From Candidatus Sungiibacteriota bacterium (GTDB lineage: Bacteria > Patescibacteriota > Minisyncoccia > Sungbacterales > HO2-52-23): a stretch of 64,000 nt of DNA. Shown here piece after piece: positions 1 through 64,000 of this stretch. The notes under the pieces were generated by a model, which was not told the origin of the DNA, searched no databases, and saw nothing but the letters and a program-made list of their open reading frames with translations. The stretch is taken from the NCBI GenBank assembly GCA_016180435.1, contig JACPBG010000002.1:60342-124341 (forward strand), in the 5' to 3' direction. The translations under genes were made by a program, and so were the position numbers. Positions within the stretch are counted from its first letter, which is position 1, and the number at the start of each line of letters is the position of its first letter.

Positions 1-2
1 TT

Positions 3-947
3 CCTAACCCGGATGTGATGTGTAACCGTCATATTAAGTTCGGGCTGTTTCTTAAACGTGCTCTGAAAGAGGGGGCGGATTTTATAGCGACCGGACACTA
101 TGTGCGCTTAAGCGCAAGAACTAAGAGCTTAGAACTTAGAACTAAGAAAAATCTGATGCTAAGTTCTAAGTCCTATATTCTAAGTTCTGCGGCCGATGCC
201 GCCAAGGACCAGTCCTATTTCCTTTGGACTCTTGCGCAAGACCAATTAAAACATTGTCTTTTTCCGATCGGGGAATACACTAAGCCCGCGGTACGGGAAA
301 TGGCGCGAAAATTCGGTTTGCCGGTTGCGGAAAAGCCGGATTCGCAAGGAGTGTGTTTTATCGGGGAATTTGACATGAAAGAATTTTTAAAAAAGCGGAT
401 TCCAGAATCGCGCGGACCGGTTGTGACAACCAGCGGCAAAAAAGTGGGGGAGCATGAGGGGCTTTCGTTTTATACCATTGGACAGCGACATGGGATGGGG
501 ATTGGGGGCCGCCCCGCAGAGCGGGGCGAGCCTCGCCCCAAAGGGGCGGGCGGGATTCCATATTATGTCGTGGCTAAGGATTTTAAAACCGACACGCTTA
601 TTGTCGGAGAGGGGCCTTATGACGAGAAATTATTCAAGAAAGAACTTATCGCCACAAATGTAAATTGGATTTTCGGGAAAGAGCCAAAATTACCTTTAAA
701 ATGCGAGGCGCGAATTAGGTATCGCCAGCCGTTACAACGCTGTCGCGTTGAAGCAAATAAAGAACTTAGAACTAAGAACTTAGAAAGAAAACTAAGTTCT
801 AAGTTCTATATGCTAAATGCTTGCCGCGTCAAAGTTATTTTTGATGCGGTACAACGCGCCGTAACTCCCGGCCAGTCAGTGGTATTTTATCAGGGAGATG
901 AAATGTTGGGGGGCGGAATTATTTACCCCGTTAGAGATGCGGAATAA
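3..947 (+). CDS. mnmA: tRNA-specific 2-thiouridylase MnmA, 5'-truncated by the window edge
   Basis: The frame is open from nt 3. It carries the motifs NPDVMCNRHIKF, ATGHY, KDQSYFL, GQRHGMGIGG and TPGQSVVFY. It contains four repeat-derived segments (see findings). Confidence 0.9.
   Translation, partial: PNPDVMCNRHIKFGLFLKRALKEGADFIATGHYVRLSARTKSLELRTKKNLMLSSKSYILSSAADAAKDQSYFLWTLAQDQLKHCLFPIGEYTKPAVREMARKFGLPVAEKPDSQGVCFIGEFDMKEFLKKRIPESRGPVVTTSGKKVGEHEGLSFYTIGQRHGMGIGGRPAERGEPRPKGAGGIPYYVVAKDFKTDTLIVGEGPYDEKLFKKELIATNVNWIFGKEPKLPLKCEARIRYRQPLQRCRVEANKELRTKNLERKLSSKFYMLNACRVKVIFDAVQRAVTPGQSVVFYQGDEMLGGGIIYPVRDAE
116..189. repeat. R1 heptamer palindrome (TTAGAAC)n ... (GTTCTAA)n, in-frame inside mnmA
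   Basis: The sequence is agcttagaacttagaactaag ... gctaagttctaagtcc..ctaagttct. Confidence 0.85.
508..557. repeat. R2 GC-rich palindromic element, in-frame inside mnmA
   Basis: gccgccccgcagagcggggcgagcctcgccccaaaggggcgggcgggattc. It is near-identical to 54571-54621. Confidence 0.85.
759..830. repeat. R1 heptamer palindrome, second in-frame copy inside mnmA
   Basis: agaacttagaactaagaacttagaa ... ctaagttctaagttcta. Confidence 0.85.
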
Positions 948-1029
948 AATAATGCTGGCGTGGATACATTTGATTGCGGAACAGATATTATTCAAAGTTT
1001 TATCTTGTACTAAATCTCTAACGACGGGG
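926..1029. repeat. R7 element with terminal inverted repeats CCCCGTTAGAG / TCTCTAACG(A)CGGGG, overlapping the mnmA stop
   Basis: The left end lies in the last mnmA codons (YPVRDAE*). The right end is at 1015-1029. Confidence 0.7.
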
Positions 1030-1096
1030 TTGACTCTTAAATCGGCTTATGCTACATTGCGTCCAGTACTTTAATTTATATACAGAGGATAAAGTC

Positions 1097-1723
1097 ATGG
1101 AAGAGAAGAAAAGCACTAACGTAAAGCGCGGAGAGTGGTTGAAATTTGCGTATGACGTCTTTCAGAAAGCTAAGGGGGAGGGCCTTCCTTTTATTTCTCC
1201 GTCCAGTTTTGTAACCAGGGTAACGGAGTTTGCGGGAAAGTCAGACCGGAATTATAAACATCTTTACCAGATTCCCGGGCTTAGGCGGGCTGTTGATTTT
1301 CTTTTGCAGTGCGGAGCAATTGAGCGCATAGAAATAGAAAAAGAAGAAGGTAATGCGCATGGTTTTCGTATTACCGCGAAAACTATTTTGCCTGAAGTGC
1401 TTGCGGCCGAGTTTAATTCTATACGGGTACAAAAGAAGACGCGAGCATCAGAGCAGACCGATTCTGAGGATGTTTCAACCTTAGAGCTTGTTGGTCAGGT
1501 GGTTCTGGAACTTGCAAAACTTGAAAAAGTAAGAGAAGAACGTCTTCAGGCGGCCGAAGATGCGGTTAGCAAGTTGCGTTCGGATGCGTCCGGTGCGCTG
1601 GCGTTATCTAGGCATGCCATGGAGCTCCGGCAGAATCTTGTTGACGCATTGCAGAAGTTGCGTGCGCAAAATTCATCCAGCCAACCCGTTGTAAAAATGC
1701 GGCGTGCGAGACAATCAGTATGA
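1097..1723 (+). CDS. hypothetical protein with a coiled-coil-like C-terminus
   Basis: ATG at 1097 follows GAGGA. The track start at 1049 has no RBS. The stop overlaps the sigma-factor start (ATGA at 1720-1723). I recognise no family. Confidence 0.5.
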
Positions 1724-3297
1724 GAATCAGATCACTTATCCGGGAGCCATCAGTTCAAGAACTAATCCGTCTTGCCGTACAGGACGGATTTATTACAAGA
1801 GAATATTTGTCCTATCTTCCTGTAAAAGTACTTTCTTGGGATGACGCACCCGGCGTTCTTGCTGATTTGCTTATTGGTGCGGCGTATCCATTCAAACTCT
1901 TGGATGTTAAAACAAATATACGGAAAGCGAGTGTTGATGTTTTTGACCGCGGGCCGTTACGCATACGAGATGATGATATATTGCCGGGCGGCGAAATTGA
2001 CTTTGAAGATGATGCAGAGGTTGAGCCGGAAGAAAATGATCTTCCAGGCAGTGCGGTTCCGAGCAAGAAGTCCGATGTTGAGTCCTATATTTTAATGCGA
2101 TATCTTACCGAGACCAGAAAAATTCCGCTTCTGAAAAGGGACGAAGAACTGCAAGGGTTTATGCAGTATGAAGAAGAAAAAGAGCGCCTGCTGCAGATCT
2201 TTCTGGAATTTGCGGAATTTCGCGAATGGGTGATTGGGCGAATTGAAAGTATTTATGTCCAAAGCGCGGTTCAAGACGAGGATGGCATTGAAACAGAGGA
2301 GGAAGAGGAACTCGACAAACCGGAGAAAAAATACGCCCCCATCCTTGATGCTTTTCGTTCCATTCATGATGAAATTATTCTTCTGGAATCAGGCGAACCA
2401 TATCCGGGCGCGCAAAAAAGCGTTTATGAAAATTTGCGTACTGCGGCAAAATTATTCGGGCAGTGCGGAATAAATCCGGATATGTTTGAGTTCGAAAATT
2501 GGGCGGTACGCCTTCCCGTGGATAAAGCGGCTTTTGACAGGGCCTATAAGGCCATGGTTTTGCGTAGAAATATGTTGGCCGAACCCAATGTCCGGCTGGT
2601 AATAAGTATTGCCAAGAAATACAAGCACGGAAGATTGTCGTTTCTGGATAGGATTCAGGAGGGAAATACGGGACTTTTGAAAGCCGTGGACAGGTTTGAA
2701 TATCAAAAGGGGTTTCGTTTTTCCACCTATGCTACCTGGTGGATTCGCCAGTCCGTTGATCGTGCGATTTACGATACCGGAAGCACCATCCGCATTCCCA
2801 TACATAGGCGGGAAGGCATGCGGAAAGTTTTTAAAGCCATAGAGAAACTTAAACGGCGCTACGGATATCAACATGAGCCGACCTTGAAAGATATAGCAAG
2901 ATTACTCGGATGGCCCGTTTGGGAAGTTCAGAAAAATATGAATATCGTCGGCGAGCCGTTAAGTCTGGATGTGGCCATAGGAGATTCGGGCGAAGATACG
3001 CTAGGGGATTTTCTGGCTGACGACAAAATTGATCGCCCGCATGATTCCGCAGATTGCGCAAACAGGAGGCAAAAACTGGACCGCTTTATTTCACGTCTTC
3101 CGCCGCGTGAAGAAATAATTGTGCGTTTGCGGTTTGGTTTCTCGTTTAGGGGCAAGCAGGAGCAGTGGACACTTGAGGAGCTGGGTAAAAAATTCGGAAT
3201 GACCCGTGAGCGCATCAGACAGCTTGAGGACAAAGGCATCCAGAAAATCAAAGATTTCATGCAAAAAGAAGGAATTCGCGAAGAAGATTTTTGGTAA
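1720..3297 (+). CDS. rpoD: RNA polymerase sigma factor, sigma-70 (RpoD-like) family
   Basis: Region 2 reads [17 protein letters not shown]. Region 4.2 reads [28 protein letters not shown]. It has a long acidic N-terminal region. Confidence 0.9.
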
Positions 3298-3407
3298 ATT
3301 TAAGACCGACAGTTCGGTCTTTTTTAATTGTCCTCGAGACGCCCTTGTATTTTATAGTAGATTATGGTAAGCTAATTTCAGTAAATTTCCAATCTGGGGA
3401 GATAAAA

Positions 3408-3914
3408 ATGCGCAGATCAAAGGTAAAGGTGGAGACGAAAAAGGTGAAGCACGAGTGGGGGAAAAATCGCATGGTGGTTTTGGAAGCTGGCGAGAATTTG
3501 GACCTCGGTAAGCTCTTTGAAAAGGACACTCTTGTGTCCCATGAGTATTGGGATTCGCTTAAAAGAAAAATGCAGCTTGATCCGGAAAAACAGCTTTTGT
3601 TTGCGGTGTTGGAAGACGCAGTGCATTGTTTTCAGAAATATATTAGTTTTTCCAGCCGGAGAGGCCGCACACTTTTTTTAGACGCCGATACCTGGATTCA
3701 GGAAAAAGACGCAAATGACCTGTTTTCGTTTGAGGGCGTTTGCGATCATCTCGGATTTGATGCGGATTATGTTCGGGAGGGTCTGAATCGTTGGAAAGAG
3801 CGGAATCGGTGTCCGGTAGAAATCCAGGTGAGCCGGAAAAGAAGAGGGCGTAAGCTGCGCGATCTTACGGTTTTTGAAGTATATGAAAAACCACCAAATG
3901 CGGCGGTTGTATAA
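3408..3914 (+). CDS. hypothetical protein
   Basis: ATG at 3408 follows GGGGAG. The 168-aa ORF matches no motif I recognise. Confidence 0.45.
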   Translation: MRRSKVKVETKKVKHEWGKNRMVVLEAGENLDLGKLFEKDTLVSHEYWDSLKRKMQLDPEKQLLFAVLEDAVHCFQKYISFSSRRGRTLFLDADTWIQEKDANDLFSFEGVCDHLGFDADYVREGLNRWKERNRCPVEIQVSRKRRGRKLRDLTVFEVYEKPPNAAVV

Positions 3915-3960
3915 TGCAGCCGTCTTTTTTTATCCCCGATTTTATGATATAGTGTGGACT

Positions 3961-5811
3961 ATGAATGCAGATGAATTACGTCAAAAATTCCTGGATTTTT
4001 TTGAGAAAAACGGACATACAGTTGTGCCGTCGTCCTCCCTGATTCCCGATGACCCGTCAGTTCTTTTAACAACCGCCGGCATGCAGCAATTCAAGCCATA
4101 TTATTCGGAGCTTGATCCGGAAAAAACTATACATCCGTCCCTTGGAAAACCGATTGGAAAAAATGTGGTATCCGTGCAAAAATCGTTTCGTACTTCGGAC
4201 ATTGACGAGGTGGGAGACGATTCCCATCTTACATTTTTTGAAATGTTGGGCAATTTTTCGTTTGGCGGATATTTTAAAAAAGAAGCGATTACATTTGCGT
4301 TTGATTTTATCACCAAGGAATTAAGAATTCCGATCTCTTTTGTAACTGTATTTGAGGGATCGCATGGTGTTGCCAAAGACGAAGAATCCCGCGCTATTTG
4401 GAAAAAACTTGGTGTTTCGGATGTGAGGGAGCAGGGGATTGAGGATGTGTTCTGGGGACCGACCGGATCAGCCGGACCATGCGGCCCCACCACCGAAATT
4501 TATTGCGAAAATGCGGCAGGCGGAAAAGCGGAAATTTGGAATATTGTTTTTAACGAATTTTATTTTCCCGGCTCGCGAGAGGAACTTTTGTCCGGTTCGT
4601 CCGGAAAATCGCTTGAGCGATTGAAAACTCCGGGCGTGGATACCGGCATGGGATTGGAACGCCTCGCGATGATTGCGCAGAACAAGAAAAATATCTTTGA
4701 GACGGATTTGTTTGTGCCTTTTTTCGAACTGTTGCCATCCGAATTGCCTGAACGCGAAAAAAGGATTATCGCGGATCATCTGCGCGGAGCCGTTTTTTTA
4801 ATAGCCGATGGTGTGCGTCCTTTGAATAAAGAAGCAGGATATATTTTGCGTCGTCTTATGCGACGAGCCTTAGTTTATGAATATAAATATAAAATTTCTC
4901 CGGAATTTTTCATCTCAATTATGGGTGAAACCATTTCTAATTATGGGAAATTTTATAGCCAACTTGTAAAGGAAAGTGAAAATATTCGGATAGAATTTGA
5001 AAATGAGCGAAAAAAATTTAGGAAATTATTACCTCACGGTTTGATACAAATAAATCATCACATTGCTTTAGATCAAGAGTTATTGAAAAAAGATTCTCCT
5101 AATATAAATAAGGAAAGGGCATTATCTGGTTTTCAGGCGGGTTTATTCGCATTTGATCTTTTTCAAGATTCCGGTTTTCCTACCGAAGTGAGTAAAGAGT
5201 TATTTGAACAAGCCAACTATGATCTTACTCGCTTTGAGGCGGGTGTCCTGGAGAAAGCTAAAAAACACCAAGAGATTTCGCGTCGGGGCACCGAAAAAAA
5301 ATTCGGGGGGCATGGATTATTGCTGGACACCGGGGAACTTAAAGCCGCGGATGAAAATGAATTAAAAATCGTAACGCGGCTCCATACCGCAACCCATATG
5401 CTCCAGCAGGCCTTGCGGGAGGTTTTAGGGCCGGACGTGCATCAGGCCGGATCGGACATTACCGTGGAGCGCACGCGGTTTGATTTCACGTTTCAGCGAA
5501 AACTGACTTCCGAGGAGATAAAGCAGGTGGAGGATTTGGTTAATCAAAAAATAAAAGAGGATTTGCCTATGCAAAAAAAAGTGCTTCCGAAGTCGGAAGC
5601 GGAAAAAACCGGCGCGCTTTATTTTTTCAAAGAAAAATATCCGGATCCGGTGAATGTTTATTTTATCGGGAAAGATTTGGAAAATGCTTGGAGCAAAGAA
5701 TTTTGCGGAGGTCCGCATGTAATGCATACCGGCGAGATCGGTAAATTTAGAATTGCTAAAGAAGAAGCAGTGGGGGCGGAAGTTCGTAGAATCCGTGCGG
5801 TTGTGGAATAA
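3961..5811 (+). CDS. alaS: alanine--tRNA ligase, short form (616 aa)
   Basis: The class II core shows FFEKNGH, LLTTAGMQQFKP, HLTFFEMLGNFSFGGYFK and GVDTGMGLERL. The editing domain shows HTATHML and CGGPH. The ORF ends right after the editing domain. Confidence 0.9.
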   Translation: MNADELRQKFLDFFEKNGHTVVPSSSLIPDDPSVLLTTAGMQQFKPYYSELDPEKTIHPSLGKPIGKNVVSVQKSFRTSDIDEVGDDSHLTFFEMLGNFSFGGYFKKEAITFAFDFITKELRIPISFVTVFEGSHGVAKDEESRAIWKKLGVSDVREQGIEDVFWGPTGSAGPCGPTTEIYCENAAGGKAEIWNIVFNEFYFPGSREELLSGSSGKSLERLKTPGVDTGMGLERLAMIAQNKKNIFETDLFVPFFELLPSELPEREKRIIADHLRGAVFLIADGVRPLNKEAGYILRRLMRRALVYEYKYKISPEFFISIMGETISNYGKFYSQLVKESENIRIEFENERKKFRKLLPHGLIQINHHIALDQELLKKDSPNINKERALSGFQAGLFAFDLFQDSGFPTEVSKELFEQANYDLTRFEAGVLEKAKKHQEISRRGTEKKFGGHGLLLDTGELKAADENELKIVTRLHTATHMLQQALREVLGPDVHQAGSDITVERTRFDFTFQRKLTSEEIKQVEDLVNQKIKEDLPMQKKVLPKSEAEKTGALYFFKEKYPDPVNVYFIGKDLENAWSKEFCGGPHVMHTGEIGKFRIAKEEAVGAEVRRIRAVVE

Positions 5812-5818
5812 AATATAA

Positions 5819-5843
5819 GCGTTGTCACGGACAGTGACAACGC
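5819..5843 (+). terminator. hairpin after alaS (10-bp stem, no clear U-run)
   Basis: GCGTTGTCAC-ggaca-GTGACAACGC. Confidence 0.35.
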
Positions 5844-6066
5844 GCAATCCTTTCGTAGCTTTCTTGACCTCCGAAGTTTTAACGAAGTAGGTAGCGAAGT
5901 CTGAATACGCCACCCGTCTGGCGTATTCAGAAAGAAACAAAAGCCCCGCGAATGCGAGACTTCTGCCTGATCTCAACGTAATACGAGATACAGGATTATC
6001 ACCTAATTGTATTGTAGCAGATCATAATATTCTGTCAATAGCGGGGCCTGTGGATATCCTTGAAGC

Positions 6067-6136
6067 GGTGGAGGTGCGGGGAATTGCACCCCGGAGATCA
6101 TGGGTGATAATCCTGAACTCGCACTACGCCACCCCC
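6067..6136 (-). other. tRNA(Ala)-acceptor-like element (not a canonical tRNA)
   Basis: The minus strand reads GGGGGTG...CGGGG-TGCAATT-CCCCG-CACCTCC-A-CC. This gives a 7-bp acceptor-like stem with a G3.U70 wobble, a T-arm-like hairpin and an A73-like base followed by CC. The D-arm region is aberrant. Confidence 0.3.
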
Positions 6137-6252
6137 ACCGCAGATTCAGAATATCAGGACGAGTGATTATTGTAAATAATTCCTGTGGCATTTCGAGTAG
6201 TGGGAAAAGTGTATGAAGTGTCATAGTGATTAAATGGTGTTAGAGTATACGT

Positions 6253-6597
6253 ATGTCTATAAAAATCATTAAAAACAAAATATTTAAATCCGAGCTTTCG
6301 GAAATTGCCCAAAATCAATTCGGCGATTTTGTGAAAGCTGTGGTGGACATAAAAAAAGGGATAATGGCAGTCGGCGGTGAACTTCATGCTGATGAAGAAG
6401 CCCTGCTTTTAGAAGATGGCTCCCGGCAAGAAAATTTGTGGGGCATAAATTTGTATCCGAATAAAACCGCCAAGGATCGGATTGAATTTAATTCCATGAT
6501 AAATGTCCGGCCGTCCCAGGGAAATCGTTCGCGAGGGGTGGAGAATCCGGATATTCAGGAGAAGATAAAAACAATAGTTAAAAAGTTAGTTTCTTGA
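6253..6597 (+). CDS. small conserved hypothetical protein (resembles DUF5674 as I recall that family)
   Basis: 114-aa ORF containing FVKAVVDIKKGIMAVGGELHADEEALLLEDGSRQENLWGINLYP. The family assignment is from memory only. Confidence 0.5.
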   Translation: MSIKIIKNKIFKSELSEIAQNQFGDFVKAVVDIKKGIMAVGGELHADEEALLLEDGSRQENLWGINLYPNKTAKDRIEFNSMINVRPSQGNRSRGVENPDIQEKIKTIVKKLVS

Positions 6598-6601
6598 TGC
6601 C

Positions 6602-6931
6602 ATGCCCTTAGTACATAAAAATTTAGCGCGCGGAGCATGGCATAAACTCTCTTTAATTGAGCAATTGGCAAATATAGGCAGTGAAATAAGCCGTGCCCGG
6701 AATTGGCAGAATAAGGATCAGGGTATTTTTGAAAATGCGGTGTTAAGGGCGCTTGAGCTTTTTGATCTGACCCTGGCTGATCCGCGCTGGCGCGGCCGGC
6801 TGCGAGAAATAGCGCGGACACGAGAAGTATTTTTGGATGCGTTATCCGGCGGCAAAGAATATCAAAGTTCGCTGGATGACCTGGATCGATATTTTCTAAG
6901 TTTTGCCTATTGCGCCCGTTTAAATTTATAA
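6602..6931 (+). CDS. hypothetical protein
   Basis: 109-aa ORF starting 4 nt after the previous stop. I recognise no motif. Confidence 0.4.
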   Translation: MPLVHKNLARGAWHKLSLIEQLANIGSEISRARNWQNKDQGIFENAVLRALELFDLTLADPRWRGRLREIARTREVFLDALSGGKEYQSSLDDLDRYFLSFAYCARLNL

Positions 6932-6957
6932 AAGAACGGCCATTTAATATAAAGCCA

Positions 6958-7491
6958 ATGATTCATTTCATCACCGGGAACAAGGATAAATTTGAGGAAA
7001 TAAAAGCGATTTTGCCCGAAATCGAGCGGATGAAAATTGATCTGCCGGAAATTCAGGAAATTGACGCCCATGAAATCATCCGGCAAAAATTAGAAAGCGC
7101 GCAAAAGCACGCCAAAGGCGAGTTTATGGTAGAGGACACCTCGCTTTATTTGGAATGTTTGAATGGTCTGCCCGGACCTCTGATAAAATGGTTTTTGAAA
7201 ACTATCGGCGTCGGGGGTTTAGCGGGCTTGGCAGAGAAATTGGAAAATACGAAAGCAGAAGCGAAGACCGTTATTGGATATATGAGTGGCAGTGGAGAAA
7301 TTAGATTTTTTGAAGGAATCGTAAAAGGACAGATTATTTCTCCGCGCGGGGAGAAACGTTTTGAGTGGGACCGGATTTTTAGGCCCGATGGTCATGATAA
7401 AACATTTGCCGAAATGGGAATGGAGGAGAAAAATAAGATCAGCATGCGCCGGATTGCGGTGAATAGATTAAAGAAGTTTTTGAAAGCGTAA
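6958..7491 (+). CDS. non-canonical purine NTP pyrophosphatase (HAM1/ITPase family)
   Basis: The N-terminus reads MIHFITGNKDKFEEI, followed by EDTSLYLECLNGLPGPLIKWF and the tail MRRIAVNRL. The ATG at 6958 avoids overlap with the upstream ORF. Confidence 0.8.
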   Translation: MIHFITGNKDKFEEIKAILPEIERMKIDLPEIQEIDAHEIIRQKLESAQKHAKGEFMVEDTSLYLECLNGLPGPLIKWFLKTIGVGGLAGLAEKLENTKAEAKTVIGYMSGSGEIRFFEGIVKGQIISPRGEKRFEWDRIFRPDGHDKTFAEMGMEEKNKISMRRIAVNRLKKFLKA

Positions 7492-7544
7492 GTGTACGAA
7501 TAATAAACGAATTACTTAACGAATTTGAACGAATCACGAATACA

Positions 7545-7595
7545 TAAATAATAAAAAGTGTAGAACCCCCGGGAGCACGAGGCTCGCGGGGGTTC
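7545..7595 (-). terminator. Rho-independent terminator (minus strand)
   Basis: GC-rich hairpin GAACCCCC...GGGGGTTC, followed on the minus strand by CTACACTTTTTATTATTT. Confidence 0.7.
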
Positions 7596-7746
7596 AACTT
7601 GGCTAGGCGTATTTCTACGCCGGCGCCGACGACCTAGGTTAACGCATTCAAATTAAACGCGTTTTTGGTCTTCACGTCATGGTTCCTCCTTTCTTTGGCC
7701 TCCACACGTCGTGTGGATAGGGTAACGATGACACTTCAAGAACCAT
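7596..7746 (-). ncRNA. candidate small RNA or leaderless micro-ORF transcript
   Basis: Consensus-like promoter upstream and terminator downstream. It contains AAAGAAAGGAGGAACC-ATG-ACG-TGA and several hairpins. No ORF of 60 aa or more. Confidence 0.35.
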
Positions 7747-7751
7747 TTTTA

Positions 7752-7779
7752 AGTATACTCTTCGTATATTTATTGTCAA
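7752..7779 (-). promoter_or_regulatory. sigma-70-like promoter (minus strand)
   Basis: TTGACA (7779-7774), 16-nt spacer, TATACT (7757-7752). Confidence 0.6.
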
Positions 7780-7844
7780 GTCGCATAAGAGGGGATAGCC
7801 CTGCTTTTTTGTTTACCCGCCTTACTATATAATAGAAATAAGCC

Positions 7845-9041
7845 ATGTTTTCTTTATTTAAAAACAGAAAAGCGCCCTTATACGCAGCTATAGACGTCGG
7901 ATCCCATGCGGTAAAAGCCGTTATTTTCGAGAAGACGCGGGATAAAAAAAATCCCAAGGTTTTGAAAAAAATAATCATGAAGCTGCCTCCGGCATTTGAG
8001 CCGATTCGAATGGTGCATAAGCTCCGGGAGATACTTTTCGTAGTGGTAAAGGAACTTGGGCGCATTCCGGAGAAATTGGTGATCGCGTTCGGGACATCTC
8101 TGGCCGCGCATACGTTTGAGGTCTGGAATGCGGGTACGCTGTCGGCGGAAGAGGTATCGGCCGAGGCACTTGGCCGTTTATTCAAAAGTATCGCCGATTC
8201 GCATATATCGGCCGGACGTTTTATTTTCGCCTATCCCATTGAGGCCTTGGTCAATGGATATACGGTTGCATATTTTAAAACCGGAAATTGGATTTCGGCG
8301 GGTCTTGGAAAAAACGGCGCGTCAGGCGAGATATTTAAAAAAATAGCATTGTATCCGGGCAGTGCCATAAGTTTTCGCGCCTTGATTCTCACTTGCGCTG
8401 AAGACGTGGGCGAGGGTCTGCTTAATTTAAAGAAAAGTTTCGGGGGCATGCCGATTGAGTTTATCCCCATATCTTTTGCGCATCAGCATGCCGCTACGCG
8501 GGTTTTGGGATATCGCGATGTCATGCTGATTGATATTGGCGGGGAAATGACGGTTTTGGCCGAGATTCAAGAATCCGTGATCGGCGAAATCGCTTCAATC
8601 GAGGTTGGCGGCAGGAATTTTGTACGCGGAATTGCGCGGGTAGCCGGGATTTCCTTTGATGAGGCCGAGGATTTGAAGCGCCAGTATGCCAGCGATCAAA
8701 TCAGCGAGGAGCGAAAAAAAATGATCCGCTCATTCATAGGGCAGGAAGCAGATTTTTGGAAAAAAAAGTTTTTGGAATCGCTGGATGCGTTTTATCGCCT
8801 CGGACCCCTGCCGCCCGAGGTCCTGCTTTTCGGAGGCGGCTCAAACCTGGAGGATATTGCCTCATATCTCCGCGAAGGCGGATGGCTGGAAGATTTTTCG
8901 TACGCGAAATCAGCTACGGTACGATTGATGCGCGGCTCCGATTTGTTCGATGGATCATCCCTGAAAGGTTTTTTACAGGGTCCGGATGAATTTGCTATAG
9001 GGTCGCTGATTCATTATGCGTTGGAAGAATCAAATCACTAA
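7845..9041 (+). CDS. actin-fold ATPase of the FtsA/PilM family
   Basis: Phosphate-1 motif AAIDVGSHAVKAV, then MLIDIGGEMTVLAEI and VGGRNFVRGIARVAGISFDEAEDLKRQY. No ftsZ gene is adjacent. Confidence 0.7.
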   Translation: MFSLFKNRKAPLYAAIDVGSHAVKAVIFEKTRDKKNPKVLKKIIMKLPPAFEPIRMVHKLREILFVVVKELGRIPEKLVIAFGTSLAAHTFEVWNAGTLSAEEVSAEALGRLFKSIADSHISAGRFIFAYPIEALVNGYTVAYFKTGNWISAGLGKNGASGEIFKKIALYPGSAISFRALILTCAEDVGEGLLNLKKSFGGMPIEFIPISFAHQHAATRVLGYRDVMLIDIGGEMTVLAEIQESVIGEIASIEVGGRNFVRGIARVAGISFDEAEDLKRQYASDQISEERKKMIRSFIGQEADFWKKKFLESLDAFYRLGPLPPEVLLFGGGSNLEDIASYLREGGWLEDFSYAKSATVRLMRGSDLFDGSSLKGFLQGPDEFAIGSLIHYALEESNH

Positions 9042-9052
9042 TTTTTGCGAAA

Positions 9053-10675
9053 ATGTATAAAAAAGTACCCACCGATGGAATTCGGAAAAAATCAAAACCC
9101 AATCGGCTGGAATCAATTCCGGTAGAGGATCCGTTTGTGGAGCCGTCCACCGAGTTGATACCCGCCGCCGTGCAGGAAAAAATCCAAGAAGGAGCGGAAG
9201 CGCTGGAGCGTTTTATGCGTAGAAAAAGCATGCCCGCTGCAGATATGGAGAGGGCCGAAGAAGAGGAGAATTCGGTTGCTCCGGAAGAGAATCCATCCGA
9301 AGGGATGGAAACCGTTTCCTCGCCCGAAGGAGAAATTTTGATCATTGAACCGCCCCCTGATCAGATAACTGTTACGGATGAAGATCAAGACGGCTGGAGA
9401 AAAATGCAGGTGATTCGCGGCTGGCTCGCGCGTGTCGCTATTTTGGTTTCTAAAAAATTCTTTACGCGCAGAAACGCCGAACCGGAAGAATCCCGGCCGA
9501 GCAATTTTATTTCCCAGTCCCGTAAGATAATGAGCATTAAGGGCGGGATAATAACGGGATTGGGGGCGGTAATAATTATTTTTATTCTTTTGTCCACGGT
9601 TTTTGCGCGGCTTACGGTGCATATATCGCCGCGGGCGGAGCAGATAAATATTCGCGATGTAACGGCTCTTTTTGATGCGTCAGTAGTCAAGCTTATGCCC
9701 GAAAAAAAAGTTATTCCGGCCGAACGGCTTGAATTCACCCGGAATATTTCCAAGGAATTTGAAACAACCGGCAAGGAACTTGTGGAAGAACGCGCCCGAG
9801 GAAAAGTAAAAATTTATAATCGTTTCAGTTCCTCACCCCAAGGGCTTATCGCCAATACAAGATTTCTAACCGATTCCGGAGTTTTGTATCGATTATCTTC
9901 GGCAGTTATTATTCCGGGCGCTAAAATAGAGAATGGATCAATTGTTCCGCAATTTATTGAGGCCGAACTGCTGGCGGATAGTGCGGGTACGGAGGCTAAT
10001 TTGGATGGCGAGATCCGTCTAAATATACCTGCTTTTAAAGGGGGGCCGAAGTATGATGGATTTTATGCTATGGCATCTGCCGGATTTTCCGGGGGGTTTG
10101 AGGGAGAGGCGCGGGTCATTTCGAAAGAAGATCTTTCGGCGGCTGAGAAAGCCGTTACCAAGACCGTTTTTGATGAACTGCGTGATGAGATGAAGCGGAA
10201 AATTCCACCAGAATTTAAATCTGTTGAGGAGTTTTCCGAAACAGAAATTACGAAAGTTGTCTCGCCGCAGGCGCGTATGCGGACCGAGAAGTTCGTAGTG
10301 GAAGCATCTGCCCGCGGGCGCGTACTTATTTTCCGCGAGCGCGACGTCCGTGATTTGGTGCGTTTCATTGTTATCGGAGATGATGCCTCCAAAAAATTGG
10401 TGGATCAATCCGCAGAATTAAATTATAGGATTCGCAGCGGAGATTTGAAGTCCGGTCGGGTTGAAGCCGTAATAAACGGAAAGGTTCGAACGGAATTTAT
10501 CATTCCGCGGGAATCTCTTGTACAGGATTTTCTGGCTAAAAAAGAGGGGACTATCGCCGAAATAATGAAGTCCCGAGCCGATATCGCCGGATTCCGTATA
10601 TCAATTTTCCCGCCGTGGCGGGCCAGCGCTCCCGGTAATCCGGATAAAATAAAGTTGATCGTGGAGGGACAATAG
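9053..10675 (+). CDS. membrane-anchored hypothetical protein (540 aa)
   Basis: The N-terminal region is acidic. There is one clear TM helix (IITGLGAVIIIFILLSTVFA) followed by a large extracytoplasmic domain. It starts 11 nt after the FtsA/PilM-like gene. Confidence 0.5.
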   Translation: MYKKVPTDGIRKKSKPNRLESIPVEDPFVEPSTELIPAAVQEKIQEGAEALERFMRRKSMPAADMERAEEEENSVAPEENPSEGMETVSSPEGEILIIEPPPDQITVTDEDQDGWRKMQVIRGWLARVAILVSKKFFTRRNAEPEESRPSNFISQSRKIMSIKGGIITGLGAVIIIFILLSTVFARLTVHISPRAEQINIRDVTALFDASVVKLMPEKKVIPAERLEFTRNISKEFETTGKELVEERARGKVKIYNRFSSSPQGLIANTRFLTDSGVLYRLSSAVIIPGAKIENGSIVPQFIEAELLADSAGTEANLDGEIRLNIPAFKGGPKYDGFYAMASAGFSGGFEGEARVISKEDLSAAEKAVTKTVFDELRDEMKRKIPPEFKSVEEFSETEITKVVSPQARMRTEKFVVEASARGRVLIFRERDVRDLVRFIVIGDDASKKLVDQSAELNYRIRSGDLKSGRVEAVINGKVRTEFIIPRESLVQDFLAKKEGTIAEIMKSRADIAGFRISIFPPWRASAPGNPDKIKLIVEGQ

Positions 10676-10736
10676 TTTGCCGCTTGACCTCCTAATATTT
10701 ATTTGTTAATATAGTTTATACGTTTTTATATACTGT

Positions 10737-10952
10737 ATGAAAAAAGAAAAAAATTATAAGGAGGGTATAGTCAATGAAAATTTACCGAACACGTTTTTTA
10801 AAGTTACGCTGGATGACGGCCGGGAAATTTTGGCCCACCTATCAGGAAAAATGCGCCTGAATTATATTAAAGTTCTTCCCGGGGACCGGGTGCGGATGGA
10901 AATGACGCCCTATGATGAGACTAAGGGGAGGATAGTACATCGCTTGAAATAA
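10737..10952 (+). CDS. infA: translation initiation factor IF-1
   Basis: 71 aa with [39 protein letters not shown]. Confidence 0.92.
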
Positions 10953-11080
10953 TTTCAATTTCAGACACGACTCAACCGCTCCGGCGGCGGTCTCGCTAAG
11001 GGTCGGACAAATTTTCGTCCCGATTGCGATCGGGATGATCCAAGCAAATTTGTCCTCCCATTGTCTGAAATTTAAATTAT
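10950..11080 (+). repeat. R3 structured intergenic element, copy 1 (infA-rpmJ spacer)
   Basis: Outer stem TTTCAGACA/TGTCTGAAA, P2 stem ACCGC/GCGGT, conserved CTAAGGGTCGG, P3 stem GGACAAATTT/AAATTTGTCC, conserved CCTCCCATTG. Confidence 0.8.
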
Positions 11081-11106
11081 TTCCTCGCTTATTTTTTAAA
11101 AAATGT

Positions 11107-11223
11107 ATGAAGGTACAAGCTTCCGTAAAACCAAGATGCGCCAAGTGTAAGACGGTCCGACGGAAAGGTCGGCTGTTTGTTATATGCCGCGTAAATAAGA
11201 AGCATAAGCAGAGGCAGGGATAA
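11107..11223 (+). CDS. rpmJ: 50S ribosomal protein L36
   Basis: [38 protein letters not shown]. The ATG at 11107 lies inside the longer track ORF. Confidence 0.92.
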
Positions 11224-11240
11224 GGCTCTTACGAGCCAGC

Positions 11241-11306
11241 ATCAAGAACTAAGATTTTAGAACTTAGCAAATTTTCTAAGTTCTAAGTTCTGGGTTCTAA
11301 GTTCTA
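11241..11306. repeat. R1 heptamer palindrome (rpmJ-rpsM spacer)
   Basis: aagaactaagattttagaacttag ... ctaagttctaagttctgggttctaagttct, then GTG. Confidence 0.85.
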
Positions 11307-11309
11307 TTT

Positions 11310-11696
11310 GTGAGAATTGTAGGTATTAACATTCCGGATAATAAAAAAATAGAATTTGCCCTCCCGTATATTTACGGGGTTGGTTTGCCGGCTGCGCGTA
11401 AAATTCTGCGCTCGTCCCAGGTTGATCCGCAAAAAACCGCAAAAGATCTGACTCCGCCGGAGATAAACCGCATTCGCGAGATTATTGAGCGAAATTATAA
11501 AATCGAGGGTGACTTGCGCCGCGATATCATGTTAAATATCAAGCGCTTGAAGGAGATTCAAACTTATCGCGGGGCGCGCCATATCCGCGGGCTCCCGGTA
11601 AGAGGCCAGCGAACCAAAACAAATTCCAGGACGCGCCGCGGCAATGTGCGTAAAACCATGGGATCGGGAAGAAAACCAGCAGCAAGCCCCACTTAA
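11310..11696 (+). CDS. rpsM: 30S ribosomal protein S13
   Basis: GTG start. The sequence shows RIVGINIPDNKKIEFALPYIYGVG and YRGARHIRGLPVRGQRTKTN. Confidence 0.92.
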   Translation: MRIVGINIPDNKKIEFALPYIYGVGLPAARKILRSSQVDPQKTAKDLTPPEINRIREIIERNYKIEGDLRRDIMLNIKRLKEIQTYRGARHIRGLPVRGQRTKTNSRTRRGNVRKTMGSGRKPAASPT

Positions 11697-11699
11697 AAT

Positions 11700-11786
11700 A
11701 AAGCACTTAGAACTTAGAACCTAGAACTTAGTAAATCTGCTAAGATCTAAGTTCTTGAATGCTAAGTTCTATGTTGCGAAGCAACA
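11700..11786. repeat. R1 heptamer palindrome plus GCGAAGC mini-hairpin (rpsM-rpsK spacer)
   Basis: agcacttagaacttagaacctagaacttag ... ctaagatctaagttcttgaatgctaagttct-atgttGCGAAGCaacat. Confidence 0.9.
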
Positions 11787-12230
11787 TTGGGTAAAAAGCG
11801 TATCATAACTAAATCTACCGAGTCATCCGAATCGAAAAAATCCGATAGCCAGCCGCCAGCCGGAATTTCGGTAACGCGGCGTGGCATACTGCGCGGTTGC
11901 GCTTATATTCAGGCAACTTATAATAACACCATTATTACCATAACCGACGAAAAGGGCGGCGTGATAGCGTGGTCTTCGGCCGGGTCCGTTGGATTTTCGG
12001 GAACCAAGAAAGCCACTCCGTTTGCAGCAGCGCGAGTCGCGGAATTCCTTGCTGAAAAAATGCGTAAAGCCGGTATTCAGGAGCTTATGGTTTTTGTAAA
12101 AGGGGTTGGATCAGGGCGTGATTCGGCGATTCGTGCGCTTGCCAATCAGGGGTTTGCCATTTCGCGCATCAAAGATATTACCCCCATCCCGCATAACGGG
12201 CCGAGACCCAGGAAACCAAGAAGAGTATAA
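11787..12230 (+). CDS. rpsK: 30S ribosomal protein S11
   Basis: TTG start directly after the GCGAAGC hairpin. The sequence shows [24 protein letters not shown] and [17 protein letters not shown]. Confidence 0.9.
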
Positions 12231-12323
12231 AGCACTTAGAACTTAGAACCTAGAACTTAGAATTTATAATTAAAGTATTTACTAAGTTCTAAATACTAAG
12301 ATCTAAGTTCTTTTGCGAAGCAA
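12231..12323. repeat. R1 heptamer palindrome plus GCGAAGC mini-hairpin (rpsK-rpsD spacer)
   Basis: agcacttagaacttagaacctagaacttagaa ... ctaagttctaaatactaagatctaagttct-tttGCGAAGCaa-ATG. Confidence 0.9.
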
Positions 12324-12944
12324 ATGCCAAAGGTATTAGAAAAAGTAGAAAGGCGTCTTGGCGAAAAACTCTTTTTAAAAGGGGATCGTTGCGCTGGGCC
12401 GAAGTGCGCGGCAGTTCGCCATCCGAGTCCTCCGGGGATTCACGGCAAAACCCGCCGTCGCGCTCCTTCGGAATTCGGACAATATCTGCAGGGAAAACAA
12501 AAGGTTCGTTTTCTGTACGGTCTTGACGATCGTGATTTAAATCGGTATGCTAAGAAAGCCGAATCAATGCGCGGCGCATTTGCCGCGAAATTTTTGCAAT
12601 TACTTGAGCGGCGTCTTGATAACGTGGTGTTTCGTTTGGGATTTACCGGGTCGCGCCGGTCAGCGCGCCAAGCCGTATCACACGGCCATATTAGGGTGAA
12701 TGGCCGGCGTGTCAGTGTGCCGTCGTATCAGGTTAAAATCGGTGAAGTTGTTTCCATAAATCCCGGCGCCCGGCAAAGTTCTCATTTTGCCGATTTGGAA
12801 CATCGCTTGAAAAAGTATACTCCGCCCGTTTGGCTCGCTTTGGAAAAGGATCAAGTTGCGGGCAAGGTTGTCGGGTCCGCCGAATCAGATATGTCCGGAA
12901 CGTCCGGCGAACTTATAAAAATAAAAGAGTTTTATTCGAGATAA
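12324..12944 (+). CDS. rpsD: 30S ribosomal protein S4
   Basis: The S4 domain reads LERRLDNVVFRLGFTGSRRSARQAVSHGHIRVNGRRVSVPSYQV. Confidence 0.92.
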   Translation: MPKVLEKVERRLGEKLFLKGDRCAGPKCAAVRHPSPPGIHGKTRRRAPSEFGQYLQGKQKVRFLYGLDDRDLNRYAKKAESMRGAFAAKFLQLLERRLDNVVFRLGFTGSRRSARQAVSHGHIRVNGRRVSVPSYQVKIGEVVSINPGARQSSHFADLEHRLKKYTPPVWLALEKDQVAGKVVGSAESDMSGTSGELIKIKEFYSR

Positions 12945-12954
12945 ACACTAGACA

Positions 12955-13074
12955 GTGATGCCAATCCGATGCGAATTTAATGCCAATTTGGCGAATTGCG
13001 AATGAATTTAAAGATTAGCAATTTGTAGATTAGCATTTTATTTGTAGATTTGCATCATTGCGTGCGAAGCATAT
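12955..13074. repeat. R4 palindromic element plus GCGAAGC mini-hairpin (rpsD-rpoA spacer)
   Basis: gtgatgccaatccgatgcgaatttaatgccaa...attagcaatttgtagattagca...tttgtagatttgcatcattgcgtGCGAAGCatat-ATG. Second copy at 29546-29671. Confidence 0.85.
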
Positions 13075-14043
13075 ATGAGTATTCCACTTCCTTTAGCACC
13101 GAAGGCCGTTAGCGAAGAAGGAAATCGCGCTGTTTTTGATATAGAGGGGCTTTATCCGGGTTACGGCCATACCATCGGCAACAGTATGCGCCGCGTTTTA
13201 TTGTCATCTTTGCGTGGCGCGGCTATAACGTCCGTAAAAATAGAAGGCGTTTCCCACGAATTTTCTACTATAGAAGGAATTATGGAAGATGCGGTGGAGA
13301 TCATTCTAAACTTGAAACAGCTTCGTTTTCGCTTATATCAGGAAGAACCGGTCATGATCTCTCTTTCGGTTAAAGGCGAGCGGGAAGTAATCGGCAAGGA
13401 CTTTAAACTCCCGTCACAGGTGGAATTAATCAATCCGGATTTGCATATAGCGACTATTTCGTCCAAAAAATCCGGTTTGAGCATGGAGGCCACTGTGGAG
13501 GCGGGCATGGGTTACATTCCGGTGGAGGAGCGCACCAAGGAAAAAGTTGAAATAGGCGTGATCGCTTTAGATGCCGCATTTTCTCCGGTTCGCTATGTAA
13601 ATTATGATGTAGAGAATATGCGAGTCGGAGATCGCACCGATTATAATCGTCTGCGCCTTACCGTTGAGACTGATGGCTCGATTACTCCGCGTGAGGCATT
13701 TTTGCAGGCGGCCAGTATATTGGTTGAACAATTTTCCGTTCTAATCAAGGAAATGGAATCAAGTTCGGTAGAAATTGCACCTTCCGAAGAATATGCGCGG
13801 GGCGTATCCGAAGAGGCGGAAAAATCCGCCGGAGGCGAGGAGGATACATCCAAAATGAAGCTGGATGATCTGAAGTTATCCGGGCGCACCTTGAATATTC
13901 TGAAAGAATCCGGTATCAAGACCGTGGGAGGCCTTTCGCGTAAAAAAGAATCGGCGCTTCGGGAACTTGAAGGGATGGGGGATAAAGGGATGCAGGAAAT
14001 AAAGAAAGCGCTTGGAAATTTTGGAATTACTTTGAAGCCGTAA
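13075..14043 (+). CDS. rpoA: DNA-directed RNA polymerase subunit alpha
   Basis: NTD motif GYGHTIGNSMRRVLLSS. CTD motif LSGRTLNILKESGIKTVGGL. It sits in the alpha-operon position. Confidence 0.92.
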   Translation: MSIPLPLAPKAVSEEGNRAVFDIEGLYPGYGHTIGNSMRRVLLSSLRGAAITSVKIEGVSHEFSTIEGIMEDAVEIILNLKQLRFRLYQEEPVMISLSVKGEREVIGKDFKLPSQVELINPDLHIATISSKKSGLSMEATVEAGMGYIPVEERTKEKVEIGVIALDAAFSPVRYVNYDVENMRVGDRTDYNRLRLTVETDGSITPREAFLQAASILVEQFSVLIKEMESSSVEIAPSEEYARGVSEEAEKSAGGEEDTSKMKLDDLKLSGRTLNILKESGIKTVGGLSRKKESALRELEGMGDKGMQEIKKALGNFGITLKP

Positions 14044-14054
14044 TATTATAAATC

Positions 14055-14194
14055 TTCGGCTAATTTGATTTCAGACACGACTCGGCGGCTCCGGCGGCCG
14101 CCTCGCTAAGGGTCGGACAAATTTTCGTCCCGATTGCGATCGGGACGATCCGAGCAAATTTGTCCTCCCATTGTCTGAAATCAAAATAGCCTCG
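14055..14194 (+). repeat. R3 structured intergenic element, copy 2 (rpoA-rplQ spacer)
   Basis: Same core as copy 1, but the P2 stem is changed to GGCGGC/GCCGCC. Confidence 0.8.
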
Positions 14195-14250
14195 ATTTAA
14201 TCCAAGCTAATTACGAATTCTAAAATTTCCAACGCTAACGATGAAAAAAT

Positions 14251-14595
14251 ATGAGGAAGTTGAAAAAAGGGAGAAAATTTGGGAGAGAACGGGATCAAAG
14301 GAGGGCGTTACTTAAAAGTCTCGCCTCCTCATTTTTTATTGCGGGACGAATGAAAACAACGGAAGCCAAAGCCAAAGAACTCCGCCCGTATGTCGAGAAA
14401 TTCATTACCCGAGCCAAGGATCCGACACTCGCAAATCGAAGATTCATGCTGCGTTTTTTTTCGAGCGCAATTGTTGATAAAATTATTAAGCGTGGTGAGG
14501 AAATGCGTGAGAGAGCCGGAGGATATACCAGGGTTATTAAATTGGGACAGAGAAAACGAGATAGCGCGAGGATGGCGATATTGGAATTTGTTTAA
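14251..14595 (+). CDS. rplQ: 50S ribosomal protein L17
   Basis: MRKLKKGRKFGRERDQRRALLKSL and GGYTRVIKLGQRKRDSARMAILE. Confidence 0.92.
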   Translation: MRKLKKGRKFGRERDQRRALLKSLASSFFIAGRMKTTEAKAKELRPYVEKFITRAKDPTLANRRFMLRFFSSAIVDKIIKRGEEMRERAGGYTRVIKLGQRKRDSARMAILEFV

Positions 14596-14667
14596 AGAAC
14601 TTAGAACTTAGAACTTAGAACTTAGATATCTACTAAGTTTTAAATGCTAAGTTCTAAATGCTATGCG
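14596..14667. repeat. R1 heptamer palindrome (rplQ-rplM spacer)
   Basis: agaacttagaacttagaacttagaacttag ... ctaagttttaaatgctaagttctaaatgct, then a hairpin around the ATG. Confidence 0.9.
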
Positions 14668-15009
14668 ATGGAGCATCGCATTGATGCAGCTAATCAAATA
14701 CTCGGACGTCTGGCAACTCGCGTTGCGGTTCTTTTGCGCGGTAAAGATCGGCCTGATTTTGATCCGGCGCGTTTTTCCGATAACAAGGTGGCGGTTCATA
14801 ATACCGATAAAATGCGCGTGACCGGAAAGAAGATGCCGCAAAAAAAATATCGGCGGCATTCCGGTTACCCCGGCGGCTTGAAAGAAGAAGCGCTTGAGCG
14901 CCTTTTCGCACGCGACTCGCGTGAGGTTTTGCGCCGCGCGGTTTTAGGGATGCTCCCGAAAAATCGCCTGCGCAGTAGATGGATAAAGAATCTGATACTA
15001 CGTAAATAA
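14668..15009 (+). CDS. rplM: 50S ribosomal protein L13
   Basis: IDAANQILGRLATRVAVLLRGK and YRRHSGYPGGLK. The in-frame ATG at 14668 is preferred because the track start at 14644 lies inside the repeat element. Confidence 0.85.
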   Translation: MEHRIDAANQILGRLATRVAVLLRGKDRPDFDPARFSDNKVAVHNTDKMRVTGKKMPQKKYRRHSGYPGGLKEEALERLFARDSREVLRRAVLGMLPKNRLRSRWIKNLILRK

Positions 15010-15027
15010 CAAATGGTAAATGGCAGA

Positions 15028-15062
15028 CAACTAACAACTAACAACTAACAACTAACAACTTA
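15028..15062 (+). repeat. tandem heptamer (CAACTAA) x5 in the rplM-rpsI spacer
   Basis: caactaacaactaacaactaacaactaacaactta. Confidence 0.85.
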
Positions 15063-15066
15063 GGGT

Positions 15067-15666
15067 ATGCCAAAGGCAATTAAGAAAAAAATAGAAAGTA
15101 AGCCCGTGGAAAAAGAAGCGGAAACGCCGAAAAAGAAAGTTGAAGAAAAAGAAAATAAGATTAAAACCGCGGTGAAAGTAAAAAAACCTTCTAAACAGGG
15201 GGCAGAAGTTCCGGCACAAGAAATCTCGTCAGGATTCTCGGAACATAAAACGGATAAAGCAGAAAAGCCCAAAAAACCGGAGCGTTATTTTGAGGCGGTG
15301 GGCAGAAGAAAAACCGCAGTGGCTCGCGTGCGGTTATTTACCCGGCCCGGGGACTTTACGGTAAATGGCAGGTTATACAGTTTATATTTTCCGACTTTAA
15401 CGCTCCAGCAAATTATTGAGGATTCGTTGAAGAAAATGAAGCTTTTGGGAAGATTCAGGGTGTCAATTAAGGTCTCCGGCGGAGGAACTCATGCCCAAGC
15501 CGAGGCCATTCGCCACGGACTCGCGCGCTGTTTGGTTAAATTCAATCCGGATTTTCGCAAGCGTTTGCGACGTGCCGGATACATTACACGCGACCCACGC
15601 GCCAAAGAAAGGAAGAAATTCGGCTTGAAAAAGGCGCGTAAAGCTCCGCAGTGGGCGAAGCGGTAA
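15067..15666 (+). CDS. rpsI: 30S ribosomal protein S9 with a Lys/Glu-rich N-terminal extension
   Basis: The S9 core starts at YFEAVGRRKTAVARVRLF and ends RDPRAKERKKFGLKKARKAPQWAKR. About 70 extra N-terminal residues are rich in K, E and P. Confidence 0.9.
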   Translation: MPKAIKKKIESKPVEKEAETPKKKVEEKENKIKTAVKVKKPSKQGAEVPAQEISSGFSEHKTDKAEKPKKPERYFEAVGRRKTAVARVRLFTRPGDFTVNGRLYSLYFPTLTLQQIIEDSLKKMKLLGRFRVSIKVSGGGTHAQAEAIRHGLARCLVKFNPDFRKRLRRAGYITRDPRAKERKKFGLKKARKAPQWAKR

Positions 15667-15807
15667 TTGCGCTCCCCAGACACGCTGTCTGCATCAATGT
15701 TTATGAGGATTTTTGAAAAACACGGGTTCACGACAAAAGTATGAGAAGCGCACAAATAGCACCGCATACGCGGCGTCTTCAGGGATTTGAAAATAACTGA
15801 ATTTGAA

Positions 15808-15845
15808 CAATAGCCGCGATGACCGCGGCTATTGTGTTATTATTA
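15808..15845 (+). terminator. Rho-independent terminator after rpsI
   Basis: CAATAGCCGCG-atgac-CGCGGCTATTG, followed by TGTTATTATT. Confidence 0.7.
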
Positions 15846-15897
15846 CTTCTATGTTACTATTATTTCGGTTCATTTTCATAAATTATGGAGGAAGCAA

Positions 15898-16932
15898 ATG
15901 AGTGATAGGAAAGCACCGTATGACACCAATGAAGGAATTCAGCGTGCCGTCAAAACGTTGCATAAACTTAACGAGTTGGTGGCGAATCGCCATAGGGCTG
16001 GGTATGAAAGACATGAACGACTCAAGGAATTCTATGTCCTTGGACGGTGGCGTACTGACTCTTGTGGCAATTTTGGAAAGATCATCTCTGAGTTTATCCC
16101 GAAATTAAAGTTCCCCCAGATCCCCGACGTTTTAACCAACGAAGAGTTTTGGGCATTCTTGGGGGCGCAAGGGCTTGATGTTGAGAAAACCTTTGTTTCA
16201 AGCGGAATGTCGAACGACCTACCGCCTGATGACATCGTATGTTGTGTTTGCCAGCAGTCGTGGACTATTGAAAATTGCCATGACGTAGTTATCACCCATC
16301 AGCATCAGGATTTTTCATTGTCAGAGTTCGTTGGGAGACAGCTTTGGGAGGTACAACGGGTATACGGTATGCGAATTGATGCTTGCTACCGTATGCAGCC
16401 AGACATTCTTATTCGTAACGATCGATTCATTGATCTACGTCCGGAGCCAGAATTTGAAACGCTCAAAAGGAATGAGCATGGATGGGTGGGCAAAGAAGAT
16501 GGAGTTACGGAAAACTATGTGATTCAGTCAGGTGATGATGGGTTTTTCAACGTCTGGCATTTTCATCATCATGCGTGTAGTCGGAAAAAGCTCGAAGCTG
16601 ATATGCGGCAGCAATTCCGTGATGTACTCACAAAAGCGGGTTTTGCTAACACAATCCTCAAGTCAATTCCGAATCAGTATTGCCCATGTGAGCATTGTGC
16701 TCCGTGGTTCGTGGTACGGACTGAACATGGTACATTTACGATCGGATGGCGAAAGCGCGTCATCAATATCGATTGGAAGGCGACTGGTAAGAACTTTCTG
16801 CCGCTTTTCGACGATCAGGACGTTACGAAAGACAACCACTTGATTCATGCATGGGGTTACGAAAAAGCTACTGAATATTTTACGAGGATTAAGGGGTTTC
16901 TCATTCAGTCCGAGGCGTTAACTCAACGTTAA
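15898..16932 (+). CDS. orphan Cys/His-rich hypothetical protein (344 aa)
   Basis: ATG at 15898 lies 7 nt after GGAGG. The protein has clustered Cys/His motifs (CCVCQQ, HFHHHAC, CPCEHC). The gene is bracketed by terminators at 15808-15845 and 16938-16968. Confidence 0.55.
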   Translation: MSDRKAPYDTNEGIQRAVKTLHKLNELVANRHRAGYERHERLKEFYVLGRWRTDSCGNFGKIISEFIPKLKFPQIPDVLTNEEFWAFLGAQGLDVEKTFVSSGMSNDLPPDDIVCCVCQQSWTIENCHDVVITHQHQDFSLSEFVGRQLWEVQRVYGMRIDACYRMQPDILIRNDRFIDLRPEPEFETLKRNEHGWVGKEDGVTENYVIQSGDDGFFNVWHFHHHACSRKKLEADMRQQFRDVLTKAGFANTILKSIPNQYCPCEHCAPWFVVRTEHGTFTIGWRKRVINIDWKATGKNFLPLFDDQDVTKDNHLIHAWGYEKATEYFTRIKGFLIQSEALTQR

Positions 16933-16937
16933 ACAAG

Positions 16938-16968
16938 ACTGCCTGGCTCTGCCAGCAGTTTTTATTTT
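16938..16968 (+). terminator. Rho-independent terminator after the Cys/His-rich ORF
   Basis: ACTGCCTGGC-tct-GCCAGCAGT, followed by TTTTATTTT. Confidence 0.7.
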
Positions 16969-17136
16969 CAAAAACCTAAAGTCCACCACGCCTCAAAGCA
17001 TTGCAGTGGGCGAAGAGATAGACTAGCTTTCGTATGTTGACCCCAAAGACCGAACTAAAAAGTTTGGTCTTTTGGGTGAGGGGTAGGCGGGGAAGACCGA
17101 AATATTCTTGAGTCTTGGGTGGGGAAAAGCCCCTAC

Positions 17137-17190
17137 TTGACAAATTACCGGGATTCCCGGTAAGATTAATTTAATATCTAATTCCCGGTA
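17137..17190 (+). promoter_or_regulatory. promoter with an embedded 19-bp perfect palindrome (operator-like) plus a third half-site
   Basis: TTGACA (17137-42), 18-nt spacer, TAAGAT (17161-66). The palindrome TTACCGGGA-T-TCCCGGTAA spans 17145-17163. A further TTCCCGGTA lies at 17182-17190, just before the ATG at 17194. Confidence 0.6.
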
Positions 17191-17193
17191 TTT

Positions 17194-18156
17194 ATGAAAA
17201 TATATCTTCCCCATAGTGCATTTTTAGGGAATATTGATCCATTCCTGGCGGCCTTTGACCCTAGCCATAAGGAAAAGCTCGAAATTACCGCTAATAAAAA
17301 TTGGATTTTTGTTCACCCCGTTGTATTAGCAATGGTAGCGGCGTTAGGTTTAACAGTTTATCGAAAAAATATTAAATGTGAAAAGATAGTGGCACGTTCG
17401 GGTCACTACCTTGAAAGGATGGGTTTATTCAAATTTCTTGATATTAAATCAGGGATGAAGATAACCGAACACGATCCATCGGGGCGATTCGTTCCACTAA
17501 CACAGATAAAAACCTCTGAACAACTCACAAAGTTTCTAACCGAAATGATTCCACTGCTTCATTTAGAACCTCGACATGCCGAACCAATCAAATATATTAT
17601 TAGTGAATTGGTGAGAAACGTGTTAGAGCACGCTCGTGCACCACAAGGAGCTATCGTATCTGCTCAATATCATGCAAAAAATAAAACAATTCGCATAGGA
17701 ATAGTTGATCGTGGTAGTGGTATAAAAAGCACAATTAATCAATCATGGGATGCAAGTAATGATCTTGAGGCTATTAAGTTGGCACTTATGCCGGGAGTTA
17801 CAGGAACTACAAAAAGAGAAGGCGGAACAGAACAAAATGCTGGAGCAGGTTTATTTTTTATTAAATCAATTGCTTATGTGAATCGTAATTTTTTTATGAT
17901 CTATAGCGGAAACGCAATGTATAAACTTCTGAAAAGAAGTGGCGCTAAAAAAATTATGCTTCATGCTAACCCCAATCTTGACAGACACTCAGAAAGAAAT
18001 AACTTACCTTATTGGGATGGTACGGCGGTGGGTGTAGATATTTCTTTAGATACTACACAAGAATTTACTGCACTTCTTGATCTTATAAGAGATACTTACT
18101 CGGAGGCAGTTAAAGAGCGTAAGCGTAATAGATATAAAAGGGCTAAATTTATTTAA
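17194..18156 (+). CDS. GHKL/Bergerat-fold ATPase (HATPase_c-like), with no DHp/HisKA domain
   Basis: N box is ELVRNVLEHA, G1 box is VDRGSGI and G2 box is GAGLFFIKS. The unrecognised N-terminal region is about 120 aa. It resembles anti-sigma serine kinases (SpoIIAB/RsbW type). Confidence 0.7.
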   Translation: MKIYLPHSAFLGNIDPFLAAFDPSHKEKLEITANKNWIFVHPVVLAMVAALGLTVYRKNIKCEKIVARSGHYLERMGLFKFLDIKSGMKITEHDPSGRFVPLTQIKTSEQLTKFLTEMIPLLHLEPRHAEPIKYIISELVRNVLEHARAPQGAIVSAQYHAKNKTIRIGIVDRGSGIKSTINQSWDASNDLEAIKLALMPGVTGTTKREGGTEQNAGAGLFFIKSIAYVNRNFFMIYSGNAMYKLLKRSGAKKIMLHANPNLDRHSERNNLPYWDGTAVGVDISLDTTQEFTALLDLIRDTYSEAVKERKRNRYKRAKFI

Positions 18157-18161
18157 ATATT

Positions 18162-18449
18162 ATGGTTACTATCGAACTTTTTCCCTTAGTGGGGGGCTTT
18201 GCGGAAAACAAGGATATTGCAAGAGACATAAGACGAGACCAAATTCTTCCAGCTCTGAAGAATGGAGAAAGTGTTGTCTTGGATTTTAGTGGCATAGAAT
18301 CTACAACACAATCTTTCGTTCACTCCTTAATTAGTGATGTAATGAGGGAATACGGGAGTGACGTTATGGATAAATTAGTATTTAAAAATTGCAGTGAAAC
18401 CATACAAAAAATCATCAGTATAGTTGTGGACTATATGCAGCAAACATAA
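18162..18449 (+). CDS. STAS-like small protein (DUF4325-like)
   Basis: 95 aa with VVLDFSGIESTTQSFVHSLISDV, resembling the STAS / anti-sigma-antagonist core. It starts 5 nt after the ATPase stop. Confidence 0.6.
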   Translation: MVTIELFPLVGGFAENKDIARDIRRDQILPALKNGESVVLDFSGIESTTQSFVHSLISDVMREYGSDVMDKLVFKNCSETIQKIISIVVDYMQQT

Positions 18450-18540
18450 TTTGTCTCAGTTAAAGACGTATTACGGTTCGCCCTGCGGAATTTTTTATAC
18501 GGACTTTTTATTTTCTCGCGTAAATTTTATTTGAAAAAAC

Positions 18541-18571
18541 GCGAAAATAAAATGTCATCCGAAAGGATGAC
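18541..18571 (-). terminator. Rho-independent terminator for 18591-19148 (minus strand)
   Basis: GTCATCC-tttc-GGATGAC, then ATTTTATTTT on the minus strand. Confidence 0.6.
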
Positions 18572-18590
18572 GTTTCTATATAGATACGCC

Positions 18591-19148
18591 CTAATGATAT
18601 GGAGAAAATGTCGCCTCTTTTAATCGCCAGTGTAATTTTATTCCCGCTTGATCTTCCGCAAAAATATCTTTCACGAAGTTGTCGAAACGAGCCGAGAATG
18701 GATACTTTTGCAAAGTAAGGTCGGCCAGAAGATGCAGCTTGTCTATCGGAAAGCGCTTCAGGCAAAATACATATGCCTCGGCAATGTCTGATCTTGAGCA
18801 TCCCTCGTCCCTTTCCCGCGGCCAGATACGATGCAGTACTGAAATCATCTTCAGTTTAAATTCGGAGTTTCCGAACCGCAAAAGAAAAAGAAGGAGCTGG
18901 CGGATTGTTCCTGCAAAAAAGATTTCCCAGCTCCTGCTTTTTCGTGCGGCTGAACCTTGTTTATAAAGACCCAATTTCCACCATAGTTCGGCGGGTCTGC
19001 TGTCCGGCATTTTCAGCACTTTCCATTGATATAACATCCAGTCAAGAACGCCGGGAACTGCAACCTCTTTTTGATAGCAGATTTTTTCTAAATCATGAAG
19101 CGCCAGTGGATACTTCTTTTTAAAAGTAGCACTTGTATGCCAAGGCAT
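18591..19148 (-). CDS. hypothetical protein (185 aa)
   Basis: Clean ORF followed by a terminator hairpin (18554-18571) and a T-run on the minus strand. I recognise no family. Confidence 0.5.
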   Translation of the reverse strand: MPWHTSATFKKKYPLALHDLEKICYQKEVAVPGVLDWMLYQWKVLKMPDSRPAELWWKLGLYKQGSAARKSRSWEIFFAGTIRQLLLFLLRFGNSEFKLKMISVLHRIWPRERDEGCSRSDIAEAYVFCLKRFPIDKLHLLADLTLQKYPFSARFDNFVKDIFAEDQAGIKLHWRLKEATFSPYH

Positions 19149-19274
19149 TTATTTATCTCCTATAGCTGGTATGAGCTTCACACAAGATAACAAAAAAACG
19201 TTATTTTGTCAATCTTGCAAAATAGTACAGATTATGCTATTTTAGTTTTAGTTCATTTTTCGCGTAGGTGCAAT

Positions 19275-19514
19275 ATGTCTAGTTGGCTGGATACGGAAAA
19301 AGGTCAAGAATTTTTCAAAAAAGCCTTTGAGGTTGCCGATTTGCCGGAGGTTGATGGAGATGTCTTGGAGCAAGGCACATACACCAACCGTCAAATCGCC
19401 GAAAAAGCCGGAAGCCCAGAAAAATTGCTGTCATTGCTTATGAATGTATCCGGTGATCGGGCGACGAAAAGATCGATCCTTAGTTTCGCCGTGGAAATGG
19501 ATTTAGAAGATTAA
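19275..19514 (+). CDS. small acidic hypothetical protein (79 aa)
   Basis: ATG at 19275 follows AGGTG. A terminator follows at 19530-19560. Confidence 0.35.
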   Translation: MSSWLDTEKGQEFFKKAFEVADLPEVDGDVLEQGTYTNRQIAEKAGSPEKLLSLLMNVSGDRATKRSILSFAVEMDLED

Positions 19515-19529
19515 GTTTAGTAAGTTTTA

Positions 19530-19560
19530 CCGCATGGTTTGCCCTGCGGCTTTTTTATTT
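19530..19560 (+). terminator. terminator hairpin between convergent genes
   Basis: CCGCATGG-tttg-CCCTGCGG (one mismatch), followed by CTTTTTTATTT. Confidence 0.6.
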
Positions 19561-21375
19561 AATAAACCGTTCCGCCTGCAGGGACCAAAGGCGTTTATAA
19601 ATTCCGCCGCGTGCGATTAAATCCAAATGTGTTCCTTCTTCCGCTATTTTTCCGCGGTCTATTACTATAATTCGATCCATCTGCATGATGGTGGAAAGGC
19701 GATGGGCAATTACGATCGCGGTTTTTTTCTTAAGCAAATTTTTTAAGGCATCCTGAATCAGCGCCTCTACTTCCGAGTCCAAACTTGAGGTTGCTTCGTC
19801 TAAAACCAAAATCGGCGTGTTGGCGAGGATGGCCCGCGCAATTGCTACTCTTTGCCGTTCTCCGCCGGAAAGTTTTACTCCGCGTTCTCCCACGTATGTG
19901 TCATAGCCATAAGGAAGCCGTGAAATAAATTCATGGCAGTGCGCTTTTTGGGCCGCATCCATGATCTCTTTTTCGGTCGCATTCAGGCGTCCGTAGCGTA
20001 TATTTTCGGTAAGGGTGCGGTGGAATAAAATGGTATCTTGCGGCACCAGCGCAACGGATGTGCGTATGCTGTCTTGCGTTACTTCGGCAATGTTTTGCCC
20101 GTCAATCATTATTTTTCCATTATTTATATCATGGAAACGCAAAAGAAGCGTTACCACCGTGGTTTTTCCGGCGCCGGATGATCCGACCAGCGCAATTTTT
20201 TCTCCGGGCTTGACGCGTAAACTGAAATTTTCAAGCACTTTGCGCTTATCATGAAATCCGAAAGTAACATTTTCAAATTCAACCATACCCCGGGAAACCG
20301 CAAGTTTTTTTGCGGAAGGCGCATCTTTTATATCCGGAGGTGTATTTAAAATTTCCACCATTTCAGCCGCATCGGCAAGCGACTCATAAACTCGGCGCAC
20401 CACCCGGCCAAAGTCCCAGATTCTGTGAAATAGCACGATCAAATACCCTTGAATCAGGGCAAAATCTCCGACGGTAACCTGGCCGCTTGACCAGAGCCGG
20501 ATCCAGGCATAAAACAAACCCACTTCAATTGCGATCATGAGAAGCGCTTGAATCCCGTCAGCTGCTTCTCCGATGCCCCATCCCCAAAAACGCAGGCGTT
20601 TTAATTCATTCATGACGTTACGGTAAATAGTTTTTTCATGATCATAATTGGAAAATAGTTTTATGGTAATGACGTTAGTCAGGGCGTCGGAAAGCGTTCC
20701 GGTTGCTTCCGAGTCCTTTTCGGCCCGGGCCCGGTCATATTTTAATTTCCAGCCCGCGATAAAATAATAGATGACTCCAAAGAGCAAAATCCAGATTGCC
20801 AAAGCAATTCCGAGGACGATGTGGCGTTTGAAAAGAACAATAAGTATCCCGGTAACTATGACAAAAAGCGGAATGATGCTGAATAAAATCTGATCGGTTA
20901 TCTCCTCAAACGAACGGGACAGGCGCGCCACCTTTCTTACCAGCGATCCGGTGAAATTGTTTGTAAAGAAGCGGTGCGAGTGCCCGAGTAGATTTGAGAA
21001 AGCGGTCAGGGACAGGTCATTCATCACGTTGGCCCGCATATATATATTTGCTATGCCGAACAGACGATGTATGGTCCAGCGCGATATTTCCAAAGCCGCG
21101 ATAATGCCGAGGATCCACATGAGTTGGCGGTTGATTTCTGCCGCTTGAAGCGCCGTATTCGTAACCGTGTCAAGAAACATTTTTAAGAACCAGGGCATGG
21201 TTACCGCAATAATCTGCATCGCGATTGCGGACAAGAAGACCACAATCGATGTCCCGGGATATTTTCGGGCGTGTTCCCAAAATACCCGCCATATCAGGCG
21301 AAGTGTATGGCGGTTTAATTCCGGCTTTTTTATTTTGGCGGATGCCAATTGCGTCATAACTCGATTTTTTTCCAT
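19555..21375 (-). CDS. ABC transporter, fused permease/ATP-binding protein (MsbA-like exporter)
   Basis: Walker A is GSSGAGKTT, the signature motif is LSGGERQRVAIARA and Walker B is ILVLDEATSSLD. The N-terminal half is a 6-TM-like domain. Confidence 0.9.
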   Translation of the reverse strand: MEKNRVMTQLASAKIKKPELNRHTLRLIWRVFWEHARKYPGTSIVVFLSAIAMQIIAVTMPWFLKMFLDTVTNTALQAAEINRQLMWILGIIAALEISRWTIHRLFGIANIYMRANVMNDLSLTAFSNLLGHSHRFFTNNFTGSLVRKVARLSRSFEEITDQILFSIIPLFVIVTGILIVLFKRHIVLGIALAIWILLFGVIYYFIAGWKLKYDRARAEKDSEATGTLSDALTNVITIKLFSNYDHEKTIYRNVMNELKRLRFWGWGIGEAADGIQALLMIAIEVGLFYAWIRLWSSGQVTVGDFALIQGYLIVLFHRIWDFGRVVRRVYESLADAAEMVEILNTPPDIKDAPSAKKLAVSRGMVEFENVTFGFHDKRKVLENFSLRVKPGEKIALVGSSGAGKTTVVTLLLRFHDINNGKIMIDGQNIAEVTQDSIRTSVALVPQDTILFHRTLTENIRYGRLNATEKEIMDAAQKAHCHEFISRLPYGYDTYVGERGVKLSGGERQRVAIARAILANTPILVLDEATSSLDSEVEALIQDALKNLLKKKTAIVIAHRLSTIMQMDRIIVIDRGKIAEEGTHLDLIARGGIYKRLWSLQAERFIK

Positions 21376-22460
21376 AATTTGTTTCTTCTTAAATATATGG
21401 ACCTTGGATAATCGGCGGCAGTCACCAGTTCATCAATTCTTTCACTGATCAGCTCGCCGGTATTTCTTCCTCCGCGTCCGTCAATCTCGGTAAAATATAC
21501 TCCGTCTTTGGTGAGCATGACAATATGAGCGTCGTCGTAATAATACCAGCGCGCATCCAGAATCGGTTCCTGCAGGGTTATAATCTGTTCTATTAGGCCC
21601 TTTTTTTGAAACGGCTGGTATTCATTATCCTGCAGCCATAATATTTCTATACTGTTTTCTTTTTTTAAGATAAGTTTTTCTCCTTCCGTATCAAATGAAA
21701 TTGCTTTAGCGCCTCCGGCCAGGGGTTTCAATTCATTGGTTTCACTTTCTATTATAAAAAGTCCTCCGCCGGCATCCAAAATCGCCAATTCGCTGCGCGG
21801 CGATATGAAAAATTGCGCCGGTATTTTGTCAGAAAGGAAAAATCCCGGTCGGCCCAGCGTTTCAATCATCCCGTTACTATTTAATTTTGCCGCAAAACCG
21901 GCTTCGGTAATAAAAAATATAGCGCCGTCGATATAGGCAAATGAATTCACTCCGGGTGTCAGCACGGTTGTCGTGGCGCGGCCGTTTAGCACGCGGTCTT
22001 CAACCAGATTGTTTTTTTTATCAAGCCGAATTTTACGCGCGGAAGTGGTAGTCGCCAATCCCAAAGATATGATTTCGTCGCGTGTTGCCGTGGCGGTCAT
22101 GACCGGTGAGGGGATCAGGATGACATTTCGTATTTCGGTTACGGCGGCTTTTTCCACGGTTACGGTTTTTGACCAAGGCCGGTAATTTTCCTTTTCCAGA
22201 CGTAGCAGATGTATGCCGGGCCTGATTTCGGTCAATAGCGCCCCGCCGGAAAAAATTGATGTCTCTTTCTGAAATTCGTTGTCCAGAAAAATTGAGATGC
22301 TTGCGATCGTGGATTTTATAAAAATACCGCCGCGCTGCTCCAGCGAGCGTGATGATAAATTGATCGTATAGCCGAGCGAATGAGCAATTACTATCGGCAA
22401 AAGCACGATAAATGCGGCCAGCAGGAGATAAAAAATTTTTTTTCTGGTTGCCAGCTTCAT
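21354..22460 (-). CDS. membrane-anchored protein with a PEGA-like domain
   Basis: N-terminal TM helix, then IFLDNEFQKETS...GIHLLRLEKENYRPWSKTVTVEKAAVTEI. The stop overlaps the ABC transporter start. Confidence 0.55.
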   Translation of the reverse strand: MKLATRKKIFYLLLAAFIVLLPIVIAHSLGYTINLSSRSLEQRGGIFIKSTIASISIFLDNEFQKETSIFSGGALLTEIRPGIHLLRLEKENYRPWSKTVTVEKAAVTEIRNVILIPSPVMTATATRDEIISLGLATTTSARKIRLDKKNNLVEDRVLNGRATTTVLTPGVNSFAYIDGAIFFITEAGFAAKLNSNGMIETLGRPGFFLSDKIPAQFFISPRSELAILDAGGGLFIIESETNELKPLAGGAKAISFDTEGEKLILKKENSIEILWLQDNEYQPFQKKGLIEQIITLQEPILDARWYYYDDAHIVMLTKDGVYFTEIDGRGGRNTGELISERIDELVTAADYPRSIYLRRNKLWKKIEL

Positions 22461-22517
22461 ACTTATATTGTAGCAATTTTGCGGGCGTTTGAAAATAACG
22501 CCTTTTCACGCTACGAT

Positions 22518-23831
22518 ATGTTTATGTCTGTAGATAAATTTATTATTAAGGGCGGTAAGCCGTTGGCGGGTGAGATTGAGGTACGCGGATCCAAAAATGC
22601 CGCGACCAAATTGATGATTGCCTCACTTCTTACGGATGAGCCCTGTGTTATTGAAAATGTCCCGCTGTCGCAGGATACGGATATTACTTCAGAACTTTGC
22701 GGGAAAATCGGAAGCAATGTGGAGCTTGATCGTGATTTACATGCGATTAAAATCCATACGCCGAAGGTCTTGCATCCGGTTGTGCCGGAATTATCGCGGA
22801 AAAATCGCATACCCGTACTGGCTATCGGGCCGCTTTTGCATCGTACGGGCATTGCGGAAGTACCGGTGCTGGGCGGGTGCCCGATCGGGCACCGTCCCAT
22901 AAATTTTCACGTCGAGGCATTGTCTAAAATGGGGGTAGAGGTTGAGCGCCGGCCGCAATCATATTTTGCCAAGACCTCGGAGATCCATGGAGCTGAAATA
23001 GACCTTCCGTTCCCGTCTGTCGGCGCTACCGAAAATATAATCTTATTTGCGGTACTTGCCCGCGGGAAAACATTGATCCGGAATGCGGCCGTGGAGCCGG
23101 AAATTTTCAATCTGGTTGAGATGCTTCGCGGGATGGGAGCTGAAATTCTTTGGAGATCTGACGAGAGGATCATAGAAATAGAGGGAGTAAGCCGGCTCCG
23201 CGGAGTTTCGATAGAAACAATTCCGGATAGGAATGAGGCGGTATCATTTGCCGTGGCCGCCCTGGCAACCGGCGGAGAGGTTTTTGTGCGCGGGGCGCGC
23301 GAGGATCATCTGAAATCATTTATTGCTAAAGCGGTTGATGCGGGGGGATCGGTCTTTGTGCAGGATGGCGGCATTAAGTTTAAAGCCGGTAAGCGGTATG
23401 GGCCGGTTAAAATTGAAACCTCGCCACACCCGGGATTTATGACTGATTGGCAGCAGCCGTTTTGCGTTCTCTTGACGAAGGCGGACGGAGAATCAATAAT
23501 ACATGAGACGGTTTATGAGGATAGATTTGGTTATGTAAAGGATTTGACCCGCATGGGGGCGCGGATTGAGGTATCGGATAAATGTTGGGGTGATATGAAA
23601 TGCCGGTTTGCGGGCGTCTCCGCCATGCATAGTATCAGTATTAACGGGCCATCCCGTCTTCATGGGACAGATATTACCATGATTGATATCCGCGCCGGCA
23701 TGGCGCATATCATTGCCGCGCTTTCCGCTGAAGGAGAGTCGGTTATTACGGGGATTGAACACATTGATAGGGGATATGAGAAGATTGAGGAGAGGTTAAG
23801 AAAATTAGGGGCGGAAATTAGGAGGGTGTGA
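22518..23831 (+). CDS. murA: UDP-N-acetylglucosamine 1-carboxyvinyltransferase
   Basis: FIIKGGKPLAGEIEVRGSKNAATK, then RAGMAHIIAALSAEGESVITGIEHIDRGYE. The in-frame ATG at 22518 is preferred over the longer track ORF. Confidence 0.9.
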   Translation: MFMSVDKFIIKGGKPLAGEIEVRGSKNAATKLMIASLLTDEPCVIENVPLSQDTDITSELCGKIGSNVELDRDLHAIKIHTPKVLHPVVPELSRKNRIPVLAIGPLLHRTGIAEVPVLGGCPIGHRPINFHVEALSKMGVEVERRPQSYFAKTSEIHGAEIDLPFPSVGATENIILFAVLARGKTLIRNAAVEPEIFNLVEMLRGMGAEILWRSDERIIEIEGVSRLRGVSIETIPDRNEAVSFAVAALATGGEVFVRGAREDHLKSFIAKAVDAGGSVFVQDGGIKFKAGKRYGPVKIETSPHPGFMTDWQQPFCVLLTKADGESIIHETVYEDRFGYVKDLTRMGARIEVSDKCWGDMKCRFAGVSAMHSISINGPSRLHGTDITMIDIRAGMAHIIAALSAEGESVITGIEHIDRGYEKIEERLRKLGAEIRRV

Positions 23832-23841
23832 TTATCGCTCG

Positions 23842-23964
23842 GCATTTCGTTTTCAAGACACGCAAATTTTTGCCAGCGCAAAAATTTGCTAAGGGTCGGC
23901 GAAGTTTTCCGCCAAAGGCGGAACCATGCAAACTTCGCCTCCCATTGTCTTGAAAACAAAATGC
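23842..23964 (+). repeat. R3 structured intergenic element, copy 3 (murA-mreB spacer), with compensatory changes
   Basis: Outer stem TTTTCAAGACA/TGTCTTGAAAA, P2 stem GCAAATTTTTGC/GCAAAAATTTGC, conserved CTAAGGGTCGG, P3 stem GGCGAAGTTT/AAACTTCGCC, conserved CCTCCCATTG. Confidence 0.8.
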
Positions 23965-24014
23965 TTCGCATAATTTCAATCTTTTGGTGAGAGGAGAGGA
24001 AAAGGAGCAATTTT

Positions 24015-25025
24015 ATGTTTATTAGAAAAATAGGAATTGATCTTGGCACTGCCAACACCTTGGTGTTTGTGCCCAAAAAAGGGGTGGTGGTGAATGAGCC
24101 ATCCGTGGTTGCGGTTTCCAAATACGAGAACGCGGTTTTGGCCGTGGGAAATGAAGCGCGGGATATGATCGGCAGAACACCCGAAACCATTGTGGCGTAC
24201 CGTCCTTTGCGGGATGGAGTTATTGCGGATTATCGCGTGACCGAGGCCATGTTGCGCTATTTTATTTCCAAAGCCAGCGGCCGGGTTCGGCTTTTTCGTC
24301 CGGAAGTAATGGTTTCGGTGCCGGCCGGAGTCACATCCACCGAGCGTCGGGCCGTGATTGAAGCTACGGTGCAGGCCGGGGCCAAGGCCGCTTATGTGGT
24401 AAAAGAGCCGGTGTTGGCCGCCATCGGCGCCGGAATCCCTATTAATGAGCCGGCCGGACATATGGTGGTGGATATTGGCGGAGGCACATCGGATGTGGCG
24501 GTTATTTCACTTGGCGGAATAGTGGCATCCACTTCGGTAAAAGTTGCCGGAAACAAATTGGATCAGGCCATTGCCGATTATATCAAGCGCCATTATAATC
24601 TTGCGATCGGCGACCGGACTGCGGAAAATATGAAAATAAAAATTGGGTCAGCCGTGCCTATGGATGATCCAAAAATGAAAATGGAAATCAAGGGGCGCGA
24701 TTTGATGTCCGGTTTGCCGCGCACCATAGAGATCCATTCTATGGAAGTTACCGAGGCGATTTCGGATGAGTTGGATGAGATAATCCATGCGGTAAAATCC
24801 GTTTTGCATGATACTCCGCCCGAACTCGCGGCAGATATAATGGACCGGGGAATTGTAATGACCGGAGGCGGATCGCTTCTGCGAAATATTGACGAGCTGG
24901 TATTTCAGGAAACCGGCGTGCCGGCGCATGTGGCGGATGAGGCGCTTTTATGCGTGGCCAAGGGCACCGGAATCGCTTTGGAGCATTTGGATGTTTATAA
25001 ACGCAGTATCATGTCTAAGCGGTAA
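24015..25025 (+). CDS. mreB: rod-shape protein MreB, paralog 1 (orphan, next to murA)
   Basis: IGIDLGTANTLVFV, VVDIGGGTSDVAVISLGG and IVMTGGGSLLRNIDELV. Confidence 0.85.
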   Translation: MFIRKIGIDLGTANTLVFVPKKGVVVNEPSVVAVSKYENAVLAVGNEARDMIGRTPETIVAYRPLRDGVIADYRVTEAMLRYFISKASGRVRLFRPEVMVSVPAGVTSTERRAVIEATVQAGAKAAYVVKEPVLAAIGAGIPINEPAGHMVVDIGGGTSDVAVISLGGIVASTSVKVAGNKLDQAIADYIKRHYNLAIGDRTAENMKIKIGSAVPMDDPKMKMEIKGRDLMSGLPRTIEIHSMEVTEAISDELDEIIHAVKSVLHDTPPELAADIMDRGIVMTGGGSLLRNIDELVFQETGVPAHVADEALLCVAKGTGIALEHLDVYKRSIMSKR

Positions 25026-25161
25026 AGCGCGGCTCCCTTGGTATATTACAGAAAAAAGACGCTCGCAGGGTGTTAAATCTTTAAATTCTTAAATTTTAGC
25101 GATCCCATTACTTACTGTTATAAAAAATAGTTCCCGAGTTAAGTTAAGGGACTACCCTTGA

Positions 25162-25812
25162 ATGATAATAAAAAAATTTTTACATTCCTGTATTTTACTT
25201 GAGGAACAAGGGCGAAGACTCCTTATTGACCCCGGTGATATGTCGTTTTTCGAGAAGAAAATATCACCCGAAGATATCGGTGGGGCGGATGTTATAGTTT
25301 TTACTCATAGGCATAGTGACCATTTAGATCTAGACATATTAAAAAAATTTTTAAGTTTGAAACAAGCTAAAATTTTGGCTCATGAAGAAATTGGTAAAAA
25401 ACTAAAGGAGTCGGATATTCCATACACATCGATATCTGCGGGTGAGACGAAAATAGTTGAAGGATTTACTATCGAAACAATTGAGGCGCCGCATGGACAT
25501 GGTTTAAGTGTGCCCTCGCCGTATAATCTCGGCTTTAAAATAGACAATGCATTTTTTCATCCCGGCGACTGTGTCTCGTTAGAAAACATTGAAACTAAAG
25601 TTTTGGCACTTCCCGTTATGGGTTCTTGGATGCGTTTTCCGGAGGCAGTATTATTTGCTAAACGAGTAAAGCCACAGTATGTAATTCCTATTCATGATGC
25701 ACTTATTGGGGACGTATTCATTGATAGGGTTTACGACTATTATCGAGGGCCATTAGAAAAAGACGGCATTTCCTTTTATCAGCTTGGATTAGATAATTCG
25801 CTTGAGATATAA
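25162..25812 (+). CDS. MBL-fold metallo-hydrolase
   Basis: HxHxDH motif (THRHSDHLD), with downstream His/Asp ligand positions. Confidence 0.75.
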   Translation: MIIKKFLHSCILLEEQGRRLLIDPGDMSFFEKKISPEDIGGADVIVFTHRHSDHLDLDILKKFLSLKQAKILAHEEIGKKLKESDIPYTSISAGETKIVEGFTIETIEAPHGHGLSVPSPYNLGFKIDNAFFHPGDCVSLENIETKVLALPVMGSWMRFPEAVLFAKRVKPQYVIPIHDALIGDVFIDRVYDYYRGPLEKDGISFYQLGLDNSLEI

Positions 25813-25909
25813 CCCCATGTCGCTAACATTAAATTGAATACTTGGAGAAAAGAATGGTTTGCTGAAGACAGCCGTCTTCGGTGGGTAGTATTAAAATATT
25901 TTAAATTTT

Positions 25910-26302
25910 ATGTCGCGTGAAGGATTACAACCAATTGTTCCGGAATCCAATCCGGCGGTTAAGAAATTAAGCCCGCATGAGATAAGTGCGCAAAAAGTGC
26001 GTAAAGAATTTAATGAGAACGTGCAAGATGTTTTACCGCTGGTTAAACGTGCGCACTCTTTGAAAGAGCTTTGGCAAGCAGTTGATACCATAGAAAAATG
26101 GAGGAGTGACGTAGATCTTGCCAAAGATCAGGGCCAAGATATACCAGATCCGCGCGAGGACGAACAAGTAATGAAAGAATATTTGCTTCGATATACGTCA
26201 GGACCGCATCGGGATATTTCTCCGATTTTTAAAGAAGGAAGAAATATATTAAAAGACGAAGTCGCGAAAAAAATTAAAGAACTGGGATTATCTGAGAAAT
26301 AG
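25910..26302 (+). CDS. hypothetical protein
   Basis: 130-aa ORF. I recognise no motif. Confidence 0.4.
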   Translation: MSREGLQPIVPESNPAVKKLSPHEISAQKVRKEFNENVQDVLPLVKRAHSLKELWQAVDTIEKWRSDVDLAKDQGQDIPDPREDEQVMKEYLLRYTSGPHRDISPIFKEGRNILKDEVAKKIKELGLSEK

Positions 26303-26322
26303 TCAAAGAATTCCTCAATTTT

Positions 26323-26703
26323 ATGTCTGGAGGAAATCCATTTAAAGGATTAAAACTTAAACCAGCGCAGGAGAAAGAAGAAGTTAAAGAACAACCGGCT
26401 CCGGCGCCGCGGATTATCACCAAGCCAAAAAAATATTTGGAATCCGTGGGCATTACTGATTATACCTACGAAGAAAAAGCGGACGGAGTGCATTTTTATA
26501 TTAAGTTGTCCCCGGAAGACATGGAGGAAAAAATAAAACAAGCTCGATATGTTATTAATGCGCCGCCGTTAACTCCATTTCAAAGAGAAAAGTTGTTGCC
26601 ATTTGTAAAATTGATGAAACAGGATAGGAAGCTTGATTGTAAAGTTTTAGACGGAAATGCGTCCCGTCCCAATTTATTGGAGGTAGTTGTCTTTAAAAAG
26701 TAA
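26323..26703 (+). CDS. hypothetical protein
   Basis: 126-aa ORF. I recognise no motif. Confidence 0.4.
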   Translation: MSGGNPFKGLKLKPAQEKEEVKEQPAPAPRIITKPKKYLESVGITDYTYEEKADGVHFYIKLSPEDMEEKIKQARYVINAPPLTPFQREKLLPFVKLMKQDRKLDCKVLDGNASRPNLLEVVVFKK

Positions 26704-26760
26704 ACCACCCGACTGGATGTCGGGCGGCGATATGATGGGAAAGGATGGCGGGTTTTGTGA

Positions 26761-27153
26761 TCACGAGGCGGTGATATTTAGAAAAAATCCGTCGGGATGA
26801 TGCGTGATAGAAAGACCCGGGCCAGTGGTGCGAAGGAAAAGGTTTCCTTCAAGATCGGGATTCTCGGCAAACGTTTTACGCGTTTTCCGTTCAAGCACTG
26901 GCAACCTGCATAGGTCTGGAATATCCAGGCCGGTAGCGCCATCTATCACGCTTAGATAGAAATCCGCACCATCCCTTTCTATCCGTATGTTCGCATCTCC
27001 ATCGGTAAAAATAGTGACTGCGTCTATACCTATTGTAGGAGAGAGCACGCGATGGAGTGATGTTGCGACCGCATCCGTTCCTCCCATCAAAACCAGTTGT
27101 CCGTCCTCGTCCTTAAACTGGGATAATATAGCCCTGAGATTTGTGAGATCCAT
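26761..27153 (-). CDS. hypothetical protein, paralog of 31390-31875
   Basis: ATG at 27153 follows AGGAGG. A consensus promoter lies upstream and a terminator downstream. It shares the motif TDGDAxIxIxR..FYxxVxD with the other paralog. Confidence 0.55.
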   Translation of the reverse strand: MDLTNLRAILSQFKDEDGQLVLMGGTDAVATSLHRVLSPTIGIDAVTIFTDGDANIRIERDGADFYLSVIDGATGLDIPDLCRLPVLERKTRKTFAENPDLEGNLFLRTTGPGLSITHHPDGFFLNITAS

Positions 27154-27186
27154 ATGTAAAAGTCCTCCTCTGACTAAGATACCCAA

Positions 27187-27215
27187 ATTATACTATAATA
27201 GTATTTAAAAGTCAA
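27187..27215 (-). promoter_or_regulatory. near-consensus sigma-70 promoter for 26761-27153
   Basis: Minus strand: TTGACT (27215-27210), 17 nt, TATAAT (27192-27187). It abuts the holB GTG start. Confidence 0.7.
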
Positions 27216-28199
27216 GTGATTATCGGGCACGAACGGCAAATTGAATATCTGGAAAAAATCATAAGACGCGGGCGCATGTCCCACGCCTATTTATTTTTTG
27301 GTCCGGAACATGTAGGAAAATTCGCATTAGCCAAGGAAATTGCGCGTGTTTTAATGTGCCCGAATAAGAATAAGATCGGCGATGCCGGAGACGGATGCGC
27401 GGATTGCCGTCAAATTGAACAGGATATTCATCCCGGCGTAATAATTCTTGATATTGAACACACTCTTGTCTCCAAGAAAGAAATTCGTAAAGACATTCCG
27501 ATTGAAGATATACGGGAACTGAAACGCCGATTTTCTTTTGCTCCGGAGCAAGGAAAGTGGCGGATCGCTATAATTAATGAAGCGGAGAAATTAAGTGCCG
27601 AGGCCGCCAATGCGTTTTTGAAATTATTGGAAGAGCCGGGAGCGCGGACTCTTTTTTTGCTGGTAAGTTCGACGTATGATTCGGTTTTGCCGACCATTGT
27701 TTCGCGCGCCGAGCCGCTTAGATTTTCTTTGGTGTCAGATGCGATTTTGCGTGAATTTTTAGAACAAAAAAAGATAAGTCAAGATCAACGGGAATCTATT
27801 TTGAAACTTGCGGCCGGGCGCTCCGGGATTGCCATAAGATCCGTCGAGGATCCGTCTTATTTCATAAAACAGAAAAAAATACGGGATGAAATTGAATCAA
27901 TCCTCTCGTGCAAAGATATTCCGTCGGCTCTGGCCCTTACCGAGCGGGTTGCCAAAGACAAGGAGATGTTGAAAACCGCGGCTGATTTTTTGATCCGTTC
28001 ATTGCGCGATAACATCATCGCAACCATTCTGGAGTCCAAGACGTATCATACCAAAGTGGGACGGCTTAAAGAGATCCACCGCATTCTTTCCATAATAGAG
28101 TCCACCAACGTCAATCCGCGTCTGGCTATGGATGTGATGTTGATGGAGGCGTTAACCACTAACAGCACGAACAGCTTTGTCTATGGGTTTAGGTTGTAG
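27216..28199 (+). CDS. holB: DNA polymerase III subunit delta'
   Basis: HAYLFFGPEHVGK, a Zn-module-like CPNK..C..C, and SRAEPLRF. The last ~14 codons and the stop lie inside a repeat element. Confidence 0.8.
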   Translation: MIIGHERQIEYLEKIIRRGRMSHAYLFFGPEHVGKFALAKEIARVLMCPNKNKIGDAGDGCADCRQIEQDIHPGVIILDIEHTLVSKKEIRKDIPIEDIRELKRRFSFAPEQGKWRIAIINEAEKLSAEAANAFLKLLEEPGARTLFLLVSSTYDSVLPTIVSRAEPLRFSLVSDAILREFLEQKKISQDQRESILKLAAGRSGIAIRSVEDPSYFIKQKKIRDEIESILSCKDIPSALALTERVAKDKEMLKTAADFLIRSLRDNIIATILESKTYHTKVGRLKEIHRILSIIESTNVNPRLAMDVMLMEALTTNSTNSFVYGFRL

Positions 28200-28274
28200 A
28201 TGCCGGTATGGCGGGAGGGTTTTAGGCATAAGGCCCTAAAACTAATACCCTAAAACCGGACCGGCTTCTAAAAC
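28157..28274 (+). repeat. R6 element, copy 1, overlapping the holB 3' end
   Basis: cactaacagcacgaacag...gggtttaggttgtagatgcc...gggttttaggcataaggccctaaaac...cttctaaaac. An inverted copy lies at 43143-43264. Confidence 0.85.
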
Positions 28275-28292
28275 ATACACCTCATAACAGTT

Positions 28293-29543
28293 TTGTTGGT
28301 GTTGTTTGCGAAATTGAGAATTTTACTTGCTATTTTAGTTGTTATACTTGTAATTGTCGTTGTCTTCCCGTTTGTTTTGAATATGGCAGGTTTATCTGCG
28401 CCGCAGTTTGCTTTCGTAGGAGATGCGGCAAGCGAACGCGCCGGTGAAGCCGGCATATGGCGTTCGGAAAACGGCGGCATATCCTGGAAAGAAATAAGAT
28501 TTCAAACCGGAGGCAACCCATTGCCGTTATCCATCCATGATTTGACGTTCCATCCCCATTATCGCGATACAGTATTGATGGGAACGCGGGGAAATGGACT
28601 TTGGAAAAGCGATAATAACGGCATGTCATGGAAAAGAATCAATGACCGCGCGGGTATTTTGCAAAATAATGCGGATATTTACGGGGCGGCAGTAAGTCCG
28701 GCAAGCCCCGCGGTTTGGTATGTGGCTGCATATCAAAACGGCCGCGGGGAAGTATTGAAGAGTTTGGACGGCGGATCAAGTTTTGCAAAGATATATCATT
28801 TAAACGGGGGCGGAATTCCGATTGTCGGCCTATTCGCATATGCCGATAATTCTGAGCGGGTTCTTATTGCTACGGCCAATGGCGGTTTTTTGCAGACAAG
28901 CGACGGAGGCGCAAGTTGGGGATCCGTTTCATGGAGTTCCGGAAATATTACAGCCATACGCGTGAACCCGGCAAACCCGGACGAAATAATTATTTGGATA
29001 GCCGGAGGTAAAATAATGCGCTCGCAAGATGGCGGCCTGACTTGGCGTAGTGTTAATTCACCGGACCGGGGCGAAACTTCCGGGATGTTTTCGTATAATG
29101 GTCCGCGCGTGGGACAAGAATCCGCCGGTTTGAGTACTGATTCCTTGCCGCCGGATAATTCATCCAAGCCGGGTTTTCAATTTGATCTTGGAGCGATTTT
29201 TTCACCCTTGAATAAGGGATCCGATGATTTTATAATAAGTCCATCGGATAGGAGAGCGCGTTATTTAAAATCCGGAAGTAATATTTATCGTTCGGGAGAC
29301 GGCGGCGGCTCATGGAATCCGGTCCACACCTCGCTTTCTCCGCGTACGCGTTTGGATGCGGTTGCCGTTGATCCGTTCAATGCTGATAATGTTTTTTTTA
29401 CAGCGTCCGGGGAATTTCATAAGAGTACGGATGGCGGCGCTACGTGGGAAATGCGCGATTTGCCGCCCAATATGAAGGGAAGAATTAGAATATTACGGAT
29501 AAGTACGCATAATCCAGAGATAATGTTTGCGGTGACACAATAA
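28293..29543 (+). CDS. membrane-anchored BNR/Asp-box repeat protein (beta-propeller-like)
   Basis: N-terminal TM helix plus at least 7 SxDxGxxW-type boxes (SENGGISW, SDNNGMSW, SLDGGSSF, TSDGGASW, SQDGGLTW, SGDGGGSW, STDGGATW). The start codon is uncertain. Confidence 0.7.
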   Translation: MLVLFAKLRILLAILVVILVIVVVFPFVLNMAGLSAPQFAFVGDAASERAGEAGIWRSENGGISWKEIRFQTGGNPLPLSIHDLTFHPHYRDTVLMGTRGNGLWKSDNNGMSWKRINDRAGILQNNADIYGAAVSPASPAVWYVAAYQNGRGEVLKSLDGGSSFAKIYHLNGGGIPIVGLFAYADNSERVLIATANGGFLQTSDGGASWGSVSWSSGNITAIRVNPANPDEIIIWIAGGKIMRSQDGGLTWRSVNSPDRGETSGMFSYNGPRVGQESAGLSTDSLPPDNSSKPGFQFDLGAIFSPLNKGSDDFIISPSDRRARYLKSGSNIYRSGDGGGSWNPVHTSLSPRTRLDAVAVDPFNADNVFFTASGEFHKSTDGGATWEMRDLPPNMKGRIRILRISTHNPEIMFAVTQ

Positions 29544-29545
29544 AA

Positions 29546-29671
29546 GCAGTGATGCCAATCCTATGCGAATTTAATGCCAAGCTGGCGAATTGCGAATAAT
29601 TATTAGCATAATTAGCAATTTGTAGATTAGCATAAGATTTGTAGATTTGCATCATTGCGGTGCGAAGCACA
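29546..29671. repeat. R4 palindromic element plus GCGAAGC mini-hairpin, directly upstream of frr
   Basis: Near-identical to 12955-13074. It ends ...catcattgcggtGCGAAGCaca-ATG. Confidence 0.85.
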
Positions 29672-30214
29672 ATGCTGGAGTTTAAAGTAAAACTTGAAAA
29701 AATAATTGAGCATCTCAAAACCGAGATCGCGTCTTTGCGCACCGGACGGGCAAGTCCGGCGCTGGTGGAGGATTTGGAAGTGGATTATTACGGCGCCAAG
29801 ACCCCGTTAAAAGCCGTGGCAGCAATTTCCTCTCCCGATGCTCGCCAGATTTTAATTCAGCCCTGGGATAAAAATGCGGTTCAGCCCATTGAGCGCGCGA
29901 TTCAGTCCTCGTCACTCGGGTTAAATCCTATTACGGATAAGGATTCCATCCGCCTTTCAATTCCTTCGCTTACCGAGGAGCGCAGAAGAGAGCTCACCAA
30001 AATTTTGGGGAAACACCTGGAAGAAGCGCGGATTGCGGTGCGGCGCGATCGGGAAGAAATGTTGAGAGAAATTGATAAACAGGAGAAAGACAAAAAAATT
30101 TCTGAAGATGAAAAATTCAGGCAGAAGCATGAAGCGCAGAAGATAATTGATGAGATAAATAAAAAAATAGAGGATATGGGGAAGGCGAAAGAGAAGGAGA
30201 TTATGACGGTATGA
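29672..30214 (+). CDS. frr: ribosome recycling factor
   Basis: LRTGRASPALVEDLEVDYYG, LGLNPITDKDSIRLSIPSLTEERRREL and RRDREEM. ATG at 29672. Confidence 0.9.
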   Translation: MLEFKVKLEKIIEHLKTEIASLRTGRASPALVEDLEVDYYGAKTPLKAVAAISSPDARQILIQPWDKNAVQPIERAIQSSSLGLNPITDKDSIRLSIPSLTEERRRELTKILGKHLEEARIAVRRDREEMLREIDKQEKDKKISEDEKFRQKHEAQKIIDEINKKIEDMGKAKEKEIMTV

Positions 30215-30229
30215 TGTATTTGCTTAGAT

Positions 30230-30410
30230 ATTTCAATTTTCAAACACGATTTGCTCGGAAACTACTTTTAAAAAACTTCGCGCCGACCCACCGTGTCGGC
30301 GCTCATCACGGGTCGGCCTCACTCGTTTCGCTTCGCTCAACACCGTGGCCGTTCGGCCTCCCAGTGTTTTTAAAAGCAGTTTTCCTCGCCTGCTGTATTG
30401 TTTCAGTTAA
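30230..30410 (+). repeat. R3-related element, expanded variant (after frr)
   Basis: Outer stem TTTTCAAACAC/GTGTTTTTAAAA, P2 stem GCGCCGAC/GTCGGCGC, core GGGTCGGCC...GGCCTCCCAGTG. Confidence 0.6.
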
Positions 30411-30532
30411 TTTTATTCAAGGGAGGTAGATGGGTTTGCTGAATGTAGCCGCCTGCGGCTTGTTTGTAATATTCAATAAATTATGATATTATATTTAGGT
30501 TGCCGCTATATGGGCGCAAAAGAGGAGGTTCT

Positions 30533-30961
30533 ATGTTAGGAACCGTATTTCTGCTTTTGGCTATTTATCAGATTAAGCACTTTCTTGCCGATTTCCCTTT
30601 ACAAACGGAATATATGTTGGGCAAATTTAAGGATGGCTGGGGGTTTCTGCCGCCTCTCTTGGCACATGCAGGCGTTCACGCGGTCTTTACCATAATTATC
30701 GTGGCATACTTTAGTGGATCATTATATTTGGCGTTCGCGTTGGGGGTATTTGACTTTGTCATACACTTTTTTATGGATAGAATCAAAGCCGGCGGTAAAT
30801 ATCTTGGCCGATATAAAGCGCTTACTGCCAAAGAATATATATTGGCAACTCCAAAACAAAAGCAACATAACAAATTCTTCTGGTGGTCATTGGGTTTGGA
30901 TCAAATGGTTCACCACTTTACACATTACACGATAATTGTTTGTATAATCACATTGCCATAA
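30533..30961 (+). CDS. small multi-pass membrane protein (DUF3307-like)
   Basis: ATG at 30533 follows GGAGG. The sequence shows QIKHFLADFPLQ and IHFFMDRIK. Confidence 0.5.
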   Translation: MLGTVFLLLAIYQIKHFLADFPLQTEYMLGKFKDGWGFLPPLLAHAGVHAVFTIIIVAYFSGSLYLAFALGVFDFVIHFFMDRIKAGGKYLGRYKALTAKEYILATPKQKQHNKFFWWSLGLDQMVHHFTHYTIIVCIITLP

Positions 30962-31004
30962 GCAATATGGTTTCTATTTTTTGTGTCGAATCAGATTCGG
31001 CACA

Positions 31005-31196
31005 TTTCATTTTAAAACACGTTCGGTTCGTTCAGCGACGAACCTCACTAAGCATCCGGCGATTCGCCGAGCACTCAATTTATCCCAAAATAGTTCCCGA
31101 GCCAGTCGAGGGACTACCTTTAGGGAAGTAAGTGTTGTAACAATAGGTTGAGTGTTCGGACCATGCCGAATCGCTTTCTGATTGTTTTAAAATCAT
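31005..31196 (+). repeat. degenerate R3-like element with an internal insert
   Basis: Outer stem TTTTAAAACAC/..TTGTTTTAAAA and a CTAAG box. The internal segment aaaatagttcccgag..gggactacc is also seen at 25124-25158. Confidence 0.45.
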
Positions 31197-31389
31197 ATTG
31201 CCTCAGACCGCATCGCTCGCTTAAAATTTTTACTCAATGAAGAAAAAAGGGGGTTTGCTGAATGTAGCCGCCTGCTTGTCTATCCGAAGTCGAAAGGCAT
31301 AGGAGGGCGGCGGCCTCTTATATAAAAATTCCACCCGACTGGATGCCGGGTGGCACATATTGATTGCGGCGGCGGAGGCGGGGAAACTA

Positions 31390-31875
31390 TTACTTCCAAG
31401 ACACGCTTGCGTTACAGCCGTAGCCAATCGCGCAACTGTAGGCCATCGCGGTTTTTGTATGGCTGAGAGAAATACTGTAATCTCTGGTGGCAAGTAGAAG
31501 AGAAATACCACGATCGTTAAGGAAGATTTTGAATGCATTCTCGACGTCCTCTGCTCCGCCTATATATGATTCTTTAAACGGGTGCTGTGTGCGGGCCGTA
31601 GAAATAACAGGCGGTTGGTCAAGGGGGAATATAGATTTTCCGTCTTCCTTGTTATCCACGGTTACATAGAAGAGCTCATCATCCCTGCGGATGATAGTGA
31701 TGTCGGCATCGCCATCCGTTACTAACTTTATTTTTGGCCTACGGAATCTGTTGTCGAGGAATTGCCTCAATTCCATCTGGCAGTTACCCCCAAATTGTGT
31801 CGGTTGATGACTGTTGTCACTGGTTATGGCCTCCAAAACGCGCATATTATTCAATCGCATGGCATCTAAATTCAT
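31390..31875 (-). CDS. hypothetical protein, paralog of 26761-27153
   Basis: AGGAGG lies 7 nt upstream of the ATG. It contains VTDGDADITIIRRDDELFYVTVDN and shares a near-identical terminator hairpin with its paralog. Confidence 0.55.
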   Translation of the reverse strand: MNLDAMRLNNMRVLEAITSDNSHQPTQFGGNCQMELRQFLDNRFRRPKIKLVTDGDADITIIRRDDELFYVTVDNKEDGKSIFPLDQPPVISTARTQHPFKESYIGGAEDVENAFKIFLNDRGISLLLATRDYSISLSHTKTAMAYSCAIGYGCNASVSWK

Positions 31876-31925
31876 AAAAGAACCTCCTAAATTTGATTAC
31901 ATCATCATAACAAATTTTAAATCAA

Positions 31926-32666
31926 ATGTCAATAGTTCGGAAAAAACAGCGGTTGGAGGAGATACTTATAGAAAAAGGATTGGCAACGGATAAAAAAGAG
32001 GCGTTTATTATGGTTACCGAAGGGAACGTGTTGGTGGACGGCGTTAAAATGGTTTCTCCGGCGCAGATGGTGAAGCCGGATGCGGAAATTAAAATTCGCG
32101 GCCATTTGCAATACGTGGGAAGGGGAGCGCTGAAACTTGCAGGCGCGCTGGAAAAATTCGGGAAAGACGTTTCCGGTAAAATTTGTGCGGACATCGGGTC
32201 GGCCACCGGAGGATTTACGGAGGTTTTGCTGCAGCATGGAGCAAAAAATGTCTATGCCATTGATACTGCCCAGGGAAAACTTGCGCCGAAACTTCGGGAT
32301 GATCCGCGTGTTTTCGTAATGGAGGGAATGGATGTGCGCGACATAAAAGAATTGCCTGAAAAAATTGATATCGCTGTAATAGATATATCGCTTATTCCGC
32401 TTGAAGGTATTTTGCCGTCAATCAAGAAATTTCTAAAGGAAGGCGGAGAAGTGATTGCGCTTTTCAAGCCGCAATATCAGACCCGCAACCCGAAATTATT
32501 GCGTCACGGTATCATAAAGGATGATGCGGCGCGGCAAGGGCTGCTGGATGATTTTGTCGTATGGGCAAAAGACAGCGGATGGGATATAATTGGACAAATG
32601 GTGTCGCCGATTAAAGGAGGAGAAGGAAATACGGAATTTTTGCTTCACCTAAAGCAAAAATTATAG
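31926..32666 (+). CDS. tlyA: TlyA-family rRNA 2'-O-methyltransferase
   Basis: An S4-like N-terminus (RLEEILIEKGLATDKKEAFIMVTEGNVLVDG) and a SAM-binding DIGSATGGFTEVLLQHGA. Confidence 0.85.
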   Translation: MSIVRKKQRLEEILIEKGLATDKKEAFIMVTEGNVLVDGVKMVSPAQMVKPDAEIKIRGHLQYVGRGALKLAGALEKFGKDVSGKICADIGSATGGFTEVLLQHGAKNVYAIDTAQGKLAPKLRDDPRVFVMEGMDVRDIKELPEKIDIAVIDISLIPLEGILPSIKKFLKEGGEVIALFKPQYQTRNPKLLRHGIIKDDAARQGLLDDFVVWAKDSGWDIIGQMVSPIKGGEGNTEFLLHLKQKL

Positions 32667-32738
32667 AATATTTAATTGCTCTAATTATTTTACTTGACCT
32701 GATAATTTTAAATTTTATGATTCTTAAAAACAATTTAT

Positions 32739-33056
32739 ATGCCTAAAGAAAATAAATTCAACAAGCCTTCAGAAGAAATCTTTCCCCGGCCTGAGAAGAA
32801 AGTGGTTTTTCTTATGAAACTAAGAAAAGAACTAAAAGTGTTTAGTGATTCGGTATTAGTAATCGATATGGCGAAATATAACGAAGAAAATAACCCACAC
32901 GGGGAAAGAGCAGACATAGCTGTATTGGTAAAGAAAAATCTTAAAGATGTAAAAGATTATCTTGAGGGCGAAGCTGGATTTAAAATAATAAGGGAAGGCC
33001 CAAGCCCAATATTTAGTAAAGATGATACTGCGTTTTGGCTCAAGATAACCGATTGA
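32739..33056 (+). CDS. hypothetical protein
   Basis: 105-aa ORF with AT-rich codons. I recognise no motif. Confidence 0.4.
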   Translation: MPKENKFNKPSEEIFPRPEKKVVFLMKLRKELKVFSDSVLVIDMAKYNEENNPHGERADIAVLVKKNLKDVKDYLEGEAGFKIIREGPSPIFSKDDTAFWLKITD

Positions 33057-33095
33057 AGTGCCGTATGGGCGGCTTCTATTTTAGTCGAAGTAATT

Positions 33096-34166
33096 ATGAT
33101 TACACTTATTCTTATTATTGTCGTAATTAGTATCCTCATTTTGGTCCACGAATGGGGTCATTTTTATTCGGCGCGGCGCCTGGGCATTAAAGTCGAGGAA
33201 TTCGGATTCGGGTTTCCGCCCAAAGTTTTTTCCCGTGTTAAAAACGGCATTACTTATTCTTTCAATCTTCTGCCTTTCGGCGGTTTCGTAAGGATTTTCG
33301 GGGAACACGGAGAAGGCGAAGGAGAAACGGATAGTTTTATTTCCCGCCCGCCCTGGCAAAGATTCATTATTCTGGGCGCGGGAGTATTTATGAATTTGGT
33401 GCTTGCCTGGGTATTTTTTAGCGCAGGCAGCGTTGCCGGGGTTCCGCGTCTTAGCGATGATGAAAATTTATCCGGCGTACCCGTGTCTATTATAGGGGTT
33501 ATGCCCGATTCTCCGGCTATGCAGGCCGGCATAAGATTTGGGGATGCGATTTTTGAACTGCGCTCGCGTGATATCTCGCTTCGGGTTGAGACGGAGGATG
33601 ATGTGCGGGATTTTGTTGCGGCATATCGCGGCGAGGAAATAACCATGGTACTTAAGCGGGGGAGCGAAATCCGCGAGGTATTTCTTAGGCCGAGGGTAAA
33701 TGTTCCGGAGGGAGAGGGGCCAATCGGAGTGGCGCTGGGCAGGATTGAATTTATAAAGACATCTTGGTATCTGGCGCCGATTGAAGGCGGGAGGGTTTTG
33801 GTCAGGACAGTGAGCGCGACTGTATCGGGTTTTTGGGAATTAATCAGGGAGCTTGCGGTATCCGGCCGGGCTCCGGTTGCGGTTTCGGGTCCGGTTGGGA
33901 TTTTTTTTGTGGCTGATGATACGCGCTCGCTCGGTGTTACTTACTTTCTGCAATTTATCGGGATTTTGTCGGTGAATTTGGCGATTTTGAATTTTTTGCC
34001 TATTCCGGCGCTGGATGGAGGCAGGGTGCTGTTTTTGGTGATAGAAAAAATAAAAGGCAGCCGCGTGGATCCCCGTGTTGAGAATATGATCCATGCCGCG
34101 GGATTTGTGCTTTTGGTGGTTCTTATGATTTTGGTGACGTATCGGGATGTTGTAAAGATTTTGTGA
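33096..34166 (+). CDS. rseP: site-2 (M50) zinc metalloprotease RseP-like
   Basis: HEWGHF (HExxH), a central PDZ-like segment and NFLPIPALDGG. Confidence 0.85.
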   Translation: MITLILIIVVISILILVHEWGHFYSARRLGIKVEEFGFGFPPKVFSRVKNGITYSFNLLPFGGFVRIFGEHGEGEGETDSFISRPPWQRFIILGAGVFMNLVLAWVFFSAGSVAGVPRLSDDENLSGVPVSIIGVMPDSPAMQAGIRFGDAIFELRSRDISLRVETEDDVRDFVAAYRGEEITMVLKRGSEIREVFLRPRVNVPEGEGPIGVALGRIEFIKTSWYLAPIEGGRVLVRTVSATVSGFWELIRELAVSGRAPVAVSGPVGIFFVADDTRSLGVTYFLQFIGILSVNLAILNFLPIPALDGGRVLFLVIEKIKGSRVDPRVENMIHAAGFVLLVVLMILVTYRDVVKIL

Positions 34167-34194
34167 TGGGAAAAATTGTATTTTGCTCGGCAAC

Positions 34195-34400
34195 ATTATT
34201 TTGAAACATTTTTATTCGCCCTGCAGCCATAAATTTTCCAGAACTCCTATTCGGACAAAAATAATCGCTTCATACCCCGCATTTTTTAACGGGCTTCGGC
34301 CGCTCCGGCGGCGGCCTGCAGGGTCGGCGACTCGCTCATGCGTAATCATACCGAACCTACGTTAATGGAAAATTTCCGGCAAACAGGGCTCGCTTTATTT
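34195..34400 (+). repeat. degenerate R3-like element (after rseP)
   Basis: It contains GGCCGCTCCGGCGGCGGCC-TGCAGGGTCGGCGA, matching the P2 stem and core of R3. Confidence 0.4.
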
Positions 34401-34467
34401 GATTTTTAGAATCAAATTGTCTCGTTGTAATTTTTCCTCATTGTGGAGTAGGGAGTTTGCTGAATGT

Positions 34468-34490
34468 AGCCGCGTTGCGCGGCTTTTTTA
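34468..34490 (+). terminator. Rho-independent terminator at the end of the GTTTGCTGAATGTAGCCGC box
   Basis: AGCCGCG-ttg-CGCGGCT, followed by TTTTTTA. Confidence 0.65.
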
Positions 34491-34500
34491 TTGATTTTTA

Positions 34501-34544
34501 AACTGTATCTAAAATTACGCTTAAGCGTAATTTTAGATACAGTT
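34501..34544. repeat. 44-bp perfect palindrome with no loop
   Basis: AACTGTATCTAAAATTACGCTT is immediately followed by its exact reverse complement. Confidence 0.9.
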
Positions 34545-34621
34545 ATTTCTGTGGAAAACTTTGGTTGAAAGTATTATGGGTGCGTGCTATTATCCTTTTC
34601 AGATCGTTGAGGAGTATTGAT

Positions 34622-34876
34622 ATGAAAGAACAGCCGAAGCAAATTCCGCATCCGAGAGACGGAAAAGTGTGGGTTAATGAGACAACCGAGGCTTGGCGTA
34701 AAGATGAGTGTTTGTGTCTGAACGGGTGTGCGAATATGAAACCCGGTCAGCCGGATCATTGCCAGATCGCCCAGCGTCTTTTTGATGCGTGCGTAGATGG
34801 GCGAGCGGCGCTTATGGTTACGCGCTGCGGTCTCTATAAGCCGGTCAAGGCGGACCCCGTGTTAACTTGTTCATAA
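34622..34876 (+). CDS. small Cys-rich hypothetical protein (84 aa)
   Basis: ATG at 34622 follows GAGGAG. The protein has 8 Cys by my count. Confidence 0.4.
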   Translation: MKEQPKQIPHPRDGKVWVNETTEAWRKDECLCLNGCANMKPGQPDHCQIAQRLFDACVDGRAALMVTRCGLYKPVKADPVLTCS

Positions 34877-34908
34877 AAAAAGCGGGCAGAAAATTCTGTC
34901 CGCTATTA

Positions 34909-35439
34909 TTATTTTACTTCAATTTGGATTTCATAAGAGAAGAGCACTTCCTCGCTCTTCACGACTCGGAAACGGATGACAGCATCTCCGAATGCCATCT
35001 TTTTGGAAATGTCGCCGGGTATCGAGATTGAATAATGGTTTTTTCCTCCATCGGTTTGAAAATCATCCCAAAGTATTCGCACTCGGTTTTCGTCGTTCTC
35101 TCCCTTTTCGATAACCTCGTGGAGAAATGTACATTTTTTTTCACTCCGGCGCGAACAAGGACTTTTTAAGCCGTCTCGGAGTGTGATTGCTATCCATACT
35201 CTGTATTCATCGCCGAGATATAAATATGTTTTGGGAAGTGGGGCGTGAATGAGGTGGATGGGTTGACTATTGCGGACTTGAAAATACCCATCCATCATCT
35301 GGAAAATGTATTGCTCTTGCGGTTTTTCTTGCGCAAGTGCTAAACGGAGTGTTAATTGTCCTGCAAACGCGAAGAGCGTAGAAATAAAGGCAAGTGCGAT
35401 TGAAAACCGATGCCATCGTAGAGTCAATTTTGTTTTCAT
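34909..35439 (-). CDS. secreted or membrane-anchored hypothetical protein
   Basis: The internal ATG gives MKTKLTLRWHRFSIALAFISTLFAFAG, which looks like a signal or anchor sequence. Confidence 0.45.
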   Translation of the reverse strand: MKTKLTLRWHRFSIALAFISTLFAFAGQLTLRLALAQEKPQEQYIFQMMDGYFQVRNSQPIHLIHAPLPKTYLYLGDEYRVWIAITLRDGLKSPCSRRSEKKCTFLHEVIEKGENDENRVRILWDDFQTDGGKNHYSISIPGDISKKMAFGDAVIRFRVVKSEEVLFSYEIQIEVK

Positions 35440-35603
35440 CTTTTTTCCGCCACGTGAAGGTACTATTGAAATGGTATGGCTGGGGATAAATAAAGTCAAA
35501 TACAAATACTTGCATTGTTAGTACAGTTATGCTATACTGTAATGTATAAGCTTAGTATTAAAACAATATAGGTCTTAGATATCAACATTTCTGTTGATGT
35601 TGA

Positions 35604-35705
35604 CCCCGTTAGAAAGAAACAAACATAGTAGTTCCAAAATTCCAAGCAATTTTTAACACAAGCCACGAATACGGCAATTAAAAACCTTTGTTTTTTTCTA
35701 ACGGG
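35604..35705. repeat. R7 element (CCCCGTTAGAAAG...TTTCTAACGGGG)
   Basis: About 20-bp terminal inverted repeats enclose an unrelated AT-rich core. Confidence 0.75.
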
Positions 35706-35723
35706 GTTGAAAGGCCATCCATA

Positions 35724-35834
35724 CTCCCAACTTTTTGCATCCGGAGTTTCAGCTTATGATTCAGCAATGAATTAAGACGCTAAAGGTATACGAAATCCTA
35801 CAGCAAATAGAGCACGGCTGCAAAAAGTTGGGAG
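35724..35834. repeat. 16-bp perfect inverted repeat enclosing 79 nt
   Basis: CTCCCAACTTTTTGCA (35724-39) pairs with TGCAAAAAGTTGGGAG (35819-34). Confidence 0.85.
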
Positions 35835-35869
35835 GACAAGTTTTAAGAGGAGCGAGGTCGTTAATAGTC

Positions 35870-35998
35870 AGAAAATTCGAAATTCGAATAATGAAATTCG
35901 AAACAAATCCCAAATCATAAATTCAAATGTTTCAAACGTTTAGAATTTAGAATTTTGATATTGTTTAGAATTTAGAATTTAGAGTTTCGGATTTAGTA
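35870..35998. repeat. R8 heptamer palindrome (GAAATTC)n ... (TTAGAAT)n
   Basis: gaaaattcgaaattcgaataatgaaattcgaaac ... gtttagaatttagaatttt..gtttagaatttagaatttagagtttcgg. Confidence 0.8.
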
Positions 35999-36003
35999 TT
36001 ATA

Positions 36004-36204
36004 GTGGCTTTTCAAGATCAACAGGGAGGATTCCAGGATGATCGCCCGAAATACGACATCACCTGTTCCAAATGTGGTAATCAAGGAACGGTTCCGTTCC
36101 CGCCCACACCGGGACGCGATGTCTTCTGCCGCGATTGTTTCCGTCAGAATAATCCGAATCCCCGCCGCGAATTTCGCGGACGCGGAGGATACGGATCAAG
36201 ATAA
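36004..36204 (+). CDS. small zinc-ribbon protein with a CxxC-x17-CxxC motif
   Basis: GTG start. The motif is CSKC-17 residues-CRDC, followed by an Arg/Gly-rich tail. Confidence 0.5.
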   Translation: MAFQDQQGGFQDDRPKYDITCSKCGNQGTVPFPPTPGRDVFCRDCFRQNNPNPRREFRGRGGYGSR

Positions 36205-36301
36205 ATCTAAAGGCCGGGCATTGTCCGGCTTTTAGATTTATCAATCTCTAAGTTCTAATCTCTAATTTCTAATAAAACACTAAAAATGTTATTATAGCAG
36301 A

Positions 36302-37531
36302 ATGCGTTACGATTATCTCATTATAGGCGGAGGCATTGCCGGAGTTACTGCGGCCGAAACTATCCGGGAGGAAGACGCCCAAGCCACTATTGCCCTTGTT
36401 TCGGAAGAAACGCATCCTTTGTATTCAAGAGTCATGCTGCCGCGCTATCTAAAAAGAAAAATCCAGCGTGAGCAGCTTTTTTTGCGGACCGAGCATCAAT
36501 TTACCCAAAAAAGCATTGATTTACGGCTGGCGCAGGAGGTTTCATTTGTTGATACTAAGCGCGGGGAGATCGGATTGGTGAACCGCGCGATTCTTGGTTT
36601 TAAAAAACTTTTGATCGCAAGCGGAGGCCGGGTAAAAAGCATTCCGGAGAATTTGCGCGGCGAATTTTCATACCGCCTGCAAACTCTTGAGGATGCCGAC
36701 CGGCTTTTTAAGAATTTATATAAAATCACAAGCCCGATCGTAGTCGGATCGTCTTTGATCAGCTTGGAATTATTGGAAATTTTTGCCGTTCACAAAACCC
36801 CTCCCGTAGTTTTGGTGCGCGGCCCGCATTTTTTTCGGGAATTTTTGGACGCATCCGGCGCTGAAATTCTTCATGCCAATTTCCGGGCACACGGCATTGA
36901 CGCGCAATATAATACGACCGTAACGTCGGCCGAACCGAAGGATAACATGCTTAAAGTGCTGACCAGCCGGTATAGTGAAATAATTTGCGATGCCATGGCG
37001 TTTGGCATAGGCATTGAGCGAAATATTGGATTTCTGCATGGATCAGGAATAGAATGCGGGAAGGCCGGCGTCAAAACCAATGAGTTTTTGGAAACAAATG
37101 CCGAGGGAGTTTTTGCCGCCGGGGATGTTGCGGAATTTCAGGATGTTATTTCGGGCAAGCAACACGTTGTCGGCACCTGGACCAATGCGTTTTTACAGGG
37201 CAAGTGTGCGGGCTTGAATATGGTCGGAAAGCGGGAAATATTCAAGCGTGTTTCCTCGTATTCCATAACCAATCTCGGATTTCACATTACGATACTGGGC
37301 GAATGCGATGGTGAAGGAGTAGAGGATATTATTCGGATTGATTCGGCGCACAGGCAATATGAGCGTTTTTTTCTCAAAGATGGAATTATCTGCGGCACGG
37401 CGCTTATCAATCGTTTTCCGGATAAGCCCATTTTGGCAAAACTTATTGAAACCAGAACTCCGGTTGGTGAATACGCGGAACAATTGCGTGATTTCAGATT
37501 TGACATCGGGAGTATTCCGGTGATACAATAG
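36302..37531 (+). CDS. FAD/NAD(P)-dependent pyridine nucleotide-disulfide oxidoreductase family protein
   Basis: The N-terminal dinucleotide fold is YDYLIIGGGIAGVTAAE, with a second Rossmann segment and AAGDVAEF. Confidence 0.8.
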   Translation: MRYDYLIIGGGIAGVTAAETIREEDAQATIALVSEETHPLYSRVMLPRYLKRKIQREQLFLRTEHQFTQKSIDLRLAQEVSFVDTKRGEIGLVNRAILGFKKLLIASGGRVKSIPENLRGEFSYRLQTLEDADRLFKNLYKITSPIVVGSSLISLELLEIFAVHKTPPVVLVRGPHFFREFLDASGAEILHANFRAHGIDAQYNTTVTSAEPKDNMLKVLTSRYSEIICDAMAFGIGIERNIGFLHGSGIECGKAGVKTNEFLETNAEGVFAAGDVAEFQDVISGKQHVVGTWTNAFLQGKCAGLNMVGKREIFKRVSSYSITNLGFHITILGECDGEGVEDIIRIDSAHRQYERFFLKDGIICGTALINRFPDKPILAKLIETRTPVGEYAEQLRDFRFDIGSIPVIQ

Positions 37532-37611
37532 TTTTAAATTCACGAATCTAGCCCGAATTTTATTCGCGAATATTCGCGAATTTAATTCGTGATTGATTAG
37601 CGAAAAATTTT

Positions 37612-38352
37612 ATGGACGACATTGAATCACAAAACGAAGTAAAAACAGATGATAAAAAAGAAAATACATTTTTAATTCCGGCGTCAATCATTGTGGCCGG
37701 TGTTCTGATTGCGTTTGCGGTCTTTTATTCCGGACGCGGAGGAAATATGGCACCGTCGCGTCAGCCATCCGCGGCAAATAACACAGCACCCGCGGCTCCG
37801 GTTATCTCGGGAGATTTGGCTGATGACGATCCCACGCTTGGCAATCCGGACGCCCCGGTTACCATGGTTGAATTTAGTGATTTTCAGTGTCCGTTTTGCC
37901 GTTCCATGTGGCGCAATATCCTGCCGCAAATAAAAGAAAATTACATAAAAACCGGAAAAGTTAAATTTGTATACCGTGATTTTCCGTTAACATCCATTCA
38001 TCCCGGAGCAGAACCAGCGGCTTTGGCCGGCGAGTGTGCGGATGAGCAGGGAAAATTCTGGACTTTTCACGATAAAGTTTTCGAGGAACAGGATAAAAAA
38101 GGGCAGGGAACAGTGGAATTTGGCGCAGCGGATCTGAAACAATGGGCGCGCGCGGCAGGTTTGGATGGAGTTCAATTTGATTCTTGTCTGGGTTCGCGCA
38201 AATATGCGGATGAGGTTGCAAAGGACTTGCAGGACGGGGTAGCCGCCGGAGTTACCGGCACGCCCGCGACCTTTGTGAACGGCCGTTTGATTTCCGGCGC
38301 CCTTCCGTATGCGCAGTTTGAAGCGATAATTGAGGAGGCGTTCAAGAGATAG
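37612..38352 (+). CDS. membrane-anchored DsbA-family thiol:disulfide oxidoreductase
   Basis: TM helix, then FSDFQCPFC (the CxxC active site) and GTPATFVNG. Confidence 0.75.
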   Translation: MDDIESQNEVKTDDKKENTFLIPASIIVAGVLIAFAVFYSGRGGNMAPSRQPSAANNTAPAAPVISGDLADDDPTLGNPDAPVTMVEFSDFQCPFCRSMWRNILPQIKENYIKTGKVKFVYRDFPLTSIHPGAEPAALAGECADEQGKFWTFHDKVFEEQDKKGQGTVEFGAADLKQWARAAGLDGVQFDSCLGSRKYADEVAKDLQDGVAAGVTGTPATFVNGRLISGALPYAQFEAIIEEAFKR

Positions 38353-38386
38353 AATTAATTGGGCAATGGTAATTTATCTGGTAACG

Positions 38387-38395
38387 TGATATAAT
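38387..38395 (+). promoter_or_regulatory. extended -10 promoter for hicBA, with leaderless geometry
   Basis: TG-a-TATAAT, then 6 nt (gggttt), then the hicB ATG at 38402. Confidence 0.5.
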
Positions 38396-38401
38396 GGGTT
38401 T

Positions 38402-38617
38402 ATGAAGAAAACATATTTTACATCAGTTATATGGAAAGAAGGAAAATATTATGTTGCCCAGTGTCTTAATATTGATGTATCAAGTTTTGGTAAAACCAAA
38501 CGTGAAGCTCTAAAAAATCTGGAAGAGGCAGTGGAACTTTATTTGGAAGATAAACCGATTCGCGTTCAACGTGTTGTTTCGCCGTCTATTGTGGTGAGAG
38601 AATTGCAATATGCCTAA
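38402..38617 (+). CDS. hicB: HicB-like antitoxin (N-terminal domain only)
   Basis: 71 aa with WKEGKYYVAQCLNIDVSSFGKTKREALKNLEEAVELYLE. It overlaps hicA by 8 nt. Confidence 0.7.
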   Translation: MKKTYFTSVIWKEGKYYVAQCLNIDVSSFGKTKREALKNLEEAVELYLEDKPIRVQRVVSPSIVVRELQYA

Positions 38618-38822
38618 GTTGTTTTCATCGCGGCGTGTCATTCAGGTCCTGGAGCGCCAGGGCTTTGTTTTTATTTCTCAACGGGGAAGTCACGCCAAAT
38701 ATCGCAAAACCGGTCCGCATACATTTACCGCGATTGTCCCTGTTGGGAAAAAGGAGATTCCACACGGAACTTTTCGTTCTATTGTACGCCAATCAGGATT
38801 ACAGGAGGAGAATTTTGAATAA
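38610..38822 (+). CDS. hicA: HicA mRNA-interferase toxin
   Basis: VIQVLERQGFVFISQRGSHAKYRK and KKEIPHGTFRSIVRQSGL. Confidence 0.8.
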   Translation: MPKLFSSRRVIQVLERQGFVFISQRGSHAKYRKTGPHTFTAIVPVGKKEIPHGTFRSIVRQSGLQEENFE

Positions 38823-40593
38823 AATTATAAGCAATCAAGAAACAAAAATCTGTCAAAATTGTAAAAACGAGTTCACCATTGAATCGGTTGACTTTGCATT
38901 CTACGAAAAAATCCGTGTGCCGCCGCCCACCTGGTGTCCGGAGTGTAGGATGGTGCGGAGGATGGTGTTTAGAAACGAGCGCAAACTTTTTCGCATAAAA
39001 AGCGCGAAATCCGGCAAAGAAATTTTATCGTTAAATCCGCCGGAAGCCGGTGTTGCGGTTTATGATGAAAAAGAATGGTGGTCGGATGATTGGGATGCCC
39101 GAGAATACGGGAGAGAATATGATTTCTCGCGGCCGTTTTTTGATCAGTTTTTCGAGTTGTCGAGGGTTGTTCCGCGTTACAGCCGCGATGTCCTGAATAT
39201 GGTCAATAGCGATTATTCCGCCAATGCCGCTGATCTAAAAAATTGTTACCTTTTGTTTAACTCAAATTACAGCGAGGATTCTTCATACGGAAACGCCGTG
39301 GATAAATCACATTTTTGTTTTGATAATTCGCATATTCAAAAATGTGAAAGATGTTACGAGTCATTTTGGCTGGCAAATTGTTACCAGACCCATTTTTCCT
39401 CCAAGTGCGAGGATTGCCAGAGTGTATGGTTCTCAAAAAATTTACGCGGATGCAGCAATTGTTTCGGATGCGTGAATCTGCGCGGGAAAAATTACTGCAT
39501 TTTCAACAAGCAATATTCCAAAGAAGATTATATCAAAAAGTTGGAATCGTTTTCTTTGCATACTTTTTCCGGAATCACGGCAGTAAAGAAAACGGCGCTG
39601 GATTTTTGGTTAAAATTTCCCAACAAATATATTGAGGGCGTTAAAAATCTAAATTCATCCGGGGAATATGTTACGCATTCCAAAAATGTGCATCATGGTT
39701 ATTTGGTGCGTGAAGGGGAAGATTTGCGCTATGTCCAGTATGTGCAGCTGCCGCCCTCTAAAGATCTGATGGATATAACTGTCGGAGGGAACGGCATGGA
39801 ATTATCATATGAAAATGCGACAAGCGGTTGGGGCAGGGTTTATAACTTGAAATTTTGTGCGGAATGCTGGCCGGAGGTTCGGGATATGGAATATTCAATG
39901 TTTTGTACCTCATCCTCCAATCTTTTCGGGTGCGTGGGTCTTCATAAAAAAGAATTTTGCATTTTAAATAGGCAATATACGAAAGAATCCTTTGACCAGC
40001 TCAAGATAAAGATTATTAAACATATGGATGAAATGCCATATGTTGATTCGCGCGGCCGGGCGTATAAATATGGGGAGTTTTTTCCGCCGGAATTGTCGCC
40101 GTTTGCCTATAATCAAACTATTGCCATTGAGCATTTTCCTTTAACCAAAGAAGAAGCCGAGAAAGCGGGGTACAGATGGCAGGAGCCGACAAGGCGCGAA
40201 TATGAAATAACCATGACTGTGGATGAAATTCCGGATTCGATCAGGGATATCCGCGAAGACATTCTAAAAGAAGTTATTCAATGCGCGAGTTGCAAACGGG
40301 CGTATCGCCTGATACGTTCCGAATTGGAATTTTTGAAGAAAGAAGGCATTCCGGCGCCCAGAGTTTGCATTGACTGCCGGCATGACGAGCGTATCAGCCA
40401 AAGAAACAAAGCAATTTTTTATTCGCGCCGATGCGCGTGCAGCGGCCAAAATTCCGGGAACGGGGCGTATAAAAATACTGCTACTCATTTCCATGGTCCA
40501 AATCAGTGCCTTAATGAATTTAAAACAAGTTATGCGCCGGACAGGCCGGAGATAGTGTATTGCGAAGCGTGCTACAATTCTGAAGTTGTATAA
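38815..40593 (+). CDS. large Cys-rich multi-zinc-ribbon protein, paralog P1 (592 aa)
   Basis: TTG at 38815 lies 4 nt after AGGAGGAG and overlaps the hicA stop by 8 nt. The N-terminus reads CQNC...FYEKIRVPPPTWCPECR, and the C-terminus has CASC...CIDCR and YCEACYNSEVV. Colinear with P2. Confidence 0.7.
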   Translation: MNKIISNQETKICQNCKNEFTIESVDFAFYEKIRVPPPTWCPECRMVRRMVFRNERKLFRIKSAKSGKEILSLNPPEAGVAVYDEKEWWSDDWDAREYGREYDFSRPFFDQFFELSRVVPRYSRDVLNMVNSDYSANAADLKNCYLLFNSNYSEDSSYGNAVDKSHFCFDNSHIQKCERCYESFWLANCYQTHFSSKCEDCQSVWFSKNLRGCSNCFGCVNLRGKNYCIFNKQYSKEDYIKKLESFSLHTFSGITAVKKTALDFWLKFPNKYIEGVKNLNSSGEYVTHSKNVHHGYLVREGEDLRYVQYVQLPPSKDLMDITVGGNGMELSYENATSGWGRVYNLKFCAECWPEVRDMEYSMFCTSSSNLFGCVGLHKKEFCILNRQYTKESFDQLKIKIIKHMDEMPYVDSRGRAYKYGEFFPPELSPFAYNQTIAIEHFPLTKEEAEKAGYRWQEPTRREYEITMTVDEIPDSIRDIREDILKEVIQCASCKRAYRLIRSELEFLKKEGIPAPRVCIDCRHDERISQRNKAIFYSRRCACSGQNSGNGAYKNTATHFHGPNQCLNEFKTSYAPDRPEIVYCEACYNSEVV

Positions 40594-40596
40594 TGA

Positions 40597-40723
40597 AAGC
40601 ACGCGGAGTCCCGCCTCAATTCAAGAATTGATTTTGTATATAGATGTAGTAAGCCGAAGGCGTTGCTGCGCTATGATCCTAATTTTACTGCTGACTTCGC
40701 ACGGAATTGAGGCGGACGAAAAT
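40597..40723. repeat. hairpin insert flanked by an imperfect 26-nt duplication of the P1 3' coding end
   Basis: Arms CCGCCTCAATTC (40611-22) and GAATTGAGGCGG (40704-15). The flanks are tgctacaattctgaagttgtataatga and tgctacaataatgaagtggtatgatg. Confidence 0.75.
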
Positions 40724-40750
40724 TGCTACAATAATGAAGTGGTATGATGT

Positions 40751-40779
40751 TTGACCGTTATATCTATGTTTGTTATTAT
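40751..40779 (+). promoter_or_regulatory. sigma-70-like promoter for the DUF2283/DUF4258 pair, with leaderless geometry
   Basis: TTGACC, 17 nt, TATTAT, 6 nt, ATG (40786). Confidence 0.6.
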
Positions 40780-40785
40780 TGAACC

Positions 40786-41013
40786 ATGGCTAATCATAAG
40801 CGACAATTTGTACATTATGATCCGGAGGCTGACGTTATTGCCATGTATAACGGTAAGGGGCGTGAAGAGGAGTTCGTGGAAGTGGCGCCCAATGTTTCTT
40901 TAGAATTAGACAAAAAAGGGTCGGTAATCGGTATTGAAATTTTGAACGCATCTAAAGTGTTGCGTCCTTTTTGGAACTCATTGCGTAAACGGCAATCTTC
41001 TTACATAAAGTAA
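40786..41013 (+). CDS. DUF2283-like small protein (putative antitoxin)
   Basis: YDPEADVIAMY and GSVIGIEILNASKVL. The next gene starts at the following nucleotide. Confidence 0.6.
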   Translation: MANHKRQFVHYDPEADVIAMYNGKGREEEFVEVAPNVSLELDKKGSVIGIEILNASKVLRPFWNSLRKRQSSYIK

Positions 41014-41304
41014 ATGGAAGTTCGCTACAGTCAACATCTTGAAATTCGTCTCACAATGCGCGGCATACCACACGAGTTGCCGCGCATTGTATATGAAAAT
41101 GCCAAGCGGCGGTTTCATGATACTGACTCGGATCTTGACATTGCGGTGCTGCGTACCGCTTTTTACGGACGGCAACGGGATGTTGTGGTTGCCTATCGTA
41201 TATATTCAGATTATGTTTTGCTGATTACTATCCACCCACTTAAAGAAGGACAATTCGAAAACCGGATTCGCTCTGGACGTTGGACGGAGATTCCATCGTT
41301 ATGA
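41014..41304 (+). CDS. DUF4258-like small protein (putative toxin)
   Basis: 96 aa with YSQHLEIRLTMRGIP and VVVAYRIYSDYVLLITIHP. Family recall is from memory. Confidence 0.55.
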   Translation: MEVRYSQHLEIRLTMRGIPHELPRIVYENAKRRFHDTDSDLDIAVLRTAFYGRQRDVVVAYRIYSDYVLLITIHPLKEGQFENRIRSGRWTEIPSL

Positions 41305-41376
41305 GTTGTGATGTAAAAGAATATTTACCCTCCCAAATTTTACAAAGTAAAACTTGGGAGGGCGGGCGAAAAAAAT

Positions 41377-43101
41377 ATGACACGACAATGCCAAAATTGT
41401 AACCAGAGCTTTGAAATTGCCCCCGAGGACCTTTCGTTTTACGACCGCATTCATGTCCCGCCGCCCACCTGGTGTCCAAGATGCCGGTTTCAGAGACGGC
41501 TCGCATTTTTTAATTTAACCGCGCTTTACAAGCGAAAATGCGATCTTTGCGGCGAGGAAAAAATTTCCATTTATCGTCCGGATGCGCCTTATAGAGTTTA
41601 TTGTCCGCCCTGCTGGTGGTCGGATAAGTGGGACCCTATGCAATATGGACGTGATTACGATTTTTCACGATCGTTTTTTGAGCAATACGCTGATCTTGTG
41701 CATGAGGTCCCGCACTGCGGCTTGGCAACTGACCATACGACGGTCATCAATTCAACCTATACCAATCACGCCGGAAATCTCAAAAATTGCTATTTGTTAT
41801 TCCAGGCGGATTTTAATGAGGACTGCGCGCACGGAGTATATGTTAAAAATTCAAGGTCCACGCTTGATTCCTCATTGATATTGAAATCCGAACTCTGCTA
41901 TGACTCCATGCACTCATATAAAAATAGCCATTGTGCGGGACTGCGAAGCCAGGTGACCAATTCGCTTGATTGTTACTTTCTCAAGGACTCATTTAATTGC
42001 CAGTATTGTTTTGCATCCGCCAATTTGCGAAATCGGAAGCATGTTATTTTTAATAAGCAATATTCTCCGGAAGATTATTTTAAGGAAATCGCGAGATGGG
42101 ATTTAGGTTCGTACGCCAAGTATCAAGAGATCAAATGTCTTGCCGAGGCGCACTGGAAAACTTTGCCGCCCAAGCCGCATATGGATGATTTTTCCGTAAA
42201 TTCATCGGGCAGCCATTACTTCCAGTGCAAAAACTGCAAGGATTGTTTTGAGGTGTGGGGCGAGGCCGAAGACAGTAAGTTTCTTTTTATGCTTTCCATT
42301 CCTCCGTTGAAAGATTGTTACGACGTATCAACCTGGGGCAATAATTTGCAGTTATCGTATGAATCATATGCAGTGGGCGAGCAGGGCGCCAATCTTAAAT
42401 TTTGTGCGGAGTCGGGTATCAATGCGCATTTACTGGAATATTGCAAGTTTACATTCGGAGGGGTGGAGGATTTCGGATGCGTTGGGTTGCGAAAGAAACA
42501 ATACTGTATCTTGAATAAACAATATACGAAAGAGGAGTATGAGAAAATGGTGCCAAAAATCAAGAAGCATATGGATGAAATGCCGTATATTTCAGAAATC
42601 CGAAATCCGAAGCACGAAATCCGAAAGATAATATATAAATACGGGGAATTTTTTCCGATAGAATTGAGTCCGTTTCCTTATAACGATACTGTGGCGCATA
42701 ATTTTTTCCCGCTTACCAAAGAAGATGCGTTGGCACGGGGATATAAATGGGGCGATAAAGAAAAAAGAGCTTATCCCATCACAATAAAGGCAAGCGATCT
42801 GCCGGATCATATCAAAGATGCGCCAGGTACCATTTTACAGGAAGTGATAGAATGTGTTGCATGCGGCCGGGGATTTAGAATCATTCCGATGGAGTTTAAA
42901 TTTTTACGAAAAATGAATTTGCCTTTGCCTCGGCAATGCCCGTTTTGCCGGATTGATGAGAAATTCACACTGTGGGTTAAAGATTTACGGGTTATCCCGC
43001 GGACGTGCGATAAGTGCGGCACATCGCTCACGACCAATTACACGCAAGAGGAAGCCCCTGTGATTTATTGCAAAGCATGCTATAATAATGAAGTAATATA
43101 A
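41377..43101 (+). CDS. large Cys-rich multi-zinc-ribbon protein, paralog P2 (574 aa)
   Basis: CQNC...FYDRIHVPPPTWCPRCR, a second knuckle CDLC...CPPC, central Cys-containing repeats, then C-terminal CVAC...CPFCR, CDKC and YCKACYNNEVI. About 33 Cys by manual count. Confidence 0.75.
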   Translation: MTRQCQNCNQSFEIAPEDLSFYDRIHVPPPTWCPRCRFQRRLAFFNLTALYKRKCDLCGEEKISIYRPDAPYRVYCPPCWWSDKWDPMQYGRDYDFSRSFFEQYADLVHEVPHCGLATDHTTVINSTYTNHAGNLKNCYLLFQADFNEDCAHGVYVKNSRSTLDSSLILKSELCYDSMHSYKNSHCAGLRSQVTNSLDCYFLKDSFNCQYCFASANLRNRKHVIFNKQYSPEDYFKEIARWDLGSYAKYQEIKCLAEAHWKTLPPKPHMDDFSVNSSGSHYFQCKNCKDCFEVWGEAEDSKFLFMLSIPPLKDCYDVSTWGNNLQLSYESYAVGEQGANLKFCAESGINAHLLEYCKFTFGGVEDFGCVGLRKKQYCILNKQYTKEEYEKMVPKIKKHMDEMPYISEIRNPKHEIRKIIYKYGEFFPIELSPFPYNDTVAHNFFPLTKEDALARGYKWGDKEKRAYPITIKASDLPDHIKDAPGTILQEVIECVACGRGFRIIPMEFKFLRKMNLPLPRQCPFCRIDEKFTLWVKDLRVIPRTCDKCGTSLTTNYTQEEAPVIYCKACYNNEVI

Positions 43102-43142
43102 ATAATTGCGAACAGCGCGAACCGAATTGTTATAGAGTGTAA

Positions 43143-43264
43143 GTTTTAGAAGCCAGTCTGGTTTTGGGGTATTAGTTTTAAGGCCTTATACCTAAAACCC
43201 CATGACTATACGGGCATCTACAACCTAAACCCATAGACAATTCAGATGTTAGTGCTGTTAGTGT
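43143..43264 (-). repeat. R6 element, copy 2 (inverted relative to copy 1)
   Basis: The reverse complement aligns along its whole length with 28157-28274, with scattered substitutions. Confidence 0.85.
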
Positions 43265-43276
43265 TTCATTAAATAT

Positions 43277-43510
43277 ATGGCTAATGTAAAAATCTATACC
43301 ACTCCATCCTGCGTTTACTGCAAAATGGCCAAGGAGTTTTTCAAAAATAATAATGTCGCGTATGAGGAAAAAAACGTGGCCCAAGATGCGGCGGCGCGGG
43401 ATGAGATGATTCAAAAATCCGGCCAGCTCGGGGTACCGGTCATAGACATTGACGGGAAAATTATCGTGGGATTTGATCAGCCGGAGTTAAAAGAAGCGCT
43501 TCATATATGA
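43277..43510 (+). CDS. glutaredoxin/NrdH-like small redoxin
   Basis: 77 aa with IYTTPSCVYCKMAKEFF (CxxC) and GVPVIDIDG. Confidence 0.7.
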   Translation: MANVKIYTTPSCVYCKMAKEFFKNNNVAYEEKNVAQDAAARDEMIQKSGQLGVPVIDIDGKIIVGFDQPELKEALHI

Positions 43511-44058
43511 GCGGCAAGATATTTTGGTTTATTATAGCGATTGTTATGGCCGCGGGGGTTGTTTATTATATTTTAAGCTGGCGCGGAGCGGTTGATATGC
43601 CTGTCCCTCCGACGGCTAAGCCAATGCCGGAATTAATCTTTAGCGATTATGAGGGGAAGATTGTTAATTTATCCGAATTTCGAGGCCCGCTTCGCTCTCG
43701 CGAAAGCGAGGCGAGCAAGCCGTTGATAATAAACGTCTGGGCTTCATGGTGTTCATATTGTAAAAAAGAATTATCGGATTTTGCCGTAATCCAGCAGGAA
43801 TTCGGTGAAAAAATCACGGTGATTGCGATTGATCGCAGAGAAACGCCCGAGGCCGTTAAAAAGTATTCCGATGATCTGGGCGTGACCGGAAAAATTATTT
43901 TACTGCTTGATCCGGATGATTCTTTATATAAAGCCATCAGTGGTTTTTCCATGCCCGAAACCTTATTTGTGGACCGTGAAGGATCTATTCGTTATCATAA
44001 GCGCGGCCCCATGGAGTTAGAAGAAATTAGAAGGAGGGCGCAGAAAATTTTATTATAA
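43507..44058 (+). CDS. membrane-anchored TlpA/ResA-like thioredoxin-fold protein
   Basis: TM helix, then NVWASWCSYCKKE (WCxxC). It overlaps the upstream gene by ATGA and contains a 30-nt in-frame repeat insert. Confidence 0.75.
   Translation: MSGKIFWFIIAIVMAAGVVYYILSWRGAVDMPVPPTAKPMPELIFSDYEGKIVNLSEFRGPLRSRESEASKPLIINVWASWCSYCKKELSDFAVIQQEFGEKITVIAIDRRETPEAVKKYSDDLGVTGKIILLLDPDDSLYKAISGFSMPETLFVDREGSIRYHKRGPMELEEIRRRAQKILL
43686..43720. repeat. R2b 30-nt mini-palindrome, in-frame in the TlpA-like gene
   Basis: ccgcttcgctctcgc-gaaa-gcgaggcgagc, translated PLRSRESEAS. The same arms occur at 63738-63767. Confidence 0.8.
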
Positions 44059-44076
44059 AAAGTAAGTATTAATGTT

Positions 44077-44835
44077 ATGGAAATAATTCGATGTCAAAAT
44101 AATATGGATGCGTTGCGGCGCGCTGGTAATGTGATCAATCTTTCTTTTGAATCCTGCGAGCCGAGTCCGGCGCTTTTTCTCGTATCCGGCGGGTCTGCTT
44201 TCCACTTGCTCAAAGGAATAAATATCGGGCATTTCGGCGCTCGTATAACCATAAGCGTTTTGGATGAGCGCTACAGTCCGGACATTTCTGCCAGTAATTT
44301 TTTGTCTCTGCAAAGTTCTTCATTTTATCTTCAAGCCCAGCAGGCCGGCGCCGTCTTTTTGCATCCCTGGGGCGGAAAGACCAATGATGTTATCGCTGAA
44401 GAATGGCGTCAGGGCAAGGTACTTGAGGGATTGCAGGAAAGCGTCCGTTCGTACGAATCAGAGCTTCGCGCTTGGAAAGAGGCGCATCCGGACGGGAAAA
44501 TTTTTGCAACGCAAGGCATTGGAAACGATGGACATACTGCTGGCATTCTGCCGTATCCGGAAAATCCGGCGTTATTTCATAAAATATTTGAGGACGGAGA
44601 AAAATGGGTGGCGGGGTATGATACCACGCCGCAAAAAAGTTTGACTCCTTTGCGTATCACTTTGCGCTTGCCTTTTTTGCGCAACGAAATTCACCAATCA
44701 ATCGTATATGTTGCAGGCGAGGACAAAAGAATTGCGCTTGAAAGAGTATTGCAAGATTCCGGATCGCTGGCTGAAACACCGGCGCGTATTTTGCGTGAGA
44801 TGAAAGATGCCCGCATATTCACCGATATTGCCTAA
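44077..44835 (+). CDS. 6-phosphogluconolactonase-like (NagB/Pgl sugar-phosphate isomerase fold)
   Basis: LVSGGSA, VLDERY, GIGNDGHTAGILP, RITLRLPFL and AGEDKRIALERVL. Confidence 0.6.
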   Translation: MEIIRCQNNMDALRRAGNVINLSFESCEPSPALFLVSGGSAFHLLKGINIGHFGARITISVLDERYSPDISASNFLSLQSSSFYLQAQQAGAVFLHPWGGKTNDVIAEEWRQGKVLEGLQESVRSYESELRAWKEAHPDGKIFATQGIGNDGHTAGILPYPENPALFHKIFEDGEKWVAGYDTTPQKSLTPLRITLRLPFLRNEIHQSIVYVAGEDKRIALERVLQDSGSLAETPARILREMKDARIFTDIA

Positions 44836-44838
44836 ATT

Positions 44839-46032
44839 ATGTCTAAAATATCCACTCCGGGGCTTATTATTTTAGGGATTGCGCTTATTGCTGGAAGCGC
44901 GTACTGGTTTTGGCTTGATGATATTAAGCCACGGCTTGCGGATAATGATAAAATTGTCTGTATTCAAGACGCTAAACTCTGCCCCGACGGTTCAAAAGTC
45001 GGCCGCACCGGCCCGAGTTGCGAGTTTGCGTCTTGCCCGCCGCCACCCGTAGACCCGTCAAAAATTAAGGTTGATGATCATCAAGATGATATTTCGTATC
45101 TGCCAAGTTCCATATCCGGCTGGAAAAAATATAAGAACGGCAAATATGGTTTTGAATTTGATCTGCCTGAAGAATGGAGTGTCAAAGATGCCACCGGTGG
45201 TTTGCTGTCAAAAGGTAGCACGGAAAAATTTTATACCGCTTCGCCCGTACCTTATGACCATATTTTCGCCGTTTTAATTAAAACGAAATCCGTAGAAGAA
45301 TTAATTCAGCCGTATAAAAATAATTTAAACGCCGATCTCAATCAAAAAATTTTAGGAATTGAAAATATCGAAAAATTCGGACACCATACCGTGAGATTAA
45401 GATTGCAAAATATAACTACGGGACAGAAATTTTCTGAATATTTCGTTCGGCCATTCGGGCATAATTGGACATTCATTATAATCGGCGAAGGTGACGTTAC
45501 GCATCCTTATCATGATGTCGGCAACGAAATTGTTAATACTTTTAAATTTGTTGAACCGATAGATACCTCAACCTGGAAAACCTATCGTAACGAAAAATAC
45601 GGGTTTGAGGTGAAGTATCCAAGAGAGTGGGGAGAGGTTAAATTTCAAGCATTTGATCGGCTTTCCGGAAGTTGTATTGCACAAGGGATTGTTATTCGCG
45701 GTTCATTTACAAATAAAAAATTAAATTATTTTTGTAGCGAGTCTTTAGATTACAAACCGTGCGGCGATAGAGGCGGCTCTGTTTGTGATATCAAGAACTT
45801 CACTATCGAGAACGGTCAAATAGCAGATAACTCAGGAGGTAAGTATGACATTCTAAAAAGCGTAAAAACCAGTTCCGCGGGCATTGAAGGATATATTTTT
45901 GTAGATCCATATGGAGATATAGTAGGAATCATTAAATTTACGCATGGCGAGCTAGGCACCATTTCTTTCGGTTCTTACGAAGATGTTTTAATTTTAGAAC
46001 AAATCCTTTCCACTTTTAAATTTTTGAAATAA
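44839..46032 (+). CDS. membrane-anchored hypothetical protein with an internal duplication
   Basis: N-terminal TM helix, then a Cys-containing linker. The module WKKYKNGKYGFEFDLPEEW recurs as WKTYRNEKYGFEVKYPREW. Confidence 0.5.
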   Translation: MSKISTPGLIILGIALIAGSAYWFWLDDIKPRLADNDKIVCIQDAKLCPDGSKVGRTGPSCEFASCPPPPVDPSKIKVDDHQDDISYLPSSISGWKKYKNGKYGFEFDLPEEWSVKDATGGLLSKGSTEKFYTASPVPYDHIFAVLIKTKSVEELIQPYKNNLNADLNQKILGIENIEKFGHHTVRLRLQNITTGQKFSEYFVRPFGHNWTFIIIGEGDVTHPYHDVGNEIVNTFKFVEPIDTSTWKTYRNEKYGFEVKYPREWGEVKFQAFDRLSGSCIAQGIVIRGSFTNKKLNYFCSESLDYKPCGDRGGSVCDIKNFTIENGQIADNSGGKYDILKSVKTSSAGIEGYIFVDPYGDIVGIIKFTHGELGTISFGSYEDVLILEQILSTFKFLK

Positions 46033-46041
46033 AGCGTCGGT

Positions 46042-46070
46042 TTGACGGAGAGCATTAAATTGTCTATTAT
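46042..46070 (+). promoter_or_regulatory. sigma-70-like promoter with leaderless geometry
   Basis: TTGACG, 17 nt, TATTAT, 6 nt, ATG (46077). Confidence 0.6.
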
Positions 46071-46076
46071 AAATAT

Positions 46077-46286
46077 ATGAATACGGTTACTATACCTAAA
46101 AAAGAATACTATACTCTTGTGAGTCGTCAGGAAAAGATGGAAGAAGAGCTGGACATTCTGAAGACAATGGTTCGCGCCGAAATAGATGAGGGATATATAC
46201 GTCCTACAATATTGCGCCGCTGGGAGCGAATCAGCCGTGACCTTGACCGTGGAAAAGGGCGCGTATTTAATTTTCATGATGTATGA
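46077..46286 (+). CDS. small hypothetical protein (69 aa), apparently leaderless
   Basis: The upstream geometry is TTGACG, 17 nt, TATTAT, 6 nt, then ATG. The 3' end overlaps the next gene by 11 nt. Confidence 0.45.
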   Translation: MNTVTIPKKEYYTLVSRQEKMEEELDILKTMVRAEIDEGYIRPTILRRWERISRDLDRGKGRVFNFHDV

Positions 46287-47247
46287 CTCCATTAAAAATT
46301 TTAATCAGCAGTTTCTGTTTGAGCCGAAAATTGAGAATAAGGCCTGTTTGGGAAAATATGGGTATTTTGTGATTGCCGGAATGGGCGGATCTGGTCTTGC
46401 GGCAGAACTTCTTTTAACTTATGATCCGGCATTGCCTGTTATCATCCATAAAGATTATGGCCTGCCGGAAATTGCAATTCGAGACAGAAAAAAAACCCTT
46501 GTTATCGTTGATTCTTATTCGGGCAATACCGAGGAGGCGCTGGATGCTTTTAGGACGGCTCGAGCGCGTGGTTTTCCACTTGCCGCAATCTCTATCGGCG
46601 GCAAGCTTTTGGATCTGGCGCGTAAATATAACGTGCCGTACGTGCAGATGCCGGATATCGGGATACAGCCGCGGATGGGCCTCGGATTTAATTTTGGGGC
46701 GCTTCTTAAAATAATACGAAAAGAGCAGGCACTGGCTGCAACCAATAAATTATATAATTTTATTAATGCGTCGTTTTATCGTACAAAGGGGATTGTCTTG
46801 GCAAAAAAATTACGAAAAAACGTTCCGATTATTTACGCTTCAATGCGTAACCGCGCAATAGGATATGCCTGGAAAATAAAACTTAATGAAACCGGGAAAA
46901 TTCCGGCATTTGCGAATGTTTTGCCGGAACTTAATCATAATGAAATGAATGGTTTTGACTCGGTTTCAAAAACGCGGGAACTCTCCAGTAATTTTCATTT
47001 TATTTTCTTAAAAGACACGAAGGATCATCCGCGGATTCAATTGCGTATGAAAGTGCTTGAGAAGCTTTATCGTAGCCGTAAGCTTCCGGTGGAAATAGTT
47101 CAGCTGGCCGGGCGCAACCGCGCCCATGCCGTTTTCTCATCATTGCTTCTGGCGGATTGGACCGCGCTTTTCTTGGCCGAATACTATGGCGTTGAACCGG
47201 AACAGGTGCCCATGGTGGAGGAATTCAAGATTTTAATCAGCGAATAA
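46276..47247 (+). CDS. bifunctional phosphoglucose/phosphomannose isomerase (SIS domain)
   Basis: GMGGSG, SYSGNTEE and PELNHNEMNG. The in-frame ATG at 46276 is preferred over the track start. Confidence 0.75.
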   Translation: MMYDSIKNFNQQFLFEPKIENKACLGKYGYFVIAGMGGSGLAAELLLTYDPALPVIIHKDYGLPEIAIRDRKKTLVIVDSYSGNTEEALDAFRTARARGFPLAAISIGGKLLDLARKYNVPYVQMPDIGIQPRMGLGFNFGALLKIIRKEQALAATNKLYNFINASFYRTKGIVLAKKLRKNVPIIYASMRNRAIGYAWKIKLNETGKIPAFANVLPELNHNEMNGFDSVSKTRELSSNFHFIFLKDTKDHPRIQLRMKVLEKLYRSRKLPVEIVQLAGRNRAHAVFSSLLLADWTALFLAEYYGVEPEQVPMVEEFKILISE

Positions 47248-47249
47248 CG

Positions 47250-47411
47250 AATTTTTAACTTGATAATTTCGATCAGCTTGCTGGTCGGTCATCATCGGTA
47301 GGTTCTCGACAGGCTCGAACAATATTTATAGTGAGCCGCGTCGAACTATTCTTCGAGCGAAGTCGAGAAGATACCTTTGATACCGACCTGCTTGCAGGTC
47401 GGAGGTTCATT
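47250..47411 (+). repeat. R5 long hairpin element, copy 1 (upstream of glgA)
   Basis: ttttaacttg.taatt.cga..agcttgctggtcggt...ggtaggttctcgac-aggctcgaacaatattt...ttcgagcgaagtcgagaagatacctttgataccgacctgcttgcaggtcggaggttcatt. Confidence 0.85.
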
Positions 47412-47425
47412 ACGGGAATAATTTT

Positions 47426-49030
47426 ATGAAATTTACCGATGATTTTATGGGATTTTTTGGGAAAAGACCTCGTTTAAAGGTTCTTTTTGTAACTTCCGAG
47501 GAAACGCCATTTGCCAAAGTCGGGGGTCTGGGCGAGATAATGTTTTCTTTGCCGAGAGCTTTAAATAAATTGGGGCATGATGCGCGGGTCATGATTCCGC
47601 GTTATGGCACGATTGAACGGCCTTTTCCCCCGTTTAGCATGGAATATGAAGGTCTGGATGTGCCTACGGCTCCGGAACAAAGCGGTACGCGCTTGATTTG
47701 TAATGTGCTTCGTTATGATCCGACGGATGATCCGCATGCTCCAGCCATCACTTATTTTTTGGAAAATAAAGAATATTACGAATTACGCTCCAATATTTAC
47801 GGATACAAAGACGATGCGGTGCGTTTTGCGCTTCTTGCGCGCGGTTGTCTGGAATTTTTAAATTCCGGAGGCGGCTGGCTGCCGGATGTTTTGGTGGCTA
47901 CCGACTGGATGACAGGTTTTTTGCCCAATTTTTTGGCGACGGATTACCGCGAATACAAAAAATTGCGGAAAATTGCCAGCGTATTTTCTATCCATAATTT
48001 GAATTCGCAGGGGCCGCAGGGCGATCATAGATTCGTTCCGGAATCCGATCTGGATAACGGCTATGGATCCATGCCGGATTTTTTTGATCCGCGCATGGAA
48101 AATATCAATGCGATGCGTCGCGGCATTCTGTATGCCGATGCCATCAATACGGTTTCGCAGAAATACGCGCAAGAGATTATGACCGAAGAATTCGGTGAGG
48201 GTCTGGATGGAATTTTGCGCGAACGGCGTGATCGCATTTTCGGAATTTTAAACGGGATTGATTACGAAACCAATAATCCGGCCTCCGATAATTATTTGGC
48301 CGCTAATTTTTCCGTAAAAAATCTGGAACGAAGAGGCGAAAATAAAATATATCTGCAGAAACATTTTGGTTTGCCGCAGGGTCAGCAGATTTTTTTATCC
48401 GGAATTGTCTCGCGGTTAACAAGGCAAAAAGGGTTCTCGTTATTTCCGCAGGTCATAGAATCTTTTCTCAAAGAAACTCGGTCGCAGATAATAATCATGG
48501 GTACGGGCGAGATTGAAATCATGACCTATTTTCAGGATCTTGAGAAAAAATTTCCGGATCAAGTAAGGGTGCGTTTGCAATTTGACGGAATATTGCCCCA
48601 TTTGATTTTTGCGGGAGCGGATGTGGTGTTGGTGCCTTCTAATTTTGAGCCCTCGGGTCTTACCCAGATGGAGGCCATGCGTTACGGAGCTATTCCGGTG
48701 GCGCGTCGCGTCGGGGGACTGGCCGATACAATTGAAGATTTTAATCCGGAAACCCTGGAAGGAACCGGTTTCCTTTTCGATGAATTTAATCCCATGGCAT
48801 TTTTGATCGCGCTTATACGTTCATTCGTAAATTGGAAGCATCATGCATCCTGGCGAAAGCTCCAATGTTCGGCCATGGAGAAAGATTTTTCCTGGGAAAG
48901 ATCGGCTAAGGAATACGAACGTCTTTTCTATCTTGCCGCGGATTTTCATGCCAGAAACGGCATAAAACCGCGTTATATTCCTTCGGATACTTCGCATCAC
49001 TTGACTCATGGCTTGAAGCCGGATTTATGA
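47426..49030 (+). CDS. glgA: glycogen/starch synthase (GT5)
   Basis: SEETPFAKVGGLGE (KxGGL), SRLTRQKG and PSNFEPSGLTQMEAMRYG. The exact start codon is uncertain. Confidence 0.85.
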   Translation: MKFTDDFMGFFGKRPRLKVLFVTSEETPFAKVGGLGEIMFSLPRALNKLGHDARVMIPRYGTIERPFPPFSMEYEGLDVPTAPEQSGTRLICNVLRYDPTDDPHAPAITYFLENKEYYELRSNIYGYKDDAVRFALLARGCLEFLNSGGGWLPDVLVATDWMTGFLPNFLATDYREYKKLRKIASVFSIHNLNSQGPQGDHRFVPESDLDNGYGSMPDFFDPRMENINAMRRGILYADAINTVSQKYAQEIMTEEFGEGLDGILRERRDRIFGILNGIDYETNNPASDNYLAANFSVKNLERRGENKIYLQKHFGLPQGQQIFLSGIVSRLTRQKGFSLFPQVIESFLKETRSQIIIMGTGEIEIMTYFQDLEKKFPDQVRVRLQFDGILPHLIFAGADVVLVPSNFEPSGLTQMEAMRYGAIPVARRVGGLADTIEDFNPETLEGTGFLFDEFNPMAFLIALIRSFVNWKHHASWRKLQCSAMEKDFSWERSAKEYERLFYLAADFHARNGIKPRYIPSDTSHHLTHGLKPDL

Positions 49031-49140
49031 TTCCTGATTGTACGTTAATAAAAATCACTCGAGCTTTCACGCGCGAGTGGATTTTGTTACCCAACATTAA
49101 TTTCGTATTTTTTACCCCGTCTCGATCGAGTCCGTTCTTT

Positions 49141-49398
49141 CTAAAACTTCTTTTTCTTATGAATAATTAGTTTCTGCTGGTGGGACAATTCTTGACGTAA
49201 AAGGGAATATTCCGATTCATCACTTAGCTGGCAAGTTGTATAAAATGCCCGCCATAGTTCGTCAATTGTAAACCCCACCAAAGGTGCTAGGCAAGAATAA
49301 ACAGTAGAGAATTTGCCTCGCTTTAATGCTTTTTCTGCTTTTCTCAGTGTTCTATTCGCTTGACTAGAAAATAGCCAGAAACGCACGGAATTCCACAT
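49141..49398 (-). CDS. small hypothetical protein
   Basis: 85-aa ORF. I recognise no motif and the RBS is weak. Confidence 0.3.
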   Translation of the reverse strand: MWNSVRFWLFSSQANRTLRKAEKALKRGKFSTVYSCLAPLVGFTIDELWRAFYTTCQLSDESEYSLLRQELSHQQKLIIHKKKKF

Positions 49399-49454
49399 AT
49401 GTACCTTGGGTGAAATATTGTACTACCTTTAATATACATAGCCATGTGTCATAG

Positions 49455-50735
49455 TCAAGTTTTTTTCTTCTCGAGGATGCGTTTCTTGATAAAACTCAAC
49501 AATGAATCCGGATTTTTTTGCTGAATCTCCGCAAGATCCCAATCAAATTTTCCGCGTACATGGCGTCTCGTATCGCGCGGTACTCCGATCGTGGTATCAT
49601 TTTTCATTCCAATCTCGTCTCCGTAGTAAATAATCTGGCACCCAGGCAGATTAAACAGAATATCGAATGCGGTTTTGATTTTTTCCGGATTTTTTTTGAA
49701 AATATCTGCGATCCGCATGGATATTCCGTTTTCTCCGCTTTTAAATACGAATTTCCGTTCCGGATCGCAATATGCCAAAAATTCCTTTTGTTCCGTTTCG
49801 GTCATGGAGCCGAAGGATAGCTGGTCGTGACTGCGCAAGAAAACCGCCCAGCGGCAGTTCATCGGAATATTTTCGGATGCATTTACGATATCTTTAATCA
49901 AAGAAGCGTCGTTTTTTAATGCGGCCAGAAAAATCCGTTCCGCCAGGGGAAAATTATACGCCAAGTGGCATTCGTCCCCGGTTCCGTCGCCGAAATATTT
50001 TTTAATTTCATATATGGAGTCATGCGCTTCTGCCAGAAGTATCGTGTGGGGAGCGATTTTTTCAAGATGCGCCCGGATTTGTTTCAAGACCGCATGCGTT
50101 TCGGGAAGTCCTTTAGCGGCGGCATTCTCCTTTTTGATAAGATATGGAGCGGCATCTAATCTGAATCCGCTAACGCCTAAATTGATCCAAAAGTCCATAA
50201 TTCCCGATATTTCCGAAAATACTTTTGGATTGTTCCAATTTAAGTCCGGTTCTTCTCCGTAAAATGTGGCAAAATAGTAATCATTTGTTGCCGGATTGTA
50301 TACCCAATTCCTGGATTTTAGATGCGGAAATGTGTTAATAGAATTTTTTAGTTCTTCTCCGGTGTCGGACCAAAGAAAAAAATCGCGTTTTGGGCCGATT
50401 TTTGAATCTCGCGCAGCTTTGAACCAGGGGTGTTCCTGCGATACATGGTTCAGCACCAAATCAAGAATTACGTGAATTCCGCGCTGTTTCGCTTCGCGTA
50501 TGAATAGTTCAAAATCCCGTAAGGTTCCGAGTCCCGGCCGGATATTCCGATAATCAGAAACATCATATCCGTCATCTACCATGGGAGACGGGTAATGGGG
50601 AAGAATATGGATAGCGGTTATGCCCAGGGTCTGAAGATAATCAAGGCGTTCAGCCAGGCCGCGGAAATTATCCGCGAATTTATCCACATATAGTTCATAG
50701 AAAATGGCCGATTGCCACCATTTTGTTGCCTTCAT
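49455..50735 (-). CDS. GH13 alpha-amylase-family glycoside hydrolase (catalytic domain only)
   Basis: DLVLNH, GFRLDAAPYL, LLAEAHD and FLRSHDQ, corresponding to conserved regions I-IV. Confidence 0.8.
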   Translation of the reverse strand: MKATKWWQSAIFYELYVDKFADNFRGLAERLDYLQTLGITAIHILPHYPSPMVDDGYDVSDYRNIRPGLGTLRDFELFIREAKQRGIHVILDLVLNHVSQEHPWFKAARDSKIGPKRDFFLWSDTGEELKNSINTFPHLKSRNWVYNPATNDYYFATFYGEEPDLNWNNPKVFSEISGIMDFWINLGVSGFRLDAAPYLIKKENAAAKGLPETHAVLKQIRAHLEKIAPHTILLAEAHDSIYEIKKYFGDGTGDECHLAYNFPLAERIFLAALKNDASLIKDIVNASENIPMNCRWAVFLRSHDQLSFGSMTETEQKEFLAYCDPERKFVFKSGENGISMRIADIFKKNPEKIKTAFDILFNLPGCQIIYYGDEIGMKNDTTIGVPRDTRRHVRGKFDWDLAEIQQKNPDSLLSFIKKRILEKKKT

Positions 50736-50783
50736 AATTCCATAGTATCACTATTTCAAAGTCCGCAAAATTAGGTGTATAAT

Positions 50784-50948
50784 AAAGACCTCCTGCATAA
50801 TAAGCTTTCGTGACGAAATTTCAGAATTTTGTGCGAAAACGGCGAAGCGCGAGGCGGCGTATATGGCATATATACGCCAACGAGCGATGAGCCGTTTGCA
50901 GCCAAAATTCTGAAATTGCAGTAGAAATGTTATTTTGCAGGAGGTCTT
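50784..50948. repeat. 165-nt imperfect palindrome between divergent GH13 and ROK-kinase genes; the right arm contains the ROK SD
   Basis: AAGACCTCCTGCA (50784-96) pairs with TGCAGGAGGTCTT (50936-48). Inner arms are aaatttcagaatttt/aaaattctgaaatt, aaacggc/gccgttt and ggcgtatat-ggc-atatacgcc. Confidence 0.85.
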
Positions 50949-51800
50949 ATGATTATGGCATATATTTTTTTTGATCTTGGAGGCACTAAAACCCGGATAG
51001 CTATATCTTCCGACGGAAAACGGCTTGGGAAAGTTAAAGTTATACCAACACCGCGCGATGCGAAGAGCGGTATTACGGTTTTAAAATCGGTCGCGGAAGA
51101 GCTTGCGGCCGGAAAGAGAATCAAAGCGATCTGCGGGGGAATCGCCGGCTCTTTTGACCGAAGAAAATCGGTAATCGTGGGCGGGGGACCGAATATCAAG
51201 GGGTGGATGGGCGCGCATTTGAAAGAAAAATTTGAGAAAGCATTTCATGCGCCGGTGTATCTGGAAAATGATGCGGCTTTGGCGGGTTTGGGAGAGGTAA
51301 AATTCGGAGCGGGTCAAGGAAAAGAAATCGTTGCATATATTACGGTAAGCACGGGTTATGGCGGGGCTAAGATTATAAACGGAATTATTGATCCGCATGC
51401 CCGAGGATACGAACCCTCATATGAAATTGTGAATGCCATGGCGTATCGTAAAAGTTGGGATGATACGCGCCTTCGTATTTATCTTTCCGGCAGCGGCATA
51501 AAAAAACGTTTTCATAAAGACCCCGCATTAATAAAAAGCCGGGCTATACAAGACGAGTTGGCGTGCTGGCTTGCGGTTGCTTTGAATAACGTAATTGTGT
51601 TCTGGTCGCCGGATGTTATTGTGGTCGGAGGGTCGGTGATGAATATTATTCCTATGGCGCGTGTACGGGCGCATTTGGATAAAATCTATCAGCGCATCTT
51701 GCCTCCGCCGCCTATAAAAAAAGCCGCTTTAGGCGACCTTGGAGGGCTTTATGGCGCGCTTATATATCTGCAGCAGCAACGTATGAAGAAAAATTTGTAA
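50949..51800 (+). CDS. ROK-family sugar kinase
   Basis: FDLGGTKTRIA, YLENDAALAGLGE and VVGGSV. Confidence 0.75.
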   Translation: MIMAYIFFDLGGTKTRIAISSDGKRLGKVKVIPTPRDAKSGITVLKSVAEELAAGKRIKAICGGIAGSFDRRKSVIVGGGPNIKGWMGAHLKEKFEKAFHAPVYLENDAALAGLGEVKFGAGQGKEIVAYITVSTGYGGAKIINGIIDPHARGYEPSYEIVNAMAYRKSWDDTRLRIYLSGSGIKKRFHKDPALIKSRAIQDELACWLAVALNNVIVFWSPDVIVVGGSVMNIIPMARVRAHLDKIYQRILPPPPIKKAALGDLGGLYGALIYLQQQRMKKNL

Positions 51801-51829
51801 AAAAAGATAACCCGTGATATTTTATATAT

Positions 51830-52465
51830 ATGGCAGACACTAACTTTTCAAAAGGAGAATTAAAGAAAATACGCGCCACAGACGCACTTAAAAGAAAGAA
51901 ACTAAAGCGAATTATTTGGATTATCGCGGTTGTGGTTGTATTGGCGGGCGGAATCTATTGGATTGTGCGTTATAATAAAGAAAAAAAGGCGAACCTTCCG
52001 GGTATATTTTATACAGATGTGGGGCAAGACCATATTGGATTAAATGATGCGCCGCCCAAGCCCTATAGTTCCAATCCACCCTCATCCGGCGGGCACTACG
52101 GCCAGTGGGCCAATTGGGGCGTGTATGATTATGAAGTGAATGATAAGATATTTATGCATAACCTTGAGCATGGGGGAATTTGGATCGCGTACCGGCCGAC
52201 CGTATCACCGCCAATTATTGATGATTTGAAGGGAATCGTAAAAGAGTTCGGCGGATCAAAATTAGTTATGGCGCCGCGCTCGGCTAATGATGCGGATATC
52301 GCAATTGTATCGTGGGCCAGAGTTTTTAAATTTGATGTATCAGGGAAAAATTTGACCGATTCGGAAAAAGAGCAAATTCGCGCATTTTATCGGGGATTTA
52401 AAAATCGAGGTTTGGAATTTGTGCCCGACACCATGCCGGGAGTTGATCCGAAGAGTATTCAATAA
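51830..52465 (+). CDS. membrane-anchored DUF3105-like protein
   Basis: TM helix, then PPSSGGHY and HNLEHGGIWIAY. Family recall is from memory. Confidence 0.5.
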   Translation: MADTNFSKGELKKIRATDALKRKKLKRIIWIIAVVVVLAGGIYWIVRYNKEKKANLPGIFYTDVGQDHIGLNDAPPKPYSSNPPSSGGHYGQWANWGVYDYEVNDKIFMHNLEHGGIWIAYRPTVSPPIIDDLKGIVKEFGGSKLVMAPRSANDADIAIVSWARVFKFDVSGKNLTDSEKEQIRAFYRGFKNRGLEFVPDTMPGVDPKSIQ

Positions 52466-52553
52466 AAGCACTTAGAACTTAGAACTTAGAACTTAGAAAA
52501 ATAACTAAGATCTAAGTTCTTAATGCTAAGTTCTACGTTGCCGAGCAACGTTG
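52466..52553. repeat. R1 heptamer palindrome plus terminal mini-hairpin (upstream of trxB)
   Basis: agcacttagaacttagaacttagaacttagaa ... ctaagatctaagttcttaatgctaagttct-acgttgccgagcaacgt. Confidence 0.9.
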
Positions 52554-52637
52554 TTGTATGACGTTATCATCATCGGCGGCCCGCCCCGATTTCTGTCGGG
52601 GCGAGGCTCGCCCACAACCTTATGTTATATGATGTAA
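52554..52637 (+). pseudogene. relic 5' end of trxB (LYDVIIIGG...) disrupted by a GC-rich element
   Basis: TTG-TTG-tat-gac-gtt-atc-atc-atc-ggc-ggc runs into the R2-like ccgccccgatttctgtcggggcgaggctcgccc and stops at 52635-37. It is out of frame with the real trxB start at 52622. Confidence 0.6.
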
Positions 52638-53593
52638 TAGTGGTGGGCGGCGGACCGGCCGCAGTTGCGGCGGCGGTTTATTGCGCGCGCAAACGCCTAA
52701 AGACCGTATTGATTACCGAATCATTCGGCGGGCAATCTATTGTTTCGGATGATATTCAGAATTGGATCGGCGAGCCGCATATTTCCGGTTTTGATTTGGC
52801 TAAAAAATTTGAAGATCATGTGCGAACATATCCTGATGTGGTTGATATTAAGATGCCGGAAAGGGCGATGGAAGTAAAATCAATTAAATGTACGGACGAC
52901 ACCCGCAACTGCGATTTTCAGGTAAAAACCGAGCAAGGGAATATATATGAAGGAAAAGCGGTAATTCTTACTGCTGGCGCGAGCCGCCGAAAACTTGGCA
53001 TACCCGGAGAGGAAAGGTTAAACGGCAAAGGAGTGGCGTATTGTTCAACCTGTGATGCTCCGTTATTCTCCGGCAAAAAAGTCGCGGTGGTGGGTGGAGG
53101 AAATGCCGGGCTGGAAGCGGTGATTGATCTTTTCCCTTATGCCGAGGAAGTTTATCTGGTGGAATACGGGGAGGCATTGAAAGGCGATCCGGTTACGCAG
53201 GAGGAAATTAAGAAAAATCCGAAATTAAAAGCAGTTATTTTGAACGCGCAAACATTAGAAGTGCTCGGTGATAAATTCGTGGCCGGATTAAAATATAAGG
53301 ATCGCATAACCAATGAAGAAAAGATTTTGGAGGTTGACGGGATATTTGTTGAAATCGGCTCGGTTCCTAACTCCGAAATGGTTAAAGGTTTGGTGGACTT
53401 GGATAAATACGGGCAGGTGGTTATTGATTCCAAGCACGCCTCCACCTCGCATCCGGGAATTTTTGCCGCCGGAGACATTACGGATGATCCGTATAAGCAA
53501 AATAACATCTCGGCCGGGGATGCGGTAAAAGCCGCTTTGGGCGCGTATAATTATTTATTGCAGAGAAAAAAAGAGAGTCCGGCGAGCGAATAA
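52622..53593 (+). CDS. trxB: thioredoxin-disulfide reductase
   Basis: YDVIVVGGGPAAVAAAVY, the redox-active CSTCDA, VVGGGNAGLEA and AAGDITD. Confidence 0.9.
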   Translation: MLYDVIVVGGGPAAVAAAVYCARKRLKTVLITESFGGQSIVSDDIQNWIGEPHISGFDLAKKFEDHVRTYPDVVDIKMPERAMEVKSIKCTDDTRNCDFQVKTEQGNIYEGKAVILTAGASRRKLGIPGEERLNGKGVAYCSTCDAPLFSGKKVAVVGGGNAGLEAVIDLFPYAEEVYLVEYGEALKGDPVTQEEIKKNPKLKAVILNAQTLEVLGDKFVAGLKYKDRITNEEKILEVDGIFVEIGSVPNSEMVKGLVDLDKYGQVVIDSKHASTSHPGIFAAGDITDDPYKQNNISAGDAVKAALGAYNYLLQRKKESPASE

Positions 53594-53612
53594 AAAATGG
53601 CATCAAGTGATG

Positions 53613-53966
53613 TTATTGATGCCGTATAGCCTTTTTTATCATTCGTTTATATCGCCAATACATTTTTGGTAGCTCATGGATATTAAACCAGTTAGGAGAT
53701 AGTCCTACCCTTTTTTGTTTTTGCTTAAGTAGCCCGCCTATAATTCTTACGACAAAACAGAATTCCTGGTCAGTTACATGGTCCACCCTATTAGATGTTT
53801 TAACTATTAATTCGGTTTCTTCTGCAAATTCTCTACAAGTTGCTGCATTGGCGTCTTCCCCGATTTTTAATTTACCGCCGGGCGGCCTCCATGATCCATT
53901 TTCGTAAATGAGCAAAACGTATTTTTTTTCTTTATCAAGGCAGATTCCTCTCGAACTGTTTTTCAA
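53613..53966 (-). CDS. NUDIX hydrolase
   Basis: The Nudix box reads GGKLKIGEDANAATCREFAEETEL. Confidence 0.75.
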   Translation of the reverse strand: MKNSSRGICLDKEKKYVLLIYENGSWRPPGGKLKIGEDANAATCREFAEETELIVKTSNRVDHVTDQEFCFVVRIIGGLLKQKQKRVGLSPNWFNIHELPKMYWRYKRMIKKAIRHQ

Positions 53967-54015
53967 TCCGGTCTCCTAGATGAACTGATAATAATTTTAT
54001 CATATTCATTGATTT

Positions 54016-55410
54016 ATGTCAACATTCTTCGAAAACACTAAAAAATTTATTGAAGACGCCGTGCGTATCGCCTATATTCCGGGCGATATTTTAGGACGTT
54101 TGGAAAAACCGGATAAAGTATTAGAATTTGAAATTGCGGTTGGTGATAACCCCGTTAGAGACCCGATGCCTATGGCATCGGCAGACGCCGAAGGGCGTCT
54201 TGTCTCTAACGGGGCGAGAAAATTTCAAGCATGGCGTGTCCAACATAATAACATCCTTGGTCCTTACAAAGGTGGAATCCGCTATCATCCGGATTCAAAT
54301 TTGGATGAGGTAAAAGCGCTGGCCTCTTTGATGACTTTGAAAACCTCCCTTGCCGGGATTCTTTTTGGCGGAGCTAAAGGCGCGGTAAGAGTTGATCCGC
54401 GTAAATTATCCCTGCAGGAATTGGAAGAATTATCGCGCATGTACGTCCGTGCAATTTGGCAAGAAATCGGGCCGGAAAAAGATGTTCCGGCGCCGGATGT
54501 CGGCACTACCCCGCAAATTATGGATTGGATGACGGACGAATATTCGAAACTCATCGGAAAATTGAGTCCGGCCGCCCAGCAGAGTGGGGCGAGCCTCGCC
54601 CAAAATGGGCGGGCGGGATTCACTGGAAAATCTATAGAAAAAGGCGGTTCCCGCGGCCGCGATATTGCCACCGGTTTTGGCGGGTATGTAATTTTGAGAG
54701 AATTTTTAAATCTAAGTTCTAAGTTCTTAGTTCTAAGTTCTGAATCGCAACTAGTGGTTGCGATTCAAGGTTTCGGTAATGTCGGCGCAAATATCGCTAA
54801 AATCTTATATGAAAAAGGATTTAAAATCGTGGCCATTTCCGATTCCAAGGGGGCGCTTTATGAGGAAGATGGCATTGATATTAAAAAAGTTTTGGATGTA
54901 AAAGAAAAAACCGGCATTATAGATCGCAACAAGTGCTATGCGGTTTCCGAGGAGCGGCTGGCATCCGGTACTCCCTGTCGCGAATTTACCAACGATGATT
55001 TATTGCAAATGCCGGTGGATATTTTGATTCCGGCTGCGCTTGAAAATGTTATCAATGAAGCGAACGCGGAAAAAATTAGAGCTAAAGTAATTTTGGAAAT
55101 GGCCAATGGTCCGGTTACTCCCGAAGCTGAAAAAATATTCACTAAGCGAGGAATTGAGGTGCTACCTGATATTTTAGCCAATAGCGGGGGAGTGGTTGGA
55201 TCGTATTTTGAATGGGTGCAAAATCGTAAAGGAGAGCAATGGAGCGAGGAGGAGGTGCTTGCGAAAATTGATGAAAAATTGACCGAGGCGTTTCAGAGTG
55301 TACAAAAAATTAAGGAGGAATGCAATGTTTCGTGGCGTATGGCATCATACGTACGGGCGATTAAGAGGGTTGCGGAAGGGAATAAAAATCCGCCTTTTGG
55401 GGCGGTATAA
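54016..55410 (+). CDS. gdhA: Glu/Leu/Phe/Val-family glutamate dehydrogenase
   Basis: GPYKGGIRYHP, GGAKGAV, QGFGNVG and ANGPVTPEA. It contains three repeat-derived in-frame inserts. Confidence 0.9.
   Translation: MSTFFENTKKFIEDAVRIAYIPGDILGRLEKPDKVLEFEIAVGDNPVRDPMPMASADAEGRLVSNGARKFQAWRVQHNNILGPYKGGIRYHPDSNLDEVKALASLMTLKTSLAGILFGGAKGAVRVDPRKLSLQELEELSRMYVRAIWQEIGPEKDVPAPDVGTTPQIMDWMTDEYSKLIGKLSPAAQQSGASLAQNGRAGFTGKSIEKGGSRGRDIATGFGGYVILREFLNLSSKFLVLSSESQLVVAIQGFGNVGANIAKILYEKGFKIVAISDSKGALYEEDGIDIKKVLDVKEKTGIIDRNKCYAVSEERLASGTPCREFTNDDLLQMPVDILIPAALENVINEANAEKIRAKVILEMANGPVTPEAEKIFTKRGIEVLPDILANSGGVVGSYFEWVQNRKGEQWSEEEVLAKIDEKLTEAFQSVQKIKEECNVSWRMASYVRAIKRVAEGNKNPPFGAV
54150..54214. repeat. 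R7-type element in-frame inside gdhA
   Basis: CCCCGTTAGAGAC-ccgatgcctatggcatcgg-cagacgccgaagggcgtct-TGTCTCTAACGGGG. Confidence 0.8.
54571..54621. repeat. R2 GC-rich element in-frame inside gdhA
   Basis: gccgcccagcagagtggggcgagcctcgcccaaaatgggcgggcgggattc. Compare 508-557. Confidence 0.85.
54709..54766. repeat. R1 right arm plus terminal hairpin, in-frame inside gdhA
   Basis: aatctaagttctaagttcttagttctaagttct-GAATCGCAAC-tagt-GGTTGCGATTC. Confidence 0.8.
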
Positions 55411-55415
55411 AAAAT

Positions 55416-55646
55416 TCAGAAAATCATGAGTATGACAACGGTCATAAGCGTGGCGATAAATGAAATTATAGCGCCATCTAAGGTGTAGTGAAAAAGATAG
55501 GGACGGGAAGGATCATAGGAAAGTAAATAGAAAAAATCTCCATGGAACCAAAGATAGGCATAAGCACCCCACATAAGGATGAATAGTACTGTTTCGCCCA
55601 CGGCTGCTGTTTGTTCTGAGTTAAATCTTTCTCCTTTTTCTTGCAT
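55416..55646 (-). CDS. small membrane protein
   Basis: 76 aa with two hydrophobic helices. Confidence 0.35.
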   Translation of the reverse strand: MQEKGERFNSEQTAAVGETVLFILMWGAYAYLWFHGDFFYLLSYDPSRPYLFHYTLDGAIISFIATLMTVVILMIF

Positions 55647-55749
55647 ATTCCAATTCTCTATTTTAGTGTGCTATAATTAAGAGTATATGAAACCTGTAAA
55701 AATTGCAATGTAATAAAATAATCCCGACTTTTCGGGATTTATATGCATA

Positions 55750-55986
55750 TTAATCTGGAGAAGGAGGATTTTTTGGATAGTATATATTGTCAGCCGAAAT
55801 GTGATCGATCAAAGCGATTAATCCGACCAGGATAAGGGCGACAATCAATGGAGAAATCCAGTCAAAATAAAACTCAATGTTTGCTGCAGCTTTTGCCCGG
55901 GAGAGTGCCGTAACGAAACCCTCTAATTTCTCGGTAGTTAAGCCCAAGAATATAAAAGTTCCAATCACAGTATATTTTGCTAACAT
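55750..55986 (-). CDS. small membrane protein
   Basis: The internal ATG (MLAKYTVIGTF...) avoids overlap with gap. It has two hydrophobic helices. Confidence 0.35.
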   Translation of the reverse strand: MLAKYTVIGTFIFLGLTTEKLEGFVTALSRAKAAANIEFYFDWISPLIVALILVGLIALIDHISADNIYYPKNPPSPD

Positions 55987-56023
55987 TGTGATACCTCTAA
56001 ATAAAGTGCTATAATTAGCATAT

Positions 56024-57034
56024 ATGAAACCCACAAAAATTGCAATAAATGGTTTTGGTCGCATCGGCCGCTCGTTTTTCCGGGATACGTTTGAATTGCC
56101 TGGATTGGATGTGGTTGCGGTAAATGATCTTACTGATCCAAAGACATTGGCATATCTTTTAAAATACGACAGCGTTTACGGCCGTTATTCCAAGTCCGTT
56201 GAGGCTAAAGATGGTCATTTTACCGTGGATGGGCAGGAGATAAAAGTATATGCGGAAAAAGATCCCGCGCGCCTGCCGTGGAAAGAACTCGGCATTGATA
56301 TCGTGGTAGAATCCACCGGTTTTTTTGCCGATGGCGCCAAAGCCAAAGCTCATTTGGATGCCGGAGCCAAACGCGTGGTTATAACAGCTCCGGCTAAAGG
56401 AGATGTGGTAACCGCGCTTGTAGGAGTTAATGATGACCGGTTTGACGGCAAAAATCCGATTACTTGCAATGCATCCTGCACCACTAATTCCGTGGCTCCG
56501 GTTATGCAGATTATGCTGGATAATTTCGGAGTGAAGCGCGCAGTAATGACCACGGTTCACGGATACACCGCGACCCAAAAATTGGTTGATGGGCCGGATG
56601 AAAAAGATCCTCGTCGGGGACGCGCAGCCGCGGCAAATATCGTGCCATCCACAACCGGTGCTGCCGAGGCGGTGATTAAATCAATTCCAGAATTGGAAGG
56701 AAAATTCCAAGCAGAATCTGTGCGCGTGCCGACAATTACGGGGTCCTTGAGCATTATGACGGTAATGACCGAGAAAAAGGCATCAGAAAAAGAAGTAAAT
56801 GACGTTTTTCGGAAATCCGCCCAAGACCCGCGCTGGTCAAAAATCTTGAAAGTTATCGAAGACCCGATTGTATCATCTGACATTATAGGCGAGCCGTATG
56901 GAGCGATTGTGGATTTGACACTTACTCGTACTCTCGGTGACGATCTTGTCAAAGTTTTTTCATGGTACGACAACGAAGCTGGCTACACCGCGACATTGGT
57001 GGAGCATGTGAGGAGGATTGCGGAAAATTTATAA
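56024..57034 (+). CDS. gap: type I glyceraldehyde-3-phosphate dehydrogenase
   Basis: INGFGRIGR, the active site ASCTTN and WYDNEAGY. Confidence 0.92.
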   Translation: MKPTKIAINGFGRIGRSFFRDTFELPGLDVVAVNDLTDPKTLAYLLKYDSVYGRYSKSVEAKDGHFTVDGQEIKVYAEKDPARLPWKELGIDIVVESTGFFADGAKAKAHLDAGAKRVVITAPAKGDVVTALVGVNDDRFDGKNPITCNASCTTNSVAPVMQIMLDNFGVKRAVMTTVHGYTATQKLVDGPDEKDPRRGRAAAANIVPSTTGAAEAVIKSIPELEGKFQAESVRVPTITGSLSIMTVMTEKKASEKEVNDVFRKSAQDPRWSKILKVIEDPIVSSDIIGEPYGAIVDLTLTRTLGDDLVKVFSWYDNEAGYTATLVEHVRRIAENL

Positions 57035-57081
57035 TTTTATGATTTATCGGAATAAAAATAGCTCCCGGGCGGGAGCTTTCG

Positions 57082-57471
57082 TTATGAAATTAGTTTCGGC
57101 TTAATGAGGCAGAAATGTCCTCCAATGCCGAAATATATAAATTCTTCTCCAAGTAGACGCGCAAGTTCGCTCAATTTTTGCCTAAGCGGCTCGACCCTAT
57201 CTTTGTTAACAAGATAAACCTCAAATAGGATAGAGGAGCGATTATAGTCGAGAATCGTCTCTTTGTTCATCCACACGTAAAATTCGCTGATTTTTGACTC
57301 TGAAAAGCAGCCAAAATTTAATGTGAGGTATTCTCTTAAGTCGTCTTCGACGTCTCTTCCATTCGGTAAAACTGCGCTAAGACAGAGAGTCGGAATAAGA
57401 AAAGTAGCAGTCCGACCGAGGTCTATAATCGTATATTCGTCATATTCAAATTCTCTCCAAGTGTTTTTCAT
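57082..57471 (-). CDS. hypothetical protein (129 aa)
   Basis: ATG at 57471 overlaps the stop of the upstream 66-aa ORF (ATGA). I recognise no motif. Confidence 0.4.
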   Translation of the reverse strand: MKNTWREFEYDEYTIIDLGRTATFLIPTLCLSAVLPNGRDVEDDLREYLTLNFGCFSESKISEFYVWMNKETILDYNRSSILFEVYLVNKDRVEPLRQKLSELARLLGEEFIYFGIGGHFCLIKPKLIS

Positions 57472-57668
57472 ATTAACCCCCCCCCGCATTCATTGAATAT
57501 GTGATTATTGTTGCACAGAAACGATCGAGCAAAATCCTCGCTTTCGGATAGATGGATGCTATGCAGTGCCGCTTCTGCAGCAAGTGCCCGAACTAGTGCT
57601 GGAAAAACTTTGGAATACAGCGCCAATTCGATCTTGTCGGCCTTTTTCTCTATTTCTTCAGGTTCCAT
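57468..57668 (-). CDS. small hypothetical protein (66 aa)
   Basis: Translationally coupled to 57082-57471. Helical, Ala-rich core. Confidence 0.35.
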   Translation of the reverse strand: MEPEEIEKKADKIELALYSKVFPALVRALAAEAALHSIHLSESEDFARSFLCNNNHIFNECGGGLI

Positions 57669-57785
57669 TATGCCTCCGATCTTTAATGGGTATTCGTGTA
57701 AAGGTTCAATTGTTGTACACTATATAATATATATTCTATTATGTCAATAGATTTAGATGTTTGGATATAATATAATCTTTATTAT

Positions 57786-59060
57786 ATGCGTCAGTCCATA
57801 TTATTTGGAAAAACGCTCCGTAAGGGGCCCAAAGACGAGATTTCAAAAAATGCCAACCTTTTGGTTCGCGGCGGTTTTGTGGCCAAAGAAATTGCCGGAA
57901 TATATTCTTTTTTACCGCTAGGTCTCCGGGTGCTTGATAAGATAGCCAGGATTATACGCGGAGAAATGAATGATGTTTTGGGAGCACAGGAGATTCTGAT
58001 GCCCGCACTCCACCCGATCGAGAATTACCAAAAAACCGGACGCGAAAAAATCGATGTGCTTTTTCACACGGAACTTGCATCAGGCGGCAAGTTGGTGCTT
58101 GGCCAAAGCCATGAGGAGATCGTGGTGCCCCTGGCAAAGCATTTTATTTCATCCTACCGCGATCTGCCGCTTGGGCTTTATCAAATTCAGACCAAATTTC
58201 GCAATGAACTTCGCGCTAAATCAGGCATGCTCCGCGGCCGCGAATTTATGATGAAAGATCTTTATTCATTTCATGCGGATGAAAATGATTTTGAAAAATA
58301 TTATGAGCGGGCGAAGATCGCATATAAAGATATTTTTGAAAAAGCCGGTTTAGGCGGACAAACCTATCTTACATTTGCCTCCGGCGGGACATTTTCCAAG
58401 TACTCCCATGAATTTCAGACCATAACCGAGGCCGGAGAAGACACCATTTATCTTTGTAAAGAATGTAAAATTGCGATAAATGACGAAATTATCGGGGAAC
58501 AGAAAAATTGCCCGCAATGCAATGCGCCTATAGCCAAATTATTGCAAGAAAAAGCAATCGAGGTCGGGAATATTTTTCCCTTAAAAACCAGATTTTCGGA
58601 CGCCTTTGGCTTGTCTTATATCGACAAATCAGGCCAGACGCATCCTGTGGTAATGGGATGCTACGGGATAGGATTGGGACGCGTTTTGGGCGCGATTGTA
58701 GAGGTACATAACGATAAAAACGGCATTATTTGGCCGGAAAGTGTGGCGCCGTATAAAGTGCATCTGATAGAACTTAGAACTAAGAATTTAGAACTTAGTG
58801 ATGATCCGGTACGCGGGGCAGCCGAAAAGTTATATAACCATCTGCTTGCTAAAGGAATTGAAGTGTTATACGATGACCGCGACGATAAAACAGCCGGAGA
58901 GAAATTCACGGATGCGGATTTGATAGGAATCCCGTGGAGAGTGGTTATTTCGGAGAAAACCGTTCAGCGAAATGCAATAGAAGTTAAAAAGCGTGATTCA
59001 CCCGGGAGTGAGTTGATGTCTGTGGTAAGTTTTCTCCAGAATTTAAAAGTAAAAATGTAA
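57786..59060 (+). CDS. proS: proline--tRNA ligase (no INS editing domain)
   Basis: Class II motifs RNELRAKSGMLRGREFMMKD and GCYGIGLGR, plus an anticodon-binding C-terminus. It contains a heptamer-repeat insert. Confidence 0.9.
   Translation: MRQSILFGKTLRKGPKDEISKNANLLVRGGFVAKEIAGIYSFLPLGLRVLDKIARIIRGEMNDVLGAQEILMPALHPIENYQKTGREKIDVLFHTELASGGKLVLGQSHEEIVVPLAKHFISSYRDLPLGLYQIQTKFRNELRAKSGMLRGREFMMKDLYSFHADENDFEKYYERAKIAYKDIFEKAGLGGQTYLTFASGGTFSKYSHEFQTITEAGEDTIYLCKECKIAINDEIIGEQKNCPQCNAPIAKLLQEKAIEVGNIFPLKTRFSDAFGLSYIDKSGQTHPVVMGCYGIGLGRVLGAIVEVHNDKNGIIWPESVAPYKVHLIELRTKNLELSDDPVRGAAEKLYNHLLAKGIEVLYDDRDDKTAGEKFTDADLIGIPWRVVISEKTVQRNAIEVKKRDSPGSELMSVVSFLQNLKVKM
58768..58800. repeat. R1 left arm in-frame inside proS
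   Basis: atagaacttagaactaagaatttagaacttag, translated IELRTKNLELS. Confidence 0.8.
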
Positions 59061-59147
59061 AAATAAAAATAACAATGTAAAATGACAAAATTTTAACATT
59101 TTGAACTTTCATTTTATATTTTAATATTTGTATTTTGTATTTGACAG

Positions 59148-60200
59148 ATGCTAAATAAATTATTCGGAAAATTTTCTCAAGATATTGGGATAGATCTCGG
59201 AACCGCTAACACCCTTGTTTATACCAAAGGGCGCGGGATTGTCATTAATGAGCCGTCAGTAGTCGCTGTTAACCAAAAAACCGGACAGATCGTGGCTATC
59301 GGAGAGGAGGCCAAACGTATGGTGGGACGCACTCCGGCGCATATTGTGGCAACCCGGCCATTGGTTGCCGGAGTTGTTTCGGATTTTGAGGTGACCGAGG
59401 AGATGCTTAAATATTTTATTCGCAAAGTTCATGAGAAAGTTTTTTCCGTATTCGCCCGTCCGCGGGTGGTTATAGGGATTCCGTCGGGCGTAACCGAGGT
59501 TGAGAAGCGCGCGGTTGAGGATGCGGCTAAAAACGCCGGCGCGCGCGAAGTATATTTGGTTGAGGAGCCGATGGCAGCGGCCATTGGTGTGCGGCTCCCC
59601 GTGCAGGAAGCGGTGGGTTCCATGATCGTGGATATCGGCGGCGGCACTTCGGATATTGCGGTAATTTCGTTGGGTGGGATCGTGGTATCCAAAGATTTGA
59701 AAATCGCCGGCGATAAGCTAAACGAAGATATAATCCGTTTTGCCCGGGATGAATATAAATTACTTTTGGGCGAGCGTACGGCCGAGGACATCAAGATTGC
59801 CATAGGATCAGCGCACGAACTTGAAGATGCGTTGGAAGCTCCCATGCGGGGCCGCGATTTGGTTACGGGCCTTCCGCGCGAAGTGATTGTGGATGATTCT
59901 GAAATACGCCGCGCCATACGCCACTCCATAAATATTTTAGTCAATTCCATCAAAGCTGCGGTGGAAGCAACTCCTCCGGAGCTTGTTGCCGATATCATGC
60001 ATCGCGGAATTTTGTTGGTGGGCGGGGGAGCGCTTTTGCGCGGACTGGACCGCCTGATACAGGATGAAACGCGAATTCCTGTGAAAGTTGCGGACGATCC
60101 GCTGACCGCAGTTGCGCGGGGCACTGGGATCATTCTTGAAGATATTGATGCCTTGCGCGAGGTTCTTGTCAGCACGGGTTATGAATCCGTACCGATATAA
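59148..60200 (+). CDS. mreB: rod-shape protein MreB, paralog 2 (in the mreBCD-mrdA operon)
   Basis: IGIDLGTANTLVY, IVDIGGGTSDIAVISLGG and ILLVGGGALLRGLDRLI. Confidence 0.9.
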   Translation: MLNKLFGKFSQDIGIDLGTANTLVYTKGRGIVINEPSVVAVNQKTGQIVAIGEEAKRMVGRTPAHIVATRPLVAGVVSDFEVTEEMLKYFIRKVHEKVFSVFARPRVVIGIPSGVTEVEKRAVEDAAKNAGAREVYLVEEPMAAAIGVRLPVQEAVGSMIVDIGGGTSDIAVISLGGIVVSKDLKIAGDKLNEDIIRFARDEYKLLLGERTAEDIKIAIGSAHELEDALEAPMRGRDLVTGLPREVIVDDSEIRRAIRHSINILVNSIKAAVEATPPELVADIMHRGILLVGGGALLRGLDRLIQDETRIPVKVADDPLTAVARGTGIILEDIDALREVLVSTGYESVPI

Positions 60201-60212
60201 AGTTTCTAAAAT

Positions 60213-60998
60213 ATGCATCGCAATACTTTATTGTTAAGATTCTTCGCGGCAGCCATCCTTATCGGGATGTTTATTTTTTTAGGGTGGACTTCAATCGGAG
60301 GATCTGTACGCGGCGGAATTATTTATATTCTCTCTCCTTTATTGCGCTTATCGCAAGAAATAGGGATAAGCGCCGGCTTTTCCTCTTATAGAATTTCTGA
60401 AGATATGGCCAAGGAACTGGCCGGAGAAAATCAGGAATTATCGTCGTTGCGCGTCGAGGTTGAGTTTTTGCGCAAAGAAAATGAGGATTTGCGTTCGGCA
60501 CTTGGATTTAAGAAAGAATCCGGCCTCAATCTTTTTCCGGCAGATGTTGTCAGTTTTGCCAATGAATTAGGGCGCGAATTTTTGATCATAGCTGCGGGTG
60601 GGGAGTTCGGCATCCGCGAAGGAGACATGGCAGTGACGGCTGACCGCGTATTGGTTGGCATGGTGCGCGAGGCGGATCAGGGGTTTTCAAAAATAGAGAT
60701 CGCTTCCAATCCGCTGATTTCGTATGAAGTTAGATTAGTTCCGCTCGGAATTCCGGCCATCGCCAAAGGCATGGGAGGACGCACGTTTTCGCTTGAACTC
60801 ATTCCGCAGGATGCCGCGGTTAAAAAAGGCGATCTGGTTGCAGTTTCGGTTCCGGGAACGGATGAGCAGCTGCTTTTGGCGGAAATTGCCTCTGAAAAGA
60901 TCCTATCCGGTTCTATTTTTCAGGAGGCGCGCGCAGTTATGCTTTTGCGCCCCGAATTTCTTGAATCCGTTTTAATCATTCGGTCTAAGAAACCATAA
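60213..60998 (+). CDS. mreC: rod-shape protein MreC
   Basis: N-terminal TM helix, a coiled-coil (ELSSLRVEVEFLRKENEDLR) and a beta-rich C-terminus. It sits after mreB. Confidence 0.65.
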   Translation: MHRNTLLLRFFAAAILIGMFIFLGWTSIGGSVRGGIIYILSPLLRLSQEIGISAGFSSYRISEDMAKELAGENQELSSLRVEVEFLRKENEDLRSALGFKKESGLNLFPADVVSFANELGREFLIIAAGGEFGIREGDMAVTADRVLVGMVREADQGFSKIEIASNPLISYEVRLVPLGIPAIAKGMGGRTFSLELIPQDAAVKKGDLVAVSVPGTDEQLLLAEIASEKILSGSIFQEARAVMLLRPEFLESVLIIRSKKP

Positions 60999-60999
60999 A

Positions 61000-61105
61000 C
61001 CCCGTTAGAACGGGCGTTCCGCGACCAGCTTATGTGAGCATTATATTACTCCCATCAGCTATTGCTATTTCCACCACTGACAGAGTCAGCGGTGTTCTAA
61101 CGGGG
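61000..61105. repeat. R7 element in the mreC-mreD spacer
   Basis: CCCCGTTAGAAC ... GTTCTAACGGGG, enclosing an unrelated core. Confidence 0.8.
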
Positions 61106-61114
61106 TAAAATAAC

Positions 61115-61702
61115 ATGAAGTCATCGCGTATAGTATTTATCATATTGAGTATTTTTGCGGCCGTGGTTATTGAACGGTCTATCGCCGGGAAAATCGCGCT
61201 ATTCGGAGTTCCGATTCCGCTTTCGGTATTTACAGTCGTTCTTTTGCTCTGGGGGTCTCGTGCCGCATTCCGGATTTGGCTTGCGGTGCTGGCCGGCATT
61301 TTTTTTGATGTGCTATCTATTTATCCCTGGGGGATGTTCACAATAAGTTTTTGTATTGCGGCGCTTGTAATAGGATTCTTGCAGCGCATTTTTGCTCCGG
61401 CATATATTTATCACACCGGGTTTTCGCTGCCGCTTTTTGGCGGATTCGGACCTGCCGGCGCCAATTCTGTTTTGCCGCAAATCATAGGAGCTTGCGTCGG
61501 GATTTTCATTGTTTTATTTTTTGTTTTTTGGGGAGGGATTTGGGTAGAATATGGCGTATCCGGTATTGCGCAAATTCATACAGGATTTTTACAGAGCGTT
61601 TTATCCGGAATTATCCTTTGGTCGGTTTTTATGCCCTTTTTTTCGATAGGCGGTCTGGCGATGGCGAGAAAATTTAGGAAATATTTATGGCGCACAAATT
61701 AA
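61115..61702 (+). CDS. mreD: polytopic membrane protein in the MreD position
   Basis: About 5 hydrophobic helices. It lies between mreC and the PBP2 gene and overlaps the PBP2 start by 16 nt. Confidence 0.45.
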   Translation: MKSSRIVFIILSIFAAVVIERSIAGKIALFGVPIPLSVFTVVLLLWGSRAAFRIWLAVLAGIFFDVLSIYPWGMFTISFCIAALVIGFLQRIFAPAYIYHTGFSLPLFGGFGPAGANSVLPQIIGACVGIFIVLFFVFWGGIWVEYGVSGIAQIHTGFLQSVLSGIILWSVFMPFFSIGGLAMARKFRKYLWRTN

Positions 61703-63606
61703 AAGACATAGACCCCGATGAAATTTTCGTGGATTCGGTCAGCGTTTTGCGCAGCGATGCGGTTGGCGAGGGGAGGTTGGAGCATCCCATAACGCATTTG
61801 GGGCAGCTTTTTTTTATCTTGACGGCCGGAGCTGTTTTGGGATGGATTTTGCTTCGTGCCTGGCAGATAGGGATTGTTCAGGGGGATGAATTTTTGAAAA
61901 AATCCAGGGAGAATAGGTTTTTTGCCCGTTCGGTCCTTTCTCCGCGCGGCGTAATTTTTGACAGATTTGATCGGCCGCTAGCGGAAAATCAGCCGTCTTT
62001 CGGGATATTTTTTAACCGCGATGAATTTTTGCGTTCCGGCGCTTCGCTTGACGATATATTGGAGCGCCTTGCCAATATTTTGGAATTGCCTAAAGATTTT
62101 TTTTATGAATCAGGTTTTCCGCGCGGCGGACAGAATTTTGTGTTTCCGCCCCGGATATTTTTCGGCAGTGAATTTTCTTCGGAAAGAATACTTTCCCGTG
62201 CGGTTTTGCTTGAAGATATTCCGGGGGTTGAAATTGCCGAAGGATATAAAAGGGCCTATGGAGATTCTCCGGCGTATTCTCATGTATTGGGTTTTGTGGG
62301 AAGCGTATCTCCGTCCGATCTTGCCGCTCGTCCGGAATTAAAAGGCGCCGCCATGGTGGGCAGGGGCGGCATTGAGGCGTTTTACGACCGGGAACTTCGG
62401 GGAAAAGACGGGAAAAAGATCATTGAAGTGGATTCTGCCGGCCGCGAGACGCGTTTTCGTTTGACCGAAAATGCGGTTGCGGGATCGGGTATTTCTCTTA
62501 CGCTTGACGGGGCGCTGCAGTCCTTTATTTACGACACTCTTATGCGCTATACCCTCCGTCAAAACGGGGCGGCTGTGGCGGCCTTGAATCCTAAAAACGG
62601 GGAAATTTACGCATTGGTAAGTTTTCCGGGTTTTGACTCAAACCGGATCGGGAACTCTATTTCGCAGAAAGAATTTAATGAGATAGCCGCCGACCCCTTA
62701 AAACCCTTCTTTAATCGGGCGATTTCCGGGGAATTTCCTTCCGGATCAGTCATAAAACCGATCATAGGAGCAGCGGCATTGAGTGAAAAAATCATAGATC
62801 CGCAAAAAAAAATTTATGACGAGGGTTTTATTGCAATCCCTAATCCTTATAAACCCGGCGAGCGGTCTATATTCGTCGATTGGCGGCCCCACGGCTGGAT
62901 AAATTTTTATGATGCGATCGCGCAATCCGCCAACGTTTATTTTTATATGATCGGCGGCGGATTTGAAAGTCAGCCCGGACTTGGCATTGAGCGGATAAAA
63001 AAATATGCAGAAATGTTTGGTTTCGGATCGCGGTTGGGTATTGATCTTCCCGGAGAGAAGAATGGTTTGATTCCGGATCCCGAATGGAAAAAGTTTAATG
63101 AGCCGGTAAATCCTATTTGGCGGGTGGGAGATACATATAACGTATCCATAGGACAGGGCGGAGTCCGGGTGACTCCTCTGCAGCTTACCTCCGCAATTTC
63201 CGCTATCGCCAACGGAGGCACTCTTTGGAGGCCGTTCCTTTTGAAGAAAATTTTTAATCAGGACGGAAGCGTTTTGGAAGAAAAAAGCCCCGAAATTATA
63301 CGTGATGAAATCGTGCCGGAAGATGTTTTGCGCGAAGTGCGTCGCGCCATGCGCCAAACCGTAACTTCCGGTACCGGGAGGATTTTACAGGAAGTTCCGG
63401 TTGCGGTTTCCGCCAAAACAGGCACTGCGCAATCGGGCGAAGGCAAAGTGCCTCACGCTTGGTTTACGGCTTATGCCCCTGCGGATGACCCGGAAATCGC
63501 CATTACCGTTATGGTGGAGCATGCTGGGGAAGGATCAACGGTGGCAGCTCCGATTACCAGGGATATTTTGAGGTGGTATTTTGAGAATAGGAAACAGGGA
63601 AACTAA
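61687..63606 (+). CDS. mrdA: penicillin-binding protein 2 (elongasome transpeptidase)
   Basis: N-terminal TM helix plus the motifs SGSVIKP (SxxK), VSIGQG and KTGTA. Confidence 0.85.
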   Translation: MAHKLKDIDPDEIFVDSVSVLRSDAVGEGRLEHPITHLGQLFFILTAGAVLGWILLRAWQIGIVQGDEFLKKSRENRFFARSVLSPRGVIFDRFDRPLAENQPSFGIFFNRDEFLRSGASLDDILERLANILELPKDFFYESGFPRGGQNFVFPPRIFFGSEFSSERILSRAVLLEDIPGVEIAEGYKRAYGDSPAYSHVLGFVGSVSPSDLAARPELKGAAMVGRGGIEAFYDRELRGKDGKKIIEVDSAGRETRFRLTENAVAGSGISLTLDGALQSFIYDTLMRYTLRQNGAAVAALNPKNGEIYALVSFPGFDSNRIGNSISQKEFNEIAADPLKPFFNRAISGEFPSGSVIKPIIGAAALSEKIIDPQKKIYDEGFIAIPNPYKPGERSIFVDWRPHGWINFYDAIAQSANVYFYMIGGGFESQPGLGIERIKKYAEMFGFGSRLGIDLPGEKNGLIPDPEWKKFNEPVNPIWRVGDTYNVSIGQGGVRVTPLQLTSAISAIANGGTLWRPFLLKKIFNQDGSVLEEKSPEIIRDEIVPEDVLREVRRAMRQTVTSGTGRILQEVPVAVSAKTGTAQSGEGKVPHAWFTAYAPADDPEIAITVMVEHAGEGSTVAAPITRDILRWYFENRKQGN

Positions 63607-63676
63607 AACACAAAACCCGTTAAGATAAATTCCTAATTATCTAATTGTCTAATTTCTAATAAAATGCCAAATTATA

Positions 63677-63847
63677 AAATTTTAACTTGCTAATTCCGAC
63701 TAGCTTGCTGGTTGGTTACAATTGGTAGGTTCTCGACCCGCTTCGCTCTCGCTCCAGCGAGGCGAGCAGGCTCGAACAATATTTTTCGAGCGAAGTCGAG
63801 AAGATACCTTTGATGATACCGACCTGCTTGCAGGTCGGAGGTTCATT
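63677..63847 (+). repeat. R5 long hairpin element, copy 2, carrying a nested R2b insert, itself nested in a (CTAATTT)-type hairpin
   Basis: Same sequence as 47250-47411, plus 30 extra nt (63738-63767). It is flanked by cctaattatctaattgtctaatttctaataaaat and attttattagatgaattagaaattagg. Confidence 0.85.
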
Positions 63848-63941
63848 TTAGGCCTTAGAAATTTTATTAGATGAATTAGAAATTAGGTGAATTTTGATTT
63901 ATTGGTTTTATAAGTATTTTATGTATTGTGTATATTACATA

Positions 63942-63970
63942 TTGACTTAAGATATGTCATAAGTTAGTAT
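63942..63970 (+). promoter_or_regulatory. sigma-70-like promoter for a gene starting at 63981 (cut by the window end)
   Basis: TTGACT, 17 nt, TAGTAT. An ATG lies at 63981 and the frame is open to the end of the window. Confidence 0.45.
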
Positions 63971-64000
63971 TATTTCTATCATGTCCGAATACCTTTCAGA

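What the first reader, a model, noticed from the sequence alone, without database searches (positions are those of the whole stretch)
116..1029. mnmA is a mosaic: four repeat-element segments from three families sit inside one housekeeping ORF without breaking it
- Segments 116-189 and 759-830 are TTAGAAC/GTTCTAA heptamer palindromes. They translate as RTKSLELRTKKNLMLSSKSYILSS and NKELRTKNLERKLSSKFYMLN.
- Segment 508-557 is the GGGGCGAGCCTCGCCCC element, translated RPAERGEPRPKGAGG.
- The last six codons plus the stop lie in the left terminal repeat of a CCCCGTTAGA element. Its right end is at 1015-1029.
- All these families also occur intergenically in the window, so these are insertions rather than native sequence.
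- Rickettsia palindromic elements are the known precedent for in-frame ORF invasion. Here several unrelated families hit the same gene.
Basis: partly seen in the sequence, partly recalled or inferred. Interest (0 to 1): 0.7.

Follow-up and report, generated by a model that had tools for sequence, protein, structure and literature searches.

The report
Palindromic repeats read through inside mnmA
A housekeeping tRNA-modification gene of an uncultivated Sungbacteria (CPR) bacterium carries four short hairpin-forming repeat elements from three dispersed families that stay in frame, and the same families sit inside many other essential genes of this phylum, much like the palindromic elements of Rickettsia.

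Summary
ORF 3-947 is the C-terminal 314 codons of MnmA from a Candidatus Sungbacteria MAG. It holds two (TTAGAAC)n/(GTTCTAA)n palindromes (117-188, 756-818) and a 42-nt GC-rich double hairpin (510-551). Its last six codons and stop lie in a CCCCGTTAGAG...CTCTAACGGGG inverted-repeat element (926-1030).

All three families recur in the window far above chance. The allele was assembled identically from several sequencing runs.

Against solved MnmA structures the internal segments are pure insertions. They coincide with the only low-confidence stretches of an otherwise confident model.

They behave as DNA elements, not protein modules:
- The GC element is read in a different frame in the window's glutamate dehydrogenase, and in either orientation inside seven other protein families in metagenomes.
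- Intergenic heptamer copies have stops in all six frames; the two mnmA copies keep only the used frame open.
- Inserts shared with orthologs are conserved at synonymous sites far above the host gene.

New: the two heptamer sites are longer than the shortest orthologs in most Sungbacteria MnmA (104/117 and 81/112), with different repeat-like peptides. How the elements move is unknown, and no transposase is in the window. This is an RPE-like phenomenon in a new phylum with new element types.

The parts
3..947 (+). mnmA (tRNA 2-thiouridine(34) synthase), C-terminal 314 codons; the gene starts upstream of the window (full protein P0001, 408 aa)
   Evidence: Pfam PF03054, PF20259 and PF20258. PDB MnmA matches at E 3e-63. 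100% identical to P0001, annotated as Candidatus Sungbacteria MnmA. AF2 model mean pLDDT 89.3; Foldseek target-normalised TM 0.90-0.91 to 2hma and 2det.
117..188 (+). Heptamer palindrome, site 1: left arm (AGAACTN)n 117-152, right arm (CTAAGTT)n 159-188. Translated RTKSLELRTKKNLMLSSKSYILSS. It sits at the tip of the beta-hairpin after GHYVR.
   Evidence: Period-7 arrays. Hairpin -30.3 kcal/mol, z -5.5. 14-residue gap in PDB MnmA. pLDDT 59-73 at residues 131-150. Only 1 of 6 frames is open. Shared with P0002 and P0009, with 16/17 identical codons among identical residues against 141/283 in the rest of the gene.
510..551 (+). GC-rich double-hairpin element, 42 nt = 14 codons, 83% GC, translated RPAERGEPRPKGAG. 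It is inserted in the GIGG^GIPYY loop.
   Evidence: Clean 14-codon gap in syntenic ortholog L007. 92%-identical copy at 54570-54621, read in another frame. Open in 6 of 6 frames. Metagenome copies lie inside other housekeeping ORFs.
756..818 (+). Heptamer palindrome, site 3, translated NKELRTKNLERKLSSKFYMLN. It sits at the tip of the C-terminal beta-barrel hairpin after RYRQPLQ. Weaker complementarity extends to 745-830.
   Evidence: Period-7 arrays. Hairpin -27.7 kcal/mol, z -5.1. 20-residue gap in PDB MnmA. pLDDT about 60 at residues 346-369. 1 of 6 frames open. P0002 has a different heptamer palindrome (AGTATCA/CTTAATA) at the same place.
926..1030 (+). Inverted-repeat element CCCCGTTAGAGAT...ATCTCTAACGACGGGG. 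It supplies the last six codons (PVRDAE) and the TAA stop (945-947) of mnmA. The putative -35 TTGAC of the next gene follows directly.
   Evidence: family far above chance. (about 92-nt clean indel against L007; empty site ATTATTGCTTA^TTGAC). (-29.5 kcal/mol).
11237..11307 (.). Intergenic TTAGAAC palindrome, just upstream of the S13 gene
   Evidence: 0 of 6 frames open.
11699..11770 (+). Intergenic TTAGAAC palindrome starting 2 nt after the S13 stop. The element end ATAAAGCAC supplies the TAA. A small GC hairpin follows.
12228..12313 (+). TTAGAAC palindrome between S11 and S4; its first three bases are the S11 stop codon
14593..14663 (+). TTAGAAC palindrome between L17 and L13; its first three bases are the L17 stop codon
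52464..52536 (+). TTAGAAC palindrome overlapping the stop of the DUF3105 gene. Its first 37 nt are 89% identical to mnmA site 1, including the non-repeat loop GAAAAAT.
54150..54214 (+). CCCCGTTAGAG...CTCTAACGGGG element inside the GDH ORF (54016-55410), translated PVRDPMPMASADAEGRLVSNG
   Evidence: (-49.2 kcal/mol, z -8.3). (insertion absent from most of 119 GDH homologs).
54573..54614 (+). GC element inside the GDH ORF, read in a different frame from mnmA (AAQQSGASLAQNGR)
   Evidence: (14-residue gap in T. maritima GDH)..
54709..54743 (+). Half (right-arm) heptamer array inside the GDH ORF (NLSSKFLVLSS), followed by a small hairpin
58767..58799 (+). Half (left-arm) heptamer array inside the ProRS ORF (57786-59060), translated IELRTKNLELS
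   Evidence: (5-residue gap in solved ProRS)..
52580..52616 (-). Partial GC element just upstream of the thioredoxin-reductase-like gene, next to a remnant copy of that gene's first codons
35604..35706 (.). Intergenic CCCCGTTAGAA...TTCTAACGGGG element, flanked by TTGA on both sides
   Evidence: (-36.2 kcal/mol, z -6.9).
61000..61105 (.). CCCCGTTAGAA...TTCTAACGGGG element 1 nt after the MreC stop, flanked by TAAA on both sides

Best explanation
The four segments belong to three families of short, non-autonomous, hairpin-forming repeat elements that are dispersed through Sungbacteria genomes.

The families:
- Heptamer-array palindromes of about 70 nt.
- A 42-nt GC-rich double hairpin.
- An element of about 65-105 nt bounded by CCCCGTTAGA(R) inverted repeats.

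How they come to sit in genes (inferred):
- Copies land, or are copied, both between genes and inside genes.
- Between genes they sit directly on stop codons and often supply the stop.
- Inside essential genes, purifying selection keeps only copies that add a multiple of three bases, have no stop in the host frame, and fall at the tip of a surface beta-hairpin or loop. The enzyme fold and catalytic residues stay intact, and the element is translated as an extra low-complexity loop.
- The GC element is pre-adapted to this. It is 14 codons long and open in all six frames.
- The heptamer elements are not. A perfect (TTAGAAC)3 has a stop in every frame. The ORF copies carry stop-removing changes (TAG to AAG, TAA to TAT).

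Shown here:
- Repeat-family membership.
- Insertion status against orthologs.
- Frame and orientation independence.
- Stop purging.
- DNA-level conservation.
- Location in low-confidence loops.

Inferred, not shown:
- That the inserts are translated.
- That spread is by transposition or gene conversion driven by a factor encoded elsewhere.
- That intergenic copies act as mRNA 3' hairpins.
For: Family membership far above chance:
-.
- The heptamer copies share non-repeat features: the left end ATAAAG(C/A)AC, the loop AAAT(C)TG, and an irregular TNNNT break in the right arm.

Insertion status:
- Gaps in PDB MnmA at all three internal segments.
- Clean empty sites in syntenic L007 for the GC and 3' elements.
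- The closest GDH homolog (78% identity, 419 aa against 464) lacks the TIR-element and GC-element inserts of the window's GDH; the heptamer half-array was not separately resolved.

DNA element rather than peptide module:
- The GC element is read as RPAERGEPRPKGAG in mnmA and AAQQSGASLAQNGR in GDH.
- In low-GC metagenome contigs it lies inside HolB, UvrD/AddB-like, RNase III (opposite orientation), an MBL-fold protein (opposite orientation), TopA, trigger factor and an LTD protein. Stems are conserved and loops vary.
- The inverted-repeat family is read as PVR...SNG or PLE...LTG in different MnmA and GDH orthologs.

Selection for read-through:
- 5 of 5 intergenic full heptamer copies have 0 of 6 open frames. 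Both mnmA copies have exactly 1 of 6, the frame in use.
- Read in the upstream gene's frame, intergenic copies give ELRT*NLE where ORF copies give ELRTKNLE.

Nucleotide-level conservation:
- Third-position identity in shared inserts is 0.79-1.0 against 0.35-0.50 in the rest of the gene.
- Identical codons among identical residues are 16/17 against 141/283, Fisher p = 2e-4.
- Presence is patchy on the MnmA tree.

Structure:
- Low pLDDT at the four segments (the sole stretch under 50, residues 361-365, lies in the site-3 insert), with brief milder dips near residues 41-50 and 201-220.
- The core superposes on solved MnmA at a target-normalised TM of 0.90-0.91.
- The residues of the alignment's invariant columns are present in this protein.

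Not an artefact:
- Identical sequence in independent assemblies.
Against: - No transposase or recombinase was found among 50 window proteins. The mobility mechanism is unknown.
- Target-site duplications are seen for only some copies of one family.
- In two relatives (L007, 12 kb; L009, 17 kb) period-7 arrays are concentrated in mnmA, with no palindromic intergenic copy seen (L009 has two short non-mnmA arrays). Part of the heptamer signal could therefore arise in place.
- Tandem (TTAGAAC)3 occurs sporadically in many phyla.
- No RNA or peptide data show that the inserts persist in mRNA and protein.
- Low AF2 confidence does not prove that the loops are functionless or clear of the tRNA.
Confidence: 0.8

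Rival explanations
1. The heptamer palindromes were generated in place. Ancient hypervariable hairpin loops of MnmA expand and turn over by replication slippage of 7-nt units and by intrastrand template switching, which makes one arm the complement of the other. They were not inserted by mobile elements.
For: - Site 1 is longer than 20 residues in 104 of 117 MnmA homologs and site 3 longer than 24 in 81 of 112. The underlying heptamer units differ: TTAGAAC, AGTATCA, GACAAGN, TCAATTT, AAGAATC.
- In L007 and L009 period-7 arrays are concentrated in mnmA, with no palindromic intergenic copy.
- (TTAGAAC)3 arrays arise sporadically in many phyla.
Against: - At least nine loci in this 64-kb window share the same unit plus the same non-repeat terminus, loop and right-arm irregularity.
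- The site-1 copy is shared by P0001, P0002 and P0009. It is absent from their nearest tree neighbours P0005, P0006 and P0114. It is far more conserved than synonymous sites of the gene.
- This does not explain the GC element or the inverted-repeat element, which have clean empty sites.
Confidence: 0.2
2. The segments are adaptive protein features, such as extended arms that contact tRNA or partners. They are selected at the amino-acid level, and the DNA repeats are incidental.
For: - The sites are expanded in most orthologs.
- The GEPRP peptide is nearly identical in orthologs only 62-66% identical overall.
Against: - The same DNA is read in other frames and orientations elsewhere, giving unrelated peptides.
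- In shared inserts, amino-acid identity is no higher than in the rest of the gene while synonymous positions are conserved. That is the reverse of protein-level selection.
- Peptides at a given site are unrelated between orthologs.
- pLDDT is low in the inserts.
Confidence: 0.08
3. The hairpins are not translated. They are either removed from the transcript or skipped by ribosomes, as with translational bypassing of gene 60 or of mitochondrial byp elements.
For: Each segment forms a very stable RNA hairpin of -28 to -38 kcal/mol.
Against: - Every ORF copy adds a multiple of three bases and is stop-free in the host frame.
- Intergenic copies of the same family have stops in all frames. Elements that are skipped would not need this.
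- No Rfam family, intron or intein signature was found.
Confidence: 0.04
4. Assembly artefact: repeats were collapsed or chimerically joined into the gene.
For: Repeats are a classic cause of misassembly in metagenomes.
Against: - Identical sequence, with 0 mismatches over up to 4673 nt, in six separately assembled contigs from different runs, plus the NCBI MAG.
- Orthologs from other samples carry related inserts at the same codons.
Confidence: 0.01

Closest known systems
Rickettsia palindromic elements (RPEs; Ogata et al. 2000, 2002, as summarised in PMC10969869)
   Same: - Several families of palindromic repeats are inserted in frame into unrelated housekeeping genes without inactivating them.
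- They are translated as extra peptide segments at positions compatible with the fold.
- They also occur in non-coding DNA.
- The host is a small-genome, host-dependent bacterium.
   Different: - RPEs are about 100-150 bp, each family encodes a conserved peptide, and they are confined to Rickettsia (PMC10969869).
- The elements here are 42-105 nt, in a CPR phylum, with different architectures: tandem-heptamer arms, a double hairpin, and inverted termini with a variable core.
- The same element is used in several frames and both orientations.
- The same structural sites are occupied by different families across a whole phylum.
REP/BIME elements mobilised by RAYT transposases (own knowledge; PMC3184786 for small repeats in general)
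   Same: - Short GC-rich imperfect palindromes with conserved stems and variable loops.
- Located just downstream of stop codons inside operons.
- Family sequence conserved across species.
   Different: - REPs are extragenic by definition.
- No RAYT/IS200-like gene was seen in the window.
- The GC element was found almost only inside ORFs.
Bacterial MITEs found intragenically (ERIC and others, Delihas 2007; Correia; cited in PMC10969869)
   Same: The CCCCGTTAGA family has 10-13-bp terminal inverted repeats. Some copies have short flanking direct repeats (TTGA, TAAA, TGGGC). Some make in-frame fusions and supply stop codons.
   Different: - The interior is highly variable in length and sequence between copies.
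- Flanking repeats are inconsistent.
- No parent IS is known.
Mitochondrial GC clusters, double-hairpin elements and repetitive hairpin-forming elements (PMC4478555, PMC2800124) and byp elements
   Same: Small GC-rich hairpin elements spread through an AT-richer compact genome and occasionally sit inside coding regions.
   Different: - Those are organellar.
- Byps are skipped by the ribosome rather than read.
- The elements here stay in frame and stop-free.
Cyanobacterial STRR heptamer tandem repeats and small dispersed repeats (own knowledge: Mazel 1990; Elhai 2008)
   Same: A 7-nt tandem unit forms the basis of dispersed repeats, and small elements nest within other repeats.
   Different: - STRRs are mainly intergenic direct arrays.
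- Here two opposed arrays form a hairpin and are translated.
Coding palindromes in Nematomorpha mitochondrial genes (PMC6649704)
   Same: Long inverted repeats embedded in protein-coding genes and kept in frame.
   Different: According to that paper's abstract, both arms there encode conserved parts of the protein. Here the arms encode dispensable inserted loops.

Membership tests
Rickettsia palindromic elements (RPE) | Palindromic repeat able to form a hairpin, present in many copies | tested here: met
Rickettsia palindromic elements (RPE) | In-frame insertion into unrelated housekeeping ORFs without disruption | tested here: met
   MnmA, GDH and ProRS in the window. HolB, TopA, RNase III, trigger factor and a UvrD-like protein in metagenomes.
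Rickettsia palindromic elements (RPE) | Insert positions on the protein surface, compatible with the fold | tested here: met
   The AF2 model is confident except mainly at the inserts (brief milder dips elsewhere). They sit at hairpin tips, and the core matches 2hma and 2det at a target-normalised TM of 0.90-0.91. Distance to bound tRNA was not measured.
Rickettsia palindromic elements (RPE) | About 100-150 bp elements, each family encoding one conserved peptide; genus Rickettsia | tested here: not met
   Elements are 42-105 nt. The same element is read in two or more frames and both orientations. The host is Candidatus Sungbacteria. Direct sequence comparison with RPE consensus sequences was not done.
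REP/BIME (RAYT-associated) | Short imperfect GC-rich palindrome with conserved stem and variable loop | tested here: met
   The GC element's stems are identical across hits, while loops vary: AAA, AGA, CTT, TTT; TTCG, GGAG, TCCG, AAGG.
REP/BIME (RAYT-associated) | Extragenic location | tested here: not met
   Two of three window copies, and all 10 low-GC metagenome hits, lie inside long open reading frames (one, 131 aa, without a Pfam match).
REP/BIME (RAYT-associated) | Cognate RAYT (IS200/IS605-like Y1 transposase) in the genome | tested here: inconclusive
   None was found among 50 window proteins. The rest of the genome was not available.
MITE | Terminal inverted repeats | tested here: met
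   CCCCGTTAGA(R)...(Y)TCTAACGGGG in 4 window copies and in L009 and L129. This does not apply to the other two families.
MITE | Target-site duplication of fixed length | tested here: inconclusive
   TTGA/TTGA (35604), TAAA/TAAA (61000), TGGGC/TGGGC (L129) and TTGA between tandem copies (L009). By contrast, TTTA/TTGA at mnmA and none at GDH.
MITE | Derivation from a full-length IS with matching termini | not tested
   No IS was available to compare, and no transposase lies in the window.
Programmed translational bypass elements (gene 60, byps) | The element interrupts the frame or carries stops and is skipped between matched take-off and landing codons | tested here: not met
   All ORF copies are 3n long and stop-free in the host frame.
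Simple-sequence (heptamer) contingency repeats | Perfect tandem array whose unit-number changes shift the frame and switch the gene | tested here: not met
   The ORF arrays are degenerate (73-88% matches), are arranged as opposed arms, and sit in housekeeping genes. The allele is identical in all contigs.

The most novel reading that the evidence does not exclude
Sungbacteria, and probably other CPR bacteria, host an undescribed community of hairpin elements specialised for living inside essential genes.
- One member is a 42-nt GC-rich double hairpin that is exactly 14 codons long and open in all six frames.
- These elements integrate preferentially at existing DNA hairpins.
- As a result, the tips of particular beta-hairpins in conserved enzymes (MnmA after GHYVR and after RYRQPLQ; GDH core columns 42-47, 164-169 and 366) act as heritable landing pads. 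Successive families nest in and replace one another there across the phylum.
- Sequence conservation above synonymous sites would then reflect recognition by a trans-acting hairpin-specific enzyme, or a nucleic-acid-level function.
Probability: 0.3. Interest if true: 0.75.

Novelty: new variant of a known kind. Interest (0 to 1): 0.62.

Why it matters
- In-frame palindromic invaders of essential genes have been treated as a near-unique oddity of Rickettsia. Finding the same phenomenon in the Candidate Phyla Radiation suggests it is a recurrent outcome of reductive, host-dependent genome evolution. The elements here are different, and the phenomenon spans many genes and many genomes.
- It gives a concrete explanation for many of the low-complexity insertions that inflate CPR proteins and complicate their annotation, alignment and phylogeny.
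- It offers natural experiments on which loops of conserved enzymes tolerate insertions.
- The six-frame-open 14-codon GC element and the stop-purged heptamer palindromes are easy to search for. They could serve as markers for recombination or horizontal exchange among co-occurring CPR populations.
- I found no paper describing this in CPR in four full-text searches. That is absence in a limited library, not proof of novelty.

Tried and rejected
- Genome-collection scan for TTAGAACTTAGAACNTAGAAC. It shows only that the 7-mer array itself is not lineage-specific, and could not give a genome-wide copy count.
- Rfam at gathering thresholds and a tRNA scan of the whole window: nothing. The hairpins are not known RNA families.
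- My own hairpin scan at score 14 or above was too strict. It returned 6 loci and was not used for counts.
- Alignment A3 included a wrongly guessed coordinate range for P0009. That row was ignored.
- Integron attC sites were considered for the CCCCGTTAGA family because of the GTTAGAG/CTCTAAC cores. This was rejected because the order of the core sites is inverted relative to attC (RYYYAAC...GTTRRRY) and the bases do not fit the consensus. This rests on my own knowledge.
- DNA uptake sequences were considered and set aside. Density is only about 1 per 6-20 kb and the elements are long.
- Inteins and introns were rejected on size and on the absence of any matching Pfam or Rfam signature.
- One metagenome hit (L137, 70% GC, arginase) was judged a chance or native match and excluded.
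- A search for a mobilising enzyme among 50 window proteins found none.
Full report
**What is there**

The window begins inside a gene. Reading frame 3-947 (+) gives 314 residues. They match the three Pfam domains of tRNA 2-thiouridylase MnmA and the solved MnmA structures 9hlv, 2hma and 2der at E about 1e-62. The protein is 100% identical to the C-terminal part of P0001 (408 aa), annotated as MnmA of a Candidatus Sungbacteria MAG of the Candidate Phyla Radiation.

- Two palindromes built from opposed arrays of the heptamer TTAGAAC/GTTCTAA, at 117-188 and 756-818.
- A GC-rich element at 510-551 (83% GC in a window of 44.5% GC).
- An element bounded by CCCCGTTAGAGAT (926-938) and ATCTCTAACGACGGGG (1015-1030). 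It contains the last six codons and the stop of the gene.

Each family recurs elsewhere in the window far above shuffled expectation: 41 against 0.32, 6 against 0.08, and 7 against 0.49 matches. Each segment folds into a stable hairpin.

**Not an artefact**

The same protein is encoded on 11 contigs. The six I retrieved come from six different sequencing runs. They are identical to the window over their whole overlap, with 0 mismatches over up to 4673 nt.

**Insertions relative to orthologs**

- Against solved MnmA from Firmicutes and Proteobacteria, the three internal segments fall in alignment gaps of 14, 9 and 20 residues.
- The closest ortholog with conserved gene order is P0002 on L007 (70% identity). 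It has a clean 14-codon gap at the GC element.
- L007 also has a clean gap of about 92 nt that starts right after the conserved ...GGGII. Its empty site reads ATTATTGCTTA^TTGAC. The element therefore displaced the original last two codons and stop, and it now abuts the TTGAC -35-like box of the next gene.
- An AlphaFold model built on 119 homologs is confident overall (mean pLDDT 89.3). Confidence drops mainly at residues 131-150, 261-280 and 346-369 and at the C-terminal tail, which are the four segments, apart from brief milder dips near residues 41-50 and 201-220. Segments 1 and 3 sit at the tips of beta-hairpins.
- The core superposes on 2hma and 2det with a target-normalised TM-score of 0.90-0.91. 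All invariant residues of the family are present, including the PP-loop and both catalytic cysteines.

**DNA elements, not protein modules**

Four lines of evidence support this.

1. Frame and orientation independence.
   - The 52-nt GC-element region in mnmA is 92% identical to a copy inside the window's glutamate dehydrogenase gene, but it is read there in a different frame. The peptides are RPAERGEPRPKGAG and AAQQSGASLAQNGR.
   - A metagenome scan for the element's core returned 11 hits. One lay in a 70%-GC arginase gene and was probably chance.
   - The other ten were in contigs of 35-39% GC, and all lay inside long open reading frames: DNA polymerase III delta', a UvrD/AddB-like helicase-nuclease, RNase III, an MBL-fold protein, topoisomerase I, trigger factor, an LTD-domain protein, and one 131-aa frame with no Pfam match. 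Two were in the opposite orientation.
   - The parts of the element not fixed by my search pattern show conserved stems and variable loops.
   - The consensus is 42 nt, exactly 14 codons, and is free of stops in all six frames.
2. Stop purging in the heptamer family.
   - A perfect (TTAGAAC)3 contains TAG in every frame.
   - The five full intergenic copies in the window have 0 of 6 open frames.
   - The two mnmA copies have exactly one open frame, the one in use.
   - Read in the frame of the upstream gene, intergenic copies give ELRT*NLE. The ORF copies in mnmA and in ProRS give ELRTKNLE.
3. Nucleotide-level conservation.
   - The site-1 palindrome is shared with P0002 and P0009. Within it, identical residues use identical codons in 16 of 17 cases, against 141 of 283 in the rest of the gene (Fisher p = 2e-4).
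   - The GC element shared with P0008, P0003 and P0072 has third-position identity of 0.79, against 0.35-0.42 elsewhere.
   - Amino-acid identity inside the inserts is no higher than outside. That is the opposite of what protein-level selection gives.
4. Patchy distribution on the tree.
   - On a neighbour-joining tree of the MnmA core, P0001 groups with P0002, P0005 and P0006, while P0009 groups with P0114.
   - The site-1 TTAGAAC insert is absent from P0005, P0006 and P0114.
   - The GC element is absent from all of P0001's nearest neighbours but present in eight scattered orthologs.
   - Either the elements insert repeatedly at the same codon, or they are exchanged or homogenised between genomes, or their nucleotide sequence is itself under selection.

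**Wider than one gene**

In the same window:
- The glutamate dehydrogenase gene (54016-55410) carries all three families in frame.
- The ProRS gene carries a half heptamer array.
- A 574-aa ORF carries a (GAAATCC)n array read as EIRNPKHEIR.

Most of 119 GDH homologs are 410-425 aa, against 464 here. The closest (78% identity) lacks the inverted-repeat-element and GC-element inserts. Other orthologs carry inverted-repeat-family inserts (PVR...SNG, or APLENL...SLTG in seven sequences) or other inserts at the same core columns.

In MnmA the picture is more extreme:
- The segment between GHYxR and KDQ is longer than 20 residues in 104 of 117 homologs. It ranges from 13 to 80 residues.
- The segment after RYRQ is longer than 24 residues in 81 of 112 homologs.
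- The peptides are mutually unrelated and repeat-like.

Where I fetched the DNA, these were again heptamer palindromes, but with other units: AGTATCA/CTTAATA, GACAAGN/ATGTCAC, TCAATTT/AAATTGA. One had a small GC hairpin nested exactly in the loop of an AT-rich palindrome.

The inverted-repeat family also occurs in frame at a fourth MnmA site. It is read in two different frames in P0008 and P0059. In P0008 it is flanked by a TGGGC direct repeat.

**Intergenic copies**

- The heptamer palindromes lie in the spacers of the S13-S11-S4-RpoA-L17-L13 ribosomal gene cluster and after a DUF3105 gene.
- Four of them begin with the stop codon of the upstream gene. The shared left end ATAAAG(C/A)AC supplies the TAA. 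The same sequence is read through as N-K-E in mnmA site 3.
- Most are followed by a second small GC-stem hairpin.
- There is no T-run, so they are not canonical intrinsic terminators. A role as mRNA 3' hairpins is inference only.

**Mechanism**

The best-supported reading is as follows:
- These are non-autonomous hairpin elements that spread through the genome.
- Inside essential genes they survive only as in-frame, stop-free passengers in permissive loops.

How they move is open:
- Pfam scans of 50 window proteins found no transposase.
- Only the inverted-repeat family shows MITE-like hallmarks. Its termini are clear. Its 4-5-nt flanking repeats appear at some copies (TTGA, TAAA, TGGGC) but not all.
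- For the heptamer family, local slippage and template switching could contribute to turnover. In two relatives period-7 arrays are concentrated in mnmA, with no palindromic intergenic copy, and (TTAGAAC)3 arrays appear sporadically in many phyla.
- That does not account for at least nine loci in this window sharing non-repeat termini and loops.

**Comparison with what is known**

Functionally this is the Rickettsia palindromic element phenomenon, with several families in frame in unrelated housekeeping genes (PMC10969869). It is not a member of those families:
- The sizes are 42-105 nt rather than about 100-150 bp.
- The architectures differ.
- One element is read in several frames and in both orientations.
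- The host belongs to another phylum.

It also shares features with these known elements:
- REPs: stem conservation and a position after stop codons.
- Intragenic MITEs.
- Mitochondrial GC clusters and double-hairpin elements (PMC4478555, PMC2800124).
- Cyanobacterial heptamer repeats.

Four full-text searches found no description of this in CPR bacteria.

**Verdict**

I rate it a new variant of a known kind, of moderate to high interest. The main gaps are direct proof of translation and the identity of the mobilising mechanism.

Noticed in passing
window 52550-52660: Just upstream of the thioredoxin-reductase-like gene (start 52622, MLYDVIVVGGGPA) lies a second, out-of-frame, synonymously diverged copy of its first codons (..YDVIIIGG). 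It runs straight into a partial GC element and then a stop. It looks like a gene start disrupted by the element and then replaced or re-initiated downstream.
   Followed up: partly
window 10958-11083, 14068-14193, 23888-23967: A 120-nt intergenic repeat in three copies; the first two are 93% identical. It contains an internal GGACAAATTT/AAATTTGTCC inverted repeat. The copies lie upstream of the S13, L17 and MreB genes. There is no Rfam match.
   Followed up: no
window 12953-13062 and 29547-29659: Another intergenic repeat of about 110 nt, 94% identical between copies and rich in GCGAAT/GCCAAT/TAGATT motifs. One copy lies between S4 and rpoA, the other upstream of the ribosome recycling factor gene.
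   Followed up: no
window 28177-28309 and 43108-43240: A 133-nt inverted pair, 83% complementary, with the arms 14.8 kb apart.
   Followed up: no
window 38635-40593 and 41377-43101: Two neighbouring large ORFs (652 and 574 aa) without Pfam hits. They are paralogs with internal duplications (direct repeats with spacing 462 and 2538-2547 nt). The second carries the in-frame (GAAATCC)n array 42595-42626.
   Followed up: no
window 35870-36275: An 800-nt intergenic region packed with several heptamer arrays of different units: AAATTCG, TTTAGAA, AATCTCT. A CCCCGTTAGA element lies next to it at 35604-35706.
   Followed up: partly
window 15027-15060: A perfect (ACAACTA)x4.9 tandem array in the 57-nt spacer between the L13 and S9 genes. 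S9 itself has a 78-residue N-terminal extension ahead of its Pfam domain.
   Followed up: no
window 54741-54765, 11772-11784, 12314-12326, 14664-14682, 52536-52552: Each heptamer palindrome is followed by a small GC-stem hairpin, for example GTTGC-GAA-GCAAC. In GDH this small hairpin lies in codons for the conserved strand before the GxGxxG motif (ESQLVVAIQ).
   Followed up: partly
L009 16951-17232: In another Sungbacteria genome, CCCCGTTAGA...TCTAACGGGG elements occur as a head-to-tail tandem run, each separated by TTGA. The second and third copies have the same interior.
   Followed up: partly
window 926-936, 61000-61011 compared with the heptamer unit: The terminal repeat CCCCGTTAGA(A/G), which is CCCCGTTAGAAC at 61000, contains the TTAGA(AC) core of the heptamer family. 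The two families may share a recognition motif.
   Followed up: no
L008 and L001-L006 (sample SRR12113384): P0009, whose mnmA shares the site-1 TTAGAAC insert although its core is closer to P0114, comes from the same sample as one P0001 contig. Exchange of the segment between co-occurring populations is therefore possible.
   Followed up: no

What the first reader, a model, noticed from the sequence alone, without database searches (positions are those of the whole stretch)
5860..6190. Densely structured 440-bp non-coding gap after alaS contains a tRNA(Ala)-acceptor mimic with G3.U70
On the minus strand, 6136 to 6067 reads GGGGGTG-(36 nt)-CGGGG-TGCAATT-CCCCG-CACCTCC-A-CC.
- This gives a 7-bp acceptor-like stem whose third pair is G.U, a T-arm-like hairpin and an A73-like base followed by CC. 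G3.U70 with A73 is the classical AlaRS identity set, and AlaRS charges acceptor/T-arm minihelices.
- The wobble is G.U only when read on the minus strand. On the plus strand it is an A.C mismatch, which argues for a minus-strand RNA.
- An anticodon-arm-like hairpin exists (GATTA-TCACCCA-TGATC), but there is no proper D arm, so it is not a normal tRNA.
- The region also has a 13-bp perfect long-range inverted repeat (5991-6003 with 6103-6115) and a 13-bp hairpin (5900-5931).
- Sitting next to alaS, it could be a regulatory or decoy tRNA-like RNA, a decayed tRNA-Ala, or an attachment-site relic.
Basis: partly seen in the sequence, partly recalled or inferred. Interest (0 to 1): 0.5.

Follow-up and report, generated by a model that had tools for sequence, protein, structure and literature searches.

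The report
Coding-less tmRNA-like RNA with partner RNA
The gap after alaS holds two small minus-strand RNA genes, a 70-nt alanine-type tRNA-like RNA resembling the tRNA end of tmRNA without its coding part and a partner RNA that base-pairs with it; the pair recurs in other ultra-small (CPR) bacteria and is unrelated to alaS.

Summary
**Observation:** confirmed. Minus strand 6136-6067 folds into a 7-bp acceptor stem with G3.U70, a T arm, A73 and CC. There is no D arm and no canonical anticodon arm.

**Identity:** Rfam matches it only to the two ends of tmRNA (26.9 bits, E=1e-8, 328-nt internal deletion). ARAGORN calls nothing. It is a tmRNA tRNA-like domain (TLD) without a tag reading frame, the rare "standard, no CDS" form. 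About 28 distinct homologues were found, and their unconstrained stem positions covary.

**New here:** It joins the TLD interior to the 5' end of a second small RNA (about 6004-5929), which has its own invariant promoter and terminator.
- All low-GC (CPR-type) loci with enough downstream sequence have this partner.
- 8 of 13 pairs in the core helix show double compensatory changes.
- G.U outnumbers A.C 40 to 8, so the pairing is at RNA level on the minus strand.

**Link to alaS:** adjacency is not conserved. GC-rich relatives lack the partner and sit beside IS1595-family transposases or in viral contigs.

**Most likely mechanism (inferred):** an alanine-accepting TLD RNA that a dedicated antisense-type RNA masks or gates. 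A split, coding-less tmRNA complex is the main rival.

**Verdict:** new variant of a known kind.

The parts
6148..6176 (-). Promoter-like site of the TLD gene (TTTACA-17-TGaTATTCT)
   Evidence: - Consensus scan, 9/12 match with TG.
- The extended -10 (TGnTAnnnT) is conserved about 12 nt before G1 in 12 CPR loci (alignment A2).
- Transcription itself is not shown.
6137..6141 (-). 5' leader GCGGU, complementary to the 3' end ACCGC (6069-6065)
   Evidence: Leader/trailer pairing of 4-6 bp occurs in all 13 CPR-type loci, and position -4 covaries with +76 (GCGGU/ACCGC against GUGGU/ACCAC). Its meaning is unexplained.
6067..6136 (-). 70-nt tmRNA-TLD-like RNA.
- Acceptor stem: 6136-6130 with 6076-6070, with G3.U70.
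- Mini-hairpin GC-GUAGU-GC: 6129-6121.
- P2-like hairpin: 6120-6094.
- T arm: 6093-6077, loop UGCAAUU.
- A73-C-C: 6069-6067.
   Evidence: - Sequence read directly.
- Rfam tmRNA 26.9 bits, E=1e-8, matching only the termini.
- Minimum-free-energy fold is the closed tRNA-like shape.
- 28 homologues covary in the acceptor, T and P2 stems.
- The family model R1 scores 86.9 bits here and finds a single copy.
6049..6061 (-). Conserved spacer box AAGGAUAUCCACA between the TLD and the partner-RNA promoter
   Evidence: Present in 9 of 12 CPR loci (RCCUNAAAGNUAUCCACA) and absent from L229, L220 and L242. Function unknown.
6011..6038 (-). Promoter of the partner RNA (TTGACA-16-TGcTACAAT)
   Evidence: 11/12 consensus match with TG. 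TTGACA and the TA...T of the -10 are invariant in all 12 CPR loci.
5929..6004 (-). Partner small RNA ('anti-TLD'), about 75 nt.
- 5' tail plus helix strand: 6003-5976.
- Self-pairing segment: 5974-5966.
- Terminator hairpin: 5965-5938.
- U tract: 5937-5929.
   Evidence: - RNAduplex with the TLD interior gives -39.6 kcal/mol, z=-6.0. The same holds in all 11 other low-GC loci that have downstream sequence.
- Covariation: 8 of 13 pairs in the core helix have double changes and 98.7% of cells are paired.
- The heterodimer is about 17 kcal/mol more stable than the two free RNAs.
- The ends are inferred from the promoter and terminator, not measured.
5976..6003 (-). Strand of the partner RNA that pairs with TLD positions 8-34 (window 6129-6103)
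   Evidence: - Exact 13-mer repeat.
- 242 Watson-Crick, 40 G.U, 8 A.C and 9 other cells across 12 loci.
- On the TLD side GCGUAGUGC is invariant, while the partner side toggles C/U.
5900..5931 (-).
   Evidence: It folds, but relatives diverge completely after the partner-RNA terminator.
5819..5843 (-). Terminator-like hairpin abutting the alaS stop codon; specific to this window
   Evidence: Terminator scan: minus strand, 10 bp plus a U-rich tail. Not conserved in relatives. It probably ends alaS and/or minus-strand read-through.

Best explanation
The gap encodes a two-RNA module on the minus strand.

**RNA 1** is a 70-nt relative of the tRNA-like domain (TLD) of tmRNA.
- It has no mRNA-like part, pseudoknots or tag frame.
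- It has an acceptor stem with G3.U70, then A73-CC, a T arm, an invariant GC-GUAGU-GC mini-hairpin in place of the D arm, and a 9-bp hairpin in place of helix P2.

**RNA 2** is an RNA of about 75 nt with its own strong promoter and intrinsic terminator.
- Its single-stranded 5' tail is complementary to the loop of the TLD hairpin.
- The complementarity continues through the 5' strand of that hairpin and the GCGUAGUGC motif.

**Proposed mechanism (inferred)**
1. RNA 1 is matured like a tRNA or tmRNA, alanylated by AlaRS, and interacts with the ribosome-rescue machinery (SmpB, EF-Tu, stalled ribosomes). TLD-only RNAs are known to do this or to compete for it.
2. RNA 2 binds loop-first and zips up 25 bp. 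This unfolds the elbow and P2 arm, so it masks or gates RNA 1 while leaving the acceptor/T minihelix intact.

**Shown:** the sequences, the folds, the homologue family, the covariation of both RNAs and of their pairing, the conserved promoter and terminator, and the lack of linkage to alaS.

**Inferred:** transcription, processing, alanylation, SmpB or ribosome engagement, and the direction of regulation.
For: **Identity of RNA 1**
- Rfam tmRNA matches only the termini.
- The closed tRNA-like fold is the minimum-free-energy structure.
- 28 homologues covary at unconstrained acceptor pairs 5-7 (11, 8 and 5 double changes), outer T-stem pairs (13, 10) and the P2 base (8, 8, 10).
- C16, T-loop G55 and C69 were free in the scan pattern yet are invariant.

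**Partner RNA**
- Every low-GC locus with downstream sequence has a strong complement 30-63 nt after the TLD: -40 to -46 kcal/mol, z -5 to -11.
- The TTGACA/-10 promoter is invariant and the terminator conserved, and sequences diverge after it.
- The helix to the TLD loop and P2 5' strand has 13 pairs, 8 with double changes, and 98.7% of cells paired. Slid controls give 42-52%, and 0 of 500 shuffles reach the observed value.
- G.U to A.C is 40 to 8.
- The dimer is favoured by about 17 kcal/mol.
- The TLD's own hairpin also covaries (8 of 9 pairs), so two alternative states are maintained, as in antisense-controlled RNAs.

**Precedent**
- The TLD-only RNA of phage DS6A is known, and a similar molecule strongly inhibits tmRNA, perhaps by titrating SmpB (PMC4131195).
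- 'Standard, no CDS' tmRNAs include 3 instances in Patescibacteria (PMC11915505).
Against: - No expression, processing or charging data exist.
- The motifs typical of tmRNA TLDs (GGAUUCGAC, and GAC before the T arm) are replaced, and the Rfam score is below gathering (26.9 against 47). SmpB binding is therefore not assured.
- No smpB is in the window.
- G3.U70 and the CC end were fixed by my scan patterns, so their invariance among homologues is by construction.
- In CPR loci the leader pairs with the ACC end, which might hinder RNase P or argue for a different mature end.
- The TLD has no terminator of its own, so the two RNAs may be one co-transcript. The helix could then serve assembly rather than inhibition.
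- Whether these genomes also carry a standard tmRNA is unknown.
Confidence: 0.5

Rival explanations
1. Split, coding-less tmRNA. The TLD and the downstream RNA are cut from one precursor by tRNA-processing enzymes, or are made separately. They stay base-paired as the active two-piece ribosome-rescue RNA, as in permuted two-piece tmRNAs but with a different break point and no tag. It would be the only ssrA of these lineages.
For: - There is no terminator between the TLD and the partner RNA, so co-transcription is likely.
- Known permuted tmRNAs are two pieces held together by base pairing (PMC11915505).
- The GCGUAGUG motif also occurs in the acceptor piece of a genuine permuted tmRNA, L159, with tag ANDNHYQSHALAA.
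- The acceptor/T minihelix stays intact in the complex (sequence).
- ARAGORN and Rfam thresholds miss this family, so such genomes would look tmRNA-less.
Against: - The helix consumes the invariant elbow motif GCGUAGUGC, which partner-less relatives conserve.
- A 9-nt linker would have to span a 25-bp helix.
- No conserved tag frame exists. The only recurrent frame (9 codons) has a non-conserved peptide and is broken in L235 (note).
- The partner has its own strong invariant promoter.
- The distribution is sparse: 12 CPR-type loci in the metagenome scan. The position is not conserved in close relatives. About 78% of Patescibacteria genomes already have a standard tmRNA.
Confidence: 0.25
2. RNA-only addiction or mobile-element relic. 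The TLD-only RNA is harmful because it blocks trans-translation, and the adjacent antisense RNA is its antidote. The pair would have been acquired horizontally from phage- or IS-borne TLDs.
For: - GC-rich relatives sit in viral contigs or beside IS1595-family transposases and an integrase.
- TLD-only RNA inhibits tmRNA.
- The partner promoter is stronger than the TLD promoter.
- The occurrence is patchy and the position variable, spanning Sungbacteria and Doudnabacteria.
Against: - There are no mobility genes near any CPR-type locus.
- It is single-copy in the window.
- Toxicity is untested, and the flanks are housekeeping genes.
Confidence: 0.12
3. The partner RNA is a leaderless mini-mRNA (9 codons, NUG to stop), and the TLD loop pairs with its start codon to control or exploit its translation.
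For: A 9-codon frame with AUG, GUG or UUG and UGA, UAA or UAG is kept in 10 of 11 loci.
Against: - The peptides are not conserved (VIILYLVLR, MAIPTHVLR, VTSQTRHCV).
- NUG is simply the complement of the TLD loop motif CAY, which partner-less relatives also have.
- The stop is U plus two purines of a stem.
- GUG and UUG are poor leaderless starts (established knowledge).
- L235 breaks the frame.
Confidence: 0.05
4. One reading: an alaS-linked regulatory or decoy tRNA-like RNA, a decayed tRNA-Ala, or an attachment-site relic.
For: The AlaRS identity elements are present, and the element is adjacent to alaS in this window.
Against: - The adjacency is not conserved.
- Compensatory evolution excludes decay.
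- There is no integrase or repeat scar in the window.
Confidence: 0.04

Closest known systems
tmRNA (ssrA) tRNA-like domain, in particular the 'standard, no CDS' / TLD-only forms (mycobacteriophage DS6A, Mallomonadaceae plastids, Patescibacteria genus 9FT-COMBO-53-11; PMC11915505, PMC4131195)
   Same: - 5' GGGG... and ...CUCCACC(A) ends, G3.U70, A73 and a T arm.
- No anticodon arm and no tag frame.
- About 65-70 nt.
- Rfam tmRNA is the best match.
   Different: - The D-loop analogue is GC-GUAGU-GC, not GGAUUCGAC.
- There is no GAC before the T arm.
- The T loop is UGCAANU (G55).
- The score is below Rfam gathering.
- No base-pairing partner RNA is mentioned for these forms in the two tmRNA database papers read here.
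Two-piece (circularly permuted) tmRNA of Alphaproteobacteria, some Betaproteobacteria, cyanobacteria and jakobid mitochondria, including the 're-permuted' Jakoba libera gene
   Same: - Two RNAs held together by base pairing.
- tRNA-type processing sites.
- The GCGUAGUG motif is shared with the acceptor piece of L159.
- Mitochondrial forms lack a tag frame.
   Different: - Here both acceptor strands are on one piece.
- The second piece has its own promoter.
- It pairs with the interior of the TLD rather than completing the acceptor stem and P2.
- The Rfam permuted model scores only 14.3 bits.
tRNA-Ala and the alanine minihelix
   Same: G3.U70 and A73 on a 7-bp acceptor stem stacked on a T arm. 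This is the established AlaRS identity set.
   Different: - No D arm and no 7-nt anticodon loop with U33/R37.
- The variable region is 0-2 nt.
- ARAGORN is negative.
Antisense-RNA control pairs that start by loop/tail contact and then zip up (CopA/CopT, RNA I/RNA II, Sok/hok type)
   Same: - A single-stranded tail meets a hairpin loop, followed by extended duplex formation.
- The regulator is encoded adjacent to its target and has the stronger promoter.
   Different: - The target is a tRNA-like non-coding RNA, not an mRNA.
- The partner is encoded on the same strand downstream, not as an overlapping antisense gene.

Membership tests
tmRNA (RF00023 / ssrA) | tRNA-like domain: 7-bp acceptor stem with G3.U70, T arm, 3' (A)CCA, no anticodon arm | tested here: met
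   The stems covary in 28 homologues.
tmRNA (RF00023 / ssrA) | mRNA-like domain with a resume codon, a tag reading frame ending in a stop codon, and pseudoknots | tested here: not met
   - Only 36 nt separate the two TLD halves.
- No conserved tag frame lies downstream.
- ARAGORN finds no tmRNA.
tmRNA (RF00023 / ssrA) | Score at or above the curated Rfam gathering threshold | tested here: not met
   26.9 bits against 47. There is no gathering-level hit in the window.
tmRNA (RF00023 / ssrA) | Works with SmpB, which is encoded in the same genome | not testable with these tools
   No smpB was found in the 64-kb window. The rest of the genome is not available.
TLD-only / 'standard, no CDS' tmRNA forms | Both TLD halves contiguous in standard order, about 65-70 nt, no CDS, closer to tmRNA than to tRNA | tested here: met
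   In the clan competition tmRNA is the best-scoring model. The class is described in PMC11915505.
Permuted two-piece tmRNA (RF04321, RF01849-51) | The 3' acceptor piece ending in CCA lies upstream of a coding piece that begins with the 5' acceptor strand | tested here: not met
   - The 5' acceptor strand (6136-6130) lies upstream of the T arm.
- There is no second GGGGGUG downstream.
- RF04321 scores 14.3 bits.
Canonical tRNA (tRNA-Ala) | Cloverleaf with a D arm, a 5-bp anticodon stem and a 7-nt loop | tested here: not met
   ARAGORN is negative. The comparative structure has a 2-bp mini-hairpin and a 9-bp stem with an 8-nt loop.
Antisense-regulated RNA pair | Conserved complementarity between two independently transcribed RNAs, maintained by compensatory change | tested here: met
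   Independent transcription is inferred only from the invariant promoter.
Antisense-regulated RNA pair | The partner changes the activity or stability of the target | not testable with these tools
   Needs experiments.

The most novel reading that the evidence does not exclude
This is a previously unrecognised two-RNA system in CPR bacteria. An alanine-accepting, coding-less tmRNA relative either works only in complex with a dedicated base-pairing RNA or is switched by it. That would make it a new architecture of split tmRNA, or an RNA-RNA switch or toxin-antidote acting on ribosome rescue. Partner-less relatives are carried by IS1595-type elements and phages in other phyla.
Probability: 0.35. 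Interest if true: 0.8.

Novelty: new variant of a known kind. Interest (0 to 1): 0.64.

Why it matters
- How tmRNA relatives without a tag frame work, or interfere, is unresolved. Examples are jakobid mitochondria, some plastids, phage DS6A and a few bacteria.
- A bacterial lineage keeps such an RNA together with a co-evolving partner RNA. That gives a concrete, testable handle: charge it, bind SmpB and ribosomes, and add or remove the partner.
- Standard annotation (ARAGORN, Rfam thresholds) misses this family. Some CPR genomes scored as 'tmRNA-less' may therefore carry it.
- Tying the same RNA fold to IS1595-type elements elsewhere hints at a mobile origin.

Tried and rejected
- **Synteny with alaS.** 80 loci were fetched. 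The 8 Patescibacteria ones have no element.
- **Synteny with DUF5674.** Identical-protein contigs carry an identical gap, so they give no variation. Relatives at 82% identity have Peptidase_M23 or a surface protein upstream instead.
- **Synteny with BipA in Doudnabacteria.** Six loci at 79-93% identity show only ordinary tRNAs, and the flank is rearranged.
- **Permuted tmRNA reading.** The 10-nt repeat GGGTGGCGTA at about 5914 followed by TTCAGACTTCGC looked like the start of a coding piece. Its acceptor strand would pair only 5 of 7 positions, and relatives lack the region.
- **Tag reading frames in all frames downstream.** None is conserved.
- **The 9-codon frame.** Judged a by-product of the RNA constraints.
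- **A partner RNA in GC-rich relatives.** None within 900 nt on either strand.
- **Cultured-phage database.** No match to the module or to the TLD-transposase unit.
- **Text search for the motif.** It returned only unrelated sequence matches.
- **smpB.** Not found in the window.
- **First viral scan pattern.** It was flooded by ordinary tRNAs and had to be tightened.
- **Folding of the permuted tmRNA L159.** Done to test homology of the helix; inconclusive.

Full report
**1. What is in the sequence**

The 441-bp gap 5812-6252 lies between two ORFs.
- The first is a 645-aa AlaRS (3874-5811, +; Pfam tRNA-synt_2c 2.5e-91 plus tRNA_SAD).
- The second is a DUF5674 ORF (6253-6597, +).

On the minus strand, 6136..6067 reads GGGGGUG GCGUAGUGC GAGUUCAGGAUUAUCACCCAUGAUCUC CGGGG-UGCAAUU-CCCCG CACCUCC A CC.
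- ARAGORN finds no tRNA or tmRNA in the whole window.
- No Rfam family reaches its gathering score.
- With a permissive threshold the best hit is tmRNA (RF00023): 26.9 bits, E=1.1e-8, gathering 47.
  - It is aligned end to end, with the central 328 model positions deleted.
  - Only the 5' acceptor strand, the T arm and the 3' acceptor strand with ACC match.
- The free 70-mer has the closed tRNA-like shape as its minimum-free-energy fold, at -28.2 kcal/mol.

**2. Organism and synteny**

The DUF5674 protein is 100% identical to one from a 'Candidatus Sungbacteria' metagenome-assembled genome. The nearest AlaRS loci are Patescibacteria at 41-59% identity.
- None of eight Patescibacteria alaS loci carries the element.
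- Contigs with the identical DUF5674 protein have an identical gap.
- Relatives at 79-82% DUF5674 identity have other genes upstream and no element.
- The position next to alaS is therefore not conserved.

**3. A family of closed mini-TLDs**

A loose pattern scan of viral contigs was dominated by ordinary tRNAs, but it also showed two kinds of TLD-only RNA of about 70 nt.
- One kind keeps the classical tmRNA motifs (..GAUUCGAC..hairpin..GGAC-T arm). It passes Rfam's tmRNA threshold with a 306-nt deletion (L103, 54.3 bits).
- The other kind shares with the window the motif GCGUAGUGC directly after the acceptor strand and the T loop UGCAANU.

Tighter scans gave 5 viral and 32 metagenome loci, with 31 distinct matched sequences; 28 of them were aligned (A1) after leaving out L218, L241 and L244.

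*Caveat.* The scan patterns fixed G1-G4, G8, G10-G13, G15, the inner T stem, T54, C56, A58 and U70-C75. Invariance of G3.U70 and of the CC end among homologues is therefore by construction.

At the free positions the evidence is independent.

| Feature | Result |
|---|---|
| Acceptor pairs 5-7 | 11, 8 and 5 double compensatory changes |
| Outer T-stem pairs | 13 and 10 double changes |
| Base of the internal hairpin | 8, 8 and 10 double changes |
| C16, T-loop G55, C69 | invariant |

A covariance model of the family scores the window copy at 86.9 bits and finds no second copy. ARAGORN misses every member tested.

The loop does not have anticodon-loop geometry.

**4. The partner RNA**

TLD positions 8-19 and 22-34 (6129-6103) pair with 6003-5976.

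*Occurrence.*
- Eleven other low-GC loci have enough downstream sequence: L220, L221, L222, L223, L228, L229, L232, L234, L235, L242 and L248. All carry an equally strong complement of their own TLD interior 30-63 nt downstream (-40 to -46 kcal/mol, z -5 to -11).
- None of the GC-rich loci does, within 900 nt on either strand.

*Conserved layout in the alignment of 12 loci (A2)*.
1. An extended -10 promoter about 12 nt before G1.
2. The TLD.
3. A spacer, often with the box AAAGNUAUCCACA.
4. An invariant TTGACA, then 16-17 nt, then TGnTAnnnT.
5. About 7 nt further on, the complementary segment.
6. A short self-pairing segment.
7. A GC-rich hairpin followed by a U tract.
8. After that the sequences are unrelated.

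In the window the promoter is 6038-6011, an 11/12 consensus match with TG. The RNA runs from about 6004 to 5929.

*Pair counts on A2*.
- The helix to the TLD loop and hairpin 5' strand has 13 pairs. Eight show changes on both sides, and 98.7% of cells are paired.
- The helix to GCGUAGUGC is 89.5% paired. The TLD side is invariant and the partner side toggles C/U.
- The whole structure is 93.1% paired, against 42-52% when partners are slid. None of 500 shuffles reaches the observed value.

*Why the pairing is itself selected.*
- Loop nucleotides of the TLD covary with the partner's 5' tail. The TLD's own hairpin cannot explain that.
- Across the helix there are 242 Watson-Crick, 40 G.U and only 8 A.C cells. 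The pairing is therefore at RNA level on the minus strand.
- The heterodimer (-74.2 kcal/mol) is about 17 kcal/mol more stable than the two free RNAs (-28.2 and -28.9). The free partner exposes a 10-nt 5' tail complementary to the TLD loop.

**5. What it is not**

- *No tag frame.* There is no conserved tag reading frame downstream.
- *The 9-codon frame.* The only recurrent frame has 9 codons, runs from NUG to a stop codon, and lies inside the pairing segment. It is kept in 10 of 11 loci.
  - Its peptide is not conserved.
  - Its NUG is the complement of the loop motif CAY, which partner-less relatives also have.
  - Its stop is U plus two stem purines.
  - L235 breaks it.
- *Not a permuted tmRNA.* A genuine one, picked up by chance (L159, RF04321 60.4 bits, tag ANDNHYQSHALAA), has the opposite order of the acceptor strands.
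- *No conserved protein neighbour.* The flanks are alaS and DUF5674 here, and SecA, a DNA-alkylation-repair gene, a diversity-generating retroelement (RT plus bAvd) and BipA elsewhere.
- *No smpB.* None was found in the window.

**6. Distribution**

- L242 belongs to 'Candidatus Doudnabacteria' (BipA 88-92% identical to named genomes). The module therefore spans distant CPR lineages.
- It is absent next to BipA in six Doudnabacteria loci.
- Only a dozen CPR-type loci matched in the metagenome collection.
- GC-rich relatives are linked to mobile DNA.
  - In L191, L227, L216, L155/L238 and L237 an IS1595/ISXO2-type transposase lies 300-450 nt downstream.
  - In L191, L227, L216 and L155 a small conserved opposite-strand ORF and inverted-repeat operators lie between the TLD and the transposase.
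  - L162 has such a transposase upstream, plus a phage integrase.
  - The transposase resembles those on alphaproteobacterial plasmids.

**7. Known context**

The 2025 tmRNA database paper lists 9 'standard, no CDS' sequences.
- They include Mallomonadaceae plastid genes of about 65 bp, phage DS6A, Nasuia and the Patescibacteria genus 9FT-COMBO-53-11 (3 instances).
- It reports standard tmRNAs in 5252 of 6765 Patescibacteria genomes.
- It mentions no partner RNA.

The 2014 paper states that the DS6A RNA is 'little more than the TLD'. It adds that a similar molecule strongly inhibits tmRNA, perhaps by titrating SmpB.

**8. Interpretation**

*Shown:* a structured, conserved, tmRNA-TLD-like RNA gene, and a co-evolving partner RNA gene.

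*Inferred:* the TLD RNA is processed and alanylated. G3.U70/A73 on an acceptor/T minihelix is the established AlaRS identity set. The RNA then touches the rescue machinery.

*Preferred reading: masking or gating.*
- The partner covers the invariant elbow motif and the P2-like arm while leaving the minihelix intact.
- It has the stronger promoter.
- It contacts the target loop-first.

*Main rival: an active two-piece complex.*
- There is no terminator between the genes.
- Permuted tmRNAs give a precedent for two base-paired pieces.

*Pointers to an accessory, possibly horizontally acquired module.*
- The distribution is patchy.
- The relatives are mobile-element-borne.

*Unexplained:* in CPR loci the leader pairs with the ACC end (GCGGU/ACCGC or GUGGU/ACCAC), and position -4 covaries with +76.

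**9. Verdict**

- The alaS-centred interpretation is not supported.
- The element is a new variant of a known kind: a TLD-only tmRNA relative.
- Its dedicated partner RNA is a conserved feature that the literature I could search does not describe.

Noticed in passing
L103 2032-2101 (+); also L097, L113, L115, L117, L138, L140, L142, L145, L158, L177, L192, L194, L199, L209, L210, L214: A second family of about 69-nt TLD-only tmRNA-like genes occurs in viral contigs: GGGGGAAACAUAGAUUCGAC-hairpin-GGACGUGGGUGCGAUUCCCACUUCCUCCACCA.
- They keep the classical tmRNA motifs.
- L103 scores 54.3 bits on Rfam tmRNA with 306 model positions deleted.
- ARAGORN does not call L103, the only member tested.
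   Followed up: partly
L191 4010-5523; L227 3317-4811; L216 7135-8508; L155 9310-9883; L237 762-1536; L162 11056-12072: GC-rich relatives of the window's TLD are repeatedly followed, or in L162 preceded, by an IS1595/ISXO2-type DDE transposase.
- In L191, L227, L216 and L155 a small conserved opposite-strand ORF and GTCAACG...CGTTGAC operators lie in between.
- The L191 and L227 transposases are about 93% identical, although their TLDs differ by many paired changes.
- Whether the TLD is cargo or target of the element is open.
   Followed up: partly
L159 5805-6046 (+): A genuine circularly permuted (alpha-type) tmRNA gene lies inside a viral contig.
- Its acceptor piece begins GGCGUAGUGGGCGCC.
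- Its tag is ANDNHYQSHALAA (RF04321, 60.4 bits).
- ARAGORN misses it.
   Followed up: partly
window 6137-6141 with 6065-6069, and the same positions in 12 other CPR-type loci: The 5' leader is complementary to the ACC end and the two following bases, and one pair covaries. This extends the acceptor stem by 4-6 bp over the CCA end in the precursor.
   Followed up: partly
window 3874-5811 (+): The AlaRS is short: 645 aa, ending right after the tRNA_SAD domain, so it lacks the usual C-terminal part. Patescibacteria relatives match to its last residues.
   Followed up: no
L248 1793-3302: A diversity-generating-retroelement pair (bAvd-like protein and reverse transcriptase) lies a few hundred bases from the TLD/partner module in one CPR locus. 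This is probably coincidence.
   Followed up: no
window 35506-36301, 21376-21972, 30962-31389, 34167-34564, 7492-7844: Several other intergenic stretches in the window are long (350-800 nt) and have no ORF of at least 70 aa. None has an Rfam gathering-level hit, and the 64 kb holds no tRNA.
   Followed up: no
L191 13775-14239: The 104-kb viral contig that carries a GC-rich TLD also has a tRNA array (His, Gln, Glu, Gly). A second, diverged IS1595-type transposase copy (57% identical) lies next to it.
   Followed up: no

What the first reader, a model, noticed from the sequence alone, without database searches (positions are those of the whole stretch)
7545..7785. Orphan promoter-to-terminator unit (~195 nt, minus strand) with a leaderless micro-ORF and an extended Shine-Dalgarno followed by ATG-ACG-TGA
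- A good promoter (TTGACA, 16 nt, TATACT) and a strong GC-rich terminator followed by a T-run bracket about 195 nt. No conventional gene lies between them.
- An ATG sits 5 nt after the -10 box, opening a 24-codon ORF (MVLEVSSLPYPHDVWRPKKGGTMT).
- The end of that ORF contains AAAGAAAGGAGGAACC-ATG-ACG-TGA. This is a 10-nt match to the canonical anti-SD complement followed by a two-codon start-stop.
- Downstream are hairpins GGCGTA-tttc-TACGCC (as written on the plus strand) and CCACAC-gac-GTGTGG.
- It could be an sRNA, a ribosome-sequestering or start-stop regulatory RNA, or a micro-protein gene.
Basis: partly seen in the sequence, partly recalled or inferred. Interest (0 to 1): 0.5.

Follow-up and report, generated by a model that had tools for sequence, protein, structure and literature searches.

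The report
Conserved small RNA with ribosome-binding mini-ORF

Summary
These are a near-consensus promoter, AAAGAAAGGAGG-N4-ATG-ACG-TGA, the hairpins, and a GC-rich terminal hairpin with a T-run.

The unit is not a chance assembly. The same unit lies between rdgB/Ham1 and the ftsA/pilM-like gene in five other related metagenomic genomes.
- The promoter is conserved.
- Four helices (P1-P4) show compensatory changes: 10 pairs with double changes against 3.3 in shuffles, 0/500.
- G.U pairs fit only the minus strand.

The leaderless 24-codon ORF is refuted. Its ATG is AAG or ACG in two relatives, and a third has a stop at codon 4.

What is conserved:
- the 5' end GGUUCU;
- the extended Shine-Dalgarno sequence, left unpaired between P1 and P2;
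- AUGACGUGA, which forms the 5' strand of P2;
- two single-stranded linkers and the P3-P4 domain.

A second ORF (GUG/AUG, 11-15 codons) stays open in all six sequences, but its peptide is not conserved.

No Rfam family matches, and no copy was found outside this clade.

Best reading: a new structured small RNA that loads a ribosome in cis through its SD and mini-ORF. The mechanism is inferred, not shown. Interest is moderate.

The parts
7774..7779 (-). -35 box TTGACA
   Evidence: 11/12 promoter match. TTGACA is present in all six homologues.
7752..7757 (-). -10 box TATACT
   Evidence: The box is TATACT or TATAAT in all six homologues, with a 16-18 nt spacer in five; L008 has an anomalous 27-nt spacing.
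7552..7746 (-). Predicted transcript of about 190-195 nt. Both ends are inferred from the promoter and from the hairpin plus T-run; neither was mapped.
   Evidence: MFE -75.1 kcal/mol, z -4.97. nhmmer matches 7746-7556.
7739..7744 (-). Conserved 5' end GGUUCU
   Evidence: GGUUC is invariant in all six sequences, whereas the preceding 'ATG' is not.
7701..7717 (-). P1 hairpin (CCACAC-GAC-GUGUGG)
   Evidence: A hairpin sits at this position in all six sequences, with a different sequence in each. L043 carries an extra inserted hairpin upstream.
7685..7696 (-). Extended Shine-Dalgarno sequence AAAGAAAGGAGG, single-stranded between P1 and P2
   Evidence: AAGAAAGGAG is conserved in 5 of 6 (L002 has AAGAAGGGA). 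Its unpaired probability is 0.42-0.90 in 5 of 6. It is the only exact copy in the window.
7672..7680 (-). Two-codon mini-ORF AUG-ACG-UGA. The UGA overlaps a GUG start codon (GUGA).
   Evidence: Identical in the window, L042, L043 and L044. L008 has AUG-UGA. L002 has AUG followed by 9 further sense codons (MHEGKKHFFV).
7634..7675 (-). Second micro-ORF, GUG plus 12 codons plus UAG (MKTKNAFNLNALT)
   Evidence: Open for 11-15 codons in all six, with the stop 6-12 nt before P3. The peptide is not conserved beyond about 3 residues.
7656..7678 (-). P2 helix: GACGUG (7678-7673) pairs with CGCGUU (7661-7656), sequestering the start and stop codons
   Evidence: helix 1: G.U/G-C and U.G/U-A alternation, one compensatory G-C to A-U change. 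The AUG is mostly paired. A competing local hairpin at 7663-7641 appears in the window's MFE.
7628..7638 (-). Conserved single-stranded linker CCUAGGUCGUC (J2/3)
7601..7627 (-). P3: outer GGC/GCC stem enclosing hairpin GGCGUA-GAAA-UACGCC
   Evidence: The inner hairpin covaries (GUGGGCA/UGCCCAC in L002) and is replaced by a tetraloop in L044, while the outer stem is kept.
7560..7598 (-). P4: long GC-rich terminal hairpin including an outer GU/AC extension
   Evidence: 7 of 15 pairs have compensatory changes. The outer pairs are GAU/AUC in some sequences and GU/AC in others.
7553..7557 (-). T-run after P4 (probable termination point in this genome)
   Evidence: Present in the window, L002 and L044 only.

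Best explanation
The locus is a genuine, independently transcribed small RNA gene on the minus strand. It is about 172-213 nt in the six versions seen and was found only in one narrow clade of Candidatus Sungbacteria. It always lies convergent to rdgB/Ham1 and divergent from the ftsA/pilM-like gene.

Shown:
- The promoter is conserved.
- The RNA folds into four helices. The order is 5' GGUUCU, P1 hairpin, an unpaired 10-12 nt Shine-Dalgarno sequence, P2 (whose 5' strand is AUGACGUGA), linker CCUAGGUCGUC, P3, linker AAG, and the long P4 hairpin.
- Compensatory changes support the helices, and the G.U pairs fit only this strand.

Inferred mechanism:
- The exposed strong SD, with an AUG 4 nt downstream of GGAGG in the window, recruits a ribosome.
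- That ribosome translates only Met-Thr-stop (Met-stop in L008), or re-initiates at the overlapping GUG to read 11-15 non-conserved codons ending just before P3.
- The peptide is therefore not the product. Ribosome loading acts in cis on the RNA. It opens P2 and protects or remodels the conserved 3' domain (linkers, P3, P4), which would be the effector part.

In short, this is read as a structured sRNA with a built-in ribosome-loading mini-ORF that works as a stabiliser or ribosome-availability sensor.
For: Promoter: 11/12 match, with both boxes conserved in all six genomes. Near-consensus promoters are enriched in this genome, 7 against 1.5 expected.

Structure:
- z = -4.97.
- On an unbiased MAFFT alignment, 91.9% of cells pair against 84.1% in shuffles (0/500). 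There are 10 pairs with double changes against 3.3 in shuffles (0/500). Slid controls give at most 2.
- On the curated alignment, 205 of 208 cells are canonical, 16 pairs are compensatory, and there are 6 G.U against 0 A.C.
- L043 has an inserted hairpin and L044 lacks the inner P3 hairpin, yet the flanking pairs are preserved.

Ribosome-binding site:
- GAAAGGAG is conserved in 5 of 6, with an AUG at fixed spacing in all six.
- Genes in this window do use AGGAGG-type SDs.
- The SD is largely unpaired while the AUG is paired.

Peptides: not conserved.

Precedents:
- An SD that stabilises RNA by binding the 30S subunit without initiating translation (PMC4113751).
- Functional start-stop sites (10.1101/520783).
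- A two-codon ATG-ACT-TAA minigene that acts in cis, possibly by protecting the mRNA (PMC8708949).
Against: - There are no expression data of any kind. Transcription, transcript ends and ribosome binding are all inferred.
- Only six distinct sequences from one narrow clade are available, so covariation power is limited, and P1 had to be aligned by structure.
- L002 lacks the two-codon ORF: its first AUG opens a 10-residue ORF (MHEGKKHFFV), and its SD is weaker.
- The GGAGG-to-AUG spacing of 4-5 nt is at the short end of the functional range.
- No target, partner or downstream gene was identified, so the output of the proposed ribosome loading is unknown.
- The GUG/AUG ORF stays open in 6 of 6, which would also fit a real micro-peptide.
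Confidence: 0.45

Rival explanations
1. Non-translated structured sRNA. The purine-rich 'SD' and the AUG are structural or seed elements. The RNA acts in trans by base pairing, or by binding a protein, through its conserved single-stranded stretches (5' GGUUCU, AAGAAAGGAG, CCUAGGUCGUC, AGCCAAG).
For: The helices covary and the linkers are conserved at nucleotide level. AUGACGUGA is conserved as the 5' strand of P2, which by itself explains its conservation. The AUG is mostly base-paired.
Against: A perfect 10-nt anti-SD complement with an AUG at fixed spacing in 6 of 6 would then be a coincidence. No complementary target was found in the 64-kb window for the 5' end or for linker J2/3 beyond chance; this tests only about a tenth of the genome at most.
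Confidence: 0.2
2. Micro-protein gene. The product is the 11-15-residue peptide read from the GUG (AUG in L002) that overlaps the UGA (window: MKTKNAFNLNALT). The RNA helices serve only mRNA stability and termination.
For: A start codon with an SD is present, and the ORF is open in all six genomes. It always ends 6-12 nt before P3 and is the longest of the three frames in 5 of 6. The product of the per-sequence shuffle probabilities is 0.013.
Against: - The peptides share only about M-K/T-T/A (MKTKNAFNLNALT, MKTLTRFSVITTNAD, MKKRNTSLANG, MNTQKTSRFNVT, MTTKIKFLFNV, MKAKNTFLFNHCMLT), and their lengths vary.
- Each ORF alone has p of about 0.5, and the six sequences are not independent.
- The most conserved part of the RNA (linkers, P3, P4) lies downstream of the stop codon.
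- Part of the apparent K/N/F signal comes from an A-run/U-run hairpin.
Confidence: 0.15
3. Leader-peptide-type attenuator or convergent antisense regulator. Translation of the micro-ORF decides whether P4 terminates transcription. Read-through RNA runs antisense into rdgB/Ham1 and down-regulates it. Alternatively, the rdgB 3' UTR overlaps the unit and the two RNAs pair.
For: The layout is promoter, SD and short ORF, hairpins, then a terminal hairpin. The unit is always convergent with rdgB, 20-70 nt from its stop codon. rdgB has no U-tract terminator of its own before the unit (sequence). P4 lacks a U-run in 3 of 6.
Against: There is no gene downstream on the same strand. The one candidate antiterminator pairing (GGUCGUC with GAUCGGACC) is not supported by compensatory changes: L002 GGCCGCC and window GAACC are uncompensated (inspection). 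The mini-ORF lies about 75 nt upstream of P4. There are no runs of regulatory codons.
Confidence: 0.1
4. Not a functional RNA. It would be a decaying gene remnant, or a functional element of the plus strand (an rdgB 3' UTR structure) that only looks like a minus-strand unit.
For: Hairpins read on either strand. The distribution is narrow.
Against: Both promoter boxes are conserved on the minus strand in 6 of 6. There are 6 G.U pairs against 0 A.C, so the helices are worse on the plus strand. Compensatory changes indicate selection on structure.
Confidence: 0.05
5. The mRNA-like piece of a split or unusual tmRNA, partnered with the tRNA-like element seen 1.4 kb away at 6136-6066.
For: A tmRNA-like tRNA-like domain lies nearby on the same strand. 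From memory only, the window's ORF resembles the B. subtilis tag GKTNSFNQNVALAA.
Against: - The unit has no tRNA-like domain or tmRNA match.
- It has a canonical SD and start codon, which tmRNA reading frames lack.
- The 'tag' C-termini differ among close relatives (ALT, NAD, ANG, NVT, FNV, MLT).
- The internal strand of the tRNA-like element is complementary to the adjacent unit at about 5997-5970, not to this RNA.
Confidence: 0.02

Closest known systems
Two-codon minigenes and start-stop sites (lambda bar minigenes from memory; axe-txe mg2 ATG-ACT-TAA and the LEE1 leader minigene, PMC8708949; E. coli yecJ and hslR start-stops, 10.1101/520783)
   Same: An SD at functional spacing is followed by AUG, then zero or one sense codon, then a stop. 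Here Met-Thr-stop is the same dipeptide as axe-txe mg2. No meaningful peptide is made, and the effect is presumed to come from ribosome occupancy in cis.
   Different: The known examples sit inside or upstream of a protein-coding cistron that they modulate. This one sits in a free-standing structured RNA of about 190 nt with no downstream gene. It is also absent from one of the six homologues (L002).
STAB-SD 5' stabiliser of B. thuringiensis cry3A mRNA and related ribosome-mediated protection from RNase J1 (PMC4113751; PMC5737220 abstract)
   Same: A strong SD-like sequence complementary to the 16S 3' end sits in the 5' part of a transcript. The motif here, GAAAGGAGG, is from memory the same core as STAB-SD. 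Its plausible role is 30S binding that shields downstream RNA.
   Different: STAB-SD does not direct initiation and protects a long mRNA. Here an AUG follows at initiation spacing and the protected entity would be a small RNA. Whether this organism has RNase J was not examined.
Dual-function sRNAs (SgrS/SgrT, RNAIII/hld, SR1/SR1P; from general knowledge)
   Same: A small, structured, independently transcribed RNA that also carries a ribosome-binding site and a short ORF.
   Different: Those peptides are 26-43 residues or longer and are conserved. Here the ORFs are 1-15 codons and not conserved, and no base-pairing target is known.
Leader-peptide transcription attenuators and the ampC SD-AUG-stop attenuator (from general knowledge)
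   Same: The order is promoter, RBS with a very short ORF, alternative hairpins, then a terminal GC-rich hairpin.
   Different: There is no structural gene downstream. No supported terminator/antiterminator alternative was found. There are no regulatory codon runs.

Membership tests
Any curated RNA family (Rfam 15, including 6S, SRP, tmRNA, RNase P, riboswitches, r-protein leaders) | Covariance-model score at or above the family's gathering threshold | tested here: not met
   No hits in the whole window at gathering. With permissive E-value filters on 7400-7900, only sub-threshold matches to the terminal hairpin appear, the best at 27.7 bits against a gathering score of 46. None in 19 related loci.
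tmRNA (standard or permuted) | tRNA-like domain: acceptor stem with G3.U70, T-arm, 3' CCA | tested here: not met
   ARAGORN finds nothing. There is no tmRNA hit in 7400-7900 even at E <= 10. P4 is a plain hairpin.
tmRNA (standard or permuted) | Tag reading frame without SD or start codon, with a conserved C-terminal degradation signal | tested here: not met
   The ORF has an SD plus AUG/GUG. C-termini differ among close relatives.
Two-codon minigene / start-stop element | SD at functional spacing, followed by a start codon, at most one sense codon, and a stop | tested here: met
   The window, L042, L043 and L044 have AUG-ACG-UGA, and L008 has AUG-UGA, 4-5 nt after GGAG(G). L002 is the exception, with a 10-residue ORF.
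Two-codon minigene / start-stop element | Ribosomes actually initiate there and this changes expression in cis | not testable with these tools
   Needs toeprinting, ribosome profiling or reporter fusions.
STAB-SD-type 5' stabiliser | SD-like sequence complementary to the 16S 3' end in the 5' part of the transcript | tested here: met
   AGAAAGGAGG lies at 7694-7685, about 52 nt from the predicted 5' end, and is conserved in 5 of 6. Complementarity is judged against the canonical CCUCCUUUCU tail; this organism's own 16S 3' end is not in the window.
STAB-SD-type 5' stabiliser | Stabilisation by 30S binding against a 5'-3' exonuclease (RNase J) | not tested
   No RNase J search was made, and there are no stability data.
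Leader-peptide attenuator | Short translated ORF upstream of a terminator | tested here: met
   ORFs of 2 and 13 codons lie upstream of P4.
Leader-peptide attenuator | Mutually exclusive terminator/antiterminator helices supported by comparison | tested here: inconclusive
   A possible pairing of GGUCGUC with GAUCGGACC exists, but sequence changes in L002 and the window are not compensated (inspection). Six sequences give little power.
Leader-peptide attenuator | Regulated structural gene downstream on the same strand | tested here: not met
   Downstream on the minus strand is only the antisense of rdgB/Ham1, 6910-7491 (+). The same holds in all homologous loci.
Intrinsic (Rho-independent) terminator | GC-rich hairpin immediately followed by a U-tract | tested here: inconclusive
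   The hairpin is present in 6 of 6. A U-run of 4-5 follows within 2-6 nt in the window, L002 and L044, but not in L008, L042 or L043. The simple scan did not call it.
Small protein gene | Conserved amino-acid sequence and a coding substitution pattern | tested here: not met
   The 24-codon ORF is broken in 3 of 6. The 11-15-codon ORF is open in 6 of 6, but the peptides are essentially unalignable after residue 3.

The most novel reading that the evidence does not exclude
A free-standing 'ribosome-loading' RNA. On this reading, a strongly promoted small RNA has as its main activity the capture of ribosomes on a 10-nt SD with a two-codon or start-stop minigene. It would act as a sensor or buffer of free ribosomes, or of Thr-tRNA(ACG)/peptidyl-tRNA turnover, in an organism with a minimal translation apparatus. 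The conserved P3-P4 domain would transmit that state to a still unknown partner. No stand-alone minigene RNA of this type has been described.
Probability: 0.12. Interest if true: 0.7.

Novelty: new member of a known kind. Interest (0 to 1): 0.4.

Why it matters
Regulatory RNAs of Candidate Phyla Radiation bacteria are almost unexplored. A full-text search for CPR small or noncoding RNAs returned nothing relevant, and no Rfam family covers this unit.

This is a clean, testable candidate. It has a consensus promoter, a defined structure with covariation, and a conserved ribosome-binding site whose ORF cannot encode a meaningful protein.

If ribosome loading is its mode of action, it would extend the minigene/start-stop/STAB-SD idea from leaders of protein genes to an independent small RNA. 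If instead the 11-15-residue peptide is real, it would be among the shortest conserved bacterial genes.

Either way the distribution seen is narrow (one Sungbacteria clade), so the wider impact is limited unless relatives are found.

Tried and rejected
1. **Leaderless 24-codon ORF: rejected.** The start codon is lost in L043 and L044, and L008 has an early stop.
2. **tmRNA coding piece: rejected.** The ORF resembles a Bacillus tag from memory, but there is no tRNA-like domain, the unit has an SD and start codon, and the C-termini vary. RNAduplex against the nearby tRNA-like element and its neighbour was no better than shuffles and is uninformative at these lengths.
3. **6S, SRP, RNase P, riboswitches, r-protein leaders: no Rfam signal**.
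4. **SD sequestration by the 5' end.** AUGGUUCU pairs with GGAACCAU in the window, but the pairing is not conserved in L008, L042 or L002 (inspection).
5. **Antiterminator pairing of J2/3 with the 5' strand of P4: no compensatory support**.
6. **Plus-strand element: disfavoured** by G.U asymmetry and promoter conservation.
7. **Wider distribution.**
   - The genome-contig scan with the FtsA-like protein gave only one distant locus without the unit.
   - The metagenome pattern scan gave 24 hits, of which only 2 are true, both the L002 species.
   - More distant Sungbacteria have alaS directly next to the ftsA-like gene, with neither Ham1 nor the unit.
   - Other CPR Ham1 loci lack it.
   - nhmmer found no second copy in 337 kb of held sequence.
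   - No match in viral contigs or phage genomes.
8. **Target search.** Searches for complements of the 5' end and of J2/3 in the window found nothing convincing.

Full report
**What is in the window**

- -35 TTGACA at 7779-7774, a 16-nt spacer, and -10 TATACT at 7757-7752.
- ATG at 7746, 5 nt after the -10 box.
- A 24-codon ORF ending at TGA 7674-7672.
- AAAGAAAGGAGGAACC at 7696-7681, followed by ATG-ACG-TGA at 7680-7672.
- Hairpins at 7716-7702 and 7621-7606.
- A long GC-rich hairpin at 7598-7560, followed by TTTTT at 7557-7553.

The unit lies between two plus-strand genes, and no conventional ORF lies between them.
- rdgB/Ham1 at 6910-7491 (Pfam PF01725, E = 1.8e-44), which is convergent.
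- An FtsA/PilM-like gene at 7845-9041 (PF14450), which is divergent.

The 195-nt RNA folds at -75.1 kcal/mol, z = -4.97. The promoter is one of only seven 11/12 matches in 128 kb of both strands, against 1.5 expected. The organism is a Candidatus Sungbacteria MAG: the FtsA-like protein is 100% identical to an NCBI entry so named.

**Known families**

Rfam finds nothing in the window at gathering thresholds. With permissive filters on 7400-7900 it finds only sub-threshold matches driven by the terminal hairpin. ARAGORN finds no tRNA or tmRNA.

**Relatives**

Contigs encoding close homologues of the two flanking proteins carry the same unit in the same place and orientation.
- Loci found through the FtsA-like protein (66-84% identity): L002-L007 and L008. 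L009 ends 85 nt upstream of the gene, before the unit.
- Loci found through Ham1 (72-81% identity): L042, L043, L044 and L045.
- This gives six distinct sequences of 172-213 nt.

The unit could not be found further afield.
- More distant Sungbacteria (35-40% FtsA-like identity) have alaS immediately followed by the ftsA-like gene, with neither Ham1 nor the unit.
- Ham1 loci of other CPR lineages lack it.
- A metagenome-wide pattern scan retrieved only the L002 species among 24 hits.
- An nhmmer profile finds exactly one copy per syntenic locus and none elsewhere in 337 kb of held sequence.
- Viral and phage collections have no match.

The family is real but, as far as these tools reach, confined to one narrow clade.

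**What is conserved**

- *Promoter.* TTGACA and TATACT/TATAAT occur in all six, with a 16-18 nt spacer in five. L008 has an odd 27-nt spacing.
- *5' end.* GGUUCU is conserved, but the 'ATG' in front of it is not. It is AAG in L043, ACG in L044 and GTG in L008, where a stop follows at codon 4. The leaderless 24-codon ORF is therefore refuted.
- *P1.* A hairpin follows in every genome, with a different sequence in each. L043 has an additional inserted hairpin.
- *Shine-Dalgarno.* AAGAAAGGAG(G) is conserved in 5 of 6, with AAGAAGGGA in L002.
- *Start region.* Four to five nucleotides later comes AUG. It reads AUG-ACG-UGA in four genomes and AUG-UGA in L008. In L002 the AUG opens a 10-residue ORF (MHEGKKHFFV).
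- *Second ORF.* In the five genomes with the short form, the UGA overlaps a GUG (GUGA). From that GUG, or from a second AUG in L002, an ORF of 11-15 codons is open in all six. It always stops 6-12 nt before P3. The peptides are essentially unrelated after the third residue. Each ORF's openness has p of about 0.5 under shuffling. The product is 0.013, which overstates significance because the sequences are related.
- *3' part.* The strongest nucleotide conservation lies in AUGACGUGAAGA, the linker CCUAGGUCGUC, GGC...GCC, AAGCCAAG and the P4 stem.

**Structure**

On the unbiased MAFFT alignment, RNAalifold predicts three elements.
- P2, in which the start-codon strand GACGUG pairs 10-30 nt downstream.
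- P3, an outer GGC/GCC stem plus an inner hairpin.
- P4.

The pair-count control gives the following.

| Measure | Observed | Control |
|---|---|---|
| Cells paired | 91.9% | 84.1% in shuffles (0/500 reach it) |
| Pairs with changes on both sides | 10 | 3.3 in shuffles (0/500 reach it) |
| Same measure, partners slid by 1-3 columns | 10 | at most 2 |

My curated alignment adds P1 and the outer extension of P4. It has 42 pairs, 205 of 208 cells canonical, 16 compensatory pairs, and 6 G.U against 0 A.C cells. That alignment was fitted by hand and leans towards the structure.

The G.U asymmetry and the conserved promoter place the functional RNA on the minus strand, not in the rdgB 3' UTR. In L044 the inner P3 hairpin is replaced by a tetraloop while the outer stem is kept. 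Partition-function folding shows the SD largely unpaired (0.42-0.90 in 5 of 6) and the AUG mostly paired.

P4 is followed by a U-run in only three genomes, so it is a conserved structural helix first and a canonical terminator only sometimes.

**Interpretation**

The conserved object is a structured small RNA that keeps a complete, strong translation-initiation region whose reading frames cannot encode a conserved protein. Genes in this window do use AGGAGG-type SDs, so the motif is likely to be read as a ribosome-binding site.

I therefore favour an RNA that recruits a ribosome in cis.
- The mini-ORF (Met-Thr-stop or Met-stop, with possible re-initiation at the overlapping GUG) would serve ribosome occupancy.
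- Occupancy would open P2 and protect or remodel the 3' domain.

This step is inferred. It rests on analogy with three precedents.
- STAB-SD (PMC4113751).
- Bacterial start-stops (10.1101/520783).
- The two-codon ATG-ACT-TAA minigene of axe-txe, which acts in cis, possibly by protecting the mRNA (PMC8708949).

Rivals that remain open:
- a purely non-translated sRNA;
- a real 11-15-residue peptide;
- a translation-coupled attenuator or antisense regulator of the convergent rdgB.

A tmRNA-related role is very unlikely.

**Verdict**

This is a new small-RNA family of a known general kind with a narrow distribution, and its mechanism is unproven. Interest is moderate (0.4).

Noticed in passing
window 6066-6136 (minus strand), with 5812-6040: A tmRNA-like tRNA-like domain sits here. 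Its acceptor stem is GGGGGUG/CACCUCC with G3.U70, its T-arm is CGGGG-UGCAAUU-CCCCG, and ACCG follows. Only 33 nt lie between the two halves. Rfam tmRNA scores 18.4 bits, E = 1.5e-5, below the gathering score of 47, and ARAGORN is silent. Immediately downstream is a near-consensus promoter (TTGACA-16-TACAAT, 6038-6011) and a second orphan unit of about 190 nt ending in a hairpin with a U-rich tail. The 5' end of that unit (about 5997-5970) is complementary over 25-27 nt, with 3 G.U, to the internal strand of the tRNA-like element (6127-6101). The whole 329-nt stretch folds with z = -7.4. It may be an unusual two-piece or reduced tmRNA, a MAG-assembly artefact, or an integration scar. No tag-like ORF was found.
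   Followed up: partly
window 7496-7541 (minus strand), between the rdgB stop codon and P4: Five direct copies of ATTCGT lie 7-12 nt apart, right after the T-run of the unit. On the plus strand they read ACGAAT, in the first 50 nt after the rdgB stop codon. There are four adjacent-pair matches against 0.16 expected, with 0 of 100 shuffles reaching that. This is the only such cluster in the window. Four copies are conserved in L002/L045 and L044, the same genomes that keep the U-run, and none in L008, L042 or L043. It could be a protein-binding array on DNA or RNA; it remains unexplained.
   Followed up: partly
window about 10955-11070, 14065-14180 and 23845-23955 (all minus strand): Three copies of an element of about 110 nt (CAGACAAUGGGAGG...GACCCUUAGC...UGUCUG) fold into a three-way junction. 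11 of 39 pairs show compensatory changes between copies. All lie in intergenic gaps, and the ORFs listed around the first two copies are mostly plus-strand. There is no Rfam match. It is a multi-copy structured RNA or a mobile element, apparently unrelated to the finding.
   Followed up: partly
window 7786-7812; the same block in L002, L008, L042, L044: A conserved block lies between the unit's promoter and the ftsA-like gene. It reads AAACAAAAAAAGCGGGCUAUCCCC on the minus strand. On the plus strand it is a weak hairpin (AGGG-GAUAG-CCCU) followed by a run of 6-7 U. It could be the plus-strand terminator of the rdgB operon, which would make the rdgB 3' UTR antisense to the whole small RNA, or it could be part of the ftsA-like promoter.
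   Followed up: no
window 5920-5950 (minus strand); L002 1986-2023; L044 and L045 68-105: Hairpin CUGAAUACGCC-N6-GGCGUAUUCAG is conserved just after the alaS stop codon in several relatives. It is probably the alaS terminator and is embedded in the second orphan unit of the window.
   Followed up: no
loci L010-L017 compared with the window 3874-9041: The interval between alaS and the ftsA-like gene is variable. The two genes are adjacent in distant Sungbacteria. L002 has rdgB plus the small RNA between them. The window has the tRNA-like element, the second orphan unit, DUF5674, a 109-residue ORF, rdgB and the small RNA. This suggests an insertion hot spot.
   Followed up: partly
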